DNA from: Candidatus Poribacteria bacterium
Lineage (GTDB): Bacteria > Poribacteria > WGA-4E > GCA-2687025
Assembly: GCA_963665845.2 (NCBI GenBank)
Contig: OY762492.1
Span: 2,208,001 to 2,272,000, forward strand
Length of the DNA: 64,000 nt
Direction of reading: 5' to 3'
The notes under the pieces were generated by a model. That model saw only the letters and a program-made list of their open reading frames with translations. It did no database searches and was not told where the DNA came from. This document shows positions 1-64,000 of this stretch, piece after piece. Numbering within the stretch: position 1 is the first letter of the stretch; each line of letters begins with the position of its first letter. The translations under genes and the position numbers were made by a program.

Positions 1-1
1 C

Positions 2-379
2 GCAGTTGGCAATTTGTTGAAGTTTCTTGCAAACGATAACGGTATGTTTTTCATCGCAGAGTTCGGGCATGATAAGTTGTCGGAAAAAAGTAATAAACGT
101 GATATTGTGTATATTCGAGTCGCGCCTTTTATTTTGCTTCCTGCTGACGCTTACAGAATTGAAAATCTTGGCACAGGGCAAGTTCGCCTCAATTACACGG
201 TCAGTCAAGTTTGGGATGAGATCGATTGGAGTCGAGACCTTGTCCAATTTTATGACCTGTTTATAGGGCTCGCTATTCAGCATTACAGGCGAGTTAGCCG
301 CGACGCATTTCATCGAATCGAAGCGCTGGAGAACTTCAAGGAAAGCGGGTACCAAAATTTCTCATTCAACAGACGCTAA
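2..379 (+). CDS. C-terminal part of an AT-rich protein running in from the window edge; possibly the restriction endonuclease partner of the downstream MTase
   Basis: Frame is open from base 2 to TAA at 377-379, is AT-rich and abuts a methyltransferase gene; no diagnostic motif is visible. Confidence 0.45.
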   Translation, partial: AVGNLLKFLANDNGMFFIAEFGHDKLSEKSNKRDIVYIRVAPFILLPADAYRIENLGTGQVRLNYTVSQVWDEIDWSRDLVQFYDLFIGLAIQHYRRVSRDAFHRIEALENFKESGYQNFSFNRR

Positions 380-401
380 AATCGGGCAGGTCTTTACGCC
401 G

Positions 402-1856
402 TTGAAATGGGCAGAATGGCTCATCAACGCATGGGGTGTTTTTGATGCATGGATGGATGGCGCGCATGTTTGCGACCCGACCGCGGGGCAGGGCGCGTTT
501 GCCGTTGCAATGCTTCGTCTGGCGCGGCGCAGAGGAGCGTCCATTACGCCCGAACGTCTTTCGCGTCTAACGCTCATAGAGAAATATCCCTCGCATCTTG
601 AGCGGTTTGCGGGAAATGTCAGGCGCGAGTTTGGAGTCGACTTTCCGACCTCCCAGCTCTACTGCAAAGATATAATTCTGGACGCGCATGAAGAAAAATA
701 CGATGCGCTCATCGGCAACCCGCCATGGGCAAACTTCACGGATTTGCCCGCCGAATACAAAAAGCGTGTCAAGCCTTTCTTTCTCATGGAAGGTCTTGTC
801 CCGAACAAACAAAAAATGCTCTTGGGATCGTCTCGGATCGATATAGCGGCGCTGATACTGAAGGTTGTATTGGGAAGACTGCTCAAAAAGAACGGACTGG
901 GATGTTTCTATCTTCCAACCTCGCTCTTTTTTGGCGACGACGCTCATAGCGGATTTAGAAACTACAAGGCGCGGCGTTCAAGGAACGCTGTCGGCGCGCA
1001 TCGACATTTTGCGGTGGAGACCGTCTATGAGTTTACGGCTTCGAAAGTGTTTGAGGGGATCGGAACATCGTACTGCTGCGCAAGCATTCGAGTGGACCGT
1101 CCGCAGACGTTTCCGGTTTCGTATTTCAGAGAGTTAGAAGGCAAATGGGTTGAACATAAGGCGCAGCCGCTTAAAGGCGCTACAGATCCATGGCGGGTTG
1201 CGCGAAATATCCATGAGTTGGAGATCGGCGCGCCGCTTGAATTGAGGCTTCCGCCGGAACAAAAACCTCGGCAAGGCGTCAACACATGCGGATCGAACAG
1301 CGTTTTTCTATTCAATGCCAAGCCGACGCATCTTCCAGATCGATTTCTTTACCCGCTTGCAACGAAAGAGCTCTGGCGTCAACAGACGCTGTTTCCCCGC
1401 AAGTGGATACTGCTGCCGTATGATCCGCACACCGGCAAGCCGCTCACATGGGCGCAAATCGATCAGCATGGCTCCTTAAGGGAACACTTGAAGAAAGCCC
1501 AAGAAATCCTGCAGGCGCGCAAGGGAACATTTCTGCGCGCCGCAATGAAGAGAGGGCATTGGTGGACGCTGCTGGGCGTCGGACCCTATGCGTTTGCGCC
1601 TTTCAAAGTGATTTGGGAAGCATACGGAAAAAGCCAGTTCAACCCGATCGCGCTAGACAATGTAGATGGGCAGGCGTGGCAGGGCAACCAGTCCATGCAT
1701 GCCTTTATTCCGTGCTGGACAAAACGCGACGCGCAACGGATTAAAACGGAGCTTGAGAAACCCGAAATCACGGCTATATTGCGGCAGCTGGGCGGAGCAG
1801 GCAAACGCAATTGGGCGCAGCCTGGCAAGATAAAGAAAATTCTTGCGCTTGAATAG
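402..1856 (+). CDS. N6-adenine DNA methyltransferase (gamma class)
   Basis: Motif I DPTAGQGAF, motif IV GNPPW; motif X GQVFTP is in frame just upstream (384-401), so the true start is probably before 402. Confidence 0.85.
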   Translation: MKWAEWLINAWGVFDAWMDGAHVCDPTAGQGAFAVAMLRLARRRGASITPERLSRLTLIEKYPSHLERFAGNVRREFGVDFPTSQLYCKDIILDAHEEKYDALIGNPPWANFTDLPAEYKKRVKPFFLMEGLVPNKQKMLLGSSRIDIAALILKVVLGRLLKKNGLGCFYLPTSLFFGDDAHSGFRNYKARRSRNAVGAHRHFAVETVYEFTASKVFEGIGTSYCCASIRVDRPQTFPVSYFRELEGKWVEHKAQPLKGATDPWRVARNIHELEIGAPLELRLPPEQKPRQGVNTCGSNSVFLFNAKPTHLPDRFLYPLATKELWRQQTLFPRKWILLPYDPHTGKPLTWAQIDQHGSLREHLKKAQEILQARKGTFLRAAMKRGHWWTLLGVGPYAFAPFKVIWEAYGKSQFNPIALDNVDGQAWQGNQSMHAFIPCWTKRDAQRIKTELEKPEITAILRQLGGAGKRNWAQPGKIKKILALE

Positions 1857-2044
1857 GTTTGTCTTCTACGGGCAGTACATACAGGCGATAATTTTGATTT
1901 TTAGAGCGCCGTTTTGGAAGGCGAAGGCTCTCTGAGAAAACTCTGGATTCCCGCTTGCGCGGGAATGACGTCAGGCGGCGCCGACGCTTTAGGGTCAAAA
2001 AATGAAATTCATCGCATGGGCGTACCAGCGCTGTCATAAAACGT

Positions 2045-2073
2045 TTGCGCCCGCCTCCCCGCTTTGCTATACT
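2045..2073 (+). promoter_or_regulatory. Putative sigma70 promoter with extended -10
   Basis: TTGCGC-17 nt-TATACT with TGn before the -10, 38 nt upstream of ATG 2111. Confidence 0.5.
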
Positions 2074-2110
2074 GGGCGCATAAACCTACGACACACGCGG
2101 AGAAATGTAG

Positions 2111-2899
2111 ATGGCGCGATTGCCAATTGGACTTCAACTGTACTCGGTGCGGCATGACTTTGCCAACGACCCGCGCGGAACGCTCAAAGCGGTCGCGGAG
2201 ATGGGCTACGAGGGCGTCGAATTCGCCGGCGACCCGCCCATCGGTCAAGAGGGCGCCGCCGAGGAACTGAAAGCGCATCTGGACGAATTCGGCTTGAAAT
2301 GCTGCGGATGGCACACCCCTTACCACCGCGTCGACGACGACCAGATCGACGACACGATCGCCTTCAACAAAACGCTCGACAACAAATACGTCATCGTGCC
2401 GGGCATCCCCGGCAACCTGCGCCAATCGCGGGACGACTGGCTCAAGCTGGCGGTTCATTTCAACAAGGTCGCCGACCGACTCGCCAAGGACGGCATGGTC
2501 ACAGGCTACCATAACCACAGCATCGAGTTTCAGGAGCTGGACGGCGAGCTGCCGTGGGACACGTTCTTCGGCGCGACGAACGACGGCGTCGTCATGCAGC
2601 TGGACATCGGCAACGCCATGTCGGGCGGCGGAGAGGTGGTCAAGGCGCTGACCGACTACCCAGGACGCGCGCTGACGGTTCACCTGAAACCGTACTCTCC
2701 CTCCTTGGCCAAAGAGGGGCATGGGGCCGCCTTTGGACCTGTCATCGGGCAGGACGAAGCGCCGTGGGATGAAATCTTCCGCCTCTGCGAATCGTCCGCC
2801 GGGACGGAATGGTACATCGTCGAATATGAAAGCAACGCTTATCCGCCGCTTGAAGCGGTCGAACGGTGCCTGAAAGCGCTCAAAGAGATGGGCAAGTGA
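2111..2899 (+). CDS. Sugar phosphate isomerase/epimerase (xylose isomerase-like TIM barrel)
   Basis: IGLQLYSVR, GYEGVEFAG, YHNHSIEF, QLDIG, VHLK, YIVEYE motifs. Confidence 0.9.
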   Translation: MARLPIGLQLYSVRHDFANDPRGTLKAVAEMGYEGVEFAGDPPIGQEGAAEELKAHLDEFGLKCCGWHTPYHRVDDDQIDDTIAFNKTLDNKYVIVPGIPGNLRQSRDDWLKLAVHFNKVADRLAKDGMVTGYHNHSIEFQELDGELPWDTFFGATNDGVVMQLDIGNAMSGGGEVVKALTDYPGRALTVHLKPYSPSLAKEGHGAAFGPVIGQDEAPWDEIFRLCESSAGTEWYIVEYESNAYPPLEAVERCLKALKEMGK

Positions 2900-2902
2900 T
2901 CC

Positions 2903-3967
2903 ATGAAAACGCAAACGGGCGTCATTGACGCGGACGCGCACAATTACATCAACTCGATGGAGGACCTGCTGCCGTATCTGTCGGAGCGGTGGCGAACCTA
3001 TGTGCGCAGCTCCGGCATGCAGATGCCGCCCGTGTCGCACCTGCCGAAGCTGTATGAGTTGGCGGCGAGGCGCGACGCCTGGCCGCCCGGCGGCGGAAAA
3101 CCCGGCTCCGACCCCGACTTCATGCGCGAGCAGCTTCTGGACGCCTGGCAAATAGACGCCGCGGTTTTGAACCCGCTCGTCGGCGTGTCAGGCATACGGA
3201 ACCTGGACCTCGCCAACGCTGTCATGCGCGCCGTCAACGAATGGGTCGAGGATGTGTGGTTCTCGGCGGATGAACGGTGGCATGCCTCCATCACGGTCAA
3301 CGCATACGACGCGGAAGCGTCCGCCGCCGAAATACGCCGCGCGGCGCAGAACAGGCGGTTCAATCAGGTTCTGCTGCTGGTACGCTCCCATGCGCCGTAT
3401 GGACGGCGGGAGTTCCGCCCCATCTTTGAGGCGGCAGCCGATATGGACATACCGGTCGGCATACATTTCGGCGGCGGGACGGGCAATCCGATCACCGCCG
3501 CCGGCTGGCCTTCGTATTATATCGAAGACCATACCGGAATGACGCAGGCGTTTGAGGCGCAGCTGATTAGCCTTGTGTGCGAGGGGGTGTTTCAAAGCAT
3601 GCCTTCAACGCGGGTCTGTCTCATTGAGGGCGGGTTTGCGTGGCTGCCGGCGCTCATGTGGCGGCTTGACAAGAACTACCGCGGGCTGCGCAGCGAGGTG
3701 CCATGGCTGACCGAGTTTCCAAGCGAGATCATACGGCGCCATTTCGCCGCGACGACGCAGCCGATGGAGGAGCCGGAGGACCCCGCCTATCTGCTGGACA
3801 TCTTCAAGATGCTCGACTGCGATCGGTTTCTGCTGTTTGCGACCGACTATCCGCACTGGGATTTTGACGCGCCCGACAAGGCGATTCCAAGCGTGGTGCC
3901 GGACGATCTGCGTCAAAAAATCATGCGCGGCAACGCCCTGAAGTTTTATGCGTTCCAGAACCTTTGA
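2903..3967 (+). CDS. Amidohydrolase family 2 protein
   Basis: IDADAH metal motif, LIEGGFAW, FATDYPHWDFD. Confidence 0.9.
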   Translation: MKTQTGVIDADAHNYINSMEDLLPYLSERWRTYVRSSGMQMPPVSHLPKLYELAARRDAWPPGGGKPGSDPDFMREQLLDAWQIDAAVLNPLVGVSGIRNLDLANAVMRAVNEWVEDVWFSADERWHASITVNAYDAEASAAEIRRAAQNRRFNQVLLLVRSHAPYGRREFRPIFEAAADMDIPVGIHFGGGTGNPITAAGWPSYYIEDHTGMTQAFEAQLISLVCEGVFQSMPSTRVCLIEGGFAWLPALMWRLDKNYRGLRSEVPWLTEFPSEIIRRHFAATTQPMEEPEDPAYLLDIFKMLDCDRFLLFATDYPHWDFDAPDKAIPSVVPDDLRQKIMRGNALKFYAFQNL

Positions 3968-4331
3968 CATCGGGTCGGCGGAGGAGTTTCCGATGGGCGA
4001 ACCGCGGCGCGTCATGGTGAACGGGCGGGCGTTGGCGGTGGTGCGTCAGCCGAACGCGATCTACGCGGCGCGCGACATCTGCCCGCATCAAGGCGCGCGG
4101 CTCTCGGACGGACACGCGACCGGGACGGCGCTGCCATGCCTGCCCGGCGAGGAGATCGTCTTCGGAAAAATCGGCGAGATACTGGTCTGCCCATGGCACG
4201 GCTGGGAGTACGACCTGCGCACTGGACGCGCGCTCATCAACCCAGACAAAATACGCATACGAACCTACCCCGCGCGCATCGAGAACGGACGCGCCTTAGT
4301 AGAGATGCGTGTTGTACCTAAAAGAGATTGA
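3948..4331 (+). CDS. Rieske [2Fe-2S] ferredoxin
   Basis: CPHQG...CPWHGWEYDL; overlaps the amidohydrolase stop. Confidence 0.9.
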   Translation: MRSRTFDIGSAEEFPMGEPRRVMVNGRALAVVRQPNAIYAARDICPHQGARLSDGHATGTALPCLPGEEIVFGKIGEILVCPWHGWEYDLRTGRALINPDKIRIRTYPARIENGRALVEMRVVPKRD

Positions 4332-4456
4332 GCTTGACCGTCAAAACGTTATTCCCGCAATTCACCTCCTCGTCATTCCCGCGTAAGCGGGAATCTTAGG
4401 CGTCGCAGACGCCGTAAAATGCATCGCAAGCAGCCGCTGTCAATGTAAGGAGCGTC

Positions 4457-5317
4457 ATGATTTTTGGAAACGGCAACCATCGATACGAGTTTCAAGAGGG
4501 CTGGGGACAACTGCCCGACGGAGAAGAATGGGGCGAAACGATCGGCGTCGCCTGCGATTCGCAAGACCGCGTCTATGTGTTCGCGCGCGGCGAACGCCCG
4601 TTGACCGTCTTTGAACCTGACGGAACCTTCATCGCCGAATGGGGAGCCGGGCTGTTCGAGTCGCCACACGGCATTTACATCGATCCCGACGACTGCGTCT
4701 ATTGCGCCGATATGGGCGTTCATGCGCTGTTCAAGTTCGACCCGAACGGACGGCTCATTCAGACGCTCGGAACGCCGGGGACGCCGAACGACGGCAAGCC
4801 GTTCCATATGGTGACCGACTGCGCAATGAACGCGGACGGCGACCTGTTCGTCTCGGACGGGTACGGCAATCGGCGCGTCCACAGGTTCAGCCCGTCGGGC
4901 GAGCTGCTGCATTCATGGGGCGAAGACGGAGACGGACCGGGGCAGTTCAAACTGGTGCATAATGTGCGCATCGACCGCGAGGGGCATGTCTGGGTGTGCG
5001 ACCGCCCAAATCGGCGCATACAGATCTTTGACCAGGACGGGAATTATCTGCGCGAAATCGGCGGTCTGGCGCAGCCCGACACCGTCTTTTTTGATCCGGT
5101 TGAGGATCTGTTTTACCTCGCCGAGCTGGAGTTCAGGGTGAGCGTCCGGTCGCTTGACGGCGGTGTCATTGCCCAGTGGGGCGGCGAGAAAAGCGACCGC
5201 CCCGGCGAATTTTCAGGATGGCCGCACGGCATCTGGGTCGACTCGCAGGGCAGCCTGTATGTGACGCAAGCGCGGACGCAAAACAAGGTACAGAAATACC
5301 GCCGCCTCAAGCCGTGA
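4457..5317 (+). CDS. NHL-repeat beta-propeller protein (peptidyl-alpha-hydroxyglycine amidating lyase-like)
   Basis: Repeated PHGIxxD, VSDGYGNRRV, DRxNRRIQIFD units; AAGGAG RBS. Confidence 0.85.
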   Translation: MIFGNGNHRYEFQEGWGQLPDGEEWGETIGVACDSQDRVYVFARGERPLTVFEPDGTFIAEWGAGLFESPHGIYIDPDDCVYCADMGVHALFKFDPNGRLIQTLGTPGTPNDGKPFHMVTDCAMNADGDLFVSDGYGNRRVHRFSPSGELLHSWGEDGDGPGQFKLVHNVRIDREGHVWVCDRPNRRIQIFDQDGNYLREIGGLAQPDTVFFDPVEDLFYLAELEFRVSVRSLDGGVIAQWGGEKSDRPGEFSGWPHGIWVDSQGSLYVTQARTQNKVQKYRRLKP

Positions 5318-5321
5318 CGAC

Positions 5322-5505
5322 TGACCGCTTAAAGTTGAGACCGGTGAACGAACAAAGCCTTTATTCATGCGAAAAAAGCGTCGCCAACCAAATCGTCCCC
5401 CGCTTCCGCGAGGACATGCATTCCCGCGTAAGCGGGAATCCAGAGGCGCCGCAGACGACGTCCGCGACCGCCCGCCGGCATGTCCCAACTAAAGACGTAA
5501 GGTCA
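5322..5505. repeat. MITE-like element family 1 copy
   Basis: Imperfect terminal inverted repeats (TGACC..AAAGTTGAGAC / TGTCCCAACT..GGTCA) around an ATTCCC-N8-GGGAAT palindrome; reverse copy of 31047-31234. Confidence 0.65.
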
Positions 5506-5534
5506 GCATGCTTAAAGTTGGGACAGGCTGAAAT

Positions 5535-6284
5535 CTACCAGAGTCGCCCTTTGAGGCGGTTGTGTATCATCTCGCAATAGGACGGGTTTATTTCAAAAGC
5601 GTAGCAGCGCCTGCCGTTTAACAGGCATGCTTCAATCGTTGTTCCAGAGCCGGCGAACGGGTCCAATACGGCGCCGTTTTTCGGGCAGCTGGATTTGACC
5701 ATTCGTTCGATGATTTCTAACGGCTTTTGCGTCGGGTGGTCTTCGCGCTCTCTGTGCAGTTTGTGCAACCGAGAGACGCTCCAAACATCTTTCGGGTTAT
5801 GCCCCAGCTCAAGCCATTTGCTCCCGACAAATCTAGATCGGGTTCTCGCTTTTTTCGTTTCCGGATCGTAAGGGATTCTGACCGAATCCAGATCAAAAAA
5901 GTATTTTTTGCTTTTCGCAAAGAAGCCGATGGTGTCATGGACGGATGAAAATTTACGGGTGGAGCCGCCCATGCTTGGAACTCTGCGATCCCAGATAATC
6001 TCATTGACCATGATCATTTTCGTTTTGATAAAGGAGAAAATTTCGGGCGAGTACTTCCAAGTGGTGAAAATATACAGACTGCCGGCGCTTTTCAGTTTGG
6101 GCAGGACTGCCGTTATCCACGCTTTTGTCCATTGAAGAAAGTCGTCGGGATTCATTTTGTCCGACAAATTCCCAAAATCTTTGCCAAGACCGTAAGGCGG
6201 ATCCGCGACGACCAAATCGATGGAATTGTCGGCGATGCGGTCCATTCCAACCAAGACGTCTTCGTTATACAGGTCATATTTCAT
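5535..6284 (-). CDS. Site-specific DNA methyltransferase (N4/N6, beta class), solitary
   Basis: DPPY, HPTQKP, VLDPFAGSGTT. Confidence 0.92.
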   Translation of the reverse strand: MKYDLYNEDVLVGMDRIADNSIDLVVADPPYGLGKDFGNLSDKMNPDDFLQWTKAWITAVLPKLKSAGSLYIFTTWKYSPEIFSFIKTKMIMVNEIIWDRRVPSMGGSTRKFSSVHDTIGFFAKSKKYFFDLDSVRIPYDPETKKARTRSRFVGSKWLELGHNPKDVWSVSRLHKLHREREDHPTQKPLEIIERMVKSSCPKNGAVLDPFAGSGTTIEACLLNGRRCYAFEINPSYCEMIHNRLKGRLW

Positions 6285-6313
6285 GACAGCGCAACGCCCC
6301 TTGATTCCATGCT

Positions 6314-6479
6314 GTCTCTACAGGCGGCGATATTCATTTTGCGCGGCGGCCCGCCCATTCAAACCGTCCCCCGCTTACGCGAGGACATGCATTCCCGCGC
6401 AAGCGGGAATCCAGAGTTTTCCTAGACAGCCTCCGCATTCTAAAACGGCTTTAAAATCAAAGCCATCGCCTATAGAGAC
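6314..6479. repeat. MITE-like element family 2 copy
   Basis: GTCTCTACAGGCG...CGCCTATAGAGAC inverted ends with an internal palindrome; reverse copy at 33460-33627. Confidence 0.6.
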
Positions 6480-6541
6480 TATCGTATGAGCATACCCTTG
6501 GCATGTCTTCGCATAAGCGGGAGCGAATGACGCGACCCGTA

Positions 6542-6569
6542 TTGCCAACGCAGTCCGCCTGTGTATAAT
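6542..6569 (+). promoter_or_regulatory. Putative sigma70 promoter
   Basis: TTGCCA-16 nt-TATAAT upstream of the isochorismatase-family gene. Confidence 0.5.
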
Positions 6570-6625
6570 AACAGCGGCGGCGCAAGGGAGCGTCTATGCC
6601 CAGGCGAAAGCGACAGGAGAGCCGT

Positions 6626-7396
6626 ATGAAAAATCCAACGCAGCCGCAATTGAGACCCGTCCAGAAGGAGCGGCTGAATGTCCAGCTTCGAACGCGGTTT
6701 CAGCCGTATAAAGGCGTTGACGAATGGCGCGAAACGTTCATCCCCGCGGCGTTAGAGACCGACAAAACGGCGCTCCTGCTCTGCGATGTCTGGAACAAGC
6801 ACTGGTGCGACGGCGCGACGGAGCGCCTAAACGCCATGATACCGCGCATGAACCGCCTCGCGGAGAGCCTGCGCAGCCGCGGCGTTCAGATTGTCCATGC
6901 CCCCTCGGACACGATGGATTTTTATGAGGACGCGCCGCAGCGTCAACGCGCCGCTCTCGCGCCTCCTGTTGAACCGCCTGAACCGCTTGACCTGACCGAC
7001 CCGCCGCTCCCCATTGACGACTCGGACGGCGGATGCGAACTTGACCAAGAGCCGTATAAAGCGTGGCACCGCCAGCATGAAGGCATCGAGATCGCCGAAA
7101 TGGACGCGCTCTCCGACAACGGACATGAGGTGTACAGCCTCTTCGCCCAGCTCGGCATCGATACGATGCTCATCATGGGCGTCCACACGAACATGTGCGT
7201 CCTAGGGCGCTCCTTTTCGATACGCCAGATGACGCGCTGGGGGGTGAAGGTCGCGCTCGTCCGCGACCTGACCGACGCGATGTACAACCCCGCCATGCGC
7301 CCGTTCGTCTCGCATGACGAGGGGACGGAGCTGGTCATTCAGCATATCGAAAAACACTGGTGTCCGACGGTTCACAGCGAAGAGCTGTTCAAATGA
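6626..7396 (+). CDS. Isochorismatase/cysteine hydrolase family protein
   Basis: TALLLCDVW, GVHTNMCV, VRDLTD; AGGAG RBS before ATG 6626 (ORF track starts it at 6596). Confidence 0.85.
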   Translation: MKNPTQPQLRPVQKERLNVQLRTRFQPYKGVDEWRETFIPAALETDKTALLLCDVWNKHWCDGATERLNAMIPRMNRLAESLRSRGVQIVHAPSDTMDFYEDAPQRQRAALAPPVEPPEPLDLTDPPLPIDDSDGGCELDQEPYKAWHRQHEGIEIAEMDALSDNGHEVYSLFAQLGIDTMLIMGVHTNMCVLGRSFSIRQMTRWGVKVALVRDLTDAMYNPAMRPFVSHDEGTELVIQHIEKHWCPTVHSEELFK

Positions 7397-9033
7397 GGCG
7401 GCGTCTGTTTGCCGTCAGCGTTCTCGCTTTAACGGCGCTGTCTGCGGCGCGCGGTTCGGAGACGCATGCGCTGTTTTTGAACGCGGCGCGGCTTCCAGAG
7501 AACGAGGCTGAAAACGCTGTCCGTCAACAGATAAAGCAGCTTCAAAACACGCTGGCGGAAACGGCGCGGATTTCCCTTGACCGCCAAACCGCGCCCGACG
7601 ATCAGCCTTTAACAAAGGAACGCATACAACGCGAACTGCAGAACCTGTCGATTCGAACGCCGAAGGGAGGGCGCGCTGTCGTCTATCTGCGCGCCTACGC
7701 TGCTAAAATAGGCGGCGGACATCTACAAATGTACCCCGCCGGCTCCGATCCTGCCGTTCCCGTTGACGAACAGCCGGGCGTCCTGCTGGACACGGAGCTG
7801 AACGCATGGCTCGCCGACTATTTTGAAGGCTCCGAAACGCTGTTGTTTCTAGATCTGATCGCGCCGCAGCCCTCCATTGCTGTCTTTTATACGAACCGCG
7901 TTCAGATCGGAACGAACTCGGTTCATATGATCGTCGGCCGTCCCGTGTCGGCGTCGCTTGCGGGCGTTGCGGCGGCGGTTATGAAACGGCTGGGCGGCGC
8001 GTTGGACGGCAACGACGACCGCGTCATCGACATGGGCGAAATGGCGAACGCGGTTCAAAACGAAGGCAGCGGGCGCGACTGGGCGCGAGACGCCGCCTTC
8101 TCCGGCACCGGCGACGGCGCCTCCGTTCTGTTTGAGCTTCCGTCCGCTGTCATTGTCATCGCCGCGCCGGGCGCGTCGGCGCTCATTGACGGCAAAGAGA
8201 TTGGACCGATCACGGCGCGGTATGAAGCGGAGCCAGGGCGAACCTATCAGGCGGCCGCCGCGAAGGCGGGGTTCCGCGCCGTAGAGCCACTGTCTGTCGC
8301 CGTTTCAAAACCGTACGGCGAGGCGGCTGTAGCGCGGTTTCGTTTGGAGCCGATCCGCATCGACGCGCAGATACGGCTGCCCGTCGGCGAGCAGCCCGAC
8401 ATCCTCACAACGCGGCTGCGCCCCGACGCGGGACTGTTGCGCGAGCTGAACGAAAACGAACGCGCGCGGCTGACGCTCAACAGCGCCGACTACGCCTTGG
8501 AGCTGGGAACCGAATACGATCTTCTCGTCGGGACGCCGGACAATACGCTGTTCGGCGCCGCCCGGTTCGTCTTCGGCGGACATGAGGACATACCGCTGGA
8601 AATACCGCTTGAAAAACGAACCGAATGGCAGGTGGCGCAGATCTATTTTGAGGACGGGTTCCAAGACCATGCGCTCAAAACGGCGGAGAAAGCGCGCGAC
8701 TCGGCGTATGAAATCCCGCCGATGAGCGTTGAGTTCATGACCTTCCTATTCAGCGCCTGGTCAGGGGATGAAACGAACGCGCGCGCCATGATCGGCTGCG
8801 CGCTTCTGTCGTTTTACCTCGGCGAGACGAACGAATCGCGCGGCTACTGGAAAAAAGCGAAAGAAGCAGCCCCCAAAGGAAGCGCCGACCGCGACTTCGC
8901 CTCCGACGGACTCAACTCGGTCGGCGGCGGATGGACGACTTATGCGGTCATACTCGGCTTCTTGACGCTGATCGTTTCCATAACCGTCTCGATGGTCTTG
9001 CGCCATCGGCGGAGACTCAAAGCGTCCCCCTGA
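7393..9033 (+). CDS. Exported, C-terminally anchored protein with degenerate caspase-like and PEGA-like domains
   Basis: ATGA overlap with upstream gene; signal peptide; DGNDDRVIDMGEM loop; PGASALIDGKEIG; C-terminal TM followed by a basic tail. Confidence 0.55.
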   Translation: MRRRLFAVSVLALTALSAARGSETHALFLNAARLPENEAENAVRQQIKQLQNTLAETARISLDRQTAPDDQPLTKERIQRELQNLSIRTPKGGRAVVYLRAYAAKIGGGHLQMYPAGSDPAVPVDEQPGVLLDTELNAWLADYFEGSETLLFLDLIAPQPSIAVFYTNRVQIGTNSVHMIVGRPVSASLAGVAAAVMKRLGGALDGNDDRVIDMGEMANAVQNEGSGRDWARDAAFSGTGDGASVLFELPSAVIVIAAPGASALIDGKEIGPITARYEAEPGRTYQAAAAKAGFRAVEPLSVAVSKPYGEAAVARFRLEPIRIDAQIRLPVGEQPDILTTRLRPDAGLLRELNENERARLTLNSADYALELGTEYDLLVGTPDNTLFGAARFVFGGHEDIPLEIPLEKRTEWQVAQIYFEDGFQDHALKTAEKARDSAYEIPPMSVEFMTFLFSAWSGDETNARAMIGCALLSFYLGETNESRGYWKKAKEAAPKGSADRDFASDGLNSVGGGWTTYAVILGFLTLIVSITVSMVLRHRRRLKASP

Positions 9034-9035
9034 AC

Positions 9036-9170
9036 CGCGCCCCCTCTCCTCGTTCCCCGCTTCCGCGAGGACATGCATTCCCGCGCCCCCTCTCCTCGTT
9101 CCCCGCTTCCGCGAGGACATGCATTCCCGCGCCCCCTCTCCTCGTCATTCCCGCGTAAGCGGGAATCCAG
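9036..9170. repeat. Short tandem repeats of REP-derived units
   Basis: CCGCGCCCCCTCTCCTCGT recurs three times, ending in an ATTCCC-N8-GGGAAT palindrome. Confidence 0.75.
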
Positions 9171-9321
9171 AGTCGATCCCGAAACCGTCTGCGTTCACAA
9201 CCAGAATTGTCCCAGCTCTAAGGGTGAGGTCAGCATGAACCCTTGACGCCCTCCCGCGCGCGCCCCATTTACTCATGGGGCGATGTTCGATGCAACAACC
9301 CCGCTGTTGAATACGTAAACC

Positions 9322-10062
9322 ATGCTGTCCACGTCAGCAGATGAATGCGGGGTTCTTATGACGCATGAGCGCGCTATGAAAATCGTTTTAGAAATGGACA
9401 TCATCGGACCCTCTCACGGGTCTGTCCATGACGACTACGACCGAGTCCGCAGGGCGTTGGACCGGCAGCCCGACGCGGCCGCCGCCCTGAACGCCCTTGA
9501 CCCTTCTCAAATGGAAGAGACGCCTCAAGGCGCCGCCGCGCACCGCGGATGCCATGAAATTTTGCGCCTGTTCATCGAGCGCGGCGTACAAATGGACATC
9601 TTTATGGCTGCCGCCATGTGCAAAGACGACCTCATCCGCGAAACGCTAGACCGCAAACCAGAAGCGGCGAACGCGCTCGGAGCGCACGGAATCCATCTCT
9701 TGAATCATGCGGGAAGCAAAACGACCGCCCGAACGCTCCTGAACCGCGGAAGCGATCCCTGTTATATCGTGTATCTGCCGTGCAGATGGACGCCGGCGCA
9801 TGAAGCGGCGGCGCAGGGCAGGTTGGACATCTTAAAAGAGCTTGCGAGGCATCGCCCCCGCTGTATCGCCGCGGCAAACGGAACGACGCCCCTTCATGCC
9901 GCCGCGCGAGGCGGACATCTCGAAACGGTACGCTGGCTGCTGAATCAAGAGATACACGCCGCCGCTGTCGGGGCGGGAAGTTGCTGGGAAGGAAAAACGC
10001 CGCGCCAATTGGCAGTTGAAAACGGACACTGGGGCGCCGCGGCGCTTTTCAACGCATACTGA
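9322..10062 (+). CDS. Ankyrin-repeat protein
   Basis: TPAHEAAAQG, GTTPLHAAARGGHLETVRWLL, GKTPRQLA. Confidence 0.85.
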   Translation: MLSTSADECGVLMTHERAMKIVLEMDIIGPSHGSVHDDYDRVRRALDRQPDAAAALNALDPSQMEETPQGAAAHRGCHEILRLFIERGVQMDIFMAAAMCKDDLIRETLDRKPEAANALGAHGIHLLNHAGSKTTARTLLNRGSDPCYIVYLPCRWTPAHEAAAQGRLDILKELARHRPRCIAAANGTTPLHAAARGGHLETVRWLLNQEIHAAAVGAGSCWEGKTPRQLAVENGHWGAAALFNAY

Positions 10063-10175
10063 CCGCCGCCTCCGATTCCCCTTGAAAGCCGCCTCCGATT
10101 CCCCCCTTGAAAGCCGCCTCCGATTCCCCCCTTGAAAAGGGGGGCTAGGGGGGTTTAAAGGACGGGCGCGCCGCC

Positions 10176-10934
10176 TCATTCGTCCGCGCCGTCCTCCGAC
10201 TCTTCCTCCGCCTCCGGCGGCAGTATCTCATCGCGCAGGGTGAATATCTCCACGCCGGGCGGCGGAATGAACTGAAACAGGCTTTCCTTCGGCTTCGCTT
10301 CGATGTCCACCTTCTTTAACTGAATCGCGGTAACAATGCCGCCGGGATTCGAATACGCAATCTGGATGGGCAGCCATGTTTCGCCGTCAATCCAGATGTC
10401 GAACAGCTCGGACGGCGCCTGCGCCTGCGGTTCCCCCTCTTTCGGCTTCGGCTCGTCCTCCTTCGGTTTCCGTTTGATCTGCAGGCGGTGGATATTCTTC
10501 TTCGCCGTGATCTCGTCATGGATGAGCGAGATGTCGTACAGTTCCGGCAGCGTTTCAAAAAAGGTTCCGACGCCCGGCAGCCACTCTTTAGCGCGGCTTT
10601 CCGGTATCTTCTTGCGGGTTGCCTGATTGTAAAAAGGCGTGTACGACCATGCCAGCTTTCCGTCGATCACAATCAGCTGCGTCACTTCGCTTGGGTCTTC
10701 TTCGTCAAAATACTCTAGCCGCAAGAGAGCCGGGGGCTTGAAATAGAGACGCGCGACCGCCTTCTCGCTCTGCGACCGGAAGATCGTCTCCTCATGAATC
10801 TCCGCCGTGAACCCCTCTAGGGACGCGTACAGCTTCTGCGTTTTTTCAAAAACCTGCAGCGCCGTCATCGGCTCCTTGTCAGGCTGCGGAACCGCCGCCG
10901 CAATCAGACACAACGCAACAATGCACTTCATCAT
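10176..10934 (-). CDS. lolA: Outer-membrane lipoprotein carrier LolA family protein
   Basis: Signal peptide; LYFKPPALLRLEY; IVIDGKLAWSY; FQFIPPPGV. Confidence 0.75.
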   Translation of the reverse strand: MMKCIVALCLIAAAVPQPDKEPMTALQVFEKTQKLYASLEGFTAEIHEETIFRSQSEKAVARLYFKPPALLRLEYFDEEDPSEVTQLIVIDGKLAWSYTPFYNQATRKKIPESRAKEWLPGVGTFFETLPELYDISLIHDEITAKKNIHRLQIKRKPKEDEPKPKEGEPQAQAPSELFDIWIDGETWLPIQIAYSNPGGIVTAIQLKKVDIEAKPKESLFQFIPPPGVEIFTLRDEILPPEAEEESEDGADE

Positions 10935-10964
10935 GGCAACACGCTTTCAACAATTCGCGCTTGG

Positions 10965-11909
10965 CTACACCGGTTCCAGTTCAGCATGCCCTTCTTTTTC
11001 AGGCGCGTCAAGCTGCTCATCCTCCTCTGGATCCCCCAGCCGCGACAAGATGCGCAGGCTGCGCAGCGCCTGCGTTTCGATCTGGCGGATGCGCTCGCGC
11101 GTCACATTCTGCATCTCGCCGATTTCGCGCAGGGAGCGCTCCCGCCCGTCCTCCAAACCGAACCGCAGACGCAGAATCTCGCGCTCTCGGTCGGGCAGCT
11201 GTTCAAGCAGCCGCTCAATCTCCTGCTCCAAGATGATGTTGGTCAGCAGCTCGTCGGCCGTTTCGCGCCGGTCGTCCGGAATCATGTCCATCATCGTCGC
11301 CGTCTCCGCGCTGTCGCCGATCGGCATGTCCAGCGGCAGCGCGTCCGCCTCAATCGACATGACGCTCCGAACCTGATTCTCCGGCCAGCCCAGCTCAACT
11401 CCGATCTCTATCAGGGTCGGTTCGCGCTCAAGTCTCTGGCGCAGCCTAGCCGCCGCCTCTTCGCACTTCGCTTTCTTGGCGACAATGTAGCTCGGCAGCC
11501 GAATGGAGCGGGCGTTGGCGTCCAGCGCGCGCATGACCGCCTGCCGTATCCACCAGACCGCATAGGTGCTGAATTTGAACCCGCGCCGGTAGTCGAACTT
11601 GTCGACGGCGCGCATCAAGCCGATGTTGCCCTCCTGAATCAGATCGGAAAGCGGCACATTATGACCCTGATACTTGGACGCGACGCTCACCACGAGGCGC
11701 AGGTTGGCGAGAGCCATCTCCTCCCGCGCCTTTTGATCGCCGCGTTCAATGCGCTGCGCAAGAGCCGCCTCTTCCTCGCGCGTCAGCAGCTTCGATTTTT
11801 GAATATCGCGCATCCACATCTGGAGCGCGTCCGGGGCGACGCCTCGATGTTCCGCCCCTTTTTGCGGTCGCTGCGCTTCCCCCTTTCGCCGACGGCGTTT
11901 CGCTGTCAT
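10965..11909 (-). CDS. RNA polymerase sigma factor, RpoD/RpoS family (no region 1.1)
   Basis: NLRLVVSVA, DLIQEGNIGLMRAVDKFD, FSTYAVWWIRQA, TRERIRQIE. Confidence 0.95.
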   Translation of the reverse strand: MTAKRRRRKGEAQRPQKGAEHRGVAPDALQMWMRDIQKSKLLTREEEAALAQRIERGDQKAREEMALANLRLVVSVASKYQGHNVPLSDLIQEGNIGLMRAVDKFDYRRGFKFSTYAVWWIRQAVMRALDANARSIRLPSYIVAKKAKCEEAAARLRQRLEREPTLIEIGVELGWPENQVRSVMSIEADALPLDMPIGDSAETATMMDMIPDDRRETADELLTNIILEQEIERLLEQLPDREREILRLRFGLEDGRERSLREIGEMQNVTRERIRQIETQALRSLRILSRLGDPEEDEQLDAPEKEGHAELEPV

Positions 11910-12003
11910 TTTTCATCTCCAAACGCTTTATGGACTAACATACGTATATAGACGCATTTAGAAATGAAACGTTGAGTCGGGCTGTCAGGTTTACACTGTA
12001 GGC

Positions 12004-12169
12004 AAACCTTAAGGATTTAGTTGGGACATGTCGGCATGGGAACGCGGACGTCTTCTGCAACGCCTCTAGATTCCCGCTTACGCGGGAATGACGGTTTGGT
12101 CAGCGGCGCCTTTTTCCCATGAATAGAGCGATCGTCAGTTCAAATGTCCCAACTTTCAGCATGAGGTCA
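12004..12169. repeat. MITE-like element family 1 copy
   Basis: TTAGTTGGGACAT...ATGTCCCAACTTT..GAGGTCA with an internal palindrome. Confidence 0.65.
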
Positions 12170-12188
12170 GATAGTCGCTAGCCCCTTT

Positions 12189-13043
12189 TTATGCAGGCGG
12201 CGCGATCGTCATCAGCTGCGGATTCAAGCTGCCCGTCCGGTACCCGTCCAGATCCAACGACACGAAGCGGTAACCGATCTCCCGAAGGGTTGAGGCGATC
12301 TTTTCATAGGCTCCGTTTTGAAAGACGCGCCCCATCTCTTCAGGCGCCATTTCGATGCGCGCGATGGACCATCCGCCGGACGGGTCCTCATGGTGGCGGA
12401 CGCGAAACTGGCGGAAGCCGAGCTGATGGAGGCAATCTTCAGCCGCGTCCACCTGCGCCAACTTCTTCGCGGAGATGCGCGTCCCATGCGGAAAACGGGA
12501 CGAAAGGCATGCCAAAGCAGGCTTGTTCCAGGTCGACAAGCCGAGCGCCTTCGATAAGGCGCGGATGTCCTCCTTCGTCATGCCGGCTTCCAAAAGCGGC
12601 GCATGGACGCGCCATTTGCGCGCCGCTTCCATGCCAGGTCGGTAGTCGCCCGTATCGTCCAGATTCGCGCCGTACGCCACATTTCGAATGCCGGTCTCCT
12701 CCGAGACCGCCTCCAGCTGCGTGAACAGCTCATCTTTACAAAAATAGCAGCGGTTCGACGCGTTTTTGGCGTAATCCTCATTTTGAAGTTCGTACGCGCG
12801 CGCTTCTCGTAGGCGCACCCCGATCTCATCGGCGACGACGCGGGCGGCGCGCAGCTCGCGGGCGGGCAGCGACTCCGAGACGGCGATGACGGCTAAAGCG
12901 CGCTCGCCGAGGGCGTCGTACGCCAGCTTCGCAAGCAAGGCGCTGTCGACGCCGCCGGAGTAAGCAATCAGCGCCGACTCCAGATCGGACAGCCGCCGGG
13001 TCGCTTCGACATATTTTTCAGTCAACGGGCGGGACAACTCCAT
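12189..13043 (-). CDS. larE: ATP-dependent sacrificial sulfur transferase LarE
   Basis: PP-loop AYSGGVDS, NRCYFCK, DYRPG, ACLSSRFP, FRVRHH, LDLDGYRTGS. Confidence 0.92.
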   Translation of the reverse strand: MELSRPLTEKYVEATRRLSDLESALIAYSGGVDSALLAKLAYDALGERALAVIAVSESLPARELRAARVVADEIGVRLREARAYELQNEDYAKNASNRCYFCKDELFTQLEAVSEETGIRNVAYGANLDDTGDYRPGMEAARKWRVHAPLLEAGMTKEDIRALSKALGLSTWNKPALACLSSRFPHGTRISAKKLAQVDAAEDCLHQLGFRQFRVRHHEDPSGGWSIARIEMAPEEMGRVFQNGAYEKIASTLREIGYRFVSLDLDGYRTGSLNPQLMTIAPPA

Positions 13044-13060
13044 GAACGCCCCCTTCGTCA

Positions 13061-14833
13061 TTAAGCCTCTTCAGTCGCGGTCGGGTCGGGTCGTTTGTAA
13101 CGGCTCATATAACGGACGATCTCTCCGATCATCCACAGCTCCAGCGCAAAAATCAAACCGCCGATGAGAACAAGATGCCACTTCCCTTCGCCGACATGCA
13201 GATACAGATTTCCGATCAACGCCCATCCGCTCACCGCCAGCATGAACGCCATCGGCAGAGATGTGTAGAACGTACGCTTGCTTTGCTTCGCCAGCCAGAC
13301 GGTGATCACAAGCAGCGCCAGCGCGCCAATCAGCTGATTTGCCGTCCCGAAGAGCGGCCAGAGAGTCATGCCGCCGGTTCCGCCGTTTTGAAACGCCAGC
13401 AAAGCCGCCGAGCCGACCGCAAAGACGGTCGCCCCATGCCGAGTCTGCAGCGGCTTGACATTCAAATCTTCCGCAATCTCCGTCACAATATACCGCTGAA
13501 GGCGCGTCGCCGTGTCCAGCGTCGTCCCTGCGAACGAGGCGACCATGACGCCCATGATGGCGACCGCTATCGCTTCCGGTATTCCGATCGCCATGATCAT
13601 CTGCGCGGAGCCGTCCACAAAGGCGCCCAGTTTCGCGCCCAGCCCGTTCGCGGCTCCCCATTCGGCGTAACGCTCCGTGAAGGCGGCGACTCCGAGCGCG
13701 GAACCGTCCGCGCCTGCTTTTAAGCCGATCGCGGCGCCGCATGCGATGACGACCATCGTCGCCAGCGCGCCTTCCAGCAGCATCGCGCCGTAGCCGACCG
13801 ACCGCGCATGCGACTCGGACGCCATCTGCTTCGATGTGGTGCCTGAAGAGACGAGGCAGTGGAAACCTGAAACGGCGCCGCATGCGATCGTGATAAACAC
13901 AAACGGAATGAGAGCCGGGGCGCCTGCAATGCCGGCTCCGCCCGCCGTTGTCAAGCTCTTGATCTTTTCCCAAAAAGAGATGTCTTCTGGAAGCGAGACG
14001 TTGACCGCCGGGGCGACCATCTCTGGACGCGAAAGAAGCAAGCCGATGATCAACAGCGTCAGCACAATGAACAGCTGATGTCCGTTGATATAGTCGCGCG
14101 GCTGAAGCAGCTTTTGAACAGGCAGAACCGACGCGATGTAGGCGTAGACGAACAGGATAACGGACCACCAGATCACCGACGAAACGCCGAAAAAGTCGGG
14201 CATCGAGAGCGGAACATACGCGCCGATGACGACAAACAGGTACAGCAAAGCCGCCGCGATGATCGCCATGACGCCTGAATTCGCGCCGCGCTTGTAGATC
14301 ATATGCCCAACCCAGAGGGCGATCGGGAGTTCCACCCATACCGCCAAGACCGATGTTGGATACAGCTTAAAGATGGTCGCAATGACGAGCGCGAAGACGG
14401 CTAAGACGATGAAGAGCGCGATCAGGAGTATCCATAAAAACGCGCGCTTGACGCTCGGCGTGACGATCGCCTCGGCGATGTCGCCGATGGTGCGCCCCTT
14501 ATTGCGAAGCGACAATACCAACGCGCCGAGGTCATGAACGGCGCCGACAAAGATGGAGCCGAAGACGACCCAGATCATCGCCGGAACCCAGCCCCAGATG
14601 ACCGCAATCGCCGGACCGACGATCGGACCGACGCCGGCTATCGAGGTGAAATGATGCCCGAAAAGGATCTCCCGCTTCGTCGGGACATAATCGCGCCCGT
14701 CTTCCAACTCATTCGCGGGCGTTTTTCGGCTCGGATCGATCCCGAACAGCTTCTGGGCAAGAAATTTGCCGTAGGTGTTGTACGCGACAATAAAGCCGAC
14801 AAAGGCGAACAGGGCGATCCAGATAGAGTTCAT
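13061..14833 (-). CDS. cstA: Carbon starvation protein A family transporter
   Basis: GHHFTSIAGVGPIVGP, LLQPRDY, ITIACGAVSGFH, LWPLFGTANQL; many TM helices. Confidence 0.93.
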   Translation of the reverse strand: MNSIWIALFAFVGFIVAYNTYGKFLAQKLFGIDPSRKTPANELEDGRDYVPTKREILFGHHFTSIAGVGPIVGPAIAVIWGWVPAMIWVVFGSIFVGAVHDLGALVLSLRNKGRTIGDIAEAIVTPSVKRAFLWILLIALFIVLAVFALVIATIFKLYPTSVLAVWVELPIALWVGHMIYKRGANSGVMAIIAAALLYLFVVIGAYVPLSMPDFFGVSSVIWWSVILFVYAYIASVLPVQKLLQPRDYINGHQLFIVLTLLIIGLLLSRPEMVAPAVNVSLPEDISFWEKIKSLTTAGGAGIAGAPALIPFVFITIACGAVSGFHCLVSSGTTSKQMASESHARSVGYGAMLLEGALATMVVIACGAAIGLKAGADGSALGVAAFTERYAEWGAANGLGAKLGAFVDGSAQMIMAIGIPEAIAVAIMGVMVASFAGTTLDTATRLQRYIVTEIAEDLNVKPLQTRHGATVFAVGSAALLAFQNGGTGGMTLWPLFGTANQLIGALALLVITVWLAKQSKRTFYTSLPMAFMLAVSGWALIGNLYLHVGEGKWHLVLIGGLIFALELWMIGEIVRYMSRYKRPDPTATEEA

Positions 14834-14858
14834 ACGCTCTCACATTCGATTCACTGCA

Positions 14859-15791
14859 TTAAGCGTTATGATGCCATGAAGCGCGGCGCGCTGCAAGCAC
14901 AAGCAACGCCCCCCGCTCCACCTTAAAAGAGGCGGGCGTCTCGGCGGCAGGCTCCCCGTCAGCATAGACCAACTGCGGCTCCTCCGTTTCAAGTTGCAGC
15001 GCGCTCGTCGTCAACATCTCCACGCCGCGCCGTCCGACATGCGCGCCTTTCATAATCAGCGCCAACAAACGCAGCCGCTCCAAACGGCTTGTCCGCCCAA
15101 TCAGGCACACGTTGAGCAGTCCGTCCTCCGTCTCGGCGCCGGGCGCGATATGAAACCGCTTTCCGTACACAGCCGTATTCGCCGCGGCGCACAAGGTGGC
15201 TTCCAGCCGCCGCTTGCCAAAATCGCCCCGTATGTTGACGGGAATGCGGCGGTATGTCCACGCTTGGCGAACCGCCTCAACCAGATAGCTGCGACCCGAC
15301 CTGCGCGTCTCTCGGCTGATATGCGCGTCGATTCCAAACGCGGCGACGGTGCAAAACCGCGTCCCGTTCACATTGCCGAGGTCGATGGGGCGAATCTCGG
15401 CGTCTGTTCCGCCGCGTTCTTTTATTTGTTTAAAATGGCGCGCGATCAACTGCGCAGCGCGTTCGGCGTCGTCCGGGATTCTCATCGCCCGCGCAAAATC
15501 GTTCGCCCTGCCGGCGGGTATCAGCGCGAGAGCGGTTTTTGTATGAGCGAGCGCGTTCGCCGCCGCATGGGCGGAGCCGTCCCCTCCGCATACGGCGACA
15601 GCTGCGCGCTTCTCTTCCGCCGCGCGCGCCGCCGCCTCCCGCGTCTCATCGGGCGACCTGCAGAGCGCCAGCTCCGTCTGAACGCCGGCGCTTTCTAGGA
15701 TTCGGCGCGCCTTCTCGCCGGCGGACGCCCCGCGCCCCCGTCCCGCCTGCGGATTCACCAACAATAAAAGCGGACGCGCCTCACGAGACAT
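14859..15791 (-). CDS. Diacylglycerol/lipid kinase family (YegS/BmrU-like)
   Basis: NPQAG, GGDGS, PAGRANDFAR, ADGE; ATG 15791 overlaps the upstream stop. Confidence 0.88.
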   Translation of the reverse strand: MSREARPLLLLVNPQAGRGRGASAGEKARRILESAGVQTELALCRSPDETREAAARAAEEKRAAVAVCGGDGSAHAAANALAHTKTALALIPAGRANDFARAMRIPDDAERAAQLIARHFKQIKERGGTDAEIRPIDLGNVNGTRFCTVAAFGIDAHISRETRRSGRSYLVEAVRQAWTYRRIPVNIRGDFGKRRLEATLCAAANTAVYGKRFHIAPGAETEDGLLNVCLIGRTSRLERLRLLALIMKGAHVGRRGVEMLTTSALQLETEEPQLVYADGEPAAETPASFKVERGALLVLAARRASWHHNA

Positions 15792-17385
15792 CGCAGACAA
15801 AAAGCGGCGGCCAATGAAAATTCGTGATCTTCGGATCGCCCCCCGTAAAGCTCTTCGCCTTCTCGACCGCCTCCTCCATCGTCTGCGCGGTGTCGTAACC
15901 CATGCGCTCCGCCGCTTCAACGGAACGGGCGTTGCGCGGTTTCAACACAATCGTTTTGCCGAGATGATTCAGCCCATGCGCGCCCCAATACCACATATAC
16001 AGCGCATGCGCCCCATGGTACGCATACTCTTCGCGGTACATCCGAATATATTTTGGATTTTGCGCAAATTTCGGCTCAATTTCATGGTACAGCGTTTCCA
16101 TGTCGGTCGTCTCTGGAAACACCTCGTCAAACAGCTCAATGTAGGACGGGTGGTGCTGTTCATGAAAAAGATAGTCCAGCGGATGCGCCATGATCAAAAC
16201 GCCGCCCTCCCGAACCAGCGGCTTGCCGCGGTACAGGTTGAACATATACCCCAGCATCAAGCAATGCGCCAGCAGCGGGTTCATGATCGAATTCACATTA
16301 TACGGTCCGATGTACGGCGTTCCCGCAATCAGAATGTCGCACTGCCCCTCCACCGGAACCGCCTGCTGCTTGAAGACGTTCTCCAGCGTCCGCGCATGCA
16401 CAGGATCGGTCCTGCCCGCCTGAACGCTCGTCAACCCGTACGGCGCGCGCATCGATTGAAAAATTGCCCGCATCGCTGAATTTGGAAGAATGGCGGCAGA
16501 GTTTTTGTTGAAATGAAAATTCGCCTTGTCCAAGAAAGACCACTCATCCTCCCGCTTCTGTAAAAACGGAAACATATGCGGGAAGGTGGCGCTGTTGAAG
16601 GTCGACTCGATATGAAACACGTTCAGGTTCTCGTTCACGATCTTGCCCATGCGGTTCAACGAATCATGCATCGCCGAACGAGTCGGGTCCATCAAGGAGC
16701 GGGTCTCGCTCAACACGCCGGGGTTATGGTGATGGTACAGGCTGCGGTAGGAGGTCAAGCCCGTGTTGAGCGACTTATGCCCGCCGTCCATGGAGGACAG
16801 GTTCAGGTTCACATAGATGACCAGGTCGGATTCGGCGGCGCGCCGGTGTATCTCCACATGCTCGCCATGTTCGGTCTTTCCAAGCAGAACCATGTTGTCG
16901 ACATCTTCGGCGTCATGGTTGTACAGCTGCCCCGACGGGTGAAACTGGTTGAAGATGTTGGGACCGACCTGCTCCTTGATCTCCTTCGGCGTCATGCGGC
17001 GATGCAAGCCGAGGGCGGCGATCATGTGTATGTCGTCGATGCCGGCGGCGGTCAGCTTTTCAACCAGCAGCTCCATCGCCGTCCGCCGAAAGTCGGGCTG
17101 GCGCATCGGCGGCAGCGTCAGCGACAGGTCGTCAAACGCGATGGTCACTTTCATGCCGGGGCGCAGCTGGGCGGAAAGCGGGTCCGCCTCCAGCGGGTTC
17201 TCTATTGCCCGCTCCACCTCGCCGCGGACATCCTGAATCGGCGGCAGCGGCTTCGGCGGATAGATGACGCGCGTTCCCTTCGGCATCTTTTCAAAAAGAA
17301 ACCCCTCGCCGTAATGCATCAAGAACCGCTTATCAGGATCCTCAACATACTGGATCAGATCCGACCTGTCGGGCGCGTCGTTCAT
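15781..17385 (-). CDS. Lactate racemase LarA-domain (DUF2088) protein
   Basis: KVTIAFDD, ALGLHR, NHDAED, GGHKS (cofactor Lys motif), DILIAG; larE lies in the same strand run. Confidence 0.75.
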   Translation of the reverse strand: MNDAPDRSDLIQYVEDPDKRFLMHYGEGFLFEKMPKGTRVIYPPKPLPPIQDVRGEVERAIENPLEADPLSAQLRPGMKVTIAFDDLSLTLPPMRQPDFRRTAMELLVEKLTAAGIDDIHMIAALGLHRRMTPKEIKEQVGPNIFNQFHPSGQLYNHDAEDVDNMVLLGKTEHGEHVEIHRRAAESDLVIYVNLNLSSMDGGHKSLNTGLTSYRSLYHHHNPGVLSETRSLMDPTRSAMHDSLNRMGKIVNENLNVFHIESTFNSATFPHMFPFLQKREDEWSFLDKANFHFNKNSAAILPNSAMRAIFQSMRAPYGLTSVQAGRTDPVHARTLENVFKQQAVPVEGQCDILIAGTPYIGPYNVNSIMNPLLAHCLMLGYMFNLYRGKPLVREGGVLIMAHPLDYLFHEQHHPSYIELFDEVFPETTDMETLYHEIEPKFAQNPKYIRMYREEYAYHGAHALYMWYWGAHGLNHLGKTIVLKPRNARSVEAAERMGYDTAQTMEEAVEKAKSFTGGDPKITNFHWPPLFVCDVS

Positions 17386-17478
17386 AAGGCTCCATCCTCC
17401 GCCGCTTTGCTTTTTTCATGATACAACAGCCCCGCCGCATATTCTATCGATTTGTTCAACGGCGTCCGCGCCGCCGAT

Positions 17479-17985
17479 CCGTCATTCCCGTGAAAACGGG
17501 AATCTTAGGCGCCGCAGAAGACGTCCGCGCCGCCGATCCGTCATTCCCGCGTAAGCGGGAATCCAGATTTCCGCCGGAAACCGTCCGCGTCCGCCCGCCG
17601 CGTCCGGCGTAAACCCCCCTAGCCCCCCTTTTCAAGGGGGGAATCGGATGCGCCGGGCCTGCAGACCGTCATTCCCGTGAAAACGGGAATCTTAGGCGCC
17701 GCAGAAGACGTCCGCGCCGCCGATCCGTCATTCCCGCGTAAGCGGGAATCCAGATTTCCGCCGGAAACCGTCCGCGTCCGCCCGCCGCGTCCGGCGTAAA
17801 CCCCCCTAGCCCCCCTTTCAAGGGGGGAATCGGATGCGCCGGGCCTGCAGACCGTCATTCCCGCGCAAGCGGGAATCTAGAGGCGCCGCAGAAGACGTCC
17901 GCGTTCGCATGCCGACATGTCCCAACTTAAGACGTAAGGTCGGTTAAACCCCCCTAGCCCCCCTTTTCAAGGGGGGAATCGGTTT
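17479..17985. repeat. Composite REP cluster with a ~187-bp direct duplication
   Basis: 17479-17665 is repeated at 17666-~17851; contains ATTCCC-N8-GGGAAT and CCCCCCTTTTCAAGGGGGG palindromes. Confidence 0.85.
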
Positions 17986-18113
17986 TCAGCGTGTTGATTT
18001 TCTTTTAACGGTAGAAAAAACCGCCTGAAACCGTCATAATTTCTGCCGGCATTAAACTTTCTACCGCGGCGGCGCGTCTAAGATTTGAACGACCTTTGCG
18101 GAGGCTCTAGATT

Positions 18114-18704
18114 ATGAAACCGCCTGACCATTATCTGGTTCAGCAATTTAAAAACGGCGACAAGTCCGCGTTCGACGTTTTGACCGAGCGGCATTACAAG
18201 CGCATCTACGATTACGCCTACTACCAGACGCGCAATGTGGACGATTCCTACGACATCGCGCAGGAGGTGTTTTTTCGCGCGTTCAAGTCGCTTCATAATT
18301 TCAAAGGCAACTCCACTTTTTACACTTGGATCTACCAGATCGCGCGAAACGCATGCGTCGATTACTACAGGCGGCGAAGCTCCAGACCGACGGTGGAGCT
18401 GACCGAGGAGATGATCAACCAAGAAAACATCTCCACCATGCGCCAGCCCGAACGGCGGCCGGACAGCATCGTTCTTGGAAAAGAGCTGGAGGAGCAGATA
18501 CGCGCCGCCGTCAGCCAGCTGCCTGAAAAGCAACGGCAGGTTTTTATTTTAAGACATTTTGAGGGGCTTTCGCTCCAGGAAATCGCGACGGTCATGGACA
18601 GAAGCCTTGGAACGATCAAGGCGCATCTGCACCATTCCACGCGCAAAGTTTGGAAACTTCTGGAACCGTATCTCTCCGACAAACCAGTTCGGAAAGGGGG
18701 ATAA
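18114..18704 (+). CDS. ECF RNA polymerase sigma factor (RpoE-like)
   Basis: DIAQEVF, FYTWIYQIARN, LPEKQRQVFILR, EIA..MDRSLGTIK. Confidence 0.92.
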   Translation: MKPPDHYLVQQFKNGDKSAFDVLTERHYKRIYDYAYYQTRNVDDSYDIAQEVFFRAFKSLHNFKGNSTFYTWIYQIARNACVDYYRRRSSRPTVELTEEMINQENISTMRQPERRPDSIVLGKELEEQIRAAVSQLPEKQRQVFILRHFEGLSLQEIATVMDRSLGTIKAHLHHSTRKVWKLLEPYLSDKPVRKGG

Positions 18705-18710
18705 CCAATC

Positions 18711-19271
18711 ATGCATAGGTTTTGGAAACGCCGATTTGAACGACAAATTCCGCTGTACGACGAGGGGCTTCTCTCCGATTCGCAGCGCAGGCGGTTCGAA
18801 CGCGAACTCGCCAAAAACGAACCGCTGGCAGACGCTCTCCGCCGATACGGACGGCTCATGGGTACGGTCAAGCGGCTGCAGCCTGTTTATCCGCCGCGCG
18901 CCAAATGGGAGCAGTTTTTGCCGACGCTCCACCGCCGCATTGAAGAGACCGACATGGAGCAGCCGAGCGGATGGTACGCCCAGCTGATACGTCGGCTTTA
19001 CAATCGGCTTCATTCGCCCGCCGCGCCGCGCCCTCGGTGGATTGAAAAAGCCGCGTTTGGGCTTGCCGGCGCCGCCCTTGGAGCGGCCGCGGCGTTTTAC
19101 ATTGGACAGATCCTGCCTGTTCAAAACGGCTCCGACGCGCCGCTCTCTCAAGAGCGGCAAATTGAACAGCCCGCCGAGCAAACCGCCGCAGGGGGCGCCG
19201 CCTTTGAAGAGCCGATTGTGGAAGATTACGGCGGACCGCACCATCTCATCGCGGATCCTTCTAGGGAGTGA
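18711..19271 (+). CDS. Putative membrane anti-sigma factor
   Basis: Follows the ECF gene; zf-HC2-like N-terminus without Cys (YDEGLLSDSQRRRFEREL); single TM. Confidence 0.65.
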   Translation: MHRFWKRRFERQIPLYDEGLLSDSQRRRFERELAKNEPLADALRRYGRLMGTVKRLQPVYPPRAKWEQFLPTLHRRIEETDMEQPSGWYAQLIRRLYNRLHSPAAPRPRWIEKAAFGLAGAALGAAAAFYIGQILPVQNGSDAPLSQERQIEQPAEQTAAGGAAFEEPIVEDYGGPHHLIADPSRE

Positions 19272-19864
19272 AGACGATGCGCGCCTCTTATCGAACGTTC
19301 ATCTGGATCGCGGTTGTCGCGGTTTCTTCTCTTGCGGTCGGCTTGTCGCTTCAGTTCGTTTTGCCGGTTTTCACCCACGCGAACGGCGACAGCGTTGAAG
19401 CGCCTGCCCGCCCCGGTCCGCCGCCGCTCAATCTCTCGGAGGATGAGCTGCGCGAAGCGGTGGAAGCGTACAAGCTTTACATGTTCTCCAGAGACCTTGA
19501 CCTGACGCCTGAACAGCTCGGCGCCGCGCTTCCGTTGTGGGGGAAGCTGATCGAGATGCGTTCCGAGTTTTGGAGCGACCGGCGCATGCGGCTTCAGGAG
19601 CTGCGCGGGACGGTCGACTCGGCGCCCGATTCGGACGCGCTCGCGGAAGCGGCGCAGACGTTTCGCCGGGCGGATGAAAACTTTTGGGAATCGTTCCGCG
19701 CTGACGAGAGGGAGCTGATGAGCCTCTTGACGCCGCGCCAGCAGGCGCTGTATATTTTAGCGGACGCGGAGCATCCCAGACGCGCCGCCCGCATCTACCG
19801 CGCGCTGCGGAGCGTTGACGGTTCCAACGCAACAAGAAGCCCGATACTGTCCGACCGCCGCTAG
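19268..19864 (+). CDS. Periplasmic Spy/CpxP-like protein
   Basis: N-terminal TM; LDLTPEQ and LLTPRQQ motifs; third gene of the ECF operon. Confidence 0.6.
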   Translation: MKTMRASYRTFIWIAVVAVSSLAVGLSLQFVLPVFTHANGDSVEAPARPGPPPLNLSEDELREAVEAYKLYMFSRDLDLTPEQLGAALPLWGKLIEMRSEFWSDRRMRLQELRGTVDSAPDSDALAEAAQTFRRADENFWESFRADERELMSLLTPRQQALYILADAEHPRRAARIYRALRSVDGSNATRSPILSDRR

Positions 19865-19881
19865 AGGAGACGCCGTTCGAT

Positions 19882-20169
19882 ATGGCAGAGCTGTTAGCTT
19901 TTCTGTTCTTCGCTCAGAACGGGTTTTTTGCGCTGATCGGCGTCATCGCGCTTTATCGATATTTGTGGACTAAAATCGCTCAAAGCGGTTCGGTCAGGAA
20001 AACGGCGGAGCCGATGCGCAGAGAAGCGGAGGAGCCGCGCGAACTGGAACTGGAAACGGAGCTGCGCTCGCTGCGCGAAATGGCGGATATGCTCGCCCTG
20101 GAGCAGCAGCGCATGCGAAAAGAGGCGGCTCTCATCGACAAGGTTAGAAAGGGCGACCGTGGATCCTGA
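19882..20169 (+). CDS. Small membrane protein (TM + coiled coil)
   Basis: GAGGAG RBS; hydrophobic N-terminus; ELRSLREMADMLALE. Confidence 0.6.
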   Translation: MAELLAFLFFAQNGFFALIGVIALYRYLWTKIAQSGSVRKTAEPMRREAEEPRELELETELRSLREMADMLALEQQRMRKEAALIDKVRKGDRGS

Positions 20170-20443
20170 ACCTTTCGCGGTTCTATTTATTCTTCAGAAC
20201 ATGGCGCTGTTCGCGTTCACAGCGATTTTTCTGGCGCTGGCGTTCTGGTCTTTGAAGAAAGGGGCGCGCGACTCGGAGAGAGAACGGATGCGCGCCATGC
20301 GGGATCAACGCCAAAAGTATGAAGAGCAGATTCACGGCGAAATGCGCGCCCTGCGCGAAACGATGGCAGACCTGATCTTAGAAATGCACCGCGAACGCAA
20401 AAACGCCCCCGAAACGAAAGTGGAAGAGCGGCTCGAACATTAG
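20159..20443 (+). CDS. Small membrane protein, paralog of 19882-20169
   Basis: LQN..F TM and EMRALRETMADLILE shared with the neighbour. Confidence 0.6.
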   Translation: MDPEPFAVLFILQNMALFAFTAIFLALAFWSLKKGARDSERERMRAMRDQRQKYEEQIHGEMRALRETMADLILEMHRERKNAPETKVEERLEH

Positions 20444-20574
20444 CCGCCGTTTCATACCCCGCCGACATTGCCGCCGAATGAACCGCGCTCGGCTGACGGC
20501 AGCGCGCCCATACGGGGATATTTGCGGCGCCGCATCCGATTCCCCTTTGAAAAGGGGGGCTAGGGGGGTTTAAC

Positions 20575-20740
20575 TGACCTCACGCCTAAAGTAGGGACAT
20601 CCCGGCATGGAAACGCGGACGGTTTCGAGGTGGACTCTGGATTCCCGCTTACGCGGGAATGACGGTCTGGTTGGCGGCGCCTTTTTCCCATGAATAGAGC
20701 GATCGTCGGTTCAAATGTCCCAACTTTACGCATAAGGTCA
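20575..20740. repeat. MITE-like element family 1 copy
   Basis: TGACCT..AAAGTAGGGACA ... TGTCCCAACTTT..AGGTCA. Confidence 0.65.
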
Positions 20741-20786
20741 GGTTTAAGGGGCGGGCGCGGCGGCTTCTACCTTAAGATTCCCGCTT

Positions 20787-20878
20787 GCGCGGGAATGACG
20801 AGGAGGAGCGCGGGAATGACGAGGAGGAGCGCGGGAATGACGAGGAGGAGCGCGGGAATGACGAGGAGGAGCGCGGGA
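20787..20878. repeat. 21-bp tandem repeat x4
   Basis: GCGCGGGAATGACGAGGAGGA repeated perfectly. Confidence 0.9.
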
Positions 20879-20955
20879 GAACCGCTTTCTTTGACGATTC
20901 CAGCCGCATGTGGCAAAATAACCTCCAAACGCTGTCGCTCAATAGACTGGAAACT

Positions 20956-22593
20956 ATGCGCATATCCCGTCATCTCGTTCCATTTGACACGCGGCGCCTT
21001 CAGCGCATCGAAACCGATGTTCTGATTGTCGGAAGCGGAAATGCGGGGCTGCGCGCCGCCATCGAAGCCAGCGGCGAAGGTTCCGTTCTACTCCTCTCAA
21101 AAGAAAACATCAACGAAGGCGCCACGCGGTACGCTCAAGGCGGCATCGCCGTCGTCATGAACAAAGGGGACACCATCGAAGCGCATGTGCGCGACACGCT
21201 GGACGCCGGCGCGGGATTGTGCCGCCGCCCGGTTGTACAAACGCTGGTCAAGGAAGGGGTTGACCGAGTCGTTGAGCTGCTCGAATGGGGCGCCGAATTT
21301 GACCGCGGCAAAGAGGGGCTTGCATTCGGCTTAGAGGGCGCGCACAGCGTCCGAAGGGTCGCGCACAAGGGCGACTCCACCGGCGAAGAGATGCAGTCCG
21401 CGCTTGTCAAAAAAGCGCTCTCGCATCCGAACGTCTCGGTCCTAGAACACACCTTCGCCATCGATCTGCTCACCGACGGCGGCGCGTGCGTCGGCGCCTT
21501 GACGCTGCGTCCCGACGGCGAACTGACCGCCGTATTCGCCAAGGCGACGATACTCGCCGCGGGCGGATTGGGGCAGCTTTACCAACGCACCTCCAACCCC
21601 GCCGTCGCGACGGGGGACGGAATGGCGATGGCGTTTCGCGCGGGCGCGGCGCTGACCGACATGGAGTTCATCCAGTTTCACCCGACCGCGCTGTCTATGG
21701 ACGGCAAGCCCGCCTTTCTGATCTCGGAGGCGGCGCGCGGCGAAGGCGGAAAACTGCTCAACATACGCGGCGAACGGTTCATGATCGCCTACGACGAACG
21801 GGAGGAACTGGCGCCGCGCGACATCGTCGCAAGGGCGATACTGGCAGAGACGGCGCGGACGCAAAACCCATGCGTCTATCTAGACCTGACGCGCCATAGC
21901 CAAGAGTTTTTAGAGAAACGTTTCCCGAACATACTCCGAACGCTCCGCTCCTACGGCGTTGAGATATGGCGCGATGTGATACCCGTTCAGGCGGCGGCGC
22001 ATTTCATGATGGGCGGCGTATGGACAGACCGGCGCGGGCGAACGAGCCTGCCGAACCTGTTTGCGTGCGGCGAAGCGGCATGCAGTATGGCGCACGGGGC
22101 GAACCGCCTCGCCAGCAATTCGCTTTTGGAGGGGCTTGTGTTTGGCAGAAGGGCGGGGCGCAGCGCCGTCAAGGCGGCGAAGCGGTATGAGGGGGACGTA
22201 TCAAAGCCGCTGTCGACAGACGCCTCGGAGACGCCGGCAGCGGCGGACGGCGCGCCGGAATTGCGGTCGCAGCTTCAGCAGCGTATGTGGGAAGAGGCGG
22301 GCATTTTGCGCTCGGAAGAGAGTCTTGAGCGCGTTTTGGAGGCGTTTGAAACGATGCCGTTGAGCGGCGGAGCGAACCGCGCCGACGTCGAATACAGCAA
22401 CCTGCGCATTTTGGGAGAGTTGTCGGCGCGGGCGGCTCTGGCGCGGGTGGAATCGCGCGGGGCGCATTATCGGCTAGACCGCCCCGAACGCGACGACGCC
22501 AACTGGAAACGGCGCGTTTACTTCACCCGCGCCGAAAACGGAGCGGTCAACATGCGCGTCAGCCGACACAAGCCTGAAGGAGAAGACGGATGA
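20956..22593 (+). CDS. nadB: L-aspartate oxidase
   Basis: GSGNAGL, TRYAQGGIA, EGAHS, MEFIQFHPT, LISEAARGEG, ELAPRDIVAR, HGANRLASNSLLEG, ESRGAH. Confidence 0.93.
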   Translation: MRISRHLVPFDTRRLQRIETDVLIVGSGNAGLRAAIEASGEGSVLLLSKENINEGATRYAQGGIAVVMNKGDTIEAHVRDTLDAGAGLCRRPVVQTLVKEGVDRVVELLEWGAEFDRGKEGLAFGLEGAHSVRRVAHKGDSTGEEMQSALVKKALSHPNVSVLEHTFAIDLLTDGGACVGALTLRPDGELTAVFAKATILAAGGLGQLYQRTSNPAVATGDGMAMAFRAGAALTDMEFIQFHPTALSMDGKPAFLISEAARGEGGKLLNIRGERFMIAYDEREELAPRDIVARAILAETARTQNPCVYLDLTRHSQEFLEKRFPNILRTLRSYGVEIWRDVIPVQAAAHFMMGGVWTDRRGRTSLPNLFACGEAACSMAHGANRLASNSLLEGLVFGRRAGRSAVKAAKRYEGDVSKPLSTDASETPAAADGAPELRSQLQQRMWEEAGILRSEESLERVLEAFETMPLSGGANRADVEYSNLRILGELSARAALARVESRGAHYRLDRPERDDANWKRRVYFTRAENGAVNMRVSRHKPEGEDG

Positions 22594-23387
22594 CGGTCGC
22601 TTGCAGTTCGCTTTGTTTTTCGCAGCAGTCGTTTGAGCGCGCGTGCAGCCACATGGCGCGCATGGGTTTCAAGGCGGTGGATGTGGCCGTTCTTCAGGGC
22701 TGGGCGCACTTTAGCCCCAATGAGCTGGCGGACGATCTGGACGCGCATGTGAAAAGCGCGCGGGAGGCGATGGCGGCGGCGGGGTTGAAAGCGGCCGCCC
22801 TGAACGCCAGCGCCGGCGCGAGCGACCGCAAAACGGAGACGAAGCGGTTCAAGGCGATCTGCGACTTTGCGAACGCCTTGGAGGCGCCTGTCATCTGTTA
22901 CGGGGCGCCGCTGCGCATCATCGAGTATGAAAAAACGTTGTGGCGGTACGGACCGCTGCTTGAAACGGCGCAGAAAGCGGGCGTTACGCTGGCGGTGGAG
23001 GCGCATGCGCGGACGCTTTTAGAGATGCCGGAGGATGCCGCAAAGTTCTGCGCCGACCTGGAAGGCATGCGGTTGACGCTTGACCCTAGCCATATGTGGG
23101 CGGGCGAAAATCAGGGCGGCCCGTTCGATGAGATCTACCCGTACGTGTCGCACACGCACTGGCGCGACAGCGGGGACGTCTGGGAGCAGTGCCAGGTTCC
23201 GGCGCGGGAGGGGGTCGTCGATTTTGCGAGCGTGTTGAAGAGCTTGTATGACACAGGCTACCGCGGCGCCTATTCGGTGGAGTATATCGACACCTTTCCA
23301 AACGGCGGAGAACGGAACATTTTGACGATGAAGCGGCTTCTGGACGAATGGGTGCGGCTTGTGGAGAGGACGATTTCGGAGTCTTGA
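22590..23387 (+). CDS. Sugar phosphate isomerase/epimerase (TIM barrel)
   Basis: LAVEAH, LTLDPSH, HTHWRD, YSVEY. Confidence 0.85.
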   Translation: MTVACSSLCFSQQSFERACSHMARMGFKAVDVAVLQGWAHFSPNELADDLDAHVKSAREAMAAAGLKAAALNASAGASDRKTETKRFKAICDFANALEAPVICYGAPLRIIEYEKTLWRYGPLLETAQKAGVTLAVEAHARTLLEMPEDAAKFCADLEGMRLTLDPSHMWAGENQGGPFDEIYPYVSHTHWRDSGDVWEQCQVPAREGVVDFASVLKSLYDTGYRGAYSVEYIDTFPNGGERNILTMKRLLDEWVRLVERTISES

Positions 23388-23404
23388 CGTTGCCGCGCCG
23401 AATT

Positions 23405-23590
23405 TCCCTCCCCCTTGAAAAAGGGGCGCGCGTCCGATTCCCCCCTTGAAAAGGGGGCTAGGGGGGGTTTAAAGGGGGGCGCGGCGGCTGCGATGCCTTA
23501 AGATTCCCGCTTACGCGGGAATGACGATCTGACGCGCGGGCGGGAATGACGATTTGACGAGCGGGCGGGAATGACGATCTGACGAACGCG
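23405..23590. repeat. REP cluster with short tandem units
   Basis: CCCCCTTGAAAAGGGGG hairpins plus GCGGGAATGACGAT(C/T)TGACG x3. Confidence 0.75.
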
Positions 23591-23618
23591 CGGGCGGATT
23601 TAGGGCGTTAAGCGCCTT

Positions 23619-24548
23619 TCAACGGAAAAACGGATCCGGCTTCGACTCCTCCTCCAGCCAGGCGTCCAGCCGCGCTTTTTTGGTACGCCTGCGCCGCCAG
23701 TGCGCGATCAGAAAAATCGGCGTGAAAAAGGAGCCGACCGCCAACGCGCCCCCGATCACCGGCAGCCAGTGGTAACCGGACGACGCCGACTCTTTCCATT
23801 CGTCCGCATATACGTCGACCGACATGCCGAAGACGGTCTCAAAGGCGTCTTCAAAGTCCTCGCCGCGCTGGAGACGCGCCAGCAAGGTTTTCAGCTGCGT
23901 AAAAGAGTGGTCATGAACAAGCCTGCGCACCGCGCTGAACGACTCCACATACGCCAGATGCGCCCGCCCCGCTTCGCTCGGAAACGCCTCGTCGAGGCTT
24001 GTCAGCGGGATCATCGACCGAAACAGCGCGTTGGAAAGCAGCGTCCACCGATGCATGAGCGTCCACGGTTCCGAGACATACATGGCGAACCCTTCATGGA
24101 ACCAGAGCGGCGCCTCCATCGCCTTGCCGCCGATGAGCGCGCCCAAGGCGAGATGCGCCGTTTCGTGCCGCGCGATGCGTTCCAGCTCCTCGTACCGCTG
24201 CTGCCCTTTCGGTTGAAGGATCGCCATTTCGCCTTTTAGCGGGAACGCGAACCCCTGCGCCCAGTCGCGTATCGGCGCCTGCGCGAGCGATTTGAATCGA
24301 TCTGGGGACTGCGCGATCCAGACGCGAAACGGGCGTTTCAGCTCAATATCGTAATGCGCGGCGATTTCGTCAAACAGCTCCTGCGAGACCTTGAGCGCTC
24401 TCCGCGCCGCCATGTCGTCCGTTTCATAGCTCAAATGAAAATGCTCGCTCTCCAGCGTTTTCCATTCAACCTGCGCGAACAGCGGAAAAGCCGTCAGCGC
24501 CGTCCAAATAAACGCAAGCGCGATGGGCAAGTTTCTACGCGGCCGCAT
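23619..24548 (-). CDS. Peptidase MA-like zinc metalloprotein, membrane-anchored
   Basis: HETAH (HExxH), PLWFHEGFA, LAYVES; signal peptide and C-terminal TM. Confidence 0.82.
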   Translation of the reverse strand: MRPRRNLPIALAFIWTALTAFPLFAQVEWKTLESEHFHLSYETDDMAARRALKVSQELFDEIAAHYDIELKRPFRVWIAQSPDRFKSLAQAPIRDWAQGFAFPLKGEMAILQPKGQQRYEELERIARHETAHLALGALIGGKAMEAPLWFHEGFAMYVSEPWTLMHRWTLLSNALFRSMIPLTSLDEAFPSEAGRAHLAYVESFSAVRRLVHDHSFTQLKTLLARLQRGEDFEDAFETVFGMSVDVYADEWKESASSGYHWLPVIGGALAVGSFFTPIFLIAHWRRRRTKKARLDAWLEEESKPDPFFR

Positions 24549-24619
24549 AAGGTTCCGCCCTGTTTGTTTAAAATGCCGGCATATGCTATATTACCACAGG
24601 TTGAGAAGGGAGGGGCGGA

Positions 24620-25450
24620 ATGGCATTCACGCGCCAAGAAATGATAGAGCGGCTGCGCGCCGTTTTAGCGGAGGGAAAGGCGGTCATCGGAGGCGGCGCC
24701 GGGACCGGCATCTCGGCAAAATGCGCCCAAGCCGCCGGCATTGACCTGATCATCATTTACAACAGCGGGCGGTTTCGCATGGCGGGGCGCGGCTCGCTGT
24801 CGGGGATGCAGCCGTACGGCGACGCGAACGCGATTGTGGTGGAGATGGCGCGGGAGGTTCTGCCGGTCGCGCGCCAAACGCCTGTACTGGCGGGCGTCTG
24901 CGGCACCGATCCGTTTCGTTTGATGGATGTCTTTTTCCGCGAATTGAAAGCGATCGGCTTTTCGGGCGTTCAGAATTTCCCGACGGTCGGCATCATCGAC
25001 GGCGTGTACCGCGCCAACCTTGAGGAGACGAACATGGGTTACGACCTTGAGGTGGAGATGGTCGCCGAGGCGCGGCGGCAAGACCTGTTCACGGCGCCGT
25101 ATGTGTTCAACGAACAGGAGGCGGCGGCGATGGCGGAAGCGGGCGGCGATCTGCTCGTCGCGCATATGGGCTTGACGACAAAAGGCTCCATCGGCGCGCA
25201 GACCGCGTTCACGCTGGACGAAGCGGTGGAGCGCGTTCAGGCGATTCATGACGCGGCGAAGGCGGTTCGTGACGATGTGATGGTCATCTGCCACGGCGGA
25301 CCGATCGCGGAGCCTGAAGACGCGCGGTATGTTCTGGACCGGACGGAGGGCGTCGTCGGCTTTTTCGGCGCGTCGTCCATCGAACGGCTGCCGACCGAAC
25401 GGGCGCTGACGGAGCAGGTTCGGCGGTTTAAAGAGCTTGCGTTGAGTTAA
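24620..25450 (+). CDS. Phosphoenolpyruvate hydrolase-like TIM-barrel protein
   Basis: [57 protein letters not shown]. Confidence 0.9.
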
Positions 25451-25573
25451 GGCGGACGGTTCGGCGCTGCCGCTTTGCGCCTCAAACGGCGTTCATCATT
25501 TGTCGACCATCTATGAACGACAAAACCGTTTGCCGATCATATTTGCTCAAAAATGAACGACAAACGCCGGCGG

Positions 25574-26689
25574 TCATCGAATATAGGGGTCCCCCATAAT
25601 GTTCAGCAGTTTGGGAAAATAGTAGACCGTCGCTTGTTGTCCGCGCGCTTTTAATAACGGTTCAATAATGTTGTCGTCGCGCAGGATGCGAAGAATTCGC
25701 CGGGCGGACGTTTCAGGAATGCCGGCGCCGGCGATAAAGTTCCGGCTGGAAAAAATAGGAAACTGAAAAAGCCGCTTCAAAGCATGAACGGCGTATTTTG
25801 AGCGCGTTATCTTGGGAATGCGGAATTCCATGACGTTATATAATTCAAGGATCGCTTTCACTTTTCCCAAATCATGCTTTGCCTGCGCTTGAATTGCCAG
25901 CAGAAAAAAGCGTATCCACCCTGTCCAATCGTCGTCGCGCGAGACAGCAAGCAGCCTTTCATAGTAATCTTCTCGATGCGTCTCCAAATAGGCGCTGATG
26001 TAGAATGCGGGCGCATGGATGAGTCCGCGTTTCCATAAGAAGAGCGGAACGATCAGCCGACCCAGTCTTCCGTTTCCGTCTAGGAACGGGTGCAGCGCTT
26101 CAAATTCGGCGTGGATAACAGCGATCTGCGCCAACGGGTCGGGCGCGTCGGCATGGAGATATTTTTCCCATGCGCTCATCGCGTCGGGAAGCTTCGCTGC
26201 GGAGATGGGAACATACCGCGCGTTTTCAATAGTGGCGCCTGCAGCCCCAATAAAGTTTTGGATGCGCCGAAATTCGCCGGGGTCTTTGCCGCGTCCGCGC
26301 GCGCCCGACAGAAGCGTACGGTGGGCGTCTTTCAACACCCGCAGGCACAAGGGCAGCGTCTCCAGCGCCTCTTCCGCCTGACGCAGCGCGTCTCGGTAGT
26401 TAATGACCTCTTGCGCGTCGTCTCTTTTCGCGACGGAATCGGGTTCAATGCCCGCTTCAAATTCCAGCGCATCCTGCATTGTCGCTTGGGTACCCTCAAT
26501 GCGCGACGACATGTCCGCTTCATACATGATCAAGGTGGAGCGCAGCAACTGGGCGTTCGGCGCGGAAGCGAGCGCCTCGTCATACCGCGCGAGAGCGGCG
26601 GCGGCTTGCCCGATGTAAGGTACCAGACTCGCCCAGTCAATGCGGTCGTCCGGAGGGAACGCTCCTTCTTGGTAATGGACAGCCGTCAT
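25574..26689 (-). CDS. Fic family protein (AMP transferase) with C-terminal HTH
   Basis: SSRIEGT inhibitory motif; HPFLDGNGRLGR. Confidence 0.93.
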   Translation of the reverse strand: MTAVHYQEGAFPPDDRIDWASLVPYIGQAAAALARYDEALASAPNAQLLRSTLIMYEADMSSRIEGTQATMQDALEFEAGIEPDSVAKRDDAQEVINYRDALRQAEEALETLPLCLRVLKDAHRTLLSGARGRGKDPGEFRRIQNFIGAAGATIENARYVPISAAKLPDAMSAWEKYLHADAPDPLAQIAVIHAEFEALHPFLDGNGRLGRLIVPLFLWKRGLIHAPAFYISAYLETHREDYYERLLAVSRDDDWTGWIRFFLLAIQAQAKHDLGKVKAILELYNVMEFRIPKITRSKYAVHALKRLFQFPIFSSRNFIAGAGIPETSARRILRILRDDNIIEPLLKARGQQATVYYFPKLLNIMGDPYIR

Positions 26690-26722
26690 CGTTTTTCTCC
26701 AAAGACGAGCGCATGATGCGTT

Positions 26723-27862
26723 TCATTCATGCATGATGAGAGAGAGGTTGCGCGGCCGCCGCAATTCATAACCTTTGCCGGCGCGGTAGATGTCGCCGTC
26801 TAGGCTGATGGGGCGGCGCTCCTCAAAAGCCCTGACGACCGCTTTGAAGGACGGCGCTTCAAATACGACGTTCAAACGCATCGGCTTTCCGTTGCGCACA
26901 CAGGAGATCGCCGCTCTGCCGTCAAATTCTTCGGGTTCCCGCTCCAATTTGACAACCCATGCGACGACCTTTTCATCTAGAAACGGCTCGTTTCTTCTGA
27001 AATAATCGGCAGCTTGCTTCAAGACATCCGCGGAATGTTCTGTAAATTGAAATCGCGTCGGGTCAGTTCCCGGCATATATTCTCCCGCCCATGAGACACG
27101 TACGACGATTCCTTTCCATAGGTACGTCAAGGCAGCCAGAGAGTCGCACAGGTTGGCGCTGACGCCATGGCCGGCGGCTTGTTGGAACGGATCCATCGAT
27201 TCGGTTTTGTTTGCCGCCTGGATTGCCTTGTCCGCATGAGTCAACGCCTCCGCCAGTTTGAGCGTCGCTTGTCGGGGGAACGAGATTAAGCCGTCCGCAT
27301 ACTCCGTAAACAAAGCCCCTGCAGCATACAACGGCGAAATGAGCGTGAGAGAGTCGCCAACGCCGAAATACCGGGACGCGCGGACAAGGTTCAGATACTC
27401 GCTCACCAAGACGCTTGGACGGCCGCGGTAAACAGGCTGCGGCTTTTCGACGGCGCGCGCCGCCGAGGCGAACAGATTGCGCGCTTCTTCCAATAAGTCC
27501 GACTCTTGACGCAGCGAAAGCGCCCCTTGAGCTCCAGCGCCGCCTTCCTCTCTGAACGCATGCATATGGACAAAATCGTAACCGGCAATAGAGATTTCTT
27601 CATAAACGTCCAGCTGCGAACGCTCCTCCGCCTCGGCGAGCGCCGAAACCGCTTCGCCTATCCGCGCTGGATAGTCTGGGGCGGTGTCTTTGTGCGGGAC
27701 GATGATGTGCCAGCTGCGCCCATCCCGTTCAAAAGTAAAAAGGGAGGCGGGGCGTTTTCCCCATTGACCTTCGTCTTTCCATCCGCGGCATTTTAGATAC
27801 ATCCGCAGGCTGCGCAGCGAAAGCTTCGCTAAAGCGTCTAGATCGCGTATTTGAACGAGCAT
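26723..27862 (-). CDS. Hypothetical protein, coupled downstream of DUF4365 gene
   Basis: 379-aa ORF starting 2 nt after the DUF4365 stop; GVSANLCDSL motif; possible C-terminal OB-like strands. Confidence 0.7.
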   Translation of the reverse strand: MLVQIRDLDALAKLSLRSLRMYLKCRGWKDEGQWGKRPASLFTFERDGRSWHIIVPHKDTAPDYPARIGEAVSALAEAEERSQLDVYEEISIAGYDFVHMHAFREEGGAGAQGALSLRQESDLLEEARNLFASAARAVEKPQPVYRGRPSVLVSEYLNLVRASRYFGVGDSLTLISPLYAAGALFTEYADGLISFPRQATLKLAEALTHADKAIQAANKTESMDPFQQAAGHGVSANLCDSLAALTYLWKGIVVRVSWAGEYMPGTDPTRFQFTEHSADVLKQAADYFRRNEPFLDEKVVAWVVKLEREPEEFDGRAAISCVRNGKPMRLNVVFEAPSFKAVVRAFEERRPISLDGDIYRAGKGYELRRPRNLSLIMHE

Positions 27863-27864
27863 GG

Positions 27865-28350
27865 CTATTCTCCTTCAGAATGGATGCGACTCCACAACTT
27901 ATTAAGGAGCGCGACATCAAAGATGTTGTCAACAGGCAGAATGACCGTGACAGAGCGGACATTCTGCGTCGGCGGCATGCCCTCAAGAGACGCCCAGTAG
28001 CAGCAATGGCGCATGCGCAACTCGTCATGGGTTTGGTTCAGTCTCTCAGTCGCGTTTTTCGGCGTCAGCATGACAATCAATATGCGCGGCGCAGCAGGAT
28101 CTACGATGCGCAGGTCGTTGTAATCTTTGACAGACAGCGGATAATGCAAGCCGTCGTCCCGCATAATGTCGTCCGCCGTCGATTTCAGCTGATATTCTAT
28201 TACAGGGCGGTTTCCGAGTTCGGACATCAACATGCCGTCAATGCTTTTTCTCGGCGGATAAATGTTGTCAACCACATTCCATCCAGCCTGAGCCGCCACA
28301 GCCCGCACATACGCAACGGACAACTGCTCCATTTGTTGTTCAGGGGTCAT
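27865..28350 (-). CDS. DUF4365 (PD-(D/E)xK-like nuclease) protein
   Basis: EQLSVAYVRAVAAQAG, SIDG...YQLKST, YNDLR, PRILIV, YWASL. Confidence 0.8.
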   Translation of the reverse strand: MTPEQQMEQLSVAYVRAVAAQAGWNVVDNIYPPRKSIDGMLMSELGNRPVIEYQLKSTADDIMRDDGLHYPLSVKDYNDLRIVDPAAPRILIVMLTPKNATERLNQTHDELRMRHCCYWASLEGMPPTQNVRSVTVILPVDNIFDVALLNKLWSRIHSEGE

Positions 28351-28500
28351 CGTTGTGAAACCGCTCCTCCGCCCGCTTTATTCACGCCATGCAATTTTAG
28401 GGCGCGGCAAGGCAGTTGTCAATAGGCGGGCGGCGGCCGTTCGCAGCGTTCAAAGAGCGTATCGCCGTTTGCTGTTCATATTTCTCAAAAGTGAAGGCGG

Positions 28501-29766
28501 TTATCCGTTAGGCGGCTGCTGGTTGCCTTTAGCGATAATCTCTTGCCGCCGCTTGATCCATCCCTTGTCGGTCAGCAGTTTGATCAGCTCCTCCTGAGAC
28601 TTGGCGCCTTTATGCGCGTTGCAGGACCCGCACAGCAGCTGCAGGTTGCTGATATGGTCGTTCCCGCCATTCGCGCGCGGGATGATATGATCCACCTGAA
28701 AATGCCGCGGCTCAAAATGCGTCCCGCAAGCGGTACAGTAACCGCCCTGCTCACCGTATAGATAACGGCGGTTCTCGGCGCAGTTGTATTTCGGGATTTT
28801 GCCTAAGTCGGTACGTTTCGGTATGTCGGTTCGATGCGCGCCTCGATACATCAGCCCGACCTCCTCCTGCAGACGCGACTTTACAAGATCCGCCGCCTTC
28901 TCGGAGATGTCGATGCCGACCCATTCCCGCTGGAGCTGTTCAGCGGCGACGCAGGTCGTCGCGCAGCCGCAGAACGGATCCAACACCATGCCGCCCTCGT
29001 TCGATGACGCCTCAATAACGCGGCGCAAGAGAGCCAGCGGCTTCTGCGTCGGATAGCCTGTCCGCTCTTTTTTTAGTCTTGCGACAGGCGTAATGTCGCT
29101 CCACCAGTCCTCTACCACTTTGCCCTCATCGCTCAGGCGCGCCGATTGTTTGAAAATGCCCTGCGTCTTTCCCGTATCCAGCTTCACATAGGGAACGCGA
29201 ACTGCGTTTCTATTGAAGGCGGCGTCGTCGGAATTGGCATAAAATAAAATCACATCATGCTTGCGGGGAAACCATCGGCGCGTGTTAGACGGCCCCGTGT
29301 ATGCCCAGACCACCTCATTTCTAAAATTCGCCTTCCCGAAAACCGAGTCCATCAGCAGTTTCAGATAATGGCTCGCGGTCGGGTCGCAATGGAGGTAGAT
29401 GGAGCCGTCCGGTTTCAGAACCCTGCGCATTTCCATGATGCGGATCGACATGTAGATCAGGTAGCTCTTCATGGAGGCGCCGTGGATGTCGCGCGTCGCG
29501 GTCAGCAGCGCATAGAGGCCTGGGTATTCATGCTTGATTTCGCCGTGCCAGACCAGTTTGACATCGTCCAGCCCCCAGGTGTCTTTGAAGGCGGCGCCCG
29601 CCGCTTTGCTTCCGATGGGAGCGGCGTAGTTCGCCTTGCTGTTGAACGGCGGATCGAGATAAATCAGGTCAACGCTGTCGGAGTTCATGCCGCGCATGAT
29701 GTCCAGGTTGTCGCCTGTCCAGATCGTCTGCGAGGCGAAGTTAGCGGCGCGCGTTTCTTGTTTCAT
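28501..29766 (-). CDS. DNA methyltransferase (beta class) fused to C-terminal HNH endonuclease
   Basis: DPPF, YPTQKP, DPFCGC; C-terminal CTAC..VDHIIP..GG...NLQLLCGSCN. Confidence 0.9.
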   Translation of the reverse strand: MKQETRAANFASQTIWTGDNLDIMRGMNSDSVDLIYLDPPFNSKANYAAPIGSKAAGAAFKDTWGLDDVKLVWHGEIKHEYPGLYALLTATRDIHGASMKSYLIYMSIRIMEMRRVLKPDGSIYLHCDPTASHYLKLLMDSVFGKANFRNEVVWAYTGPSNTRRWFPRKHDVILFYANSDDAAFNRNAVRVPYVKLDTGKTQGIFKQSARLSDEGKVVEDWWSDITPVARLKKERTGYPTQKPLALLRRVIEASSNEGGMVLDPFCGCATTCVAAEQLQREWVGIDISEKAADLVKSRLQEEVGLMYRGAHRTDIPKRTDLGKIPKYNCAENRRYLYGEQGGYCTACGTHFEPRHFQVDHIIPRANGGNDHISNLQLLCGSCNAHKGAKSQEELIKLLTDKGWIKRRQEIIAKGNQQPPNG

Positions 29767-29892
29767 CCGTCCTCCTGCAAAAGCGCAACTGACCCTGACG
29801 CTTTCATGTTACATGAATGCCCGAAATTGCGCAAACAGAGCCGTCTGTAAAGAAGAATGCCGTCTAACGGATAAACCCGCCACGGGCCTTCG

Positions 29893-30981
29893 TCATGGCG
29901 CCTCCCAGCCCTCCAAAGGATGCCGCCGATCCGTCAGCGGAAGCGCGACCCGCCCATGACGATGCGCCGCATAAACCCCAAGAATCATCTCCATTGACCA
30001 GCGCGCGTTTCGTCCGCTGCACATCGGCTCCCGATCCTCGCCTGCCGCCTGAATCAGATCCTGCACAAGCGGCTTGTTCAGCTCCACAACCCCCTTGCTC
30101 TGCGACGGATGCCCGACCACAACCCACTCATCCGCCGACGGCGGCGGAGACAAACAGCCATGCGGATACAAAGCGAGCCGATCGCAGCGGTAATCCAGAA
30201 CGCCCTCGCTTCCCTGAATCTGAACGCCCATCGACCGATTTCCGAAATGAGAACCCTCCCGACGAGAACGGAACGTCCCGACAATGCCGCTGTCAAAAAG
30301 GTAGGTCGCGCGCAGATGATCGCCCGCTATTAGCCCGACCTGCTCATCCCCCTGCCGCGCGTCCCCAGGGCCGACGGGGCGTCCGCCTTCCAGAACGACG
30401 GCGCTCACGCTCACAGGGTCGCCGCCGAAGAGGCGCATCAGATCGAAAATGTGCGTTCCGAGGATCATCAGATCAAGCCCGCCGCCGCGATGGTCTTGCT
30501 TTCCAAAGCCATGCAGCTCGCGGATTTCGCCGACGGCTCCGTCCTCGATCATCTCCTGCGCCGTTTGAATGAACGGATGCGCTCGGTTTTGGTGGGCGAC
30601 CGCGATTTTGACGCCGTTTCGCTCGCAGGCGTCCAGCATCGCGTCCGCGTCCTCTGGCGTTTGCGAAAACGGCTTCTCGCAGTAAATGCCGCGTATGCCC
30701 GATTCGGCGGCGGCGACGACCATCTCCCTGCGTTCGCCGACCCAGCGCGGACAAACGCTCACGAAGTCGAGCGTTTCGTTGTGGAGCATCTGTCGATAGT
30801 CGGCGTAGCGGCTTTTCTGGGGGACGCCGAGGCGGTCTCCCGCCGCTTTCAATCCGCCGGGGTTGGCGTCCGCGACCGCCGCGATGTCGGCTCCGTCGAT
30901 GGAGAGCCAGACCGTGTCGAGACCATGTCCGTAGTTGCCGCTGCCTGTGTGTCCGATGACGCCGATTCGATAGGTTGCCAT
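29893..30981 (-). CDS. Gfo/Idh/MocA oxidoreductase
   Basis: IGVIG Rossmann fold, YCEKP, LGTHIFD. Confidence 0.9.
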   Translation of the reverse strand: MATYRIGVIGHTGSGNYGHGLDTVWLSIDGADIAAVADANPGGLKAAGDRLGVPQKSRYADYRQMLHNETLDFVSVCPRWVGERREMVVAAAESGIRGIYCEKPFSQTPEDADAMLDACERNGVKIAVAHQNRAHPFIQTAQEMIEDGAVGEIRELHGFGKQDHRGGGLDLMILGTHIFDLMRLFGGDPVSVSAVVLEGGRPVGPGDARQGDEQVGLIAGDHLRATYLFDSGIVGTFRSRREGSHFGNRSMGVQIQGSEGVLDYRCDRLALYPHGCLSPPPSADEWVVVGHPSQSKGVVELNKPLVQDLIQAAGEDREPMCSGRNARWSMEMILGVYAAHRHGRVALPLTDRRHPLEGWEAP

Positions 30982-31046
30982 GCGTTCGCCTTTCGGTTGT
31001 TTCTTAGGGCGATTGTCGCGCAAATGGGCGAAATTGGAAAGTGGGC

Positions 31047-31234
31047 TGATCTTACGTCTTTAGTTGGGACATGTCGGCATGCGAATGCGGACGTCTTCTG
31101 CAACGCCTCTAGATTCCCGCTTACGCGGGAATGCATGTCCTCGCGTAAGCGGGGGACGGTTTGGTTGGCGGCGCCTTTTTCCCATGAATAGAGCGATCGT
31201 CGGTTCAAATGTCCCAACTTTAGACATGAGGTCA
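31047..31234. repeat. MITE-like element family 1, clearest copy
   Basis: TGATCTTACGTCTTTAGTTGGGACAT ... ATGTCCCAACTTTAGACATGAGGTCA imperfect ~26-bp inverted ends. Confidence 0.7.
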
Positions 31235-31303
31235 ACGCGTTGCCCCCTTCCGCCGGGTATGGTATGCTGGCGCGGCATACCCGTAACAGAGACTGGAGTC
31301 AAC

Positions 31304-32353
31304 ATGGCAGATAAGACATACAAGGTCGGCATCGTCGGATGCGGAGGCATGGGACGCGCGCACGCGGGCGCATGGAGCCGCCATGAACGATGCGAGGTGG
31401 TCGCCGCCGCCGATATGACGCTGGCCGCGGCGCAAAAGCTTGCCGAATCGCACAACGCGCGCGCCTACGACGACTACCATAAAATGTTTGAAACCGAGCA
31501 GCTGGACATCGTCTCCGTCACCACATGGCAGAGTGTGCGCGCCGAGATCACCGTCGCCGCGGCGAACGCCGGCGTCAAAGGCCTCTTCGGCGAGAAGCCG
31601 ATGGCTGCCAGCATGGGCGGCGCCCGCGACATGATCGACGCCTGCGAGAAAAACGGCGCCAAACTCGCCATCGGGCATCAGCGGCGATACGGCGCCCAGA
31701 ACGTCGAAATGCGCCGGCTCGTCATGGACGGCGCCATCGGCAAACCGAACGCCGTTCTGCGCCGAGATGCGCACGGGCTGCTCAACCGAGGGACGCATGA
31801 AATCGATGAGATGCGCTACTGGATCGGCGACCCCGATCCGCTCTGGCTCATCGGCAACCTGTCGCGCAAAACCGACCGCTGGGAGCGGCGCGTCCGCACC
31901 GAAGACCTGTGCGCCTTTCTGCTCTGCTTTGAAGGCGGCGCCCGCGGAACCTATGAAAGCGACATGCCCGGACCCGACCTGAACCGCCATATCGTGTACG
32001 GCGAGGAAGGCACCGTCAAGCGCGGACCGGGCGGCTCCGTTCTGCTGTTGAACGCCGACAGCGGCGGATGGAAACAGCTGCCGTCCCCGCCTGTCAACAC
32101 GAACCAGTATCTTGAGTTCATCGAATGGATGGACGGGGAGCGCGACACGCATCGAAACGAAGGCAAGGTCGCCGCGACGACGCTGGAGATCCTCATGGCG
32201 TGCTACGAGTCGGTGCGCGTTCAGGGCGTCGTCACGTTTCCGCTTGAGACGCGCGAGAACCCGCTCGACCTGGTGGTCGAATCGGGCAAGGTTCCGGTCG
32301 AGAAGGAAGGGCGGTACGACATCCGCGCGCCGTTCCCTGAACAGAAGCGGTAA
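31304..32353 (+). CDS. Gfo/Idh/MocA oxidoreductase
   Basis: VGCGGMG, GEKPMA, GHQRRY, GTHEID; GGAG RBS. Confidence 0.9.
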   Translation: MADKTYKVGIVGCGGMGRAHAGAWSRHERCEVVAAADMTLAAAQKLAESHNARAYDDYHKMFETEQLDIVSVTTWQSVRAEITVAAANAGVKGLFGEKPMAASMGGARDMIDACEKNGAKLAIGHQRRYGAQNVEMRRLVMDGAIGKPNAVLRRDAHGLLNRGTHEIDEMRYWIGDPDPLWLIGNLSRKTDRWERRVRTEDLCAFLLCFEGGARGTYESDMPGPDLNRHIVYGEEGTVKRGPGGSVLLLNADSGGWKQLPSPPVNTNQYLEFIEWMDGERDTHRNEGKVAATTLEILMACYESVRVQGVVTFPLETRENPLDLVVESGKVPVEKEGRYDIRAPFPEQKR

Positions 32354-32559
32354 ACGTTTCGGCGGTACGCCCATGCGGGGATTGTCATTTTGACTCAAAA
32401 GCGTCCGCGCCGCCGGTCGTCATTCCCGCGTAAGCGGGAATCTTAAGGCATCGCAGTCGCCGCGCCCGCTCGTCCTTTAAACCCCGCTAGCCCCCCTTTT
32501 CAAGGGGGGAATCGGACGCGGTGGGCGCAATATCTCCGCATGGGAGTACCGCCAACGGT

Positions 32560-33357
32560 TCAGCCGGACGCATGCAGCGTTTTTTCGGACGCTCCGTTCA
32601 GCCCTGAAACGACGGGAAAAGTGCGCGAGCCGCTTTTCGCCGTGTAACGCACCTCCGGCGAGAAGTACGCGTACAATGCCGTATTGCGCGGACGGGGCGA
32701 GCGGTTCGGTCCGGAACCATGGGCGCATAGGCTGTGAAAAAACAGCCCGCCGCCGGCTTTGAGCGGAGCCGCGACCGCGTCCGCCTCGTCGATCTCGTCG
32801 CCGTCCGTGAGCGATTCATGCTGCTCGCGCGCGATGCGCCCGCCCAGCTTCTCTCCCCAGAGATGGCTTTTTGGAATGACGCGGATGCATCCATTTTCCA
32901 GCGTCGAGTCGTTCAGGGCGATGCTGACCGTCACCAGCTTCGGCGGCTCCATCGGCCAATACGCCGAGTCCTGATGGAACCCGTGGGGCGATCCATGCCG
33001 CGCCGGCTTCAACATGAGCGTGCTGCGGAACAGGAGCAGGTCCGGCCCGATCAGGTTTTTCACCTCCCGCAGCACATTCGGATGTTCGGAGAGCCGCCGA
33101 AAGACGTCAGAATGCGCCCGCGTGTTTTCGATTTTGCGCAGCGCGGGCGTTCCGTCTTCCCGCTTGGCCTCTTTGGCGTACGGCTCCTGTTGAAACGACC
33201 CGCCGCGCGGATCCCCTTTCGCCTTCAGCTCCGCGGCGAGGCGGTGAAGCCTGTCCACCTCCAGCCGGCACTCCTCCAGCTCATCCGCCGAGAGCAGCCC
33301 CTCCGCAATCAGATAACCTTCCTCTTCAAAAAACTTCTTCCGATCTTTCAGCGTCAT
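32560..33357 (-). CDS. Phytanoyl-CoA dioxygenase (PhyH) family
   Basis: HQD, ENGCIRVIPKSH, HGSGPN..R. Confidence 0.92.
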   Translation of the reverse strand: MTLKDRKKFFEEEGYLIAEGLLSADELEECRLEVDRLHRLAAELKAKGDPRGGSFQQEPYAKEAKREDGTPALRKIENTRAHSDVFRRLSEHPNVLREVKNLIGPDLLLFRSTLMLKPARHGSPHGFHQDSAYWPMEPPKLVTVSIALNDSTLENGCIRVIPKSHLWGEKLGGRIAREQHESLTDGDEIDEADAVAAPLKAGGGLFFHSLCAHGSGPNRSPRPRNTALYAYFSPEVRYTAKSGSRTFPVVSGLNGASEKTLHASG

Positions 33358-33459
33358 CGCTCATCCTTCCCGCCGTCTCTTTGTCCAAAACCGCAGCATG
33401 CTAACATACCCATCATATACGAATATCGAAGCGAATGAAAGGCTTGGCGCTGACCGGCA

Positions 33460-33627
33460 GTCTCTATAGACGATGATTTCGATTTTTAGAGCGCCGTTTA
33501 GAATGCGGAGGCTGTCTGGAAAAACTCTGGATTCCCGCTTACGCGGGAATGCATGTCCTCGCGTAAGCGGGGGACGGTTTGGATCGGCGGGCCGCCGCGC
33601 AAAATGAAGGCCGCCGCCTGTAGAGAC
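33460..33627. repeat. MITE-like element family 2 copy
   Basis: GTCTCTATAGACG...CGCCTGTAGAGAC; reverse homolog of 6314-6479. Confidence 0.6.
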
Positions 33628-33720
33628 CGCCGTTAGAAGAGGTAGGGTTTAAGCGCGGCGCGATTTGTGCCATGATAGGCTCATACGCACATGCAACCGA
33701 ACACGGATGGAGAGAATCGC

Positions 33721-35106
<1,386 letters not shown>

Positions 35107-35336
35107 TGGACAGACGCGCGGCGCTGTGTTATACTACTTCTGGTTTGTAGATTTCATGTTTGCGCGCGGCATGCGCTTACAACATAATATGCCGCGCGCT
35201 TTTTTATTTTCCAAAGGCGAACAGTTTCAGCGTCCGCCTGCTTGACATATGCGCCTGCGCGCGTCATATTCATGGCGCGGCGGTTCAACCTGCTCAGCGC
35301 ATGGACGGAATAGTCTGCCGGATAAGGAGTTTCTAG

Positions 35337-37250
35337 ATGAGCGATTCGCGCAACATTGACCTGAACGACATTGTTTTAACGCTTGACGATTTCAAGAACA
35401 GCGGCTGGAAAGACGCCCTGGGTCCGCCTGAGGAGCGGCGCTACTCCAAAATGTATCTCAATCTTAAGACGGCGGCGCGAATCGCTTTTGACAAGGATCA
35501 ACCCGCGCGAGGAAAAGCTCTGCTGCTGCTTTCCAACGCCTGCTCCATGATGCTTGAACCTGAATCCCGCAGCGAGCCTTTCAAGCCGATCTACAAAGAG
35601 TTTCCGTCCGGCAGACGATCACACATTCCCGACGATTTTTTGAAGCAAGATTTGGAGTTCTTTGCGGAGATTGTTGAACATATCGACGATGCGCGGTTAA
35701 AAGCCCGTTTGGCTGACATCCTATGGCTGACGGGCGCCCCCCGCAGAGACCATCAAATGGCTCTGACCGCAATTGACAGATACAGGTCGATTCCGCTGGA
35801 CATCGAAAACTGGCGCGACGACGGAAAGGAATGCTGGCATAGAGCTTTCGCATTGGCTTTCATGCAGAGATCGGGCGCGGGCGATCGCGTTGCCGATATG
35901 GAAAAAGCGATTGTCAGAGCGATTGAGTCTGTAGAATGGCCAAACAGTTTTTTCTGCGTTGAGCTGGCAGATTTTCTCAAGTCCCTCAAGCTTGGAAAAA
36001 ATCATACGCTCAAGATTGCGGAAAAGCTGGAGTCTTTCGTTATCAAAGGCAGCCTGTCAAGCATGATTGCAAACCAGTATTGGACAGCGGCGGAATGGCT
36101 TTTTGCCGCCGGCGAAAATGCAAGGGCTGCAAGCGCGCTTGTCAAAATGGCGGAATGCTATGTTCACGACGGCGACATATACGCGTCGGCGGGGGGGCGG
36201 GGACATGCAGCCGCAACCGATTTTTACCTGCAAGCGATCCATGCGTATGAAAGAATACCGAAAAAAGAGCGCGCAGCGCATCAGGCGGACGACCGAATTG
36301 CCGCGCTCAAGAAGAAGCATGAAAAATCGAGAAACAAGATCGCTGGTCAAATGTCGTCTCTCAAGGTTGATACTCCCGCCAACGATCTCATTGGAATCAT
36401 TGAAGAATCCCGCAAGGCAGTAAGCGGCAAAAGTCCGATAGAAGCGTTGGCGGCGCTTGCGCAATTGCATCAAGTCGCGAATGTCAAGGAATTGCGCGAA
36501 AGCGCTGTCGAGATGATGAAGAAGCATCCAACGCTAACATTCCTCGGAAAAACGCACCTGAGCCGCGATGGGCGCATCCTTGGGCATCAACCTGGAACAA
36601 ACCCGTTTGCGGAAATGTCTGAAGACGCTGTCTGCTTTCAAATGATCGAACAACACATGCTCTCGGTTTCTATTGCGGTTCGCGGCATTTTCATTCCCGC
36701 CCTTGATGTTTTGCATCGAGAGCATCGTTTTAGAAAAGCCGATTTTATTGAACTTGCCAGGCAATCGCCCTTCGCGCCTCCTGGACGCGAAACGCTTTTT
36801 GGAAAAGCGTTGTACGCGGGCTACGACTACGACTTTGCAACGGCGATCCATCTCCTGGCGCCGCAGATCGAAAACATGGTCAGGTTTCATCTGAAGCAGA
36901 GCAGCGCGCAAACGACTCATCTGGACAAGAATGAGAGCATTGAGGACGAGGTCAGCTTGAAGTCGTTAATGGAGCGCCCGGAAGCCGTCCAGATATTCGG
37001 CGGAAATTTGAGTTTTGAGATACGCGCGCTATTCTGCGAACGCGTCGGACCCAACCTGCGAAATCTAGTCGCGCATGGGCTGCTAGACGACGAATCGTCC
37101 CACCAGTCCGTTTACCCTGTTTATGCGTGGTGGTTGTCTCTGCGTCTCATGTTCACATCGTTTCTAGACGCGTTGCTGGACGGGTATGAGGAAGACGAGG
37201 CTCCTCAGGAACTGGACGCTGGGCCGCCTGTTGGGCGCGAGGCGTGGTGA
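35337..37250 (+). CDS. DUF4209-domain protein with HEPN-like RxxxxH motif
   Basis: LAPQIENMVR, GPNLRNLVAHGLL, YAWWL; lower GC than flanking genes. Confidence 0.7.
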   Translation: MSDSRNIDLNDIVLTLDDFKNSGWKDALGPPEERRYSKMYLNLKTAARIAFDKDQPARGKALLLLSNACSMMLEPESRSEPFKPIYKEFPSGRRSHIPDDFLKQDLEFFAEIVEHIDDARLKARLADILWLTGAPRRDHQMALTAIDRYRSIPLDIENWRDDGKECWHRAFALAFMQRSGAGDRVADMEKAIVRAIESVEWPNSFFCVELADFLKSLKLGKNHTLKIAEKLESFVIKGSLSSMIANQYWTAAEWLFAAGENARAASALVKMAECYVHDGDIYASAGGRGHAAATDFYLQAIHAYERIPKKERAAHQADDRIAALKKKHEKSRNKIAGQMSSLKVDTPANDLIGIIEESRKAVSGKSPIEALAALAQLHQVANVKELRESAVEMMKKHPTLTFLGKTHLSRDGRILGHQPGTNPFAEMSEDAVCFQMIEQHMLSVSIAVRGIFIPALDVLHREHRFRKADFIELARQSPFAPPGRETLFGKALYAGYDYDFATAIHLLAPQIENMVRFHLKQSSAQTTHLDKNESIEDEVSLKSLMERPEAVQIFGGNLSFEIRALFCERVGPNLRNLVAHGLLDDESSHQSVYPVYAWWLSLRLMFTSFLDALLDGYEEDEAPQELDAGPPVGREAW

Positions 37251-37597
37251 GACAGGGTCGGTTTGTTCCGCGCCGAGGCGACATCATCATTATTGACTTT
37301 GAGCCGCAGGCAGGCAGGGAGATTAAAAAGCGTCGTCCAGCCGTGGTGTTGTCCCCTGACAATTATAACGCCGGCGGACTTGCGATTGTCTGCCCCATCA
37401 CGAGCGACCCGCAAGGCCGCCAAATCAACCGGCCTTTTAGAGTGGCAATCCCGCCAGGATTAAGAGTACATGGGTTGATCTTGGTTGATCAAGTTAAAAG
37501 CTTGGACTGGAAAATGCGAAACGCGCAGCTTGCGGCTCAACTTCCAACGTCAACCATGCTTCTGGTTCAGCGGGAAATTGCCGCGCTATTAATATAG
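37244..37597 (+). CDS. mazF: PemK/MazF family endoribonuclease toxin
   Basis: PRRGDII.IDFEPQAGREIKKRRPAVVLS, CPITS, DQVKSLDW..R. Confidence 0.9.
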   Translation: MVRQGRFVPRRGDIIIIDFEPQAGREIKKRRPAVVLSPDNYNAGGLAIVCPITSDPQGRQINRPFRVAIPPGLRVHGLILVDQVKSLDWKMRNAQLAAQLPTSTMLLVQREIAALLI

Positions 37598-37643
37598 AGC
37601 CTGAAGGATTTATGGAGCGTGAAGAATGCGCATTTTGACGCTT

Positions 37644-38174
37644 CTAAGCCTTCTCCAAAAAAACCGAATCCTCATGGATCGTCGCCTTAAAGTTCATCAG
37701 CGGCTGATTCGCAGGTCCGACGATGACCTGTCCGTCCATTCCAAACAGCGACCCGTGGCAGGGGCATTCCAGCCGTTCTCGGTTCGCGTTGTACTCGTTG
37801 GTACACAGCATGTGGGTGCAGAGCGATGTGTTCGCCGCGACCTCATCCTCCGAGACGCGCGCCAGAAGGATCGGCTCGTTGCCGAATCCATTGTTGTCGG
37901 TTTCGAGCGCCTTGAGAATGTCGGGGTCTTTCACCTCCTGCGTCCCGCCGACCTGTTTCAGCGCCGCCGACATCTCCACCTCGACGCCTTCGGGCGTCTC
38001 GCCGTTCGTCGGAGGGTTGGGGTCTATCGGCGGTTGGGGCTTCGGATCGGGGTCGGTCGGCGAGGATTCGTCTCCGCACCCGACCCAGCCCAAGACCGCC
38101 AGGAGCGCTCCGTTTCGAAGAAACCGCCGCCGCGTCGTCTTATTGTCCATGCTCATCGATTTCCCTTCCGTCAT
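37644..38174 (-). CDS. Tat-exported Rieske [2Fe-2S] protein (probable lipoprotein)
   Basis: TRRRFL twin-arginine signal, VGC, CTH...CPCHGS. Confidence 0.88.
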   Translation of the reverse strand: MTEGKSMSMDNKTTRRRFLRNGALLAVLGWVGCGDESSPTDPDPKPQPPIDPNPPTNGETPEGVEVEMSAALKQVGGTQEVKDPDILKALETDNNGFGNEPILLARVSEDEVAANTSLCTHMLCTNEYNANRERLECPCHGSLFGMDGQVIVGPANQPLMNFKATIHEDSVFLEKA

Positions 38175-38866
38175 AATAGATTTTTCTTTTCTGCTTTTTC
38201 CGCCAGATCCAGTAAATTAAATGACGCCCGTTGTATAAAGTTCTCCCAAGAACGATAACAGCGGACGGAGGCTTTTTTCGGACTCGGCGCCAAGTCCGTT
38301 TTTCCCAACTTTGCGACGAATTCCGACATCACATTATTAATTTGCTGCGCTGTTGGATATTCGGTGTAATTCGGAATTTTTATGGCATCGATAAAACCCT
38401 GATTGATATTGACAGGCACGGTGTTATGATTTGACGGCCAATATTCTTTTTCCTTACGAGTTTTCGGCGTTATATTACCAATTTTGTAATCATGCGACCA
38501 ATGGTAAAAATCATTCTTTAATTTATCGAACAGCCCGCTGGAAATGATCAAAAAATCAAGGTCGGAGGCTCTGTCAAATTTCTTCCCAAATTGGCTTATA
38601 ACGAGCGACGCTCCGAAGCGCGCGCTTCCATTCATACAGACATCCCTCGGATTGACGTCAAGCCTTACGCTAAGCCATGCCCGAACAGATTCGTAAATTG
38701 CCGGGCATTTATGAAACGCATACGGGATTCCTTCTGCAATCCACAATTGGGCAATCGCAGCGCAAGCGTCGCTTCCGCCATCATAGGCAGCTTTGAGCAA
38801 CTGCTTTGGAGACGGGTACGGTTCAGCCAGCTTTTTGAGTGAATCTGCGACTTTGAACGGTTCCAT
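38171..38866 (-). CDS. Putative Pol-beta superfamily nucleotidyltransferase
   Basis: NGSARFG...SDLDFLIIS (GS + DxD); AT-rich; ATG 38866 (ORF track 38899). Confidence 0.6.
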   Translation of the reverse strand: MEPFKVADSLKKLAEPYPSPKQLLKAAYDGGSDACAAIAQLWIAEGIPYAFHKCPAIYESVRAWLSVRLDVNPRDVCMNGSARFGASLVISQFGKKFDRASDLDFLIISSGLFDKLKNDFYHWSHDYKIGNITPKTRKEKEYWPSNHNTVPVNINQGFIDAIKIPNYTEYPTAQQINNVMSEFVAKLGKTDLAPSPKKASVRCYRSWENFIQRASFNLLDLAEKAEKKNLL

Positions 38867-39476
38867 TTGAACTTTCCCGATAGGCTCTAAGATGTCCATG
38901 CATGCGGTCAGCGGTCGCCATGATGTGACGGCCTCTGCGATAAATTTTATCGGTGTGTTTGCGTCCGCACCTTCGAGGTTCTGGATACTTCAACCGCGCG
39001 ACAAGCTTGGCCGCTTCAAGAGGGCTGACCGTTTTCGGATCAATGCCCAACTTGGAACATGCCTGCTTAAAATTATTCATCCCCGACCCGTAATAAGCGA
39101 CCCATAAATAAAGAATCGGCAACCGTCCCTTCGGCACGTTCCTTGTCAAGCGTACCGCAAAAAGGATCTCAACAATCTTCCGTCTCCAAGTTTTTTCAAA
39201 GCGGCCTGTAATTGTCCGGACGAATTGCATCGCGATTGTAGAGCCGCCTTGACTTTCGCCATGGAAGGCTGTTTTCCAAAATGCGCGACAAAGCGCAATC
39301 GCATCCACGCCTGGGTGAAGATAAAAACGGCGATCTTCGCCCGCAATCAAGAAATCGCACATTTGGGGCGTTGGAATTGGATCGGCGCTTTGCCCAATAT
39401 CCTTTTCTATCTGGCGCACTTTATCAAGCAGCAGGAGCCATTGAGCCCGAATTGGGATCCGTTCAACGCCGTTCAT
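38823..39476 (-). CDS. Stand-alone transglycosylase (GT51) domain protein, no membrane anchor
   Basis: EDRRFYLHPGVD, QGGSTIAMQ, RKIVE motifs; no TM or signal peptide. Confidence 0.8.
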   Translation of the reverse strand: MNGVERIPIRAQWLLLLDKVRQIEKDIGQSADPIPTPQMCDFLIAGEDRRFYLHPGVDAIALCRAFWKTAFHGESQGGSTIAMQFVRTITGRFEKTWRRKIVEILFAVRLTRNVPKGRLPILYLWVAYYGSGMNNFKQACSKLGIDPKTVSPLEAAKLVARLKYPEPRRCGRKHTDKIYRRGRHIMATADRMHGHLRAYRESSNGTVQSRRFTQKAG

Positions 39477-39490
39477 TGCCTTTTTCCAGC

Positions 39491-40576
39491 CTAGAGGCTC
39501 AAATTTTTGATGGGAATCCATATGCCGCCCGTTTGCGCCGCCAGCCTACGCTGAAACGGCTCATCAATCCCGATCACATCGACCGTGATGCGCGCCCGGT
39601 ACAACGCCCCCATGACCGCCGCGCCTTTGTAGTCGCCGCCCGCCGCCTCGTCTGTCACAAACACAAAACGGCGCGACGACCCTTCCCGAAACTTCACCTG
39701 TTCAATCGATTTCATGATCGCGTTCAAACCTTTCTCGCCGCCGCTGCACACCACCTTGCGCAGCTCCTTGCGCACCTTTTCCACATTCGAGGTCAGTTTC
39801 ATGAACTTCACCGACTCTTTCATCAGCGGCTGGCGCGTGTGAAAGGTCGCGATTCCGATCTGAAAGTCGAGGCTGCCCCTTTCCAAAACGGACGCCATCT
39901 CTTCAAGGCGGCGCGCGACCGCATAGATGTTGTCCTGCATGCTTCGGCTGATGTCCAGCAAAAAGACGACGTCAACCGGCCCGTCCCCGTCGCTTTTTTT
40001 GATCATTTCTTCGGCGATCATGCGAAGGGGGCTTTTCGGCGCTTCGATGCCCCCCTCTTCGTCCGATAAGCCGTCGGAATGGACCAGCTGCCCTAGACCG
40101 CTGCCGGTACCTGTTCCAAGGCGCCGCCCCGCTCCGTCTCCGCGTCCGCTGTCTGCGGCTCCTCTTGAGGCGGCGCGCGTTCCGGACGGCGTCTCGTTCA
40201 CATCGGCTGAAAGGGTAGACAGTTGAAACTCGGACGACTTCGCGTCCGGCAGCGCCGCGTCGGTTCGCAGCGTCATCGGGCGGGACGGGGACGGCGTCGG
40301 GCGCGCGAGCGTCGGCGCATGCAGGGAGGCTCCAGCTATGTTTTCTTTACGGAATTTCGGACGCTCCGCTTCTTTGCGCATCTTCAGTCGACGCGCCGCC
40401 GGCGCCAGCGAACGTTTTTCGGGTTGAATCAGCTCTGCGGCGATTCCGCCCTCCGTTTGGATATGCTCGCTGACCTGCAGGCTCGCCAGACCAATCAGCA
40501 ACAGCAAATGAAAGGTAAACGACGCGATCAACGCGACGCGCCCCGCTGACGATTTCTTTTGCGTTTCACTGCGCAT
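39491..40576 (-). CDS. Membrane-anchored von Willebrand A domain protein
   Basis: N-terminal TM (SFTFHLLLL), Pro/Gly linker, MIDAS DISRS, FVTDE. Confidence 0.85.
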   Translation of the reverse strand: MRSETQKKSSAGRVALIASFTFHLLLLIGLASLQVSEHIQTEGGIAAELIQPEKRSLAPAARRLKMRKEAERPKFRKENIAGASLHAPTLARPTPSPSRPMTLRTDAALPDAKSSEFQLSTLSADVNETPSGTRAASRGAADSGRGDGAGRRLGTGTGSGLGQLVHSDGLSDEEGGIEAPKSPLRMIAEEMIKKSDGDGPVDVVFLLDISRSMQDNIYAVARRLEEMASVLERGSLDFQIGIATFHTRQPLMKESVKFMKLTSNVEKVRKELRKVVCSGGEKGLNAIMKSIEQVKFREGSSRRFVFVTDEAAGGDYKGAAVMGALYRARITVDVIGIDEPFQRRLAAQTGGIWIPIKNLSL

Positions 40577-40887
40577 ACGACTCCCTCCGAACATCTATGC
40601 AGCATCCTAAATATAGAATACCGCTCAAAGCGGGCAAACGCAAACAGGGCTTTGCAGCGGCAGTACGCTCATACGATGAATTTCATTTTGACCCTAAAGC
40701 GTCGGCGCCGTTTGACGTCATTCCCGCGCAAGCGGGAATCTTAAGGCATCGCAGTCGCCGCGCCCGTCTTTTAAACCCCCTTAGCCCCCCTTTTCAAGGG
40801 GAGAATCAGACGCGCCGCGCCGCGAATATCCTTGTATGGGAGTACTACCTTTGCGGCAGCCGTAAGGGCAGAAGGACGGCCGGGGGT

Positions 40888-41691
40888 CTAAATCCAATTG
40901 CCGGCGCCGTCAAACAGCGCCGACTCCTCATGATCAAACGGGCTGGGATGGTAGGCGCGCGCCGCGCTGACAACATCCACCGGACCGCTCCCCGCTTCCC
41001 GAAGCGTATGCGCAATCTCGCCGGTTGTGGCGCCGGTCGTCACGATGTCGTCCACAAGGAGAAGGCGCCCGCCCTTCGCCCGCGCCGGCAGTTTCGCTTT
41101 AAAAACGCCCTCCAGCTCGCTGCGCCGCGCCTCAAAATTGCCGACGCGCGCCATGATGCGCGTCCGCTTCACGCGGCGCAGCCAGCCCGACCCGACCGGC
41201 AAACCGGTCAACCGACCCAGACGCCGCGCAAGGAGAGACGCCTGATCAAAACCGCGCTCCAAACGGCGGACGCGGTGACCTGGCGCGTACACAACCGCCT
41301 CATAAACCGCCCAGTCGTACAACGGCGGCTCCACTCGAACGATCATCTCCGCAAAATACGGCGCCATATGCGGCTTCCGCCCATACTTCATCGCCAGCAG
41401 CGCCGCGCGCAATACGCCCGAATAATGACCCGCCGCGCGCATCCTGCCGACCGCCCTGTTCGACTCGTTCCGCTGAGGGCAATGCCCGCATCTGTCCAGA
41501 TCGACCGCGCTGGGAACGCCGCAGCTTCCGCACTTGGCGCCATGCCAAAGCGGGATATTCTCCCAGCACCGCATGCATAGAACAGACGAACCGATCCGCT
41601 TGCGTCCGCACAGGCGGCAGTCCATCGGGTAGAGCATGTCCAGCGCGCCGTCCGCCGCCGCCTTGATGAAGGAGAGCGTCCGCTTTTTCAT
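40888..41691 (-). CDS. comF: ComF family protein (double zinc ribbon + PRTase)
   Basis: Several CxxC motifs, ERGFDQA, LLVDDIVTTGAT. Confidence 0.9.
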   Translation of the reverse strand: MKKRTLSFIKAAADGALDMLYPMDCRLCGRKRIGSSVLCMRCWENIPLWHGAKCGSCGVPSAVDLDRCGHCPQRNESNRAVGRMRAAGHYSGVLRAALLAMKYGRKPHMAPYFAEMIVRVEPPLYDWAVYEAVVYAPGHRVRRLERGFDQASLLARRLGRLTGLPVGSGWLRRVKRTRIMARVGNFEARRSELEGVFKAKLPARAKGGRLLLVDDIVTTGATTGEIAHTLREAGSGPVDVVSAARAYHPSPFDHEESALFDGAGNWI

Positions 41692-41715
41692 TCGCTCGGT
41701 TGCGCGCGCCGCGCG

Positions 41716-42687
41716 TTACAGCGGCAGCTGAACCTCCTTGCCCGCCCGACCCGACGCATAGACCGCGTTGAACAGCTCCACCGTTCGGCGTCCGTCATGT
41801 CCGTCGCATGCCGGTTTTTTGCCCTCTTGAATGACGAGAAGGGCGTCTTCAGTGGCGTTGCGCGGGCCCGGGCCGGGGTCTACCTCCACGCCGCTGTCCA
41901 CAAACTCCCACACACTCGGACCTGTGCCGACAATGCCTTTCGTTCCATGCACCTGCACCTGCGTCTGTTGATGCTTTGGGCATGTTGTGGTTGTCAGGAT
42001 CGCGCCGAGCGCGCCGCTTTTGAACTTCACATGCGCGTGGACAAGGTCTTCCGTTTCCACTTCTCGATGCTCCTCGCCGCCGTAGACGCCGAAGTGTCCG
42101 TACACGGAGGCAGGCTCGCCCAGAAACCAGGCAAGCAGGTCCAGCTGATGGACGCCCTGGTTCGCCAGTGAACCGCCGCCGTCCAGCGCCCAGGTGCCGT
42201 GCCAGCCATGGTAGTAGCCGGCGCTGCGCCACCATTTGAGCCGTATTTCGCCCAGAACCAGTTTTCCGAGCAGCCCCTCGTCGATCGCTTTTTTGATGCG
42301 CCGGTTGGCATGGCTGTACCGTTCCTGAAAGTCGACCATGAGATGGACGTTGTTCTCATCCGCGGCGGCGATGAGCGCGTCGCACGCTTCCAAGGACACA
42401 TCCATCGGTTTTGTTGTGATGACATGCTTGCCGTTGTTCGCCGCTTCAACGCCGAATTGGGCATGCATTCCGCTCGGAAGCATCACCCAGACGATGTCCA
42501 GATCGTCTCTTTCGGTCATCTCTTTGTAGTCCGTATGCCCCGCGCATCCGAACTGTTCGACCGCCCTTTTGAGCCGCCCTTCGTCCAGATCGCAGACGGC
42601 GGTCAATTCCGCCCCCTCGGTGGAATTGACCTGATTGGCTCGGTTCATGCCCATGCCTAAACCGACGATGCCAAAACGTACGCTCAT
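41716..42687 (-). CDS. Gfo/Idh/MocA oxidoreductase
   Basis: GIVGLGMG, TKPM, GGGSLANQGVHQLD. Confidence 0.9.
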   Translation of the reverse strand: MSVRFGIVGLGMGMNRANQVNSTEGAELTAVCDLDEGRLKRAVEQFGCAGHTDYKEMTERDDLDIVWVMLPSGMHAQFGVEAANNGKHVITTKPMDVSLEACDALIAAADENNVHLMVDFQERYSHANRRIKKAIDEGLLGKLVLGEIRLKWWRSAGYYHGWHGTWALDGGGSLANQGVHQLDLLAWFLGEPASVYGHFGVYGGEEHREVETEDLVHAHVKFKSGALGAILTTTTCPKHQQTQVQVHGTKGIVGTGPSVWEFVDSGVEVDPGPGPRNATEDALLVIQEGKKPACDGHDGRRTVELFNAVYASGRAGKEVQLPL

Positions 42688-42780
42688 AACGTCTCCTAAC
42701 GTATTGTGTTTAAAGCTGCGCTTTTTGTATCTTAATTGGCGTTTTGGCGCAAGGGCGGCATGAGAACGGAACGATAGCCG

Positions 42781-42882
42781 TTTGAACTAGGATGGAAGGA
42801 TTGAAAGGATTGCCAAGAATGCGGAGCGCGCATGATCCCGATCCTGAAAATCTTTTTAATCTTGGAAATCCTAGTTCAGACA
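42781..42882. repeat. Hairpin repeat family 3 (TGAACTAGGAT...ATCCTAGTTCA)
   Basis: Long imperfect inverted repeat; the same element recurs three times in 58020-58720. Confidence 0.75.
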
Positions 42883-42924
42883 ATGGCTAAGATTCCCGCT
42901 TGCGCGGGAAGGACGACAGTCTGC

Positions 42925-44358
42925 TTAAACAGGAAAGAGCGACGCGCCTCCGCCGCCCGACACAAACCGCGCCAAACCCGACGACGACAACCCAACGGTC
43001 AACGCCAGCGCGAGCGAATCGCCGTAGTCGGGGCTGCGCCCTAGACGCTTCCGCATCTCATCCTTGCTCTCCAGCTTGATCTGACCCTTCGACGAGTAGG
43101 CGTACCGCGCCGCCGTCAGGTCTTCCATCAGCCGCCCATGCCGCGGAACCGCGCCGCCGTTTCGCACCCATTCGCGCATTGTCCACCACATCTCGGCGCG
43201 CTTGTTTAAAAAACGAGCCTTGTCGAGAGCCGAGCTGCCCGCGTTCACCGCCGCGACCGGAACGCCCAACTCCCGCAGCCGATCCACCACGCCCCCGCCG
43301 ACCCCGATGTCGTCCACCGCGATGCGCTGAATTCCCAGATCGCTCTTCAAACGGGCGGCGCGCCCGGCGATTTCCATCGCGCTTCGCCCCCGCTCCTCTT
43401 CTATGCGCTCCACCCGATTTTCCGACGCCAGCGTGTAAACGGTCGCGTCCGATCCGTAGCGCGCCACATCGACGCCCATGCGCAGCGCGCTGTCCGCCTC
43501 CGCCGCTCCCGCCTCATAACGCTCCACCGCCTGCTCAACCCACTCCAGCGATATGAGCTGGTCGCTGGAAAGCTGCGGAAAGTAGCCCATCACTTTCGAC
43601 ATATATTCAGGGGAATCTTCGCCCCATTCGCGCGCCTTCTCCTCCACCCAGACAGGCGCGACGAGGCGCGACTTCAGCTCCTCCGAGACCGCCTCGTTCG
43701 TGAAATTCGGCGAGTCTAGACAGCCCATCCGCAGCACATTCCAAGCGTCCGAACGGCATGCGTCGTAAAAATGCCCCTGCCGTTCGGTCGGATTTCCGAT
43801 CATCAACATATGGGCGTCGCCCGCGCTCATGAGCGAATCGGCGCCCAGATACACCTCCCGCCGGACGCCCGGCGCCTCATCGATGACGACCAGCACATGT
43901 TTTTGGTGAAAGCCTTGAAAACGAACCCGATCCGCCGGCGAGATGCCGAGCGCGAACCAGTCGTCCTGTATCTGCAGGCGCGTTTGAGAGGCGGAGCCTG
44001 GGTAGTCCGCGGGCGCGAGCCTGTCCTTGTAGAGCGCGTTGATCTCGCTCCACAACAGCTGGCGCACCTGCGTCCATGTCGGCGCGGTGGTGATCACCTT
44101 GGAGGGTTGCCGCAGATACAGGAACGCCAGCGACGCCGCCGCCGACACAAACGTTTTGCCGACGCCATGCCCCGCCGGCACCGCCGTTCGGCGGTTTGAA
44201 AACACGGAGCGCAGCACCTCTTTTTGCCGACTCCACAGCTCCAGATTCATCGCCTCCGCCGCCCAGGACGCCGGGTCGTTTAACCATCGTTTGAGATTTT
44301 CGGGACCCGATCCTTTGCGTCCGGCATCGAAACATTTCAGATTCAGCTCCGTTGTCAT
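42925..44358 (-). CDS. terL: Phage terminase large subunit
   Basis: Walker A GHGVGKT, Walker B VVIDEA, IGNP coupling motif, nuclease GVDVARYGSD and RSPDYGDSL; strong AAGGAGGAGG RBS. Confidence 0.9.
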   Translation of the reverse strand: MTTELNLKCFDAGRKGSGPENLKRWLNDPASWAAEAMNLELWSRQKEVLRSVFSNRRTAVPAGHGVGKTFVSAAASLAFLYLRQPSKVITTAPTWTQVRQLLWSEINALYKDRLAPADYPGSASQTRLQIQDDWFALGISPADRVRFQGFHQKHVLVVIDEAPGVRREVYLGADSLMSAGDAHMLMIGNPTERQGHFYDACRSDAWNVLRMGCLDSPNFTNEAVSEELKSRLVAPVWVEEKAREWGEDSPEYMSKVMGYFPQLSSDQLISLEWVEQAVERYEAGAAEADSALRMGVDVARYGSDATVYTLASENRVERIEEERGRSAMEIAGRAARLKSDLGIQRIAVDDIGVGGGVVDRLRELGVPVAAVNAGSSALDKARFLNKRAEMWWTMREWVRNGGAVPRHGRLMEDLTAARYAYSSKGQIKLESKDEMRKRLGRSPDYGDSLALALTVGLSSSGLARFVSGGGGASLFPV

Positions 44359-44735
44359 TCGCCTCCTCCTTCGAACGACCTGATCAGCGCATTCATCGTT
44401 TTAATGAATTAACGAAGCCGGACGCCCGCTCCGCATTTCACCGCTCCATCTGCGCGGGGCTTTCTGGACTCCCCTTGAAAAAGGGGCAGGAGGGTTTTCT
44501 GGACTCCCCCTTGAAAAGGGGGGCTGGGGGGGTTTTCCGCGGGCGCGGACGTTGTCGGGTTCGCCTCTGGATTCCCGCTTACGCGGGAATGACGGTTTGG
44601 TTCGACAGCCGTCGCGCAAAATGAATATCATCGCCTGTAGAGACTGCCTCGCCGGCAGCATGCTTGCATTTTAAATTCGCTTATCGTATCATGAGAGCGG
44701 CGGAATCATCCGTCCGCAACTGAGGGAGTTACGCC

Positions 44736-45035
44736 ATGAACGACGACGTCAGATCGGAACTGTACGCGCTGATCCAAAAACTTGACGCCTACATTGCGCG
44801 GGAAGAACGCCTCGAAAATGCTATTGAGGCGAACAGAAACGCCATTGAGGTGAACAGAAACGCCATTGCGGAAAACAGAAAAGCCATTGAGAAAAACAGA
44901 GACGCCATTGAGCAGAATGGAAGGGCTATCGCGCGGCTCGAGGGAAAAATCGCCGGCAGCATTATCATCATCGGGCTAGCGGCAGGTCTACTGGGACCAC
45001 TGGTCATGGTGATCGTGAATCTGGTCAGCAAATAA
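44736..45035 (+). CDS. Small coiled-coil protein with 7-aa repeats and C-terminal TM
   Basis: NAIEANR/NAIEVNR/NAIAENR/KAIEKNR/DAIEQNG heptads encoded by 21-nt repeats; GGGAG RBS. Confidence 0.75.
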   Translation: MNDDVRSELYALIQKLDAYIAREERLENAIEANRNAIEVNRNAIAENRKAIEKNRDAIEQNGRAIARLEGKIAGSIIIIGLAAGLLGPLVMVIVNLVSK

Positions 45036-45117
45036 TGAAATTTCGCGGGCGCGGACGTTGTGGGTTCGACTCTGGATTCCCGCGCGTTTTACCGCAAGGG
45101 CGGGAATGACGAATTCA

Positions 45118-47991
45118 TTAGACGGCGAAGGGCGCGTCGGGGCGGGGCTTGCCGCCATGGACAGACGGCTCCGCCGCCCACTTCGCCGACAGCTCCCGCA
45201 CAGCGGCATGGGCAGACTCGTCGAAGCCAAGCAGCTCGCATAAGACAGCGCGGTCCAGATCGGCGCGCGTCTGGTCAAGGTCAGCGATATACGCCGGCTT
45301 GAAATCGCGCTCTCGGAAGCGGTTGAATATCTCCTCGGCGAGCGACAGCTGATCGTCCGATAAGACGCGCAGGTCTAGCGTCGGGAGCAATTCAAGCGCG
45401 CGGATCGTAATGCGTCCGCGCCCCCTATGCTGACGGCTGGATCGCCACCAGTGCATGATCAGACCAAGAGTACTGTTGCCCCATAATGTAAACGCGAAAT
45501 CAAGACGATTGTTTTCGAAACGAATGCTTTTCCATGCGCTTCCGCCCATCGCTATTCGCTCTGTAAATGCGACAGATAACGGCTGTGAGTTGTATTGAAA
45601 ATCCTCATTGTGGTGGCATCGGCTAGCGGTTGCCGCTTTTTTCCTTGCCTGCTTTTCCATGCCTTGCCGCGCATGCAGTTGCGAGTCAGGTTCGCAGATG
45701 ATTTTCGTTTCTTTCTTGGCGTCATGGCTATAAAGCGAAGGGTATGTCGCCGTCGGGCTGGGGCGGCCTCTAGTAAAAGGGCCTCTAGGCGGAGGATCCG
45801 TTAAATCGCGGTGCGGGAGTCCTCGACTGCCGATTTGCTTAAGCGGAACCATCGGAATTTCAATCGGATCAAGGAGGCCTGGCAGCCATAGAGTAGAATT
45901 CGTTAGCGCATAAGCGGCTTGCGCTACGGAATAATCCACAATGCGCGAAAGCTCCCAAGCGCCGCCGTCAGCGCGAATAGGCGCGGTCAGCATTTCCCCT
46001 TCTCGATCTTCTCCGACCAATGCCGGCGCGCCGCCGTACGGGCCGTCTTCCAGACGCCGAACAGAGTCTGCAAATGCAATGCGCCTTCCGAGCTCTGACG
46101 CATGCGCAAAATTCTGCGGGCGTCGTCTTAGAGAGGTGAAGCGCGCGGCGTTTGAATGCAATTCATGATGCGGCGCTTTTTTGCGCGCCACGATCAAGCA
46201 TTCCGCCATGCCGGTATCCGCCGAAAAAGATGCGTCGTTCGTATGCGCCGAGGCGATGCTCAGAATGTCAATATCAACATAATTGCTTGCCAGCATTGCC
46301 CGCATTTTTTTCCATGATTGACCAGAAACGGCGCTCAACGGCAAAACGAGAGCCATGACCCCGCCCGGCTTCAGTTTGATATCGCCCAGCGCCGCGAACG
46401 CCGAGGCGATGCCCGCATTTCTAAAATAGCAGGTGTCGCTCTTGAACCTGTTCATCCGATCCCACATCTCCTTTTGCTCTTCAGCGGATGCTTCGAAGGC
46501 GGCAAAGGTTCCTGTTCGGGTGAACGGCGGGTTCATGATGACAAGGTCGAACGACTCATCCTTCATCTCAACGTTGATGCGGGTTGCTGTTTCTTCGCCG
46601 TGTCTGCCGGTACGTTTGCCTGGGTCGGTCGTGTTGAAAAGCGTATCGACGCTGCTGTTCGTCAGCAGTTCCAGCGAACCGAGTCTGACCGTATTGTCCG
46701 CTTGTCTGCCGTATGGCACCGTATAGACGCGCGAGTCGCCGTAGTCGATTTCAGGTCTGGCGCCGGAGAGCGTCGCGCTCGTGATATGGACGGCGGACGG
46801 CATGACGTCCGCGCCATGCAGAACCTTCTCCATCATGACAGGGTGGAGGTTGTTGAGCGTTCCGCCCGCGCGTTCGTGCAGCGCGGCGATTCGATCATAG
46901 ACGGCGGAGAGCAGCGCGCCTGTTCCGCATGCGAAGTCGGCGATCTTGAGCCGTTCTATCGATTCGCGGAATTTCCATTCGACGCCGCGCAGTTTACTGA
47001 CGGCAAGCCTTGCAAGCAGGGCGGCGGAATAGGGGCGGGTGTAGAAGGTGGCGAGGTATTTGCGGTCGGAGATCAGCCGTTGAAAAACGCGCCCCGTCAG
47101 CTCATGCGCGTTCGTGATATGCTCGCCCTGCGCCGCATACCGCAGCTCCTTCAGTACGCTGGCGGCGAGTCCAGCAGGCATTTGAGTCAGAATGTCTTGC
47201 GCGATGGCGAAGATCGGGTAGTAATTGATCTTGAGTATCTCGTCCCACGCTTCCAGCGTGTCCAGTTTTATGCTTTGCGTATCGTTTCGGCATATCGCTG
47301 TGAACGGCGTTATTTTGGGATGCATGCCGGCGATGCGTTCGTGGAAGGCAAGGGCGTTTGCGATGATGGCGCATGCCATTCGGCGCGTTTGCGGGACGTT
47401 CGACATGCCGAGCAGCCGCGCGGTTTCTTTGGAGATTTCGGGTCGCGTTTGGGCGTCTTCGTCCATGACGAGAGCCGCTGTCTCAATGCCGCTTTCCAAC
47501 GCTTCGGCGGCTCTGTCCACCTCCTTTTGCGGAACGGAGATCATGCGCACCAGATCGGACAGATCCTCCGCTGTCCCTTCCAGCCATCCGGTTTCGGGAA
47601 AGCGTATCGGCTCCTCCATTGACCCGCGCGCGTCTTCTTGAAAGAAGCAATACTTGAGAATTGCCTGATTTATCTCCGCCTTGAGGTCGTCCGCCGTTTC
47701 CAGCGTTTCTGGATAGATCAGCGCGACAACGGCTTCCACCGGGCGCGTTTGCCCTTCCAGTTTGGCGCCGAGCCGCTGCTTCGCTTCCTTTTCCACATCC
47801 CGGGCGGGTTCGTATTCCGCCTCGATGATGACGGGGGAGCGTCCGCTGGCGGCAATGAATATGTCAGGTCTCCGCGCTTTTGCCTCGCGCAGTACGTCGG
47901 TGTTTTCTGCCTTGATGCCGCTCTTGGGCGCCATCTCCTGCAGGATGTCGGCGAGAACGTAGTTCAGGCTGGTTTCTATGTGGCGCGCCAT
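45118..47991 (-). CDS. Type IIG-like restriction-modification enzyme (nuclease-MTase-TRD fusion)
   Basis: N-terminal RPDI...IIEAE; FYT, DFACGTG, NPPF; long C-terminal TRD-like region. Confidence 0.82.
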   Translation of the reverse strand: MARHIETSLNYVLADILQEMAPKSGIKAENTDVLREAKARRPDIFIAASGRSPVIIEAEYEPARDVEKEAKQRLGAKLEGQTRPVEAVVALIYPETLETADDLKAEINQAILKYCFFQEDARGSMEEPIRFPETGWLEGTAEDLSDLVRMISVPQKEVDRAAEALESGIETAALVMDEDAQTRPEISKETARLLGMSNVPQTRRMACAIIANALAFHERIAGMHPKITPFTAICRNDTQSIKLDTLEAWDEILKINYYPIFAIAQDILTQMPAGLAASVLKELRYAAQGEHITNAHELTGRVFQRLISDRKYLATFYTRPYSAALLARLAVSKLRGVEWKFRESIERLKIADFACGTGALLSAVYDRIAALHERAGGTLNNLHPVMMEKVLHGADVMPSAVHITSATLSGARPEIDYGDSRVYTVPYGRQADNTVRLGSLELLTNSSVDTLFNTTDPGKRTGRHGEETATRINVEMKDESFDLVIMNPPFTRTGTFAAFEASAEEQKEMWDRMNRFKSDTCYFRNAGIASAFAALGDIKLKPGGVMALVLPLSAVSGQSWKKMRAMLASNYVDIDILSIASAHTNDASFSADTGMAECLIVARKKAPHHELHSNAARFTSLRRRPQNFAHASELGRRIAFADSVRRLEDGPYGGAPALVGEDREGEMLTAPIRADGGAWELSRIVDYSVAQAAYALTNSTLWLPGLLDPIEIPMVPLKQIGSRGLPHRDLTDPPPRGPFTRGRPSPTATYPSLYSHDAKKETKIICEPDSQLHARQGMEKQARKKAATASRCHHNEDFQYNSQPLSVAFTERIAMGGSAWKSIRFENNRLDFAFTLWGNSTLGLIMHWWRSSRQHRGRGRITIRALELLPTLDLRVLSDDQLSLAEEIFNRFRERDFKPAYIADLDQTRADLDRAVLCELLGFDESAHAAVRELSAKWAAEPSVHGGKPRPDAPFAV

Positions 47992-48160
47992 GCGTTTCTC
48001 CGCGTTGTTTGCGTTTGCCTGCGGTGTAATGTGCGCCGTTTGCGCCGTTTTGTCAAGGGCGGACGCGGCTCCCCCTTGAAAATGGGGGCTGGGGTTTTTA
48101 GCCGTGCGGGAGAACGAAAAGGGGCGTCAACGCATGACGCCCCTTCAAATTTGCTGCCAA

Positions 48161-48355
48161 TCAAGATAGCAAAATCTTGAGAATTAACACCAAAATCGGC
48201 ATGGCAGCGACAATTATCTGCCATTTACTACCAAAACCTTTCGAGTTGCAAAGGTTTATCGTATTGTTGTCGCCTTCTACATAAATACTACGGATGTTTG
48301 GATCGTCAATATTTAACATGTTGCCATCTCCTTGTACAAAAACTTCTTTATCCAC
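48161..48355 (-). CDS. Small AT-rich hypothetical protein with C-terminal TM
   Basis: VQGDGN/VEGDNN repeats, hydrophobic C-terminus, AGGAG RBS. Confidence 0.45.
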   Translation of the reverse strand: MDKEVFVQGDGNMLNIDDPNIRSIYVEGDNNTINLCNSKGFGSKWQIIVAAMPILVLILKILLS

Positions 48356-48654
48356 AATATACTCCTAAAATTAATAAACAATTGGTTGCGTAATTCAGTA
48401 CTTACCTTTTTGCTTAGAATTTCATTTCTGACCTCCAATCTAAATTCTGTTTGCATGGATTCCTCCGTGTCAGCGTACCTGGAAAGCAGAATGTACTTTC
48501 CGGGTACAATTTTGTTCGTACTCGCTAAGCCCGTGGCTACGGAGCCTCCGACTAGCGTTTTTTCAACATGCGACATACGCTCAACCCACCCTGTACCTAC
48601 ATACGAATCGAACCTTTGGACGGTTACACCAATTTTCTCAGTTTCCCAAACCAA
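48313..48654 (-). CDS. AT-rich hypothetical ORF, possibly a gene fragment
   Basis: 113-aa ORF with TTG start inside a low-GC patch. Confidence 0.35.
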   Translation of the reverse strand: MVWETEKIGVTVQRFDSYVGTGWVERMSHVEKTLVGGSVATGLASTNKIVPGKYILLSRYADTEESMQTEFRLEVRNEILSKKVSTELRNQLFINFRSILWIKKFLYKEMATC

Positions 48655-48791
48655 CTCCCTTCATGTAAGGCATCAAGCCACGCGCTCAGCTCAGAATATC
48701 GCCGACACAGCCCCTTCGGGTCGTCTGCGAATCTGGCGTTTGCGTCGTTCATGACGCCGCCTAAATTGCGCATCTCCAACAACTACTCCCT

Positions 48792-48820
48792 ATTATACCC
48801 CCTATTCCGCAGAAAGTCAA
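48792..48820 (-). promoter_or_regulatory. Near-consensus sigma70 promoter
   Basis: Minus strand TTGACT-17 nt-TATAAT facing the low-GC ORFs. Confidence 0.65.
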
Positions 48821-49112
48821 ATTTATTTCGCCGAATCTCCTAAGATTCCCGCTTGCGCGGGAATGCATGTCCTCGCGGAAGCGGGGAACGGCCTGGTAAG
48901 CGGCGCCTTTTCCCATGAATAGACAGATCGTCGGTTCAAATGTCCCAACTTTAGGCGCGAGGTCGGCCAGGCGCTGTTGAAGGGGGCGGTTTTAGACGTT
49001 ATAATTGAGAACGCTGCCCCGCTTTTAGACTCGCGGCGCGAGGGCGGTTCTGAAGCGGCGGTCTTGGCGGGCTGCGCTGGATTGCTCATGTCTGAACGAC
49101 AGGAGACGCGCC

Positions 49113-49355
49113 ATGTTGATTTGTTTCATCTCGGTTCTGACGCTTGCATGCGCGGCGTATCTGGCGTTCCGCCTTCGTCAATTTCAACAATGGAAATCTG
49201 AAAGCGAATTGTGCGCGCAGATGCAGCGAGAGATTGATCAACTGAAATCGATCGTCTCCGACCTGGTAATTGACGCCAACCGAAAGGCGGAATCCACCCC
49301 CAATCAAGATAGCGGCTCGGCTCAACCCGAACGCGATCCTGAAGAGGAGGCGTAG
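49113..49355 (+). CDS. Small membrane protein (TM + coiled coil)
   Basis: AGGAG RBS; EIDQLKSIVSDLVID resembles the 19882/20159 proteins. Confidence 0.6.
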   Translation: MLICFISVLTLACAAYLAFRLRQFQQWKSESELCAQMQREIDQLKSIVSDLVIDANRKAESTPNQDSGSAQPERDPEEEA

Positions 49356-49362
49356 CGCATTC

Positions 49363-49989
49363 ATGTTTTTTTGGCAAGAAGAAGGCTACGGCGGCGGATA
49401 CACTCCGCCAAGAAACAGAAAGCCGGATACGCTTTGGAATGATCTTGGCGATGACGACGACGGGGACTACCAAGGCTGCTTATCGATATTTGGCTTCCTG
49501 CTCGGCGTCGCCGTCTTCGTGGTGGCCGTTGTCGTCGCGATCGCCATTGCGATCTCCATTGCCATTGCAATCGCCATTGGAGCGGTCCTATTTTGGGCGG
49601 GAAAACGGTATCTAGTACCCGCCTTGATTCGGTTCGTTGAATGGCTGCTCGTCGAGAACGATGAGGGGAAACGGGAACGCTTGGTCGGCTTCTTGATCAT
49701 TTCTCTCCCGGCGCTTTTTCTATCGGCGCTTCATTTTTTTCATGCGCGCGCCGCATTTCACTGGGGCTTTTTTGGGCTGGCCGCGTCGTTCGTTCTTATC
49801 GGCGAAGCGTTCGCTTTTCTAAGGCGGAAGACAGATCGAACGGAGCCTGAAGAGATACGCGGGCAACTTGATCAGCTGTATTATGAGCTGCGTTCGATCC
49901 AGCGGACGAGCGTTTATGCTGACGGCGCTGACGAAGAAGCGGAAGCGGAATACCGCCGAGAGCCGCCCGAAGGAAGCGAAACAGGTTGA
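49363..49989 (+). CDS. Hypothetical multi-TM membrane protein
   Basis: GAGGAGG RBS; about three hydrophobic segments including an IAIAISIAIAIAI run. Confidence 0.6.
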   Translation: MFFWQEEGYGGGYTPPRNRKPDTLWNDLGDDDDGDYQGCLSIFGFLLGVAVFVVAVVVAIAIAISIAIAIAIGAVLFWAGKRYLVPALIRFVEWLLVENDEGKRERLVGFLIISLPALFLSALHFFHARAAFHWGFFGLAASFVLIGEAFAFLRRKTDRTEPEEIRGQLDQLYYELRSIQRTSVYADGADEEAEAEYRREPPEGSETG

Positions 49990-50888
49990 AGACGCGCCGC
50001 CGTCTGTGGCTTGCGTTCGGATGCGCCGCGTGCGTTGCCATGTGCGTTGCCATGGGCGCCGCCGCGCAGCAGATGCGCATCGAGTCGGCTGTCTTGCGCC
50101 CCGCCGGCCCGTATGCTGTCGGCGATCGGATCGAATTGCGGGTTTTGATAAACGCGCCGGCGGCGGTTCGCCCTGAAGCGGTCGCTCCGAACGATTCCAG
50201 CGCGGCGTCGTATGGGGTTCCTGCTGTCGCGCGCCTTGCTACCGGCGAATGGGAAGCGGTTATGCCGTTTCAGATTTTTCGCGTCGGGGCGTATTCGCTC
50301 GATTCGTTCTGGATTGCGGCGGACGGACAGCGGATCGAGATCAACCCTGGGACGATTGAGATTCGGTCGATACGTTCCGGCGCGGACGCCGATATTTTAA
50401 AAGACCCAAAACCGCCTGCGGAGCTTCCCCGCCCTTGGAGCCATGCAGTTTACTGGACGCTTGGTCTTCTTCTGGCGGGAAGCGCCGTTTTCTGGGCGGC
50501 GCGCCGCCGGCGGACGGCGGAAGAAACCGCCCCTCCGCCTCCGCCGCCTGAATCGCCGGAGGAACGGCTTGAGCGCGAGTTGTCCCGTCTCGAAGCGCGG
50601 CTGGACGAAGGAAACGATCCGCCCGGCATGGTCTATGCGGACGCGGCGGACGCGCTGCGCGTTTATCTTGCGCGGCGAACGTCTGTCCCGGCGCCGCGCC
50701 TCGCCAGCTCATCGACTTTGGCGCGGCTGGACGATGTCTTAACAAAAACCGCCCGCGCCGACCTGTCCGCCATGCTGCGCGAAGCGGACCGCGTCAAGTT
50801 TGCGGCAAGCGCCCCGGACGCCGACGCCGAACGGGCAGGCATAGAGGCGGCGCGCCGAGTCGCCGCCCGCCTCTCCCCCGACGCATAA
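49986..50888 (+). CDS. BatD-like/DUF4381-like membrane protein
   Basis: Signal peptide, Ig-like region, single TM, poly-Pro, ADRVKFA motif. Confidence 0.65.
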   Translation: MKTRRRLWLAFGCAACVAMCVAMGAAAQQMRIESAVLRPAGPYAVGDRIELRVLINAPAAVRPEAVAPNDSSAASYGVPAVARLATGEWEAVMPFQIFRVGAYSLDSFWIAADGQRIEINPGTIEIRSIRSGADADILKDPKPPAELPRPWSHAVYWTLGLLLAGSAVFWAARRRRTAEETAPPPPPPESPEERLERELSRLEARLDEGNDPPGMVYADAADALRVYLARRTSVPAPRLASSSTLARLDDVLTKTARADLSAMLREADRVKFAASAPDADAERAGIEAARRVAARLSPDA

Positions 50889-50896
50889 GCGGGCGT

Positions 50897-52258
50897 TTAT
50901 GATGCGTCGGAACGGTCGATCCGCCGCAGCGCTGTCATCGACTGAATCTGGCGGTTGCGTTCCCAACGGAGGCGGCGCGACCGCTCATAATGCATATGCG
51001 CCTCGCTCGGACGTCTGTAGACGGCAAAGTAATCGAACCGCGTTGAGGTCGGCGGGATGTTGCCAGGGCAGAGCGCATGAAGCCCGACCATGACGGTTCC
51101 GGTCATTCCGCTGATCGTTTCGCCGGTGGACATCCATTTGATCCCGTCGCCGCTGGCGAAGCCTCGGAACCGGTTGCCGTCCCGTTCAAGCCTTAGGTAG
51201 AGATGCTTCGTCCGCTGCAGCCCGGCTCCTCTTCCGACAAGGCGGTATCCGCCGCTGAAATGCCGCTCAAATCGGACGTCGCCCCTGAAAGGATGCGCGC
51301 CGGAGGTTTTTTCAAGCCGCAGAAACGCCCACGGACCTTTCCATACCAGCAGCCCGCCATGCTCCCGCAGCTGCGATGTGACCGGCATGCGCGTTTCGAT
51401 GGTGAAGTTGCCCTGTATCGGCTGAATGAGCCGCGGCGCGTCGTAGTTGGCGCCGTGCCACAGGTCGACGCCGGAGTCGACATTCATCTGCAGGTAGCCC
51501 TGATGCTCCGTCCATTGCCCGTGTCCGCGCGGGTCTTCCCATTCCCAGGCGTCGTCCATTCCCATCTGGTCAAACTCGTCCATGAAAACGGACTGCGAGA
51601 ACTCGGTGGAGCTTGTCCATCCTTCGATTCGGACGGAGGAGATTTTTTTGTCAAACTGCTCAGGCAGCAGGCGCATGTCGTTCACTTCGATGACCGAGTC
51701 GCGCGGCAGCACCTCGATGGGAAGCGAGGCGCCTCCAAAGTCGATATGCTCGTAGAAGATCACCTTGCAGCCGGTTGGGGGGAAGTTCGGTCCTTTGATG
51801 ATGCGGAACGAGCGGATGTTGTCCTGCATTCCGACGTCGCGCGTGAAGGCGATGTCGCGCAGAATGGTGATGCGCCGCCCTCGGAAATTCGGCTGCGGAT
51901 ACACCTGGACGACGACAGGGACGGTACCCCATTCCGGACCTGTTTGGGAGAGGTCGGAGCCGAAATTGACCGACGAGATGCGGTCGGAAAAGTTGAAGGC
52001 GATGTCATGTATGTTCGGATAGAAGCCAGGGCCGAGGCTCAACTTGCGTCCGCGGAAGTCGCGGTGTTCATAGAACAAGGCTCTGTAGTTGGGCGCTTCG
52101 GCGAAGGAGGGGCCTTTATACACCTTGACGGAGGAGATGTTGTCTTGGAACCCCATGGAGCGGGTGAACCGCACCGGCTCTAAGATGGTGTTGCTTCGGC
52201 CGCCGTAGTTGACATGTTCAAACACCTCAAGGATGAGGCGGGGGACGATATAGGACAT
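50897..52258 (-). CDS. Beta/gamma-crystallin repeat protein with C-terminal concanavalin-like (DUF1349-like) domain
   Basis: Four Greek-key motifs (FEHVNYGG..DNISSVKV; YEHRDFRG..DRISSV; YPQPNFRG..DNIRSF; YEHIDFGG..KKISSV), then APRL..GNFTIET..GLL..YLRLERDG. Confidence 0.8.
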   Translation of the reverse strand: MSYIVPRLILEVFEHVNYGGRSNTILEPVRFTRSMGFQDNISSVKVYKGPSFAEAPNYRALFYEHRDFRGRKLSLGPGFYPNIHDIAFNFSDRISSVNFGSDLSQTGPEWGTVPVVVQVYPQPNFRGRRITILRDIAFTRDVGMQDNIRSFRIIKGPNFPPTGCKVIFYEHIDFGGASLPIEVLPRDSVIEVNDMRLLPEQFDKKISSVRIEGWTSSTEFSQSVFMDEFDQMGMDDAWEWEDPRGHGQWTEHQGYLQMNVDSGVDLWHGANYDAPRLIQPIQGNFTIETRMPVTSQLREHGGLLVWKGPWAFLRLEKTSGAHPFRGDVRFERHFSGGYRLVGRGAGLQRTKHLYLRLERDGNRFRGFASGDGIKWMSTGETISGMTGTVMVGLHALCPGNIPPTSTRFDYFAVYRRPSEAHMHYERSRRLRWERNRQIQSMTALRRIDRSDAS

Positions 52259-52664
52259 TGCATACGCCTTTCTATTCCGCGCTGATATAAGCATCATACC
52301 CGATGAGGCTGAGCATGTCAACAAGCGCTGTCGTCGGGGCAGTCTCTATAGGCGGCGATGTACGAAAATCCTGTTTGAGTCGGGCTACTCGTCTCGGGCG
52401 CGGCTAAAACCCCCCCAGCCCCCCTTTTCAAGGGGGGAGTCTAGAAACCCGCGCCCTACCTGCTGTCGTAAGGGATCGTCATTCCCGCGCAAGCGGGAAT
52501 CTAGAGGCGCCGCAGACGACGTTCGCGTTCACATCCAGCGTTGTCCCAACTTTAAGGATAAGCTCGGGCATCCTCGTCGGTAGAGGCTGCCTTTCTGGAT
52601 TAACCCTTGACCCGCCGCCCGCCCCCTTATACGCTATGAAAACCGACCGAAAATGGAGAGCCGT

Positions 52665-54536
52665 ATGAAACGGCGCCTTTATACGCTGTGCGCCTGCTTT
52701 TTGATGTTGGGCGCGTTCGCGGCGTTTCCTTCAGACCGAATCTCGCAGCTCGGATTGCCGGACGGCGCCAAGATGCGCATCGGCAGGGGAACGGTACATT
52801 CGGTCGACTATTCGCCGGACGGCAAACGCATTGCGGTTGCGTCCACCATCGGCGTCTGGATCTACGACGCGCTCTACGGCAAAGAGATCGCGCTGCTTCG
52901 CGGACATACGGGATGGGTCAATACGGCGGAGTATTCGCCGGACGGCAAACGCATCGTCAGCGCCAGCTTAGACAATACGGTTCGCATCTGGGACGCTGAA
53001 ACCGGCGCGCTTCTCAACACGCTCACGGGACATACAAATCAGGCCGCCTCGGCGGCGTATTCGCCGGACGGCAAAAGAATTGTCAGCGCGAGTTGGGACA
53101 AGACGGTTCGGATATGGGACGCTGAGACCGGCGCGCTTCTCCATACGCTTGAAGGGCATACGACCTGGGTCATCTCGGCGGCGTATTCGCCGGACGGCAA
53201 ACAAATCGTCAGTGGAAGCGGCGATAAGACGGTTCGCATCTGGGACGCCAAGACAGGGGAGCCGCTCAACACGCTCAAAGGGCATACAAAGAGGGTTGTT
53301 TGGGTCGGATATTCGCCGGACGGAACGATCATTGCCAGCGGGAGCTTTGACGACACGATTCGCATCTGGGACGCGCAGACCGGGGAACCCATACGAACGC
53401 TATCGAAGCGCTATTATCATTTTGAGTCGGTCGCGTTTTCGCCGGACGGTAAGCATATCGCCAGCGGAGACGACTCCTATCTGATGTTGTGGAACGTTTC
53501 TAACGGCGCTCCTCTTCGGCCGTTCGATGGGAAAAAGGGAGCTTTTTCGATCGCGTTTTCGCCGGACGGGCATTTTATCGCCGGCGGCATCTCCAGCAAT
53601 CGGCCGTACTCCGGTAAATCAGGAGGCACATCGGACGCAAGCATCCGTATTTGGAACATTAAGTTTCGCGCTCTTGTCCGTACGTTTGACGGACATATAC
53701 ACTGCGCCCATCACGCCGGCGCCGCATTTTCGCCGGACAGCAAGCAGCTCGCCGTTCTGTTTAAGCAGTTACAGATATGGGAGGCTGACGCCGGCGCGCT
53801 TCTCAACAGAAACATTGATCCGTCTGTGCTTTGGGCGCTTGCATATTCGCCGGACGGAAAAATGTTCGCAGGAACCGAGGGCAGGACAGTGAAGATAATG
53901 GACGCCGACACCGGCGCGTCTCTCAAAACGCTTGCAGGACATTTAGATATGGTCTGGACAGCGGCGTATTCGCCGGACGGAAAGAACATCGCCACTGCCA
54001 GCAGAGACAAGACGGTTCGGATCTGGGACGCCGACACAGGCGCCCTACTCAAAACTCTGGAAGGACATACGGATGATGTCAGATCGGCGGCGTATTCATC
54101 GGACGGCAAGCGCATCGTCAGCGCGAGTTGGGATAAGACGGTTCGGATATGGGACGCGGAAACCGGCGCGCTTCTCAAAACCCTTAAAGGACATACGAGC
54201 TGGGTCAAATCAGCGATGTATTCGTCGGACGGCAAGCGCATTGTCAGCGCCGGCAAGGAAAAGACGATTCGGGTATGGGACGCCGACACAGGGGAGCCCC
54301 TCAAAACGCTTGAAGAACATACATCGGCGGCGTATTCGCCGGACAGCAAAACGCTCGCCATCGGCGGCGGGGACTACACAATTCGGATATTGAACGCCGA
54401 GACCGATGCGCTTCTCAAAACGCTTGAAGGACATACAGGAACCATCGCCTGGATCGGATATTCGCCGGACGGCAAAACGCTTGCGAGCGTAAGCGACGAC
54501 GACACCGTCCTCCTTTGGGACATCTCTGACCTTTAA
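52665..54536 (+). CDS. Secreted WD40-repeat protein
   Basis: Signal peptide; many GH...YSPDGK...IWD repeats; LPDGAKMRIGRG N-terminal motif. Confidence 0.93.
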   Translation: MKRRLYTLCACFLMLGAFAAFPSDRISQLGLPDGAKMRIGRGTVHSVDYSPDGKRIAVASTIGVWIYDALYGKEIALLRGHTGWVNTAEYSPDGKRIVSASLDNTVRIWDAETGALLNTLTGHTNQAASAAYSPDGKRIVSASWDKTVRIWDAETGALLHTLEGHTTWVISAAYSPDGKQIVSGSGDKTVRIWDAKTGEPLNTLKGHTKRVVWVGYSPDGTIIASGSFDDTIRIWDAQTGEPIRTLSKRYYHFESVAFSPDGKHIASGDDSYLMLWNVSNGAPLRPFDGKKGAFSIAFSPDGHFIAGGISSNRPYSGKSGGTSDASIRIWNIKFRALVRTFDGHIHCAHHAGAAFSPDSKQLAVLFKQLQIWEADAGALLNRNIDPSVLWALAYSPDGKMFAGTEGRTVKIMDADTGASLKTLAGHLDMVWTAAYSPDGKNIATASRDKTVRIWDADTGALLKTLEGHTDDVRSAAYSSDGKRIVSASWDKTVRIWDAETGALLKTLKGHTSWVKSAMYSSDGKRIVSAGKEKTIRVWDADTGEPLKTLEEHTSAAYSPDSKTLAIGGGDYTIRILNAETDALLKTLEGHTGTIAWIGYSPDGKTLASVSDDDTVLLWDISDL

Positions 54537-54679
54537 AGAACGGCGCGCTCAAACGGAGTGATTGGCGGCGATGACGTTGTAAGATTCCCGCTTACGCGGG
54601 AATGACGGCCTGCGGCGCGAACGCTTGCGCGGGAATGCATGTCCTCGTGAAAACGGGGGACGGCCTGAGGCGCGCCGCC

Positions 54680-55963
54680 TTAGCCGATGCGCTCCGCACC
54701 AAAATACGGAACAAGAGCCGGCGGTATGACAACGGAGCCGTCCGCCTGCTGGTTGTTTTCTAACAACGAAATGAGCAGGCGCGGAACGGCGACGCCCGAC
54801 CCGTTCAACGTGTGGGCGTATTCGGGCTTCGCTTTCGGCGCAGGGCGGTAACGTATCCCAGCGCGGCGCGCCTGAAACGCCTCAAAATTGCTGACCGAGG
54901 AGACCTCCAGCCAGCGACCCTCCCCCGCCGACCAGATCTCTATGTCGTACTGCTTCGCGGCGACGGAACCCATATCGCCCGCGCACATCAGAAGGACGCG
55001 GTAGGGAATCTCCAGCAGCTGAACGATGCGCTCCGCGTCCGCCAGCAGGCGCTCATGCTCCTCGTAAGAGGAGTCGGCGGGGACGATTTTGACCAGCTCC
55101 ACCTTGTCGAACTGATGGACGCGCAGGATGCCGCGCGTGTCGCGTCCGGCGGCGCCCGCCTCGCGCCGAAAGCAGGGCGTGTAGCCGCAGTAATGTATCG
55201 GCAGGCTCTCCGCGTCCAGGATTTCGTCCGCATGCATGTTCGTCAACGGCGCCTCCGCCGTCGGTATCAGAAACAGGTCATGCGTATGCCCGGCGACTCG
55301 ATATAACTGCCCCGCGTCAAACTTCGGCAGCTGCCCCGTTCCCAGCAGGCTGGAACGGTTCGCCAACGCCGGCGCCCATATTTCCGTGTAGCCGCGCCGC
55401 GCGTGCTGATCAAGCATGAAGCGCAGCAGCGAACGCACGAGACGCGCGCCGTCCCCCTTCAACACGGCAAAGCCTCTGCCGGCGATCTTCGCGGCGCGCG
55501 GCAGGTCTAAAATGTCGAGGCGTTCGCCCAGCGTCCAGTGCGGCAGCGGTTCAAAATCGAATGTCTTTCGTTCGCCCCACTCCTTGACGACGACATTATC
55601 GTTTTCTTCCAAGCCGTCTGGGACATCCGCATGCGGCGGGTTTGGGAGCGTCATCTGTATTTCGTTGAGGCGGGCGCGCTGGGCGGAAAGCTGTTTGTCC
55701 AGCTCATGGACGCGGCGGGAGACCGACTGCATTTCGGCGATGAGCGCGTCCGCGTTTTGGCGTTCGCGTTTCAGCGCCCCGATCTGCTTGGAGGCGGCGT
55801 TCTGCTCTTCGCGCAGGCGGTCGCGTTCAACGGTTGTCTGGCGCCATTCGGCGTCCAGTTGCAGCAGTTCGTCTAGGAGCGGGTTCAGGTTTTCCGCTCC
55901 GCGCCGTTTGAGCGATTGTCGGTATTCGTCCGCGTTTTCCCGGAGGTATCGAAGGTCTAGCAT
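54680..55963 (-). CDS. serS: Serine--tRNA ligase
   Basis: MLDLRYLR, GTGQLPKF, LIPTAE, CFRREAG, RVHQFDKVE, HTLNGSG. Confidence 0.98.
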   Translation of the reverse strand: MLDLRYLRENADEYRQSLKRRGAENLNPLLDELLQLDAEWRQTTVERDRLREEQNAASKQIGALKRERQNADALIAEMQSVSRRVHELDKQLSAQRARLNEIQMTLPNPPHADVPDGLEENDNVVVKEWGERKTFDFEPLPHWTLGERLDILDLPRAAKIAGRGFAVLKGDGARLVRSLLRFMLDQHARRGYTEIWAPALANRSSLLGTGQLPKFDAGQLYRVAGHTHDLFLIPTAEAPLTNMHADEILDAESLPIHYCGYTPCFRREAGAAGRDTRGILRVHQFDKVELVKIVPADSSYEEHERLLADAERIVQLLEIPYRVLLMCAGDMGSVAAKQYDIEIWSAGEGRWLEVSSVSNFEAFQARRAGIRYRPAPKAKPEYAHTLNGSGVAVPRLLISLLENNQQADGSVVIPPALVPYFGAERIG

Positions 55964-55987
55964 GGAAGGCGCCGTTTTAAAAAGAAA

Positions 55988-56065
55988 TGGCGAACCCGAC
56001 GAGATTTGAACTCGCGACCTCTGGCTTGACAGGCCAGCGTTCTAACCAGACTGAACTACGGGTTC
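55988..56065 (-). tRNA. tRNA-Asp(GTC)
   Basis: Cloverleaf GAACCCG...CTGGCCT-GTC-AAGCCAG...GTTCAAAT...CGGGTTCG-CCA. Confidence 0.95.
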
Positions 56066-56084
56066 GCAATTCAAGCATCGGCGA

Positions 56085-56160
56085 TGGTGAGCGGAACAGG
56101 ACTTGAACCTGCGACCTGCGGCTTGTAAGGCCGCCGCTCTCCCAGCTGAGCTATCCGCTC
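56085..56160 (-). tRNA. tRNA-Val(TAC)
   Basis: GAGCGGA TAGCTCAG...GCGGCCT-TAC-AAGCCGC...GGTTCAAGTCC...TCCGCTCA-CCA. Confidence 0.95.
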
Positions 56161-56190
56161 CGCTTATCCGCCTATGCGGTTGTGATGTTA

Positions 56191-56219
56191 AAGATAACGC
56201 GGGTCAGATTGGAGGTCAA
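56191..56219 (-). promoter_or_regulatory. Putative sigma70 promoter of tRNA-Val/tRNA-Asp/serS
   Basis: Minus strand TTGACC-17 nt-TATCTT about 30 nt before tRNA-Val. Confidence 0.55.
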
Positions 56220-56353
56220 GTGAAATTTGCCTTTTGGGGTGAAAAAATTGGGCAAACCGCTCATTTCGCGCAAAAGAACGCCCCATGAGGCTGATTCTGG
56301 GGAAGGATGCGCGGGCGCGCGCGGCGTCTGCGGCGCCTAAGATTCCCGCTTAC

Positions 56354-56470
56354 GCGGGAATGACGCGGAGAGAGGGGGCGGGAATGACGCGGAGAGAGGG
56401 GGCGGGAATGACGCGGAGAGAGGGGGCGGGAATGACGCGGAGAGAGGGGGCGGGAATGACGCGGAGAGGG
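56354..56470. repeat. 24-bp tandem repeat x~5
   Basis: GCGGGAATGACGCGGAGAGAGGGG repeated. Confidence 0.9.
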
Positions 56471-56498
56471 ATGCGCGGGCGCGCGGGCATGGACGATC

Positions 56499-57881
56499 TC
56501 AAAACAGGGCGATGGTTGGATCCAGCTCCTTGCCCGTGTACGGGTTCAGCATCTGCGGAAGGCTGGGGAGGCGGCGTTCAAAATAGTCTTGGATTGACCA
56601 GAGCTGCAGCCGTTCATACTCGGTTCCTAAGACGGCGATCTTGCCTTTTTCGCGCGCTTCGGCTCTTGCGGCGCGCGTCTCTACAGGATCCAACGTGATG
56701 TAATAGCCGAGAGCCGCCTGGTCGCGTTCCATGACGCCGCTGAAATCGCGCAGATGCGACAGGCTGAACCGCCCGCCCTTCACCTGCGCCAGCGCGAGGC
56801 GCGACTCGGCGCCGTCGGGAGCATGCGCCAACGCCGCCCTGCCGTCCACGCCGCCGTCGCCTGTCTGCTTCATATTTGGGGCAAATCCAGGCAGGCGCAT
56901 CACCGCCCAGGATTCAAAATCGAACGGCTTCTCGCGCGCCGACTTACGCGCCGACGCCATGTCCCGCGGTATTCCCTTCGCCGGTATGTTTTCGTTTTTA
57001 AACCGCTCCTTGCGTATCAGGTCGATCGCAAAGGAGCTGATGTCGATGCCCGCCCATCGGCGGTTGAGGCGTCGGGCGGCGTCGATGGATGTGCTGCATC
57101 CGCAGAACGGGTCTAAGACGATGTCGCCTTCGTTGGAGGACGCCTTGATGATGCGTTCCAGCAGTTTCAACGGCTTTTGAGTCGGGTAACCCGTATGCTC
57201 GCTTGCCCACGGCATGATCGAGTTGAGAACGATCACATCGTCCGGCAGTTTGCCTTTCTCATAATTTCTTTCCGATCCGTCCGCCCGCCGCTGTCCTTTT
57301 GTCCATTTGTATGGAACGCGGACATCGTCCACATTGAATGTCCAGCGGTTCGATTTTGTATAAAAAAAGATCGTGTCGTGCTTGCGCGCAAACCGCTTTT
57401 TAGACGCTCCGCCGCCGCTGTAGTGCCAGACCAGCTCGTTTTGAAAATGCCCCTTCCCAAAGACAGCGTCCATAACGATTTTGAGATAATGGCTGGCGGT
57501 CGGGTCGCAGTGGAGATAGAGCGAGCCTGTCGGTTTCAGCAGGCGGCGCATCTCGATCAGCCTCTCCGCCATGTAGGTTAGATACGCCAGCATACCGCTT
57601 TTGCCGAGTATCTGCCGCAAGCCGACGATCGTATCGCGGGCGGGTCGCGCTAAGGCGTTTTCAAACGCTTCATAACGTTCGACCGCCGCGTCGTCCCAGT
57701 GCCATGTGTCGTTGAAGGCGCGGTATTGCGCCTTGCCGCCGGCAGGTTCGTCGGCGAAGAGGACATTGTATTTGGCGGCGCTGTTGAACGGCGGGTCGAG
57801 ATAAATCAGGTCGACGCATTCGGCGTCCCACTGGCGCATCCAGTCTAGGCAGTCGCCGTAGTAGAGATGGTTCGGCTGCAT
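56499..57881 (-). CDS. DNA methyltransferase (beta class) fused to C-terminal Mrr-like nuclease domain
   Basis: DPPF, YPTQKP, DPFCGC; C-terminal FDFESWAV...GDGGVDG...LAQVKGG. Confidence 0.88.
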   Translation of the reverse strand: MQPNHLYYGDCLDWMRQWDAECVDLIYLDPPFNSAAKYNVLFADEPAGGKAQYRAFNDTWHWDDAAVERYEAFENALARPARDTIVGLRQILGKSGMLAYLTYMAERLIEMRRLLKPTGSLYLHCDPTASHYLKIVMDAVFGKGHFQNELVWHYSGGGASKKRFARKHDTIFFYTKSNRWTFNVDDVRVPYKWTKGQRRADGSERNYEKGKLPDDVIVLNSIMPWASEHTGYPTQKPLKLLERIIKASSNEGDIVLDPFCGCSTSIDAARRLNRRWAGIDISSFAIDLIRKERFKNENIPAKGIPRDMASARKSAREKPFDFESWAVMRLPGFAPNMKQTGDGGVDGRAALAHAPDGAESRLALAQVKGGRFSLSHLRDFSGVMERDQAALGYYITLDPVETRAARAEAREKGKIAVLGTEYERLQLWSIQDYFERRLPSLPQMLNPYTGKELDPTIALF

Positions 57882-57960
57882 TGCTGTTTCCCCTAGAAAG
57901 AGGCTGCCGTCGCTTTAACATGAGACAAATGCGCGGCGTTGTCAAGGACGCAGGCGGTTC

Positions 57961-58870
57961 TAGACTCCCCCCTTGAAAAGGGGGGCTGGGGGGTTTTCAG
58001 CGGGCGGGTTGCGCTTGGTTTTGAACTAGGATGGAAGGATTAGTAAGATTGCCAAGATAGGGCTTACAGGCATTCTTTTGGCAATCTTTTCAATCTTGGC
58101 AATCCTAGTTCAGACAACGAGGGATGGCGCCGGCGGATAGATAGCGGTTTTGACGAATGCGAACGGTTCTTGCCGGGACTCTGGATTCCCGCTTGCGCGG
58201 GAATGACGGCGTGTGGAGACGACGCGAATGGCGGATGCGGGCGGTTTTGGCGGCTCTGACTAGACTCCCCCTTGAAAAGGGGGGCAGGGGGGGTTTTCAG
58301 CGGGCGGGTTGCGCTTGGTTTTGAACTAGGATGGAAGGATTAGTAAGATTGCCAAGATAGGGGCTTACAGGCATTCTTTTGGCAATCTTTTCAATCTTGG
58401 CAATCCTAGTTCAGACAACGAGGGATGGCGCCGGCGGATAGATGGCGGTTTTGACGAATGCGAACGGTTCTTGCCGGGACTCTGGATTCCCGCTTGCGCG
58501 GGAATGACGGCGTGTGGAGACGACGCGAATGGCGGATGCGGGCGGTTTTGGCGGCTCTGACTAGACTCCCCCTTGAAAAGGGGGGCAGGGGGGGTTTTCA
58601 GCGGGCGGGTTGCGCTTGGTTTTGAACTAGGATGGAAGGATTAGTAAGATTGCCAAGATAGGGGCTTACAGGCATTCTTTTGGCAATCTTTTCAATCTTG
58701 GCAATCCTAGTTCAGACAACGAGGGATGGCGCCGGCGGATAGATGGCGGTTTTGACGAATGCGAACGGTTCTTGCCGGGACTCTGGATTCCCGCTTGCGC
58801 GGGAATGACTCCCGGCGGCGCGGGAGCTGCTAGACTCCCCCCTTGAAAAGGGGGGCAGGGGGGGTTTCCG
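57961..58870. repeat. ~300-bp tandem repeat x3 built from three palindromic repeat families
   Basis: Units start at 57961, 58261 and 58562; each has CCCCCTTGAAAAGGGGG, the family-3 hairpin and ATTCCC-N8-GGGAAT. Confidence 0.92.
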
Positions 58871-59041
58871 CGGGGGCGAACAGCTCCCGCGGCGCCTAAG
58901 ATTCCCGCTTGCGCGGGAATGGCCCCCGTTTTCACGGGGGCAGGCTATGGGGGCGCGCCTGCCTACATAAAAATTATCCACAATTTGTCAACTGCTGCGT
59001 TAAGAGAGGCGACTCTGCCTCTTAACCGCGACGCCGCCAAC

Positions 59042-60343
59042 ATGGAGAACCTATTGCCGATGCGCCTATCGTTCACCGACTTTAAACGGCTCTTCAAATG
59101 GAAACGAAAAAACCCGTCTGAACCGACGCTGCGCGAACTGGGCGCGTCCGGCACCGCGCTTTTCAGCGGCAATCTATGGGAAGAACTGCTGCCTGAATTG
59201 AGCGGACCGGCGCGCATGGAGGTTTATGAACGCATGCGCGCCGACGCGCAGGTTGCCGCCGTCCTGAACGTCATTGAGCTGCCGATACGCGCCGCCGATT
59301 TTACCGTTGAGCCTGCTGACGCCGGCGCGTCCGCCCGCGAAACCGCCGAATTCATCGACGACGCCCTCCGCTGTATGGACGACTCCTTCGACGATTTCCT
59401 GCGCCAATCGCTGCTGATGCTCGCTTACGGGTTCATGCTGTTTGAGAAGGTGTATGAGGTCCGCCCGGACGGGCGCATCGGGTGGGTCAAGTTTGCCCCG
59501 CGCCTGCCGCGCACCGTCGTACGCTGGGCTCATGACGGCGCGGGTCGGCTGTCGGGCGTTGAGCAGCGCGTCATCGGCGACGCGGCGCGCCATGTCGTCA
59601 TCCCCGTTGAGAAGCTGATGCGGTTCACCTACCGCCAAGAGGGGGACAATTACGAAGGGCGCCCTCTGCTCAAAGATGTGTATAAACACTGGCGGCACAA
59701 GGACACATTATACAGGTTTGCGGCGATTGCGGCGGAGCGCGCCGGGGTCGGCGTTCCGATCATCACCGTGCCGCCTGGGACGCCGCAGTCGGATCTGAAC
59801 GCGGCGTTTCAGATTGTGGAGGCGTTTCGCGCGGGCGAAAAGACCGGCATTGTGCTGCCGAACGATTACACGTTTGCGCTGTCGGCGACGCGCGGATTTC
59901 CGCATATGAACCTGATTGAACATCACAACGGCATGATCGCCAAGGCGGCTCTCGCGCAGTTTTTGAATCTCGGTCAGGCAAATGTGGGCAGTTTTGCGCT
60001 GTCCGCCTCGCAGACCGACCTGTTTTTGATGGCTCTGAACGGCTTGCTGCAGCATCTGTGCGCCGTCATCAATCGGCAGGCTGTACAGGAGCTGTCGCGC
60101 TGGAACTTCGGCGGGAACGCGCCGGTTCCGCGCATCCGCGCCAAGCTGCGCAACTACGACACGCGCCAGCTTGCGGAGACGCTGGATATGTTGACGCGCG
60201 GCGAGCTGCTGACGCCGGACGAGTCGGTTGAGGCGTTCATACGCGAAACGCTTGACCTGCCTTCCAAACGCGCATCGAAACGCGCCAACCATGAACAGAA
60301 AGGAGAAACGATGCATGACAATCGAAAAGGAGAACGTCTATGA
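59042..60343 (+). CDS. Phage portal protein (DUF935/Mu gp29-like)
   Basis: ELGASG, YERMRADAQVAAVL, YGFMLFEKVY, GRPLLK.VYKHW, ERAGVGVP, GSFALS. Confidence 0.85.
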   Translation: MENLLPMRLSFTDFKRLFKWKRKNPSEPTLRELGASGTALFSGNLWEELLPELSGPARMEVYERMRADAQVAAVLNVIELPIRAADFTVEPADAGASARETAEFIDDALRCMDDSFDDFLRQSLLMLAYGFMLFEKVYEVRPDGRIGWVKFAPRLPRTVVRWAHDGAGRLSGVEQRVIGDAARHVVIPVEKLMRFTYRQEGDNYEGRPLLKDVYKHWRHKDTLYRFAAIAAERAGVGVPIITVPPGTPQSDLNAAFQIVEAFRAGEKTGIVLPNDYTFALSATRGFPHMNLIEHHNGMIAKAALAQFLNLGQANVGSFALSASQTDLFLMALNGLLQHLCAVINRQAVQELSRWNFGGNAPVPRIRAKLRNYDTRQLAETLDMLTRGELLTPDESVEAFIRETLDLPSKRASKRANHEQKGETMHDNRKGERL

Positions 60344-61275
60344 ACAAAACGCCTGCCAAACGGTTTTTCGCCTCTCTCGCGCTGAATGAGCGCGTCGGCG
60401 GGGAGTCGCCGAAATGGGTCTCTAGCGTTCAGCTGCTGCGCAAAGGCGTGTTTCAGCACGCTTGGCACGGATCGCTTGAGATCGATGAAGATTTGTTTGC
60501 CTCGCTGATACGCAACTTCGACGCGGACGCGCGCGGCATCGACATCGCGCTGGATGTGGAGCATATGCCGGATCTGGGCGCCGCGGGATGGTTCCGCCGT
60601 CTGTTTGCGGACAACTCGGAGAGCGAGCTGTGGGGCGATGTGGAATGGACGCCTGCCGGACGAAAGCTGGTGGAGGAGGGCGCGTTCAAGTACCTCTCCA
60701 TCGAATACGATCTGGACTACGCGGACGAGGAGGGCGGCAAACATGGTCCGACGATGCTGGGCGCGGCGTTGACAAACCGCCCGTTCATCAAGCGCATGCG
60801 CGCCGCTTCGTTCCGTTTTGCCGAGCCGAGCAGCGACCCTGGGATGATTCTGTTGACGGAGCAGGAGCGGCGTCTCCACAGCGAGCTGGCGCGGCTGGAC
60901 GCCGAGAAGGCGCGGCTGGAAACGGAGCTGCGCAAGGCGTCGGTGGAGCGGGTTCTCTCGGAAGGCAAGCGGAGGGGGCGCGTCTCTCCCGCGATGGAGA
61001 GCTGGCTGGAGGAGCTGGCGGAAAAAGAGGGGGTTGAACGTCTGCGCGCCGTTCTGGAGACGCTTCCTGAACAGATCGACTTTTCGGAGATTGGTTCGCC
61101 CGGCGGCGCGCAGTCGACAAGCGCGGCGGACGCTCTCCATGAAGCGGTGAACGCGGAGATGCGCCGCATGCGCGAGGAAAACCCGGACGCGAACCCGTCC
61201 TATGCGGACGCGCTGGCGGCGGTGGAATCTCGGCAGCCGGGGCTTGTGGAGGCGTATAAGGCGCAGCGGCGGTGA
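60340..61275 (+). CDS. Mu-like prohead protease/scaffold (gpI family)
   Basis: LDVEH..AAGW, VEWTPAG, FKYLS, GAALTNRPF; C-terminal coiled coil with GRVSPA. Confidence 0.88.
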   Translation: MNKTPAKRFFASLALNERVGGESPKWVSSVQLLRKGVFQHAWHGSLEIDEDLFASLIRNFDADARGIDIALDVEHMPDLGAAGWFRRLFADNSESELWGDVEWTPAGRKLVEEGAFKYLSIEYDLDYADEEGGKHGPTMLGAALTNRPFIKRMRAASFRFAEPSSDPGMILLTEQERRLHSELARLDAEKARLETELRKASVERVLSEGKRRGRVSPAMESWLEELAEKEGVERLRAVLETLPEQIDFSEIGSPGGAQSTSAADALHEAVNAEMRRMREENPDANPSYADALAAVESRQPGLVEAYKAQRR

Positions 61276-61327
61276 GCGGCGCGCTGTTTTCTTAAACAAA
61301 AACGCCATGCAAACGAAAGGAGAGGTC

Positions 61328-61723
61328 ATGGCGACTCAACAGCTGGTGACAGGAAACGAGGTCAGTTACGGGGCTTCCGCCGACTTGAGCGGCAAGCCGT
61401 TTCGTTATGTGAAACTGGCGTCGATATCGGGTCAGGTCGCGCTGTGCGGCGCGGCGGACATACCGGTCGGCGTCTTGCAGAATCGCCCCCGTTCGGGGGA
61501 CGCCGCGGCGGTCATCACGCTTTCAGGCGCGGTGGCGAAGGCGGTCTCGGACGGGTCGCAGAGCGCCATCGCCATCGGCGACACGGTCGGCTCCGACGCG
61601 AACGGAAAGGCGGTCAAAAAGACGGTCGCCGGGAGCTGGTACAACGGCGTCGCCCTGGAAACGTCCAGCCAGGACGGCAAGGTGATTCGCATTCAGCTGA
61701 CCGGTCCGCAGCAGCGGTCTTAA
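61328..61723 (+). CDS. Capsid cement/decoration protein (DUF2190-like)
   Basis: ASADL, GVLQNRP, IAIGD.VGSDANGKAV, GVALE; located between protease and capsid genes. Confidence 0.75.
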   Translation: MATQQLVTGNEVSYGASADLSGKPFRYVKLASISGQVALCGAADIPVGVLQNRPRSGDAAAVITLSGAVAKAVSDGSQSAIAIGDTVGSDANGKAVKKTVAGSWYNGVALETSSQDGKVIRIQLTGPQQRS

Positions 61724-61759
61724 CACTGATCAGGGCGATGAAAACGAAAGGAGACGCCC

Positions 61760-62698
61760 ATGCCGTTCCCGAGCGCGCGCGACGTCCATCAGGACAGCGT
61801 GCTGACAAATCTCTCGGTTCAATACCGCAACGAAGAATACATTGCCGCGCAGTGCGTTCCGAAGGTCCTGGTGCGGAAAGCGTCCGACAAGTACTACGAG
61901 TTCGATCAGGGCGACTGGTTCCGCGACGAAGCGGGCGAACGCGCCGCCGCGACCACCGGCCCGGTCGGCGGATACAGCCTCTCGACGCGCAGCTACGACA
62001 CGAAGCAGTACTCGATGGCGACCTATGTCGCGGACGAGGAGCGGGACAACGCGGACGCGGGTCTCGACCTGGACCGGCAAGCCATCGAATACTGCGCCGA
62101 CAAGGTTCAGCTGCGGTTTGAAACGCAGGCGGCGGGTCTGCTTTTCAAGGTGGGCAGTTACCCGACGGGGCATAAAAAGACGCTCAGCGGAACCGCCCAG
62201 TGGAGCGACGCCGCCTCGACGCCGATAGCGGACATCCGGGCGGCGAAGTCGCAGGTCGGCGGGGCCATCGGGCGTCAGCCCAACACGCTCATTCTGGGCG
62301 AGCAGACCTATCTTCAGCTCCAGGACCATCCGGACGTCTTGGACAGGGTGAAGTACACGCAGAGCGGGGCGGTGACGCCTGATCTGCTGGCGGGCTTGTT
62401 CGATGTGAAGCGCGTTCTTGTCGGGCGGGCTGTTCAGAACACGGCGGCGGAAGGGCTGGAGCCGTCCTACGCGCGCGTCTGGGGCAAGCACGCGGCGCTG
62501 ATCTACACGGCTCCGACGCCGGGTCTGCGCACGCTTTCGTTCGCTTACTGGTTCGTCTGGCGCGGTTACGATTTCACGGCGGAGCGCTGGCGGAAGTCGG
62601 ACGGGGGCGCCTCGGACGGTTTTCGGGTTCGCGCGCAGTGGGATTCGAAGATCGCGGCGAAGACGGCGGGTTATTTCATCGAGAACGCTGTCGCTTGA
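61760..62698 (+). CDS. Major capsid protein
   Basis: LTNLSVQYRN..YIA..VPKV.V, WSD..STPIADI, GRQPNTLILG..Y..L..HP, AGYFIENAVA; position in head operon. Confidence 0.85.
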   Translation: MPFPSARDVHQDSVLTNLSVQYRNEEYIAAQCVPKVLVRKASDKYYEFDQGDWFRDEAGERAAATTGPVGGYSLSTRSYDTKQYSMATYVADEERDNADAGLDLDRQAIEYCADKVQLRFETQAAGLLFKVGSYPTGHKKTLSGTAQWSDAASTPIADIRAAKSQVGGAIGRQPNTLILGEQTYLQLQDHPDVLDRVKYTQSGAVTPDLLAGLFDVKRVLVGRAVQNTAAEGLEPSYARVWGKHAALIYTAPTPGLRTLSFAYWFVWRGYDFTAERWRKSDGGASDGFRVRAQWDSKIAAKTAGYFIENAVA

Positions 62699-62752
62699 CA
62701 GCTTCCGTTCCTTCATGAGTCGGATGAGTCGGCCGGCGGTTCTGCCGCCTCT

Positions 62753-62997
62753 GTCATTCCCGTGAAAACGGGAATCTTAAGGCATCGCAGCCGCCGGCCT
62801 TTTAAAAAAAGAAAGGGCGGTACGCTCATGCGGGATTTTCATTGTCGTCATTCCCGCGTAAGCGGGAATCTTAGCATCGTAGTTGCCGCGCTCGTCTTTT
62901 AAACCCCCTAGCCCCCCTTTTCAAGGGGGGAATCGGATGGGCGCCCTTTTTCAAGGGGAATCGGATGGGCGCCCTTTTTCAAGGGGAATCGGATGAG
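62753..62997. repeat. Host REP-like palindromes inside the phage head operon
   Basis: Two ATTCCC-N8-GGGAAT copies, CCCCCCTTTTCAAGGGGGG and a ~29-bp tandem repeat. Confidence 0.85.
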
Positions 62998-63046
62998 TCG
63001 GTCGGCGGTTCTGCCGCCGGCTTTTTAAAAGAAAGGAGAAACGCGC

Positions 63047-63451
63047 ATGGCGTATTCCAACGTCTCCGACATTCAAAAGCTGTTCGCAAACATCGTCTTT
63101 GACGCTTCCTCGCCTGTGACCAGCTCCGACATCGAATCGAAGCATATACCGAAAGCGGACGCCTATATCGACGCGCGGCTGCGCAGCCGGTATGAGACGC
63201 CGATTTCAGCGGATGGCGACCTGGAATTGATGCGGCTCATCAGTTCGAATCTCGCGGCGGGTTTCGTCGCCGAGGTGTTGTATGAAACGTCGCAGCAGCC
63301 GAACGATCAGGCGTCTGCGCGTCAACGGCGCGGCTTTGCCGAGGAGCTGCTTGATCAGATCATGGAGGGAACGGCGGTTCTTGAAACGCCGAGAAAGCCG
63401 ATCGCCGGCATTGTCGGCGCGGGTTCGTCCTTGGCGGGGGAGGATGCTTGA
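63047..63451 (+). CDS. Head-tail connector (Mu gp36/DUF1320-like)
   Basis: MAYSNVSDI, ADAYIDARLRSRYETPI, AEELLDQIMEG. Confidence 0.75.
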   Translation: MAYSNVSDIQKLFANIVFDASSPVTSSDIESKHIPKADAYIDARLRSRYETPISADGDLELMRLISSNLAAGFVAEVLYETSQQPNDQASARQRRGFAEELLDQIMEGTAVLETPRKPIAGIVGAGSSLAGEDA

Positions 63452-63970
63452 ATGGCGTATGTCGTTCTTTCCGAAAAGCAAGCGGCGGCGTCCGAACATA
63501 CGTTGGAGGGGTTGAAGCGGCTGAAAGCGGTTCTGGACGCGAACGCGGCGGTACTGAAGTCGGGCGGGCGCTCGGCTGTGTCGACAACCGTCTTTACGGG
63601 CGCGCAGCATGCTATCGGGCGGTTTCCAGCGATACAGGCGGAAGCCGCTGAAGCGTACGAGGAGCCGACAGGGATGCGCTGGGGGGCGGTCAGCCTGCTG
63701 TATATGCGCTTTCGGCTCTTTGCGTTCGATATTGCGCTGGGGCGTCCGTCGGCTCTGGCGGAGAACCTGGCGCAGTTCAGCGACCGCATTCAGGCGGTGT
63801 TGCGGAAAAACAGGACGCTGGACGGGTTCTGCCGAAATGTGCATATCGATAAGGTGGTGCATGGGCGTCTTCGCGGCGGACCGCGCAGTTCGAATCCGGT
63901 GTTTGCGTCGCATCCGATCTTGGCGGCGCAGATCGATGCGACCGTTGAAAAAGCGATTGAGCGCGATTAA
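63452..63970 (+). CDS. Putative phage neck/tail-completion protein
   Basis: Abuts the gp36-like gene; FPAI and VLRKNRTLDG motifs. Confidence 0.5.
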   Translation: MAYVVLSEKQAAASEHTLEGLKRLKAVLDANAAVLKSGGRSAVSTTVFTGAQHAIGRFPAIQAEAAEAYEEPTGMRWGAVSLLYMRFRLFAFDIALGRPSALAENLAQFSDRIQAVLRKNRTLDGFCRNVHIDKVVHGRLRGGPRSSNPVFASHPILAAQIDATVEKAIERD

Positions 63971-63994
63971 ACAAAACAAGAGGAAGGAGAGCCG

Positions 63995-64000
63995 ATGACG
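63995..64000 (+). CDS. Start of the next gene of the phage-like operon (truncated by window edge)
   Basis: GGAAGGAG RBS followed by ATGACG. Confidence 0.45.

What the first reader, a model, noticed from the sequence alone, without database searches (positions are those of the whole stretch)
42925..44358. Orphan, intact large terminase embedded among host genes
Seen: complete ATPase and nuclease motifs, a strong RBS, host-like GC and host repeats on both sides. No small terminase precedes it, and the portal gene is ~15 kb away on the other strand beyond serS and two tRNAs. Known: prophages usually keep terS-terL-portal adjacent, while GTAs often have dispersed loci and package DNA non-specifically. 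Inference: a domesticated packaging motor serving the head operon.
Basis: partly seen in the sequence, partly recalled or inferred. Interest (0 to 1): 0.72.

Follow-up and report, generated by a model that had tools for sequence, protein, structure and literature searches.

The report
Tamed phage head kit in Poribacteria
This lone virus DNA-packaging gene is intact, under purifying selection, and sits next to the capsid genes in related Poribacteria, so it is likely the relocated motor of a tamed, inherited phage particle that would fill nearly tail-less capsids with host DNA, like a gene transfer agent.

Summary
Observation confirmed. Window 42925-44358 (-) encodes an intact 477-aa large terminase (phrog_2; Sf6/E217-like fold). 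Relatives carrying it are labelled Candidatus Poribacteria. It belongs to the head operon 15 kb away: in two other genera of the family terL lies directly before the portal. The gene set occurs in 5 of 8 family genomes (4 of 5 genera) and in 0 of 146 genomes of other families searched with the capsid. Against the sister species, terL has dS 0.25 (host median 0.25) and dN/dS 0.11 (host 0.18). No integrase or replication genes flank it. Two other genera keep a fuller 14.5-kb head-tail cluster; this genus has no detectable small terminase, endolysin, tape measure, distal tail or hub. The split is real (also in the sister species), but the 15-kb spacing is not conserved. Best reading: a domesticated, GTA-like particle of independent origin, reduced here to head, neck and one tube gene. 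Packaging, particles, transfer and expression are untested. The scan reported similar split modules before in other phyla, none in Poribacteria.

The parts
42925..44358 (-). Large terminase (TerL), 477 aa, ATPase plus RNase H-fold nuclease, intact
   Evidence: dN/dS 0.11
44359..44445 (-). terL upstream region with RBS; conserved in the sister species although the gene upstream differs; holds GCTTCGTTAA 60 nt before the start (weak hint of a shared promoter element)
58965..59059 (+). Upstream region of the head operon, conserved in the sister species; holds GCTGCGTTAA 66 nt before the start
59060..60343 (+). Portal protein (Portal_Mu / P23-45-like, phrog_113), 427 aa
   Evidence: dN/dS 0.08
60340..61275 (+). 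Mu gpI-like maturation protease / scaffold, 311 aa
   Evidence: dN/dS 0.15
61328..61723 (+). Capsid cement (decoration) protein, 131 aa
   Evidence: PF09956; dN/dS 0.32
61760..62698 (+). Major capsid protein (phrog_1005, PF03864), 312 aa
   Evidence: dN/dS 0.09
63047..63451 (+). Head-tail adaptor (Mu gp36-like), 134 aa
   Evidence: dN/dS 0.17
63452..63970 (+). 172-aa conserved protein between adaptor and tube; neck or tail-terminator role inferred from position only
   Evidence: 51-55% identical in two other genera; dN/dS 0.05; fold prediction failed
63995..64000 (+). Start of a single tail-tube gene (156 aa, runs to G000:C1:2272465), followed beyond the window by a 91-aa coiled-coil plus transmembrane protein (holin-like, inferred) and then host serA
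   Evidence: tube dN/dS 0.45

Best explanation
The gene is the intact large terminase of a phage-derived head-tail cluster kept under purifying selection in this Poribacteria family, and it likely still acts in trans on the portal 15 kb away, where it would cut host DNA without sequence preference and pump headfuls into capsids, as gene transfer agents do. Shown: intact enzyme motifs; adjacency to the portal in two other genera; divergence equal to host genes; no integrase or replication genes beside the clusters; no detectable TerS, endolysin, tape measure, distal tail or hub in this genome. Inferred: the cluster was captured once before the family radiated, lost in one genus, and trimmed in this genus to head, neck and one tube gene; repeat-driven rearrangement (the orientation fits one inversion) moved terL away. 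Inferred and untested: loss of the DNA-recognising TerS removes packaging specificity; the product is a DNA-filled capsid with a stub tail. How it would leave the cell or deliver DNA in this genus is open.
For: terL directly precedes the portal in G002 and G004, and terS-terL-endolysin-portal in loci L154 and (to the endolysin) L039. Cluster genes in 5 of 8 family genomes, 4 of 5 genera; capsid in 0 of 146 genomes of other families. dS 0.25 for terL and median 0.25 for 9 cluster genes and for 47 host genes; terL dN/dS 0.11 versus host median 0.18. Between genera TerL 62-63%, portal 58-62%, capsid 71% versus GroEL 63-67%, AlaRS 63-70%. 15 of 15 members of the TerL 90% cluster are full length. 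G002 cluster spans about 14.5 kb between PPDK and an RNA methylase with only host genes in the flanks read; G003 ends at the same holin-like gene. Best annotated phage TerL is 38% identical. TerL folds like Sf6 gp2, a headful packager (recalled); RcGTA TerL derives from headful phages (PMC7947584, abstract). Holosporaceae GTAs show the same pattern of head kept, tail lost, terL elsewhere (PMC9254644, passages).
Against: No particle, packaged DNA, transfer or expression data. RcGTA needs its TerS (PMC6854486, passages), and none is found here. This genome has no detectable tape measure, distal tail, hub, fibre or endolysin, so injection and release are unexplained. TerL was not found in G003 (95% complete, 290 contigs; its portal contig begins inside the endolysin, so an assembly gap is possible). 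The G002 capsid gene has a frameshift in that assembly. Host and cluster trees agree on the best topology but neither rejects the alternatives; gyrB alone gave another, weakly supported order. dN/dS rests on one species pair. Amino-acid cost shift known from RcGTA is slight for TerL and absent for the capsid.
Confidence: 0.5

Rival explanations
1. Domesticated particle with a role other than gene transfer in this genus: DNA-filled or empty tail-less heads serve as phage decoys, as a sink that mis-packages invading phage DNA or tails, or in host interaction.
For: Head, neck and TerL are under strong purifying selection while the tube is relaxed (0.45) and the rest of the tail and the endolysin are undetectable. 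Repurposing was proposed for tail-less GTA heads of endosymbionts (PMC9254644, passages). The window is rich in defence genes.
Against: No PADLOC match for TerL. Keeping both ATPase and nuclease sites fits DNA packaging. Other genera keep tail and lysis genes. No direct evidence for any such role.
Confidence: 0.24
2. Tail-borrowing gene transfer: the cell makes DNA-filled heads with adaptor and neck and relies on tails and lysis of infecting phages, as capsid-forming PICIs do, but with host DNA as cargo.
For: Retained set (TerL, portal, protease, capsid, adaptor, neck-like protein) resembles what cf-PICIs keep; tail-less cf-PICI capsids join foreign tails (bioRxiv 10.1101/2025.02.11.637232, abstract). 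The neck-position protein is the most conserved gene (dN/dS 0.05).
Against: No integrase, replicase or TerS, so it is not a PICI. A tube gene is still kept. No helper phage identified; no prophage block detected elsewhere in the genome by comparison with 82 viral or prophage loci.
Confidence: 0.1
3. Cryptic prophage in slow decay, or related temperate phages integrated independently in each genus; the orphan terL is a leftover.
For: Stepwise gene loss across genera; different chromosomal neighbours in each genus; absent from genus g5; two contigs of the clade are filed in IMG/VR. Prophage genes can show purifying selection for a time (recalled).
Against: dS equal to host genes with dN/dS below the host median; no stops in 9 of 9 genes in two species; 15 full-length TerL variants; host-like codon use; terL kept after physical separation. 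One of the two IMG/VR contigs has the length and gene content of G003:C141 and the other holds only the cluster's genes and an IS fragment.
Confidence: 0.09
4. TerL has been co-opted on its own as a host nuclease or ATPase, independent of the heads.
For: It is physically separate and co-oriented with an oxidoreductase and a ComF-like gene in both species. A prophage terminase with tRNase activity is reported (PMC11610961, search listing only).
Against: Portal, protease and capsid are equally conserved in the same genomes and TerL and capsid homologues of the clade show matching contig lengths in the protein searches.
Confidence: 0.05
5. Misassembly separated terL from the portal.
For: Both genes are bounded by high-copy repeats, and no read contig spans the 15 kb.
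Against: The sister species, assembled separately, has the same terL-oxidoreductase-comF and serS-tRNA-portal junctions; run contigs carry terL on into its own flanks.
Confidence: 0.02

Closest known systems
Reduced RcGTA-like clusters of Holosporaceae and Rickettsiales endosymbionts (PMC9254644; passages read)
   Same: Head and portal kept under purifying selection, most tail genes missing, large terminase encoded away from the main cluster, tail genes more relaxed than head genes.
   Different: Those descend from RcGTA. This one has a Mu-like portal and protease, a phrog_1005 capsid and an Sf6/E217-like TerL, so it is a separate capture in another phylum.
RcGTA of Rhodobacter capsulatus (Rhodogtaviriformidae)
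   Same: About 14-15-kb head-tail cluster without integrase or replication genes (the G002 form; RcGTA size recalled), short tape-measure-position gene, vertical inheritance.
   Different: No NCBIfam or Pfam GTA family hit; RcGTA has an essential TerS lacking the DNA-binding domain (PMC6854486), whereas here TerS is undetectable in five genomes and, where present in the clade, still has an HTH-like N-terminus.
FpGTA of Faecalibacterium prausnitzii (PMC12946183; section 9 read)
   Same: Split loci, independent origin outside Alphaproteobacteria, particles without visible tails, some strains with only the head operon.
   Different: FpGTA keeps terS and terL in the head operon, is podovirus-like and is experimentally shown to package about 9-kb DNA; here terL is the part that moved and nothing is shown experimentally.
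Capsid-forming PICIs (bioRxiv 10.1101/2025.02.11.637232; abstract read)
   Same: Own capsid, portal, terminase and connector, no complete tail.
   Different: cf-PICIs are mobile, have integrase, replication and TerS genes (recalled) and package their own DNA; none of that is found here.
Shigella phage Sf6 gp2 and Pseudomonas phage E217 TerL
   Same: Closest solved structures by fold and sequence.
   Different: Only about 20% identical; phage enzymes encoded next to their TerS.

Membership tests
Gene transfer agent (viriform definition, PMC9662315) | Proteins derived from tailed-phage ancestors that can form a virion-like particle | tested here: met
   TerL, portal, protease, cement, capsid, adaptor and tube match phage families. 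Particle formation itself not observed.
Gene transfer agent (viriform definition, PMC9662315) | Fully endogenised in the host genome, often across several loci | tested here: met
   Two loci among host genes on a 3.95-Mb contig; no att-like duplicate of the two tRNAs; the only two integrase-motif genes found lie over 400 kb away; same split in G001.
Gene transfer agent (viriform definition, PMC9662315) | Mostly vertical inheritance, congruent host and element trees | tested here: inconclusive
   dS equal to host genes and family-restricted range support it; best topology is the same for host and element but alternatives are not rejected (host p-AU 0.63 versus 0.45).
Gene transfer agent (viriform definition, PMC9662315) | Encapsidates mostly random host DNA | not testable with these tools
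   Needs particle DNA sequencing.
Gene transfer agent (viriform definition, PMC9662315) | Cannot package its own full gene set | not testable with these tools
   Head size unknown; loci are at least about 62 kb apart in G001.
Gene transfer agent (viriform definition, PMC9662315) | Delivers DNA to other cells | not testable with these tools
   Needs a transfer assay; tape measure, distal tail and hub not found in G000 or G001.
RcGTA family (Rhodogtaviriformidae) | Orthologues of the RcGTA head-tail genes with a TerS before terL | tested here: not met
   Mu-type portal and protease, phrog_1005 capsid; no NCBIfam hit for nine cluster proteins; no TerS.
Capsid-forming PICI | Integrase, replication module and TerS within a compact mobile island | tested here: not met
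   None in the flanks of G000, G001, G002 or in the read flanks of G003 and G004.
Intact temperate prophage | Integrase, repressor, replication, full tail and lysis genes in one block | tested here: not met
Large terminase (TerL) | N-terminal ASCE ATPase with Walker A, Walker B and coupling motif plus C-terminal RNase H-fold nuclease with acidic triad | tested here: met

The most novel reading that the evidence does not exclude
An independently domesticated phage in Poribacteria has been pared down in this genus to a TerS-free motor and a nearly tail-less head that packs random host DNA and borrows tails and lysis from infecting phages. The family would show the whole series in living genomes: terS-terL-endolysin-head-tail, then loss of terS and endolysin, then loss of the tail with terL moved away, and in the sister genus replacement by a second, unrelated tamed phage.
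Probability: 0.12. Interest if true: 0.88.

Novelty: new variant of a known kind. Interest (0 to 1): 0.62.

Why it matters
Few GTA lineages are known, and I found no description of one in Poribacteria in five literature searches. This would be a separate capture of a Mu-like siphophage in an uncultured phylum. It offers a graded series of gene loss within one family, which lets one ask which parts a tamed phage needs. A motor conserved without any detectable small terminase would test directly whether losing TerS is enough to turn specific viral packaging into random host-DNA packaging. The operon is small (5.7 kb plus 1.4 kb), so it can be expressed in a laboratory strain.

Tried and rejected
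Small terminase elsewhere in the genome: 14 profiles from ORFs upstream of related terL genes gave only HTH proteins; the best single-domain candidate (C1:3600705-3600980) has no real match in G001-G004 and was rejected. A 105-sequence phrog_309-type profile found the two spiked clade TerS (E 3e-27, 1e-6) and no native protein with a significant domain (the profile was seeded from those TerS, so the control is not fully independent). Second TerL-like hit at C1:1352441 was weak and not pursued. DnaA-box-like 9-mer before the portal is not conserved in G001: rejected. Shared 10-mer before terL and portal: 2 of 4 intergenic copies genome-wide and conserved in G001, but found post hoc, and 68-92 of 400 random upstream regions share some such 10-mer: weak hint only. 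Structure of the 172-aa protein: pLDDT 41, unusable; Atlas and PDB sequence searches gave no name. Carbon-cost bias: TerL 2.96 (10 clade proteins) versus 3.03 +/- 0.06 (100 others), capsid no difference: inconclusive. Expression: no RNA holder listed. Rfam found only the two tRNAs. Sigma-70 scan found no promoter on the terL strand. No complex prediction was run, as TerL-portal is a textbook pair.

Full report
Observation. Window 42925-44358 (-) is a 477-aa ORF with a GGAGGAGG ribosome site. It matches phrog_2, terminase large subunit, at E 6e-40 and has no Pfam or NCBIfam hit. A model built on 18 homologues (pLDDT 81) is closest to Sf6 gp2 and the E217 nuclease, then D6E, HK97 and T4 TerL. 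Walker A, Walker B, coupling motif and nuclease aspartates (labels recalled) are invariant in 17 of 17 close homologues. Codon use is host-like (the model was trained on this genome). The flanking repeats have hundreds of copies genome-wide. The portal starts at 59060 on the other strand, beyond serS and two tRNAs.

The partner operon. From 59060 the genes are portal (Mu type), Mu gpI-like protease, cement protein, major capsid (phrog_1005), Mu gp36-like adaptor, a 172-aa unknown, one tail-tube gene and a 91-aa holin-like gene (inferred from shape and position), then host serA. Tail chaperones, the conserved C-terminal piece of the tape-measure-position gene, distal tail, hub, fibres and endolysin of relatives gave no tblastn hit in the 3.98-Mb, three-contig, 90%-complete genome, and distal tail, hub and endolysin were not found in G001 either. 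Comparison of 1707 ORFs from 82 viral or prophage loci with all called genes showed no other structural block.

Host and range. Source names and record titles of close homologues read Candidatus Poribacteria. Of 41 genomes searched, TerL was found in 4 (G000, G001 95%, G002 62%, G004 63%), the capsid in 5 and the portal in 6. The extra G007 hits are 25-31% identical and lie in ordinary prophage-like blocks. So the cluster is in 5 of 8 family genomes and 4 of 5 genera. A second draw of 151 phylum genomes found the capsid in 3, all in this family, and in 0 of 146 from other families. G002 and G004 are only 61-64% complete and TerL was not found in G003. Rooted trees place G003 first in the family and the cluster-free genus g5 as sister of this genus (rpoC support 100; gyrB 64), which implies presence in the family ancestor and loss in g5 if inheritance was vertical.

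Architecture series. In G002 and G004 terL is directly followed by the portal. In L154 the order is terS, terL, M15 endolysin, portal, protease, cement, capsid; L039 shows terS, terL, endolysin; L160 shows terL, endolysin, portal; G003 has the endolysin end before its portal. G002 holds a contiguous cluster of about 14.5 kb with three tube paralogues, chaperones, a poorly conserved tape-measure-position ORF, distal-tail-like and hub-like genes (named mostly by position) and the holin-like gene, between PPDK and an RNA methylase. G003 has the same tail genes and ends at the same gene before host genes. No integrase, repressor or replication gene was seen in the flanks read. The G002 capsid carries a frameshift in that assembly.

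The split is real. G001 has terL followed by the same oxidoreductase and ComF-like gene on one contig and serS-tRNA-Asp-tRNA-Val-portal...serA on another, at least about 62 kb apart. The two genomes are collinear only in blocks of 1-5 kb in the 40 kb compared, so the genus is heavily shuffled and the 15-kb spacing is not conserved. The back-to-back orientation in G000 is what one inversion with a breakpoint between terL and portal would give (inference). Contigs of four runs from one study cover terL at about the depth of portal and host genes and break at the repeats; none spans the interval, and they may be the source of the assembly.

Selection. Nei-Gojobori estimates against G001: terL dN 0.027, dS 0.25, ratio 0.11; portal 0.08, capsid 0.09, 172-aa protein 0.05, protease 0.15, adaptor 0.17, holin-like 0.15, cement 0.32, tube 0.45. 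The 47 host orthologues in the same four loci have median dS 0.25 and ratio 0.18 (quartiles 0.14-0.26); hits under 75% identity and multi-copy families were dropped before counting. All 15 members of the 90% TerL cluster are 475-479 aa. Between genera, cluster proteins are about as conserved as GroEL and AlaRS. Host (1702 sites) and cluster (625 sites) alignments prefer the same five-taxon tree, but neither rejects the next best. In a tree of 86 TerL sequences, G000, G001, the G004 protein and the L154/L039-type proteins form a clade with support 0.98, with G002 just outside at 0.80. The best annotated phage match among 50,697 records is 38% identical. Amino-acid cost bias was inconclusive.

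Small terminase. The ORF before terL in L154, L039 and one more contig (P0123; linked by equal contig length) belongs to a family whose 20 members tested all match phrog_309, terminase small subunit. A three-sequence profile found nothing in G000-G004 and a 105-sequence profile found the spiked controls but no native homologue in G000. So TerS existed in the clade and is not detectable here. A very divergent or unrelated replacement cannot be excluded; GTA TerS are hard to find by sequence (PMC6854486, passages).

Mechanism. Shown: an intact, selected motor gene and an intact, selected head operon that were once one unit and are not mobile. Inferred: TerL docks on the portal in trans, nicks and cuts chromosomal DNA and fills heads by headful packaging. 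T4 TerL packages heterologous DNA in vitro without TerS, though TerS is essential in vivo for T4 and RcGTA (PMC6854486, passages). In genera with tail and endolysin this would be a conventional GTA-like particle. In this genus release and delivery are unexplained, which leaves room for a repurposed head or for borrowed tails.

Comparison and literature. By the six-point GTA definition (PMC9662315, passages) two points are met, one is inconclusive and three need experiments, so it is filed as GTA-like, not as a GTA. It is not RcGTA-family and not a cf-PICI. The closest pattern is the reduced Holosporaceae GTA with its terL elsewhere (PMC9254644, passages); FpGTA is a split, tail-poor precedent outside Alphaproteobacteria (PMC12946183, passages and section 9). 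PMC7947584 and bioRxiv 10.1101/2025.02.11.637232 were seen as abstract and outline; PMC11610961 as a listing. Searches for Poribacteria with gene transfer agent, with prophage or terminase, with phage and sponge, with GTA and with capsid listed nothing on such a cluster, judged from titles and abstract starts; PMC4533152 only mentions viral sequences in Poribacteria (passages). No supplements were read, and tables of virus or GTA surveys could list these contigs. Earlier scan notes describe similar split modules in Clostridia and Hydrogenedentota; these are unchecked and were used only as leads.

Verdict. Real feature; domestication strongly supported; GTA-type function likely but unproven. 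New variant of a known kind, interest 0.62.

Noticed in passing
L330:7524-16056 (G005:C38) and L331:3740-12219 (G007:C93); L332; L333:4395-6545: Genus g5, which lacks this cluster, shares a different phage head-neck block among host genes (phrog_206 scaffold, phrog_1328 capsid 97% identical between two species, 1020-aa glycosyltransferase, M15 endolysin, neck genes), without portal or terminase in the block; tail-like genes lie nearby in G005. Possibly a second tamed phage in the same family.
   Followed up: partly
L025:10648-11451 (G000:C1:2862647-2863450): Second, ATPase-only TerL-like ORF (267 aa, 26-29% identical to the main TerL, phrog_5902), with DN in place of the Walker B DE; not found in G001-G004.
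   Followed up: partly
window 40888-41691 (-): ComF/GntX-like DNA-utilisation gene two genes downstream of terL, same strand, same order in G001. ComF is a GTA recipient factor in Rhodobacter (recalled); may be coincidence.
   Followed up: partly
window 57960-58920: Three tandem units of about 300 nt built from several host repeat families directly before the portal; absent at this place in G001, as is the methylase-Mrr gene 56499-57881.
   Followed up: no
window 44566-44594 and genome-wide: A 29-nt palindromic repeat with about 780 near-full copies and a second family with about 160; likely drivers of the strong gene-order shuffling.
   Followed up: partly
window 25574-29766 and 35337-37597: Defence cluster: SoFic-like Fic protein, PDC-M02A/B pair, methylase-HNH fusion, PDC-S39 protein and a MazF-like toxin.
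   Followed up: no
window 44736-45035 (+): 99-aa protein of 7-residue tandem repeats (21-nt period) with a C-terminal membrane helix, divergent from terL.
   Followed up: no
L034:4787-6526 and L035:3667-5383: G002 and G003 each encode three tandem tail-tube paralogues before a short, poorly conserved tape-measure-position ORF, suggesting a very short tail of distinct rings.
   Followed up: partly
L340 and L154: The only two IMG/VR contigs with this capsid clade (2 of 13 loci returned) look like chromosomal pieces of the cluster filed as viruses.
   Followed up: partly

Follow-up and report, generated by a model that had tools for sequence, protein, structure and literature searches.

A phage-derived head-gene module kept by a family of Candidatus Poribacteria, possibly a gene transfer agent derivative without a tail tip

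The stretch of DNA analysed here (64,000 nucleotides, hereafter the window) comes from contig C1 of G000, the genome of an uncultured Candidatus Poribacteria bacterium. It carries a head operon of eight genes, running with all frames open from the portal gene to a gene for a 92-aa protein, and a standalone large terminase gene, terL, located 14.7 kb from the portal gene and upstream of two genes, one for a GFO-oxidoreductase and one comF-like. The operon had been expected to run past the window; it does, but only for another 781 bp, with a tail-tube and a small holin-like gene as its last two and serA next, on the other strand. The features are listed below by window position, or by position on C1 for the two that extend past or lie beyond the window; dN/dS values are from a single species pair, G000 and its sister species G001.

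42925..44358, minus strand: terL, large terminase (477 aa); phrog_2, E 6e-40; dN/dS 0.11
55988..56160, minus strand: tRNA-Asp and tRNA-Val, host flank, 5' side toward the module; no duplicated fragment at the far end
59042..60343, plus strand: portal (433 aa); PF06074, E 2e-51; phrog_113; dN/dS 0.09
60340..61275, plus strand: gpI-type prohead protease with a scaffold-like C-terminus (311 aa); PF10123; phrog_328, phrog_976; dN/dS 0.17
61328..61723, plus strand: cement/decoration protein (131 aa); PF09956; phrog_673; dN/dS 0.32
61760..62698, plus strand: major capsid protein (312 aa); phrog_1005, E 1e-92; PF03864; PDB 3bjq, E 8e-29; dN/dS 0.09
63047..63451, plus strand: gp36-like head-tail adaptor (134 aa); PF07030, E 9e-5, narrowly below the Pfam cut-off; phrog_195; dN/dS 0.19
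63452..63970, plus strand: neck protein (172 aa); weak match to phrog_8346 (unknown function); dN/dS 0.05
G000:C1:2271995-2272465, first six bases at 63995..64000 of the window, plus strand: tail-tube-like gene (156 aa); phrog_1407, E 1e-6; dN/dS 0.45 (CI 0.24-0.85)
G000:C1:2272503-2272781: last operon gene, for a coiled coil of 92 aa, hydrophobic at its C-terminus, possible holin; phrog_5225, E 8e-8; dN/dS 0.15

Open frames together with Pfam and PHROG matches bear out the portal, gpI protease/scaffold, decoration, capsid, gp36-like and neck genes named in the original prediction. The strong AAGGAG ribosome-binding site that it ascribed to most genes lies upstream of six of the eight, being absent before the portal gene and that of the 172-aa protein; genome-wide it precedes about 12% of genes (319/2739, with a crude gene caller). 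The operon is host-like in GC, as had been noted (0.59-0.65), and in codon use, with hexamer scores of 0.29-0.50 around a genome median of 0.37 (seven operon genes, the cement gene having been missed by the caller). The module is flanked by serS and the tRNA genes on one side and by serA on the other. No sigma-70 promoter was found in the operon region (1.2 expected), no SOS-like palindrome is common to the terL and portal upstream regions, and no inducer or regulator gene lies beside the operon. A motif upstream of both terL and portal, GCTKCGTTAA, was rejected because it occurs 10 times in the genome against an estimated 15 or so by chance, assuming even base use. Methyltransferase and toxin-antitoxin genes are abundant in the window.

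Mu-like transposable phages are typified by a Mu-type capsid, gpF/gpG and a transposase. The description of the module as Mu-like holds for the portal, the protease and gp36, whose Pfam families are named after Mu, but not for the capsid and terL, which match other phages best. A Mu-type capsid and gpF/gpG are not part of the module: gpF (PF04233) was detected in none of five genomes, consistent with the predicted lack of a gpF-like gene between portal and protease, and neither the PF05069 neck protein nor, among the window ORFs scanned, a transposase was found. The nearest cultured relatives of the capsid are ~60-kb Arthrobacter and Roseobacter RDJL phages, and those of terL are mixed phages, in both cases at 38% identity or less. 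A single clade (support 0.97) unites the capsid proteins of the family, the closest sequence outside it being 49% identical; portal and capsid matches in genome G007 lie in a separate phage-like region outside this clade and were not taken as the module.

As expected of a domesticated system, the portal gave a strong, single-copy match in five of the eight family genomes (G000 to G004, spread over four genera) and in none of the 168 genomes searched from other families. The spread within the family is not quite even: the module is absent from three genomes of genus g5 (79-92% complete), which GroEL trees place beside the genus of G000 and in which gene order is not conserved. Between G000 and the other genera, module identities (capsid 70-73%, terL 60-64%, portal 58-62%) match those of host genes (ppdK 68-72%, GroEL-b 63-67%, serS 57-65%), and the module tree agrees with the host tree for ppdK and disagrees with it for GroEL-b. 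The module is apparently inherited vertically within the family. The same layout was found in G001 and in contigs of other studies, those of two such studies spanning portal to the 92-aa gene, with one reaching serA, and also joining terL to the GFO-oxidoreductase gene. Two entries that appear to be one sequence already counted (L025 and L037) were not counted twice. The capsid gene of G002 has a frameshift that probably arose in assembly, as the ppdK gene of that contig is split too. Close relatives of the module are present in sponge metagenomes, and no RNA dataset is among the listed datasets that hold module sequence.

Between G000 and G001 the pooled dS is 0.252 for the module and 0.250 for host genes, while the pooled dN/dS is 0.139 for the module (CI 0.11-0.17; 2218 codons) and 0.221 for 11 host genes (CI 0.20-0.25; 4555 codons). 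The purifying selection by which a host-maintained system could be recognised was thus found, and the CI lies below 1 in each of nine genes (the eight operon genes and terL). ORFs of at least 120 aa number 133 in the window, with many shadow frames among them; among the 62 ORFs scanned against Pfam there was no integrase, transposase, repressor or replication family, as had been claimed. The only two tyrosine recombinases in G000 are 0.4 and 0.7 Mb distant, and there is no att-like duplicate near the module. The downstream sequence likewise contains no integrase or att site, the operon closing before serA. An ordinary prophage, which the original prediction had kept open, is thus very unlikely, none of the marks of an integrated one (integrase, att sites, replication and regulation genes, strain-specific presence) having been found. 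It could also be that the module is a decaying remnant without present function, given the stepwise gene loss across the family, the relaxed tube gene (dN/dS 0.45), the absence from g5 and the adjoining tRNA genes; this is extremely improbable and already largely refuted, since nine genes have dN/dS CIs below 1 and a pooled value below that of host genes over a dS of 0.25, with intact frames, host-like codon use and no att duplicate or integrase near. The lack of integrase and att site downstream, the single copy, the host-like dS, the purifying selection and the spread over four genera together support the view that the module is almost certainly domesticated, an ordinary chromosomal gene set in this family. 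Of the proposed GTA or other domesticated capsid system, it is therefore the domestication that stands.

The relocation of terL to about 15 kb from the head genes was confirmed in G000, but this spacing varies: the two are ~62 kb or more apart in G001, and in G002 and G004 terL lies directly before portal. Alignment inspection shows the TerL motifs GHGVGKT, VVIDEA, GVDVARYG and DSLALAL to be conserved, with Walker A/B and nuclease motifs intact. That these motifs are kept, and dN/dS is 0.11, in a gene standing alone suggests that DNA packaging is what selection appears to maintain. The reported lack of terS was upheld, as neither the terS-like frame of a related cluster (L024) nor PF03592 was found in any of five genomes. 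A weak phrog_2 match at C1:1352441 was rejected as a second terL, the gene being helicase-like and 733 aa long; we take it to be RecD2. A link between terL and competence was also rejected as unsupported, since the comF-like gene neighbours differ in every genus examined.

G002 and G003, of two other genera, carry a fuller head-and-tail version of the cluster, roughly 14.5 kb in G002, which ends in host genes and has as its final gene that of the 92-aa protein. The latter resembles, among Atlas look-alikes, small phage proteins (XhlA-, DUF2951- and DUF7201-like). Tail-tube paralogues number three in G002 and G003 and one in G000 and G001, and a tape-measure-like gene of the fuller clusters, assigned by position only, is short (266-407 aa). 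Genes for Dit-, hub-, chaperone-, tape-measure- or fibre-like proteins were not found in G000, nor Dit and hub in G001; G003 and L024 have an M15 endolysin, and none was found in G000, G001, G002 or G004. In the family ancestor, genes for the tube, chaperone and Dit-like proteins of a long-tailed phage were present, and the genus of G000, by its gene content, has evidently lost the tail-tip genes and two of the three tube genes and split off terL. The tube-to-92-aa junction is identical in G000 and G001, so that selection has acted on the tail-less form. Ordinary GTA-type injection thus becomes doubtful on the genes present, and the genes found would account for neither injection nor, for want of the M15 endolysin, particle release. 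The 172-aa neck protein is 51-57% identical in G002 and G003 and may, by its position, act as a tail terminator or close the head. It has no PDB, Pfam or cultured-phage match and only unnamed Atlas matches; its profile gave a probability under 1% with each of two annotated terminators, a stopper and two positional equivalents, and an AlphaFold model was discarded for its mean pLDDT of 41.

It can also be the case that the tail genes of an ordinary split GTA lie elsewhere in the genome, too divergent to be detected or unassembled. Split loci are normal in GTAs, operon I of FpGTA has been described in some Faecalibacterium strains with operon II undetected (PMC12946183), and the marker-gene completeness of G000 is 90%. 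This is nevertheless quite improbable, as the family hub proteins of G002 and G003 match each other at E 2e-67 and the Dit proteins of the two share 33% identity, and neither hub nor Dit was found in G000 or G001; the same genes are missing from both species; and C1 is a single 3.95-Mb contig, parts of which C2 and C3 duplicate at 97%. There was also no match to PF04865 or PF05069, nor to PF06605, although the latter occurs in none of the eight genomes and is hence uninformative on tail loss; PF10145 is equally silent, since it was not found even in G002 and G003.

We lean towards the module being a GTA-derived viriform that would make tail-less heads packed with host DNA and release them. Portal, protease/scaffold, capsid and cement proteins would form a prohead, into which TerL would cut and pump chromosomal DNA, presumably showing scant preference for sequence, given that neither a terS nor other phage DNA was found. 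The head would be closed by the adaptor together with the 172-aa neck protein, and perhaps a stub of tube, and the 92-aa protein may aid release from a few lysing cells. Heads without a tail tip probably do not inject by themselves, so DNA might reach kin by competence uptake or through an externally supplied tail. A rather unlikely possibility is a host-owned, tail-less GTA whose sealed heads of own DNA are delivered by tails captured from phages of neighbours, or by competence uptake. Should this hold, a trick of cf-PICIs, tail capture, would operate in a non-mobile chromosomal system, and living genomes would show the path to it, starting at a full cluster that includes terS-like, endolysin and tail genes (L024, G003, G002) and ending at a head and neck with a single tube ring (G000, G001).

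That tail tip and endolysin are lost while portal, capsid, neck and terL stay under strong selection would fit an anti-phage device needing packaging but not infection, in which TerL and the head proteins poison assembly in invading phages, or divert it, and trap phage DNA in tail-less, dead-end heads; the many methyltransferase and toxin-antitoxin genes of the window would fit as well. We consider this unlikely, as no inducer or regulator adjoins the operon, the regions upstream of terL and portal have no motif in common beyond chance, and every non-family capsid compared is at most 49% identical to that of the family, which would make co-assembly with current phages less likely. Retention of sealed-head parts after loss of those for delivery, and the occurrence of close relatives in sponge metagenomes, could also mean that DNA-filled shells serve in sponge tissue as a DNA or phosphorus store, biofilm material, signal or cargo, and HK97-fold shells were plausibly domesticated earlier as encapsulins, according to PMC8987985. 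Such a non-transfer role is likewise unlikely, with tube and holin-like gene still under selection and no pointer to any particular cargo.

The GTA-derived viriform that we favour resembles RcGTA-type viriforms, as these are outlined in PMC9662315, in being a phage-derived head-tail cluster (~14.5 kb in G002) without replication or integration genes, with split loci, host-like slow evolution and a short tape-measure-like gene. Among the features by which that account delimits GTA viriforms, structural proteins of caudoviricete origin are present (portal, protease, capsid, adaptor, tube and terL), and endogenisation, there said to be often at several loci, is seen in the separate terL and the same layout in G001. 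Co-diversification agrees with the host-equal dS and synteny within the genus, the host-like rate across genera and the congruent ppdK tree, but not with the GroEL-b tree or the lack of the module in g5. The same account includes caudovirion-like particles, packing of mostly random host DNA, a genome not fully packageable and delivery to cells (PMC9662315).

The RcGTA structural protein families differ from the set found here. With its PF06074 portal, gpI protease and phrog_1005 capsid, the module has another phage ancestry and belongs to another phylum; its tail tip is lost in this genus, and no terS was found, which RcGTA requires according to PMC6854486. FpGTA of Faecalibacterium, as described in PMC12946183, is likewise a two-locus GTA-like system outside Alphaproteobacteria, whose particles are reported without identifiable tails and whose head operon stands alone in some strains. 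It is, however, podovirus-like and has a candidate terS, and the producing strain carries another operon that includes baseplate, fibre, holin and endolysin genes (PMC12946183), whereas the Poribacteria module derives from a long-tailed phage and a second operon was not found. cf-PICIs also encode capsid, portal, protease, terminase and neck proteins of their own while lacking a complete tail module, forming tail-less capsids that take tails from phages, but the account of them characterises mobile, self-packaging islands of 10-18 kb with integrase, replication module, terS and HNH (bioRxiv 10.1101/2025.02.11.637232). The Poribacteria module is fixed and split, with one tube gene and none of those mobile functions nearby; it has capsid, protease, portal, adaptor and terL, but no HNH gene in the operon. 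Its incomplete tail and lack of M15 endolysin agree with cf-PICIs having no lytic genes and no complete tail, although a holin-like gene remains.

Our literature search turned up no description of this module and no GTA for Poribacteria, and only few GTA lineages have been described so far. That the head module is under stronger selection than the compared host genes after loss of the tail tip suggests that packaging may benefit the host without injection, which bears on the open question of why GTA genes persist. Clusters of this kind get counted as prophages or viral contigs, two close relatives being present in IMG/VR.

All six genes of the original prediction are present in the window with open frames, namely portal, a gpI-type protease/scaffold, a cement protein, the major capsid protein, a gp36-like adaptor and a 172-aa (neck) gene; all have Pfam and PHROG family matches except the 172-aa gene, for which the only match is a weak one to a PHROG of unknown function. 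Of the Mu-like character ascribed to them three family names stand, and the likeness to Mu-like phages is limited to these names. Past the window the operon closes with two further genes, after which serA, on the opposite strand, and then host genes are found, while terL lies apart (coordinates continue past the window end):

42925-44358: terL, standing alone, with intact motifs
63995-64465: tail-tube-like gene, assigned by phrog_1407
64503-64781: 92-aa coiled-coil/membrane gene, following the tube gene

Upstream of the module are a methyltransferase gene, tRNA-Val, tRNA-Asp and serS. The 5' side of both tRNAs faces the module, no repeat of a tRNA-Val/tRNA-Asp fragment was found at its far end, and the two tyrosine recombinases of the genome are both distant from it. 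The assembly has 3.98 Mb, with the window on a 3.95-Mb contig; two further, small contigs duplicate segments of this one at 97%. Contigs X5 (about 95% alike) and X14 (about 92%), assembled in two separate sponge-metagenome studies, span from portal to the 92-aa gene, X14 continuing into serA, and metagenome contigs of those studies also link terL with its GFO neighbour, so that the layout is not an assembly artefact. Between tRNA-Val and portal, an insertion missing from the sister species (56285-58900) carries a DNA methyltransferase/Mrr-like gene (56499-57881), a 24-bp repeat and 2.8 copies, at 99%, of a 301-bp unit (57960-58809).

A portal profile search of 176 genomes rendered a strong single match in each of G000 (this genome), G001 (its sister species) and G002, G003 and G004 (other genera), that is, in four genera of the family, and none in the 168 genomes of other families. 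The capsid protein had matches in 5 of 61 genomes: four were G000-G003, and the fifth, at 31%, was G007, another genome of the family, which also gave two weak portal matches; these G007 matches were rejected as module members, being part of another phage-like region. The terL gene was found in G001, G002 and G004 (3 of 16 genomes); that of G003 may be unassembled, since its portal contig starts inside the gene preceding portal. The G004 assembly is fragmented, its module contig stopping in the cement gene. The module is absent from all three genomes (79-92% complete) of a further genus, g5. Two records named Ca. Poribacteria (L022, L023) hold capsids 95% and 71% identical to that of G000.

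The family capsids form a single clade with short branches (support 0.97); among the best 40 of the 150 library representatives in the comparison, the closest protein outside it shares 49% identity, and cultured phages reach at most 38%. On vertical inheritance the evidence is mixed: the module diverges across genera at host-like rates and its tree agrees with that of ppdK. On the other hand, it disagrees with the GroEL-b tree, the host trees are poorly resolved, and g5, which has no module, is the group placed beside this genus by each of the two GroEL trees, all of which count against clean vertical descent.

Between G000 and G001 (Nei-Gojobori, codon bootstrap), nine pooled module genes gave a dS of 0.252 and a dN/dS of 0.139 (0.11-0.17), versus 0.250 and 0.221 (0.20-0.25) for eleven host genes from G001 stretches, in agreement with purifying selection. 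The lowest values were those of neck (0.05), capsid (0.09), portal (0.09) and terL (0.11). The tube gene is relaxed (0.45; 0.24-0.85); that the whole module is a dead remnant is very improbable.

Fuller versions are found in relatives. The G002 cluster, of about 14.5 kb, has ppdK on one side and host genes on the other. It contains no integrase and comprises:

From terL to neck: terL, portal, protease, cement, capsid, fibre-like and small genes, adaptor, neck
From the tube genes on: three tube paralogues, two chaperone-like genes, a tape-measure-position gene, Dit-like, hub-like and 92-aa genes

The names Dit, hub, tape-measure and fibre are our assumption from position and resemblance, family matches being weak or none. 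G003 has the same tail block, with host genes at its end, and an M15 peptidase before portal; this peptidase is shared by L024, an IMG/VR contig, which has a terS-like frame before terL. In both G002 and G003 (L010:12788-14527 and L009:3667-5470) the three tube paralogues stand in tandem and are accompanied by the tape-measure-like gene, which is short and of low complexity, possibly indicating a short tail with differing rings. Two genes come after the capsid gene of L024 (7545-8600): one is presumably glycosyltransferase-like, and the other is small and resembles the 92-aa gene.

When 24 G002 and G003 proteins were used as tblastn queries against G000, the genes recovered were terL, portal, protease, cement, adaptor, neck, one tube and the 92-aa gene, and none of the fibre-, chaperone-, tape-measure-, Dit- or hub-like genes; the sole extra match (40 residues, E 0.025) is at chance level. 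Searches for Dit and hub were empty in G001, as were those for a terS-like frame, PF03592, gpF, PF05069, baseplate J and M15 in both species, each of which has one tube gene versus three. A tail locus hidden elsewhere in the genome is, beside these searches, quite unlikely. The tail tip is lost in this genus while the head system stays under strong selection: the spacer from tube to 92-aa gene is equal in length and near-identical in both species, the loss is therefore older than their split, and the measured selection thus acted on the tail-less form.

The domesticated phage head system is real, and the genes that would build a head, fill it and seal it form a conserved, host-like and single-copy set; most likely the system is GTA-derived. 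TerL would pack host DNA into the head, since neither a terS nor a phage genome that could direct it to a specific target was found. The gene set does not account for release, as it includes a holin-like gene and no endolysin of the family type, or for delivery, as the tail tip is missing. Released heads holding host DNA are, on balance, the probable product; an anti-phage trap is rather unlikely, and a role other than transfer is likewise unlikely. Judged from its genes, the module would at best work like a GTA, and it is not classed as one because, of the criteria of PMC9662315, only phage ancestry and endogenisation are established, the evidence on co-diversification being mixed. The cf-PICIs (bioRxiv 2025.02.11.637232) share the tail-less layout, whereas the module fails their mobility criteria; among split systems outside Alphaproteobacteria, FpGTA (PMC12946183) comes closest. 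No description of a GTA-like cluster in Poribacteria was found in the literature, supplements and most subscription journals being outside our scope, and gene tables of genome papers could mention these genes. Predicted Poribacteria phages are reported in PMC8245591, and the words phage and capsid do not occur in the main text of an imaging and transcript study of Poribacteria (PMC5087111).

A second terL-like gene (G000:C1:2862647-2863450; L017:1531-2334) encodes 267 aa, the ATPase half only, 29% identical to TerL and with an altered Walker B motif (DN in place of DE); none of G001-G007 was found to have an orthologue. It lies 1.3 kb from a gene that we take to be comEC-like, the scanned fragment having no Pfam match. 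Three loci, at 44736-45035 (no Pfam match) and, past the window, at 67082-67549 and 73390-73761, encode small coiled-coil proteins that contain short internal repeats; two of the three have a C-terminal hydrophobic segment, and their build resembles that of the 92-aa gene. REP-like palindromic elements are very abundant in intergenic gaps (44500-44640, the capsid-adaptor gap at 62760-63000, and elsewhere) and reach very high depth in the metagenome contigs compared. The 64 kb also contain five methyltransferase or restriction-modification-type genes (402-1856, 5535-6284, 28501-29766, 45118-47991 and 56499-57881), a Fic gene (25574-26689) and a MazF-like gene (37244-37597). At G000:C1:2106884-2107678, ARAGORN predicts a pair of tmRNA genes that overlap, and labels one as permuted.
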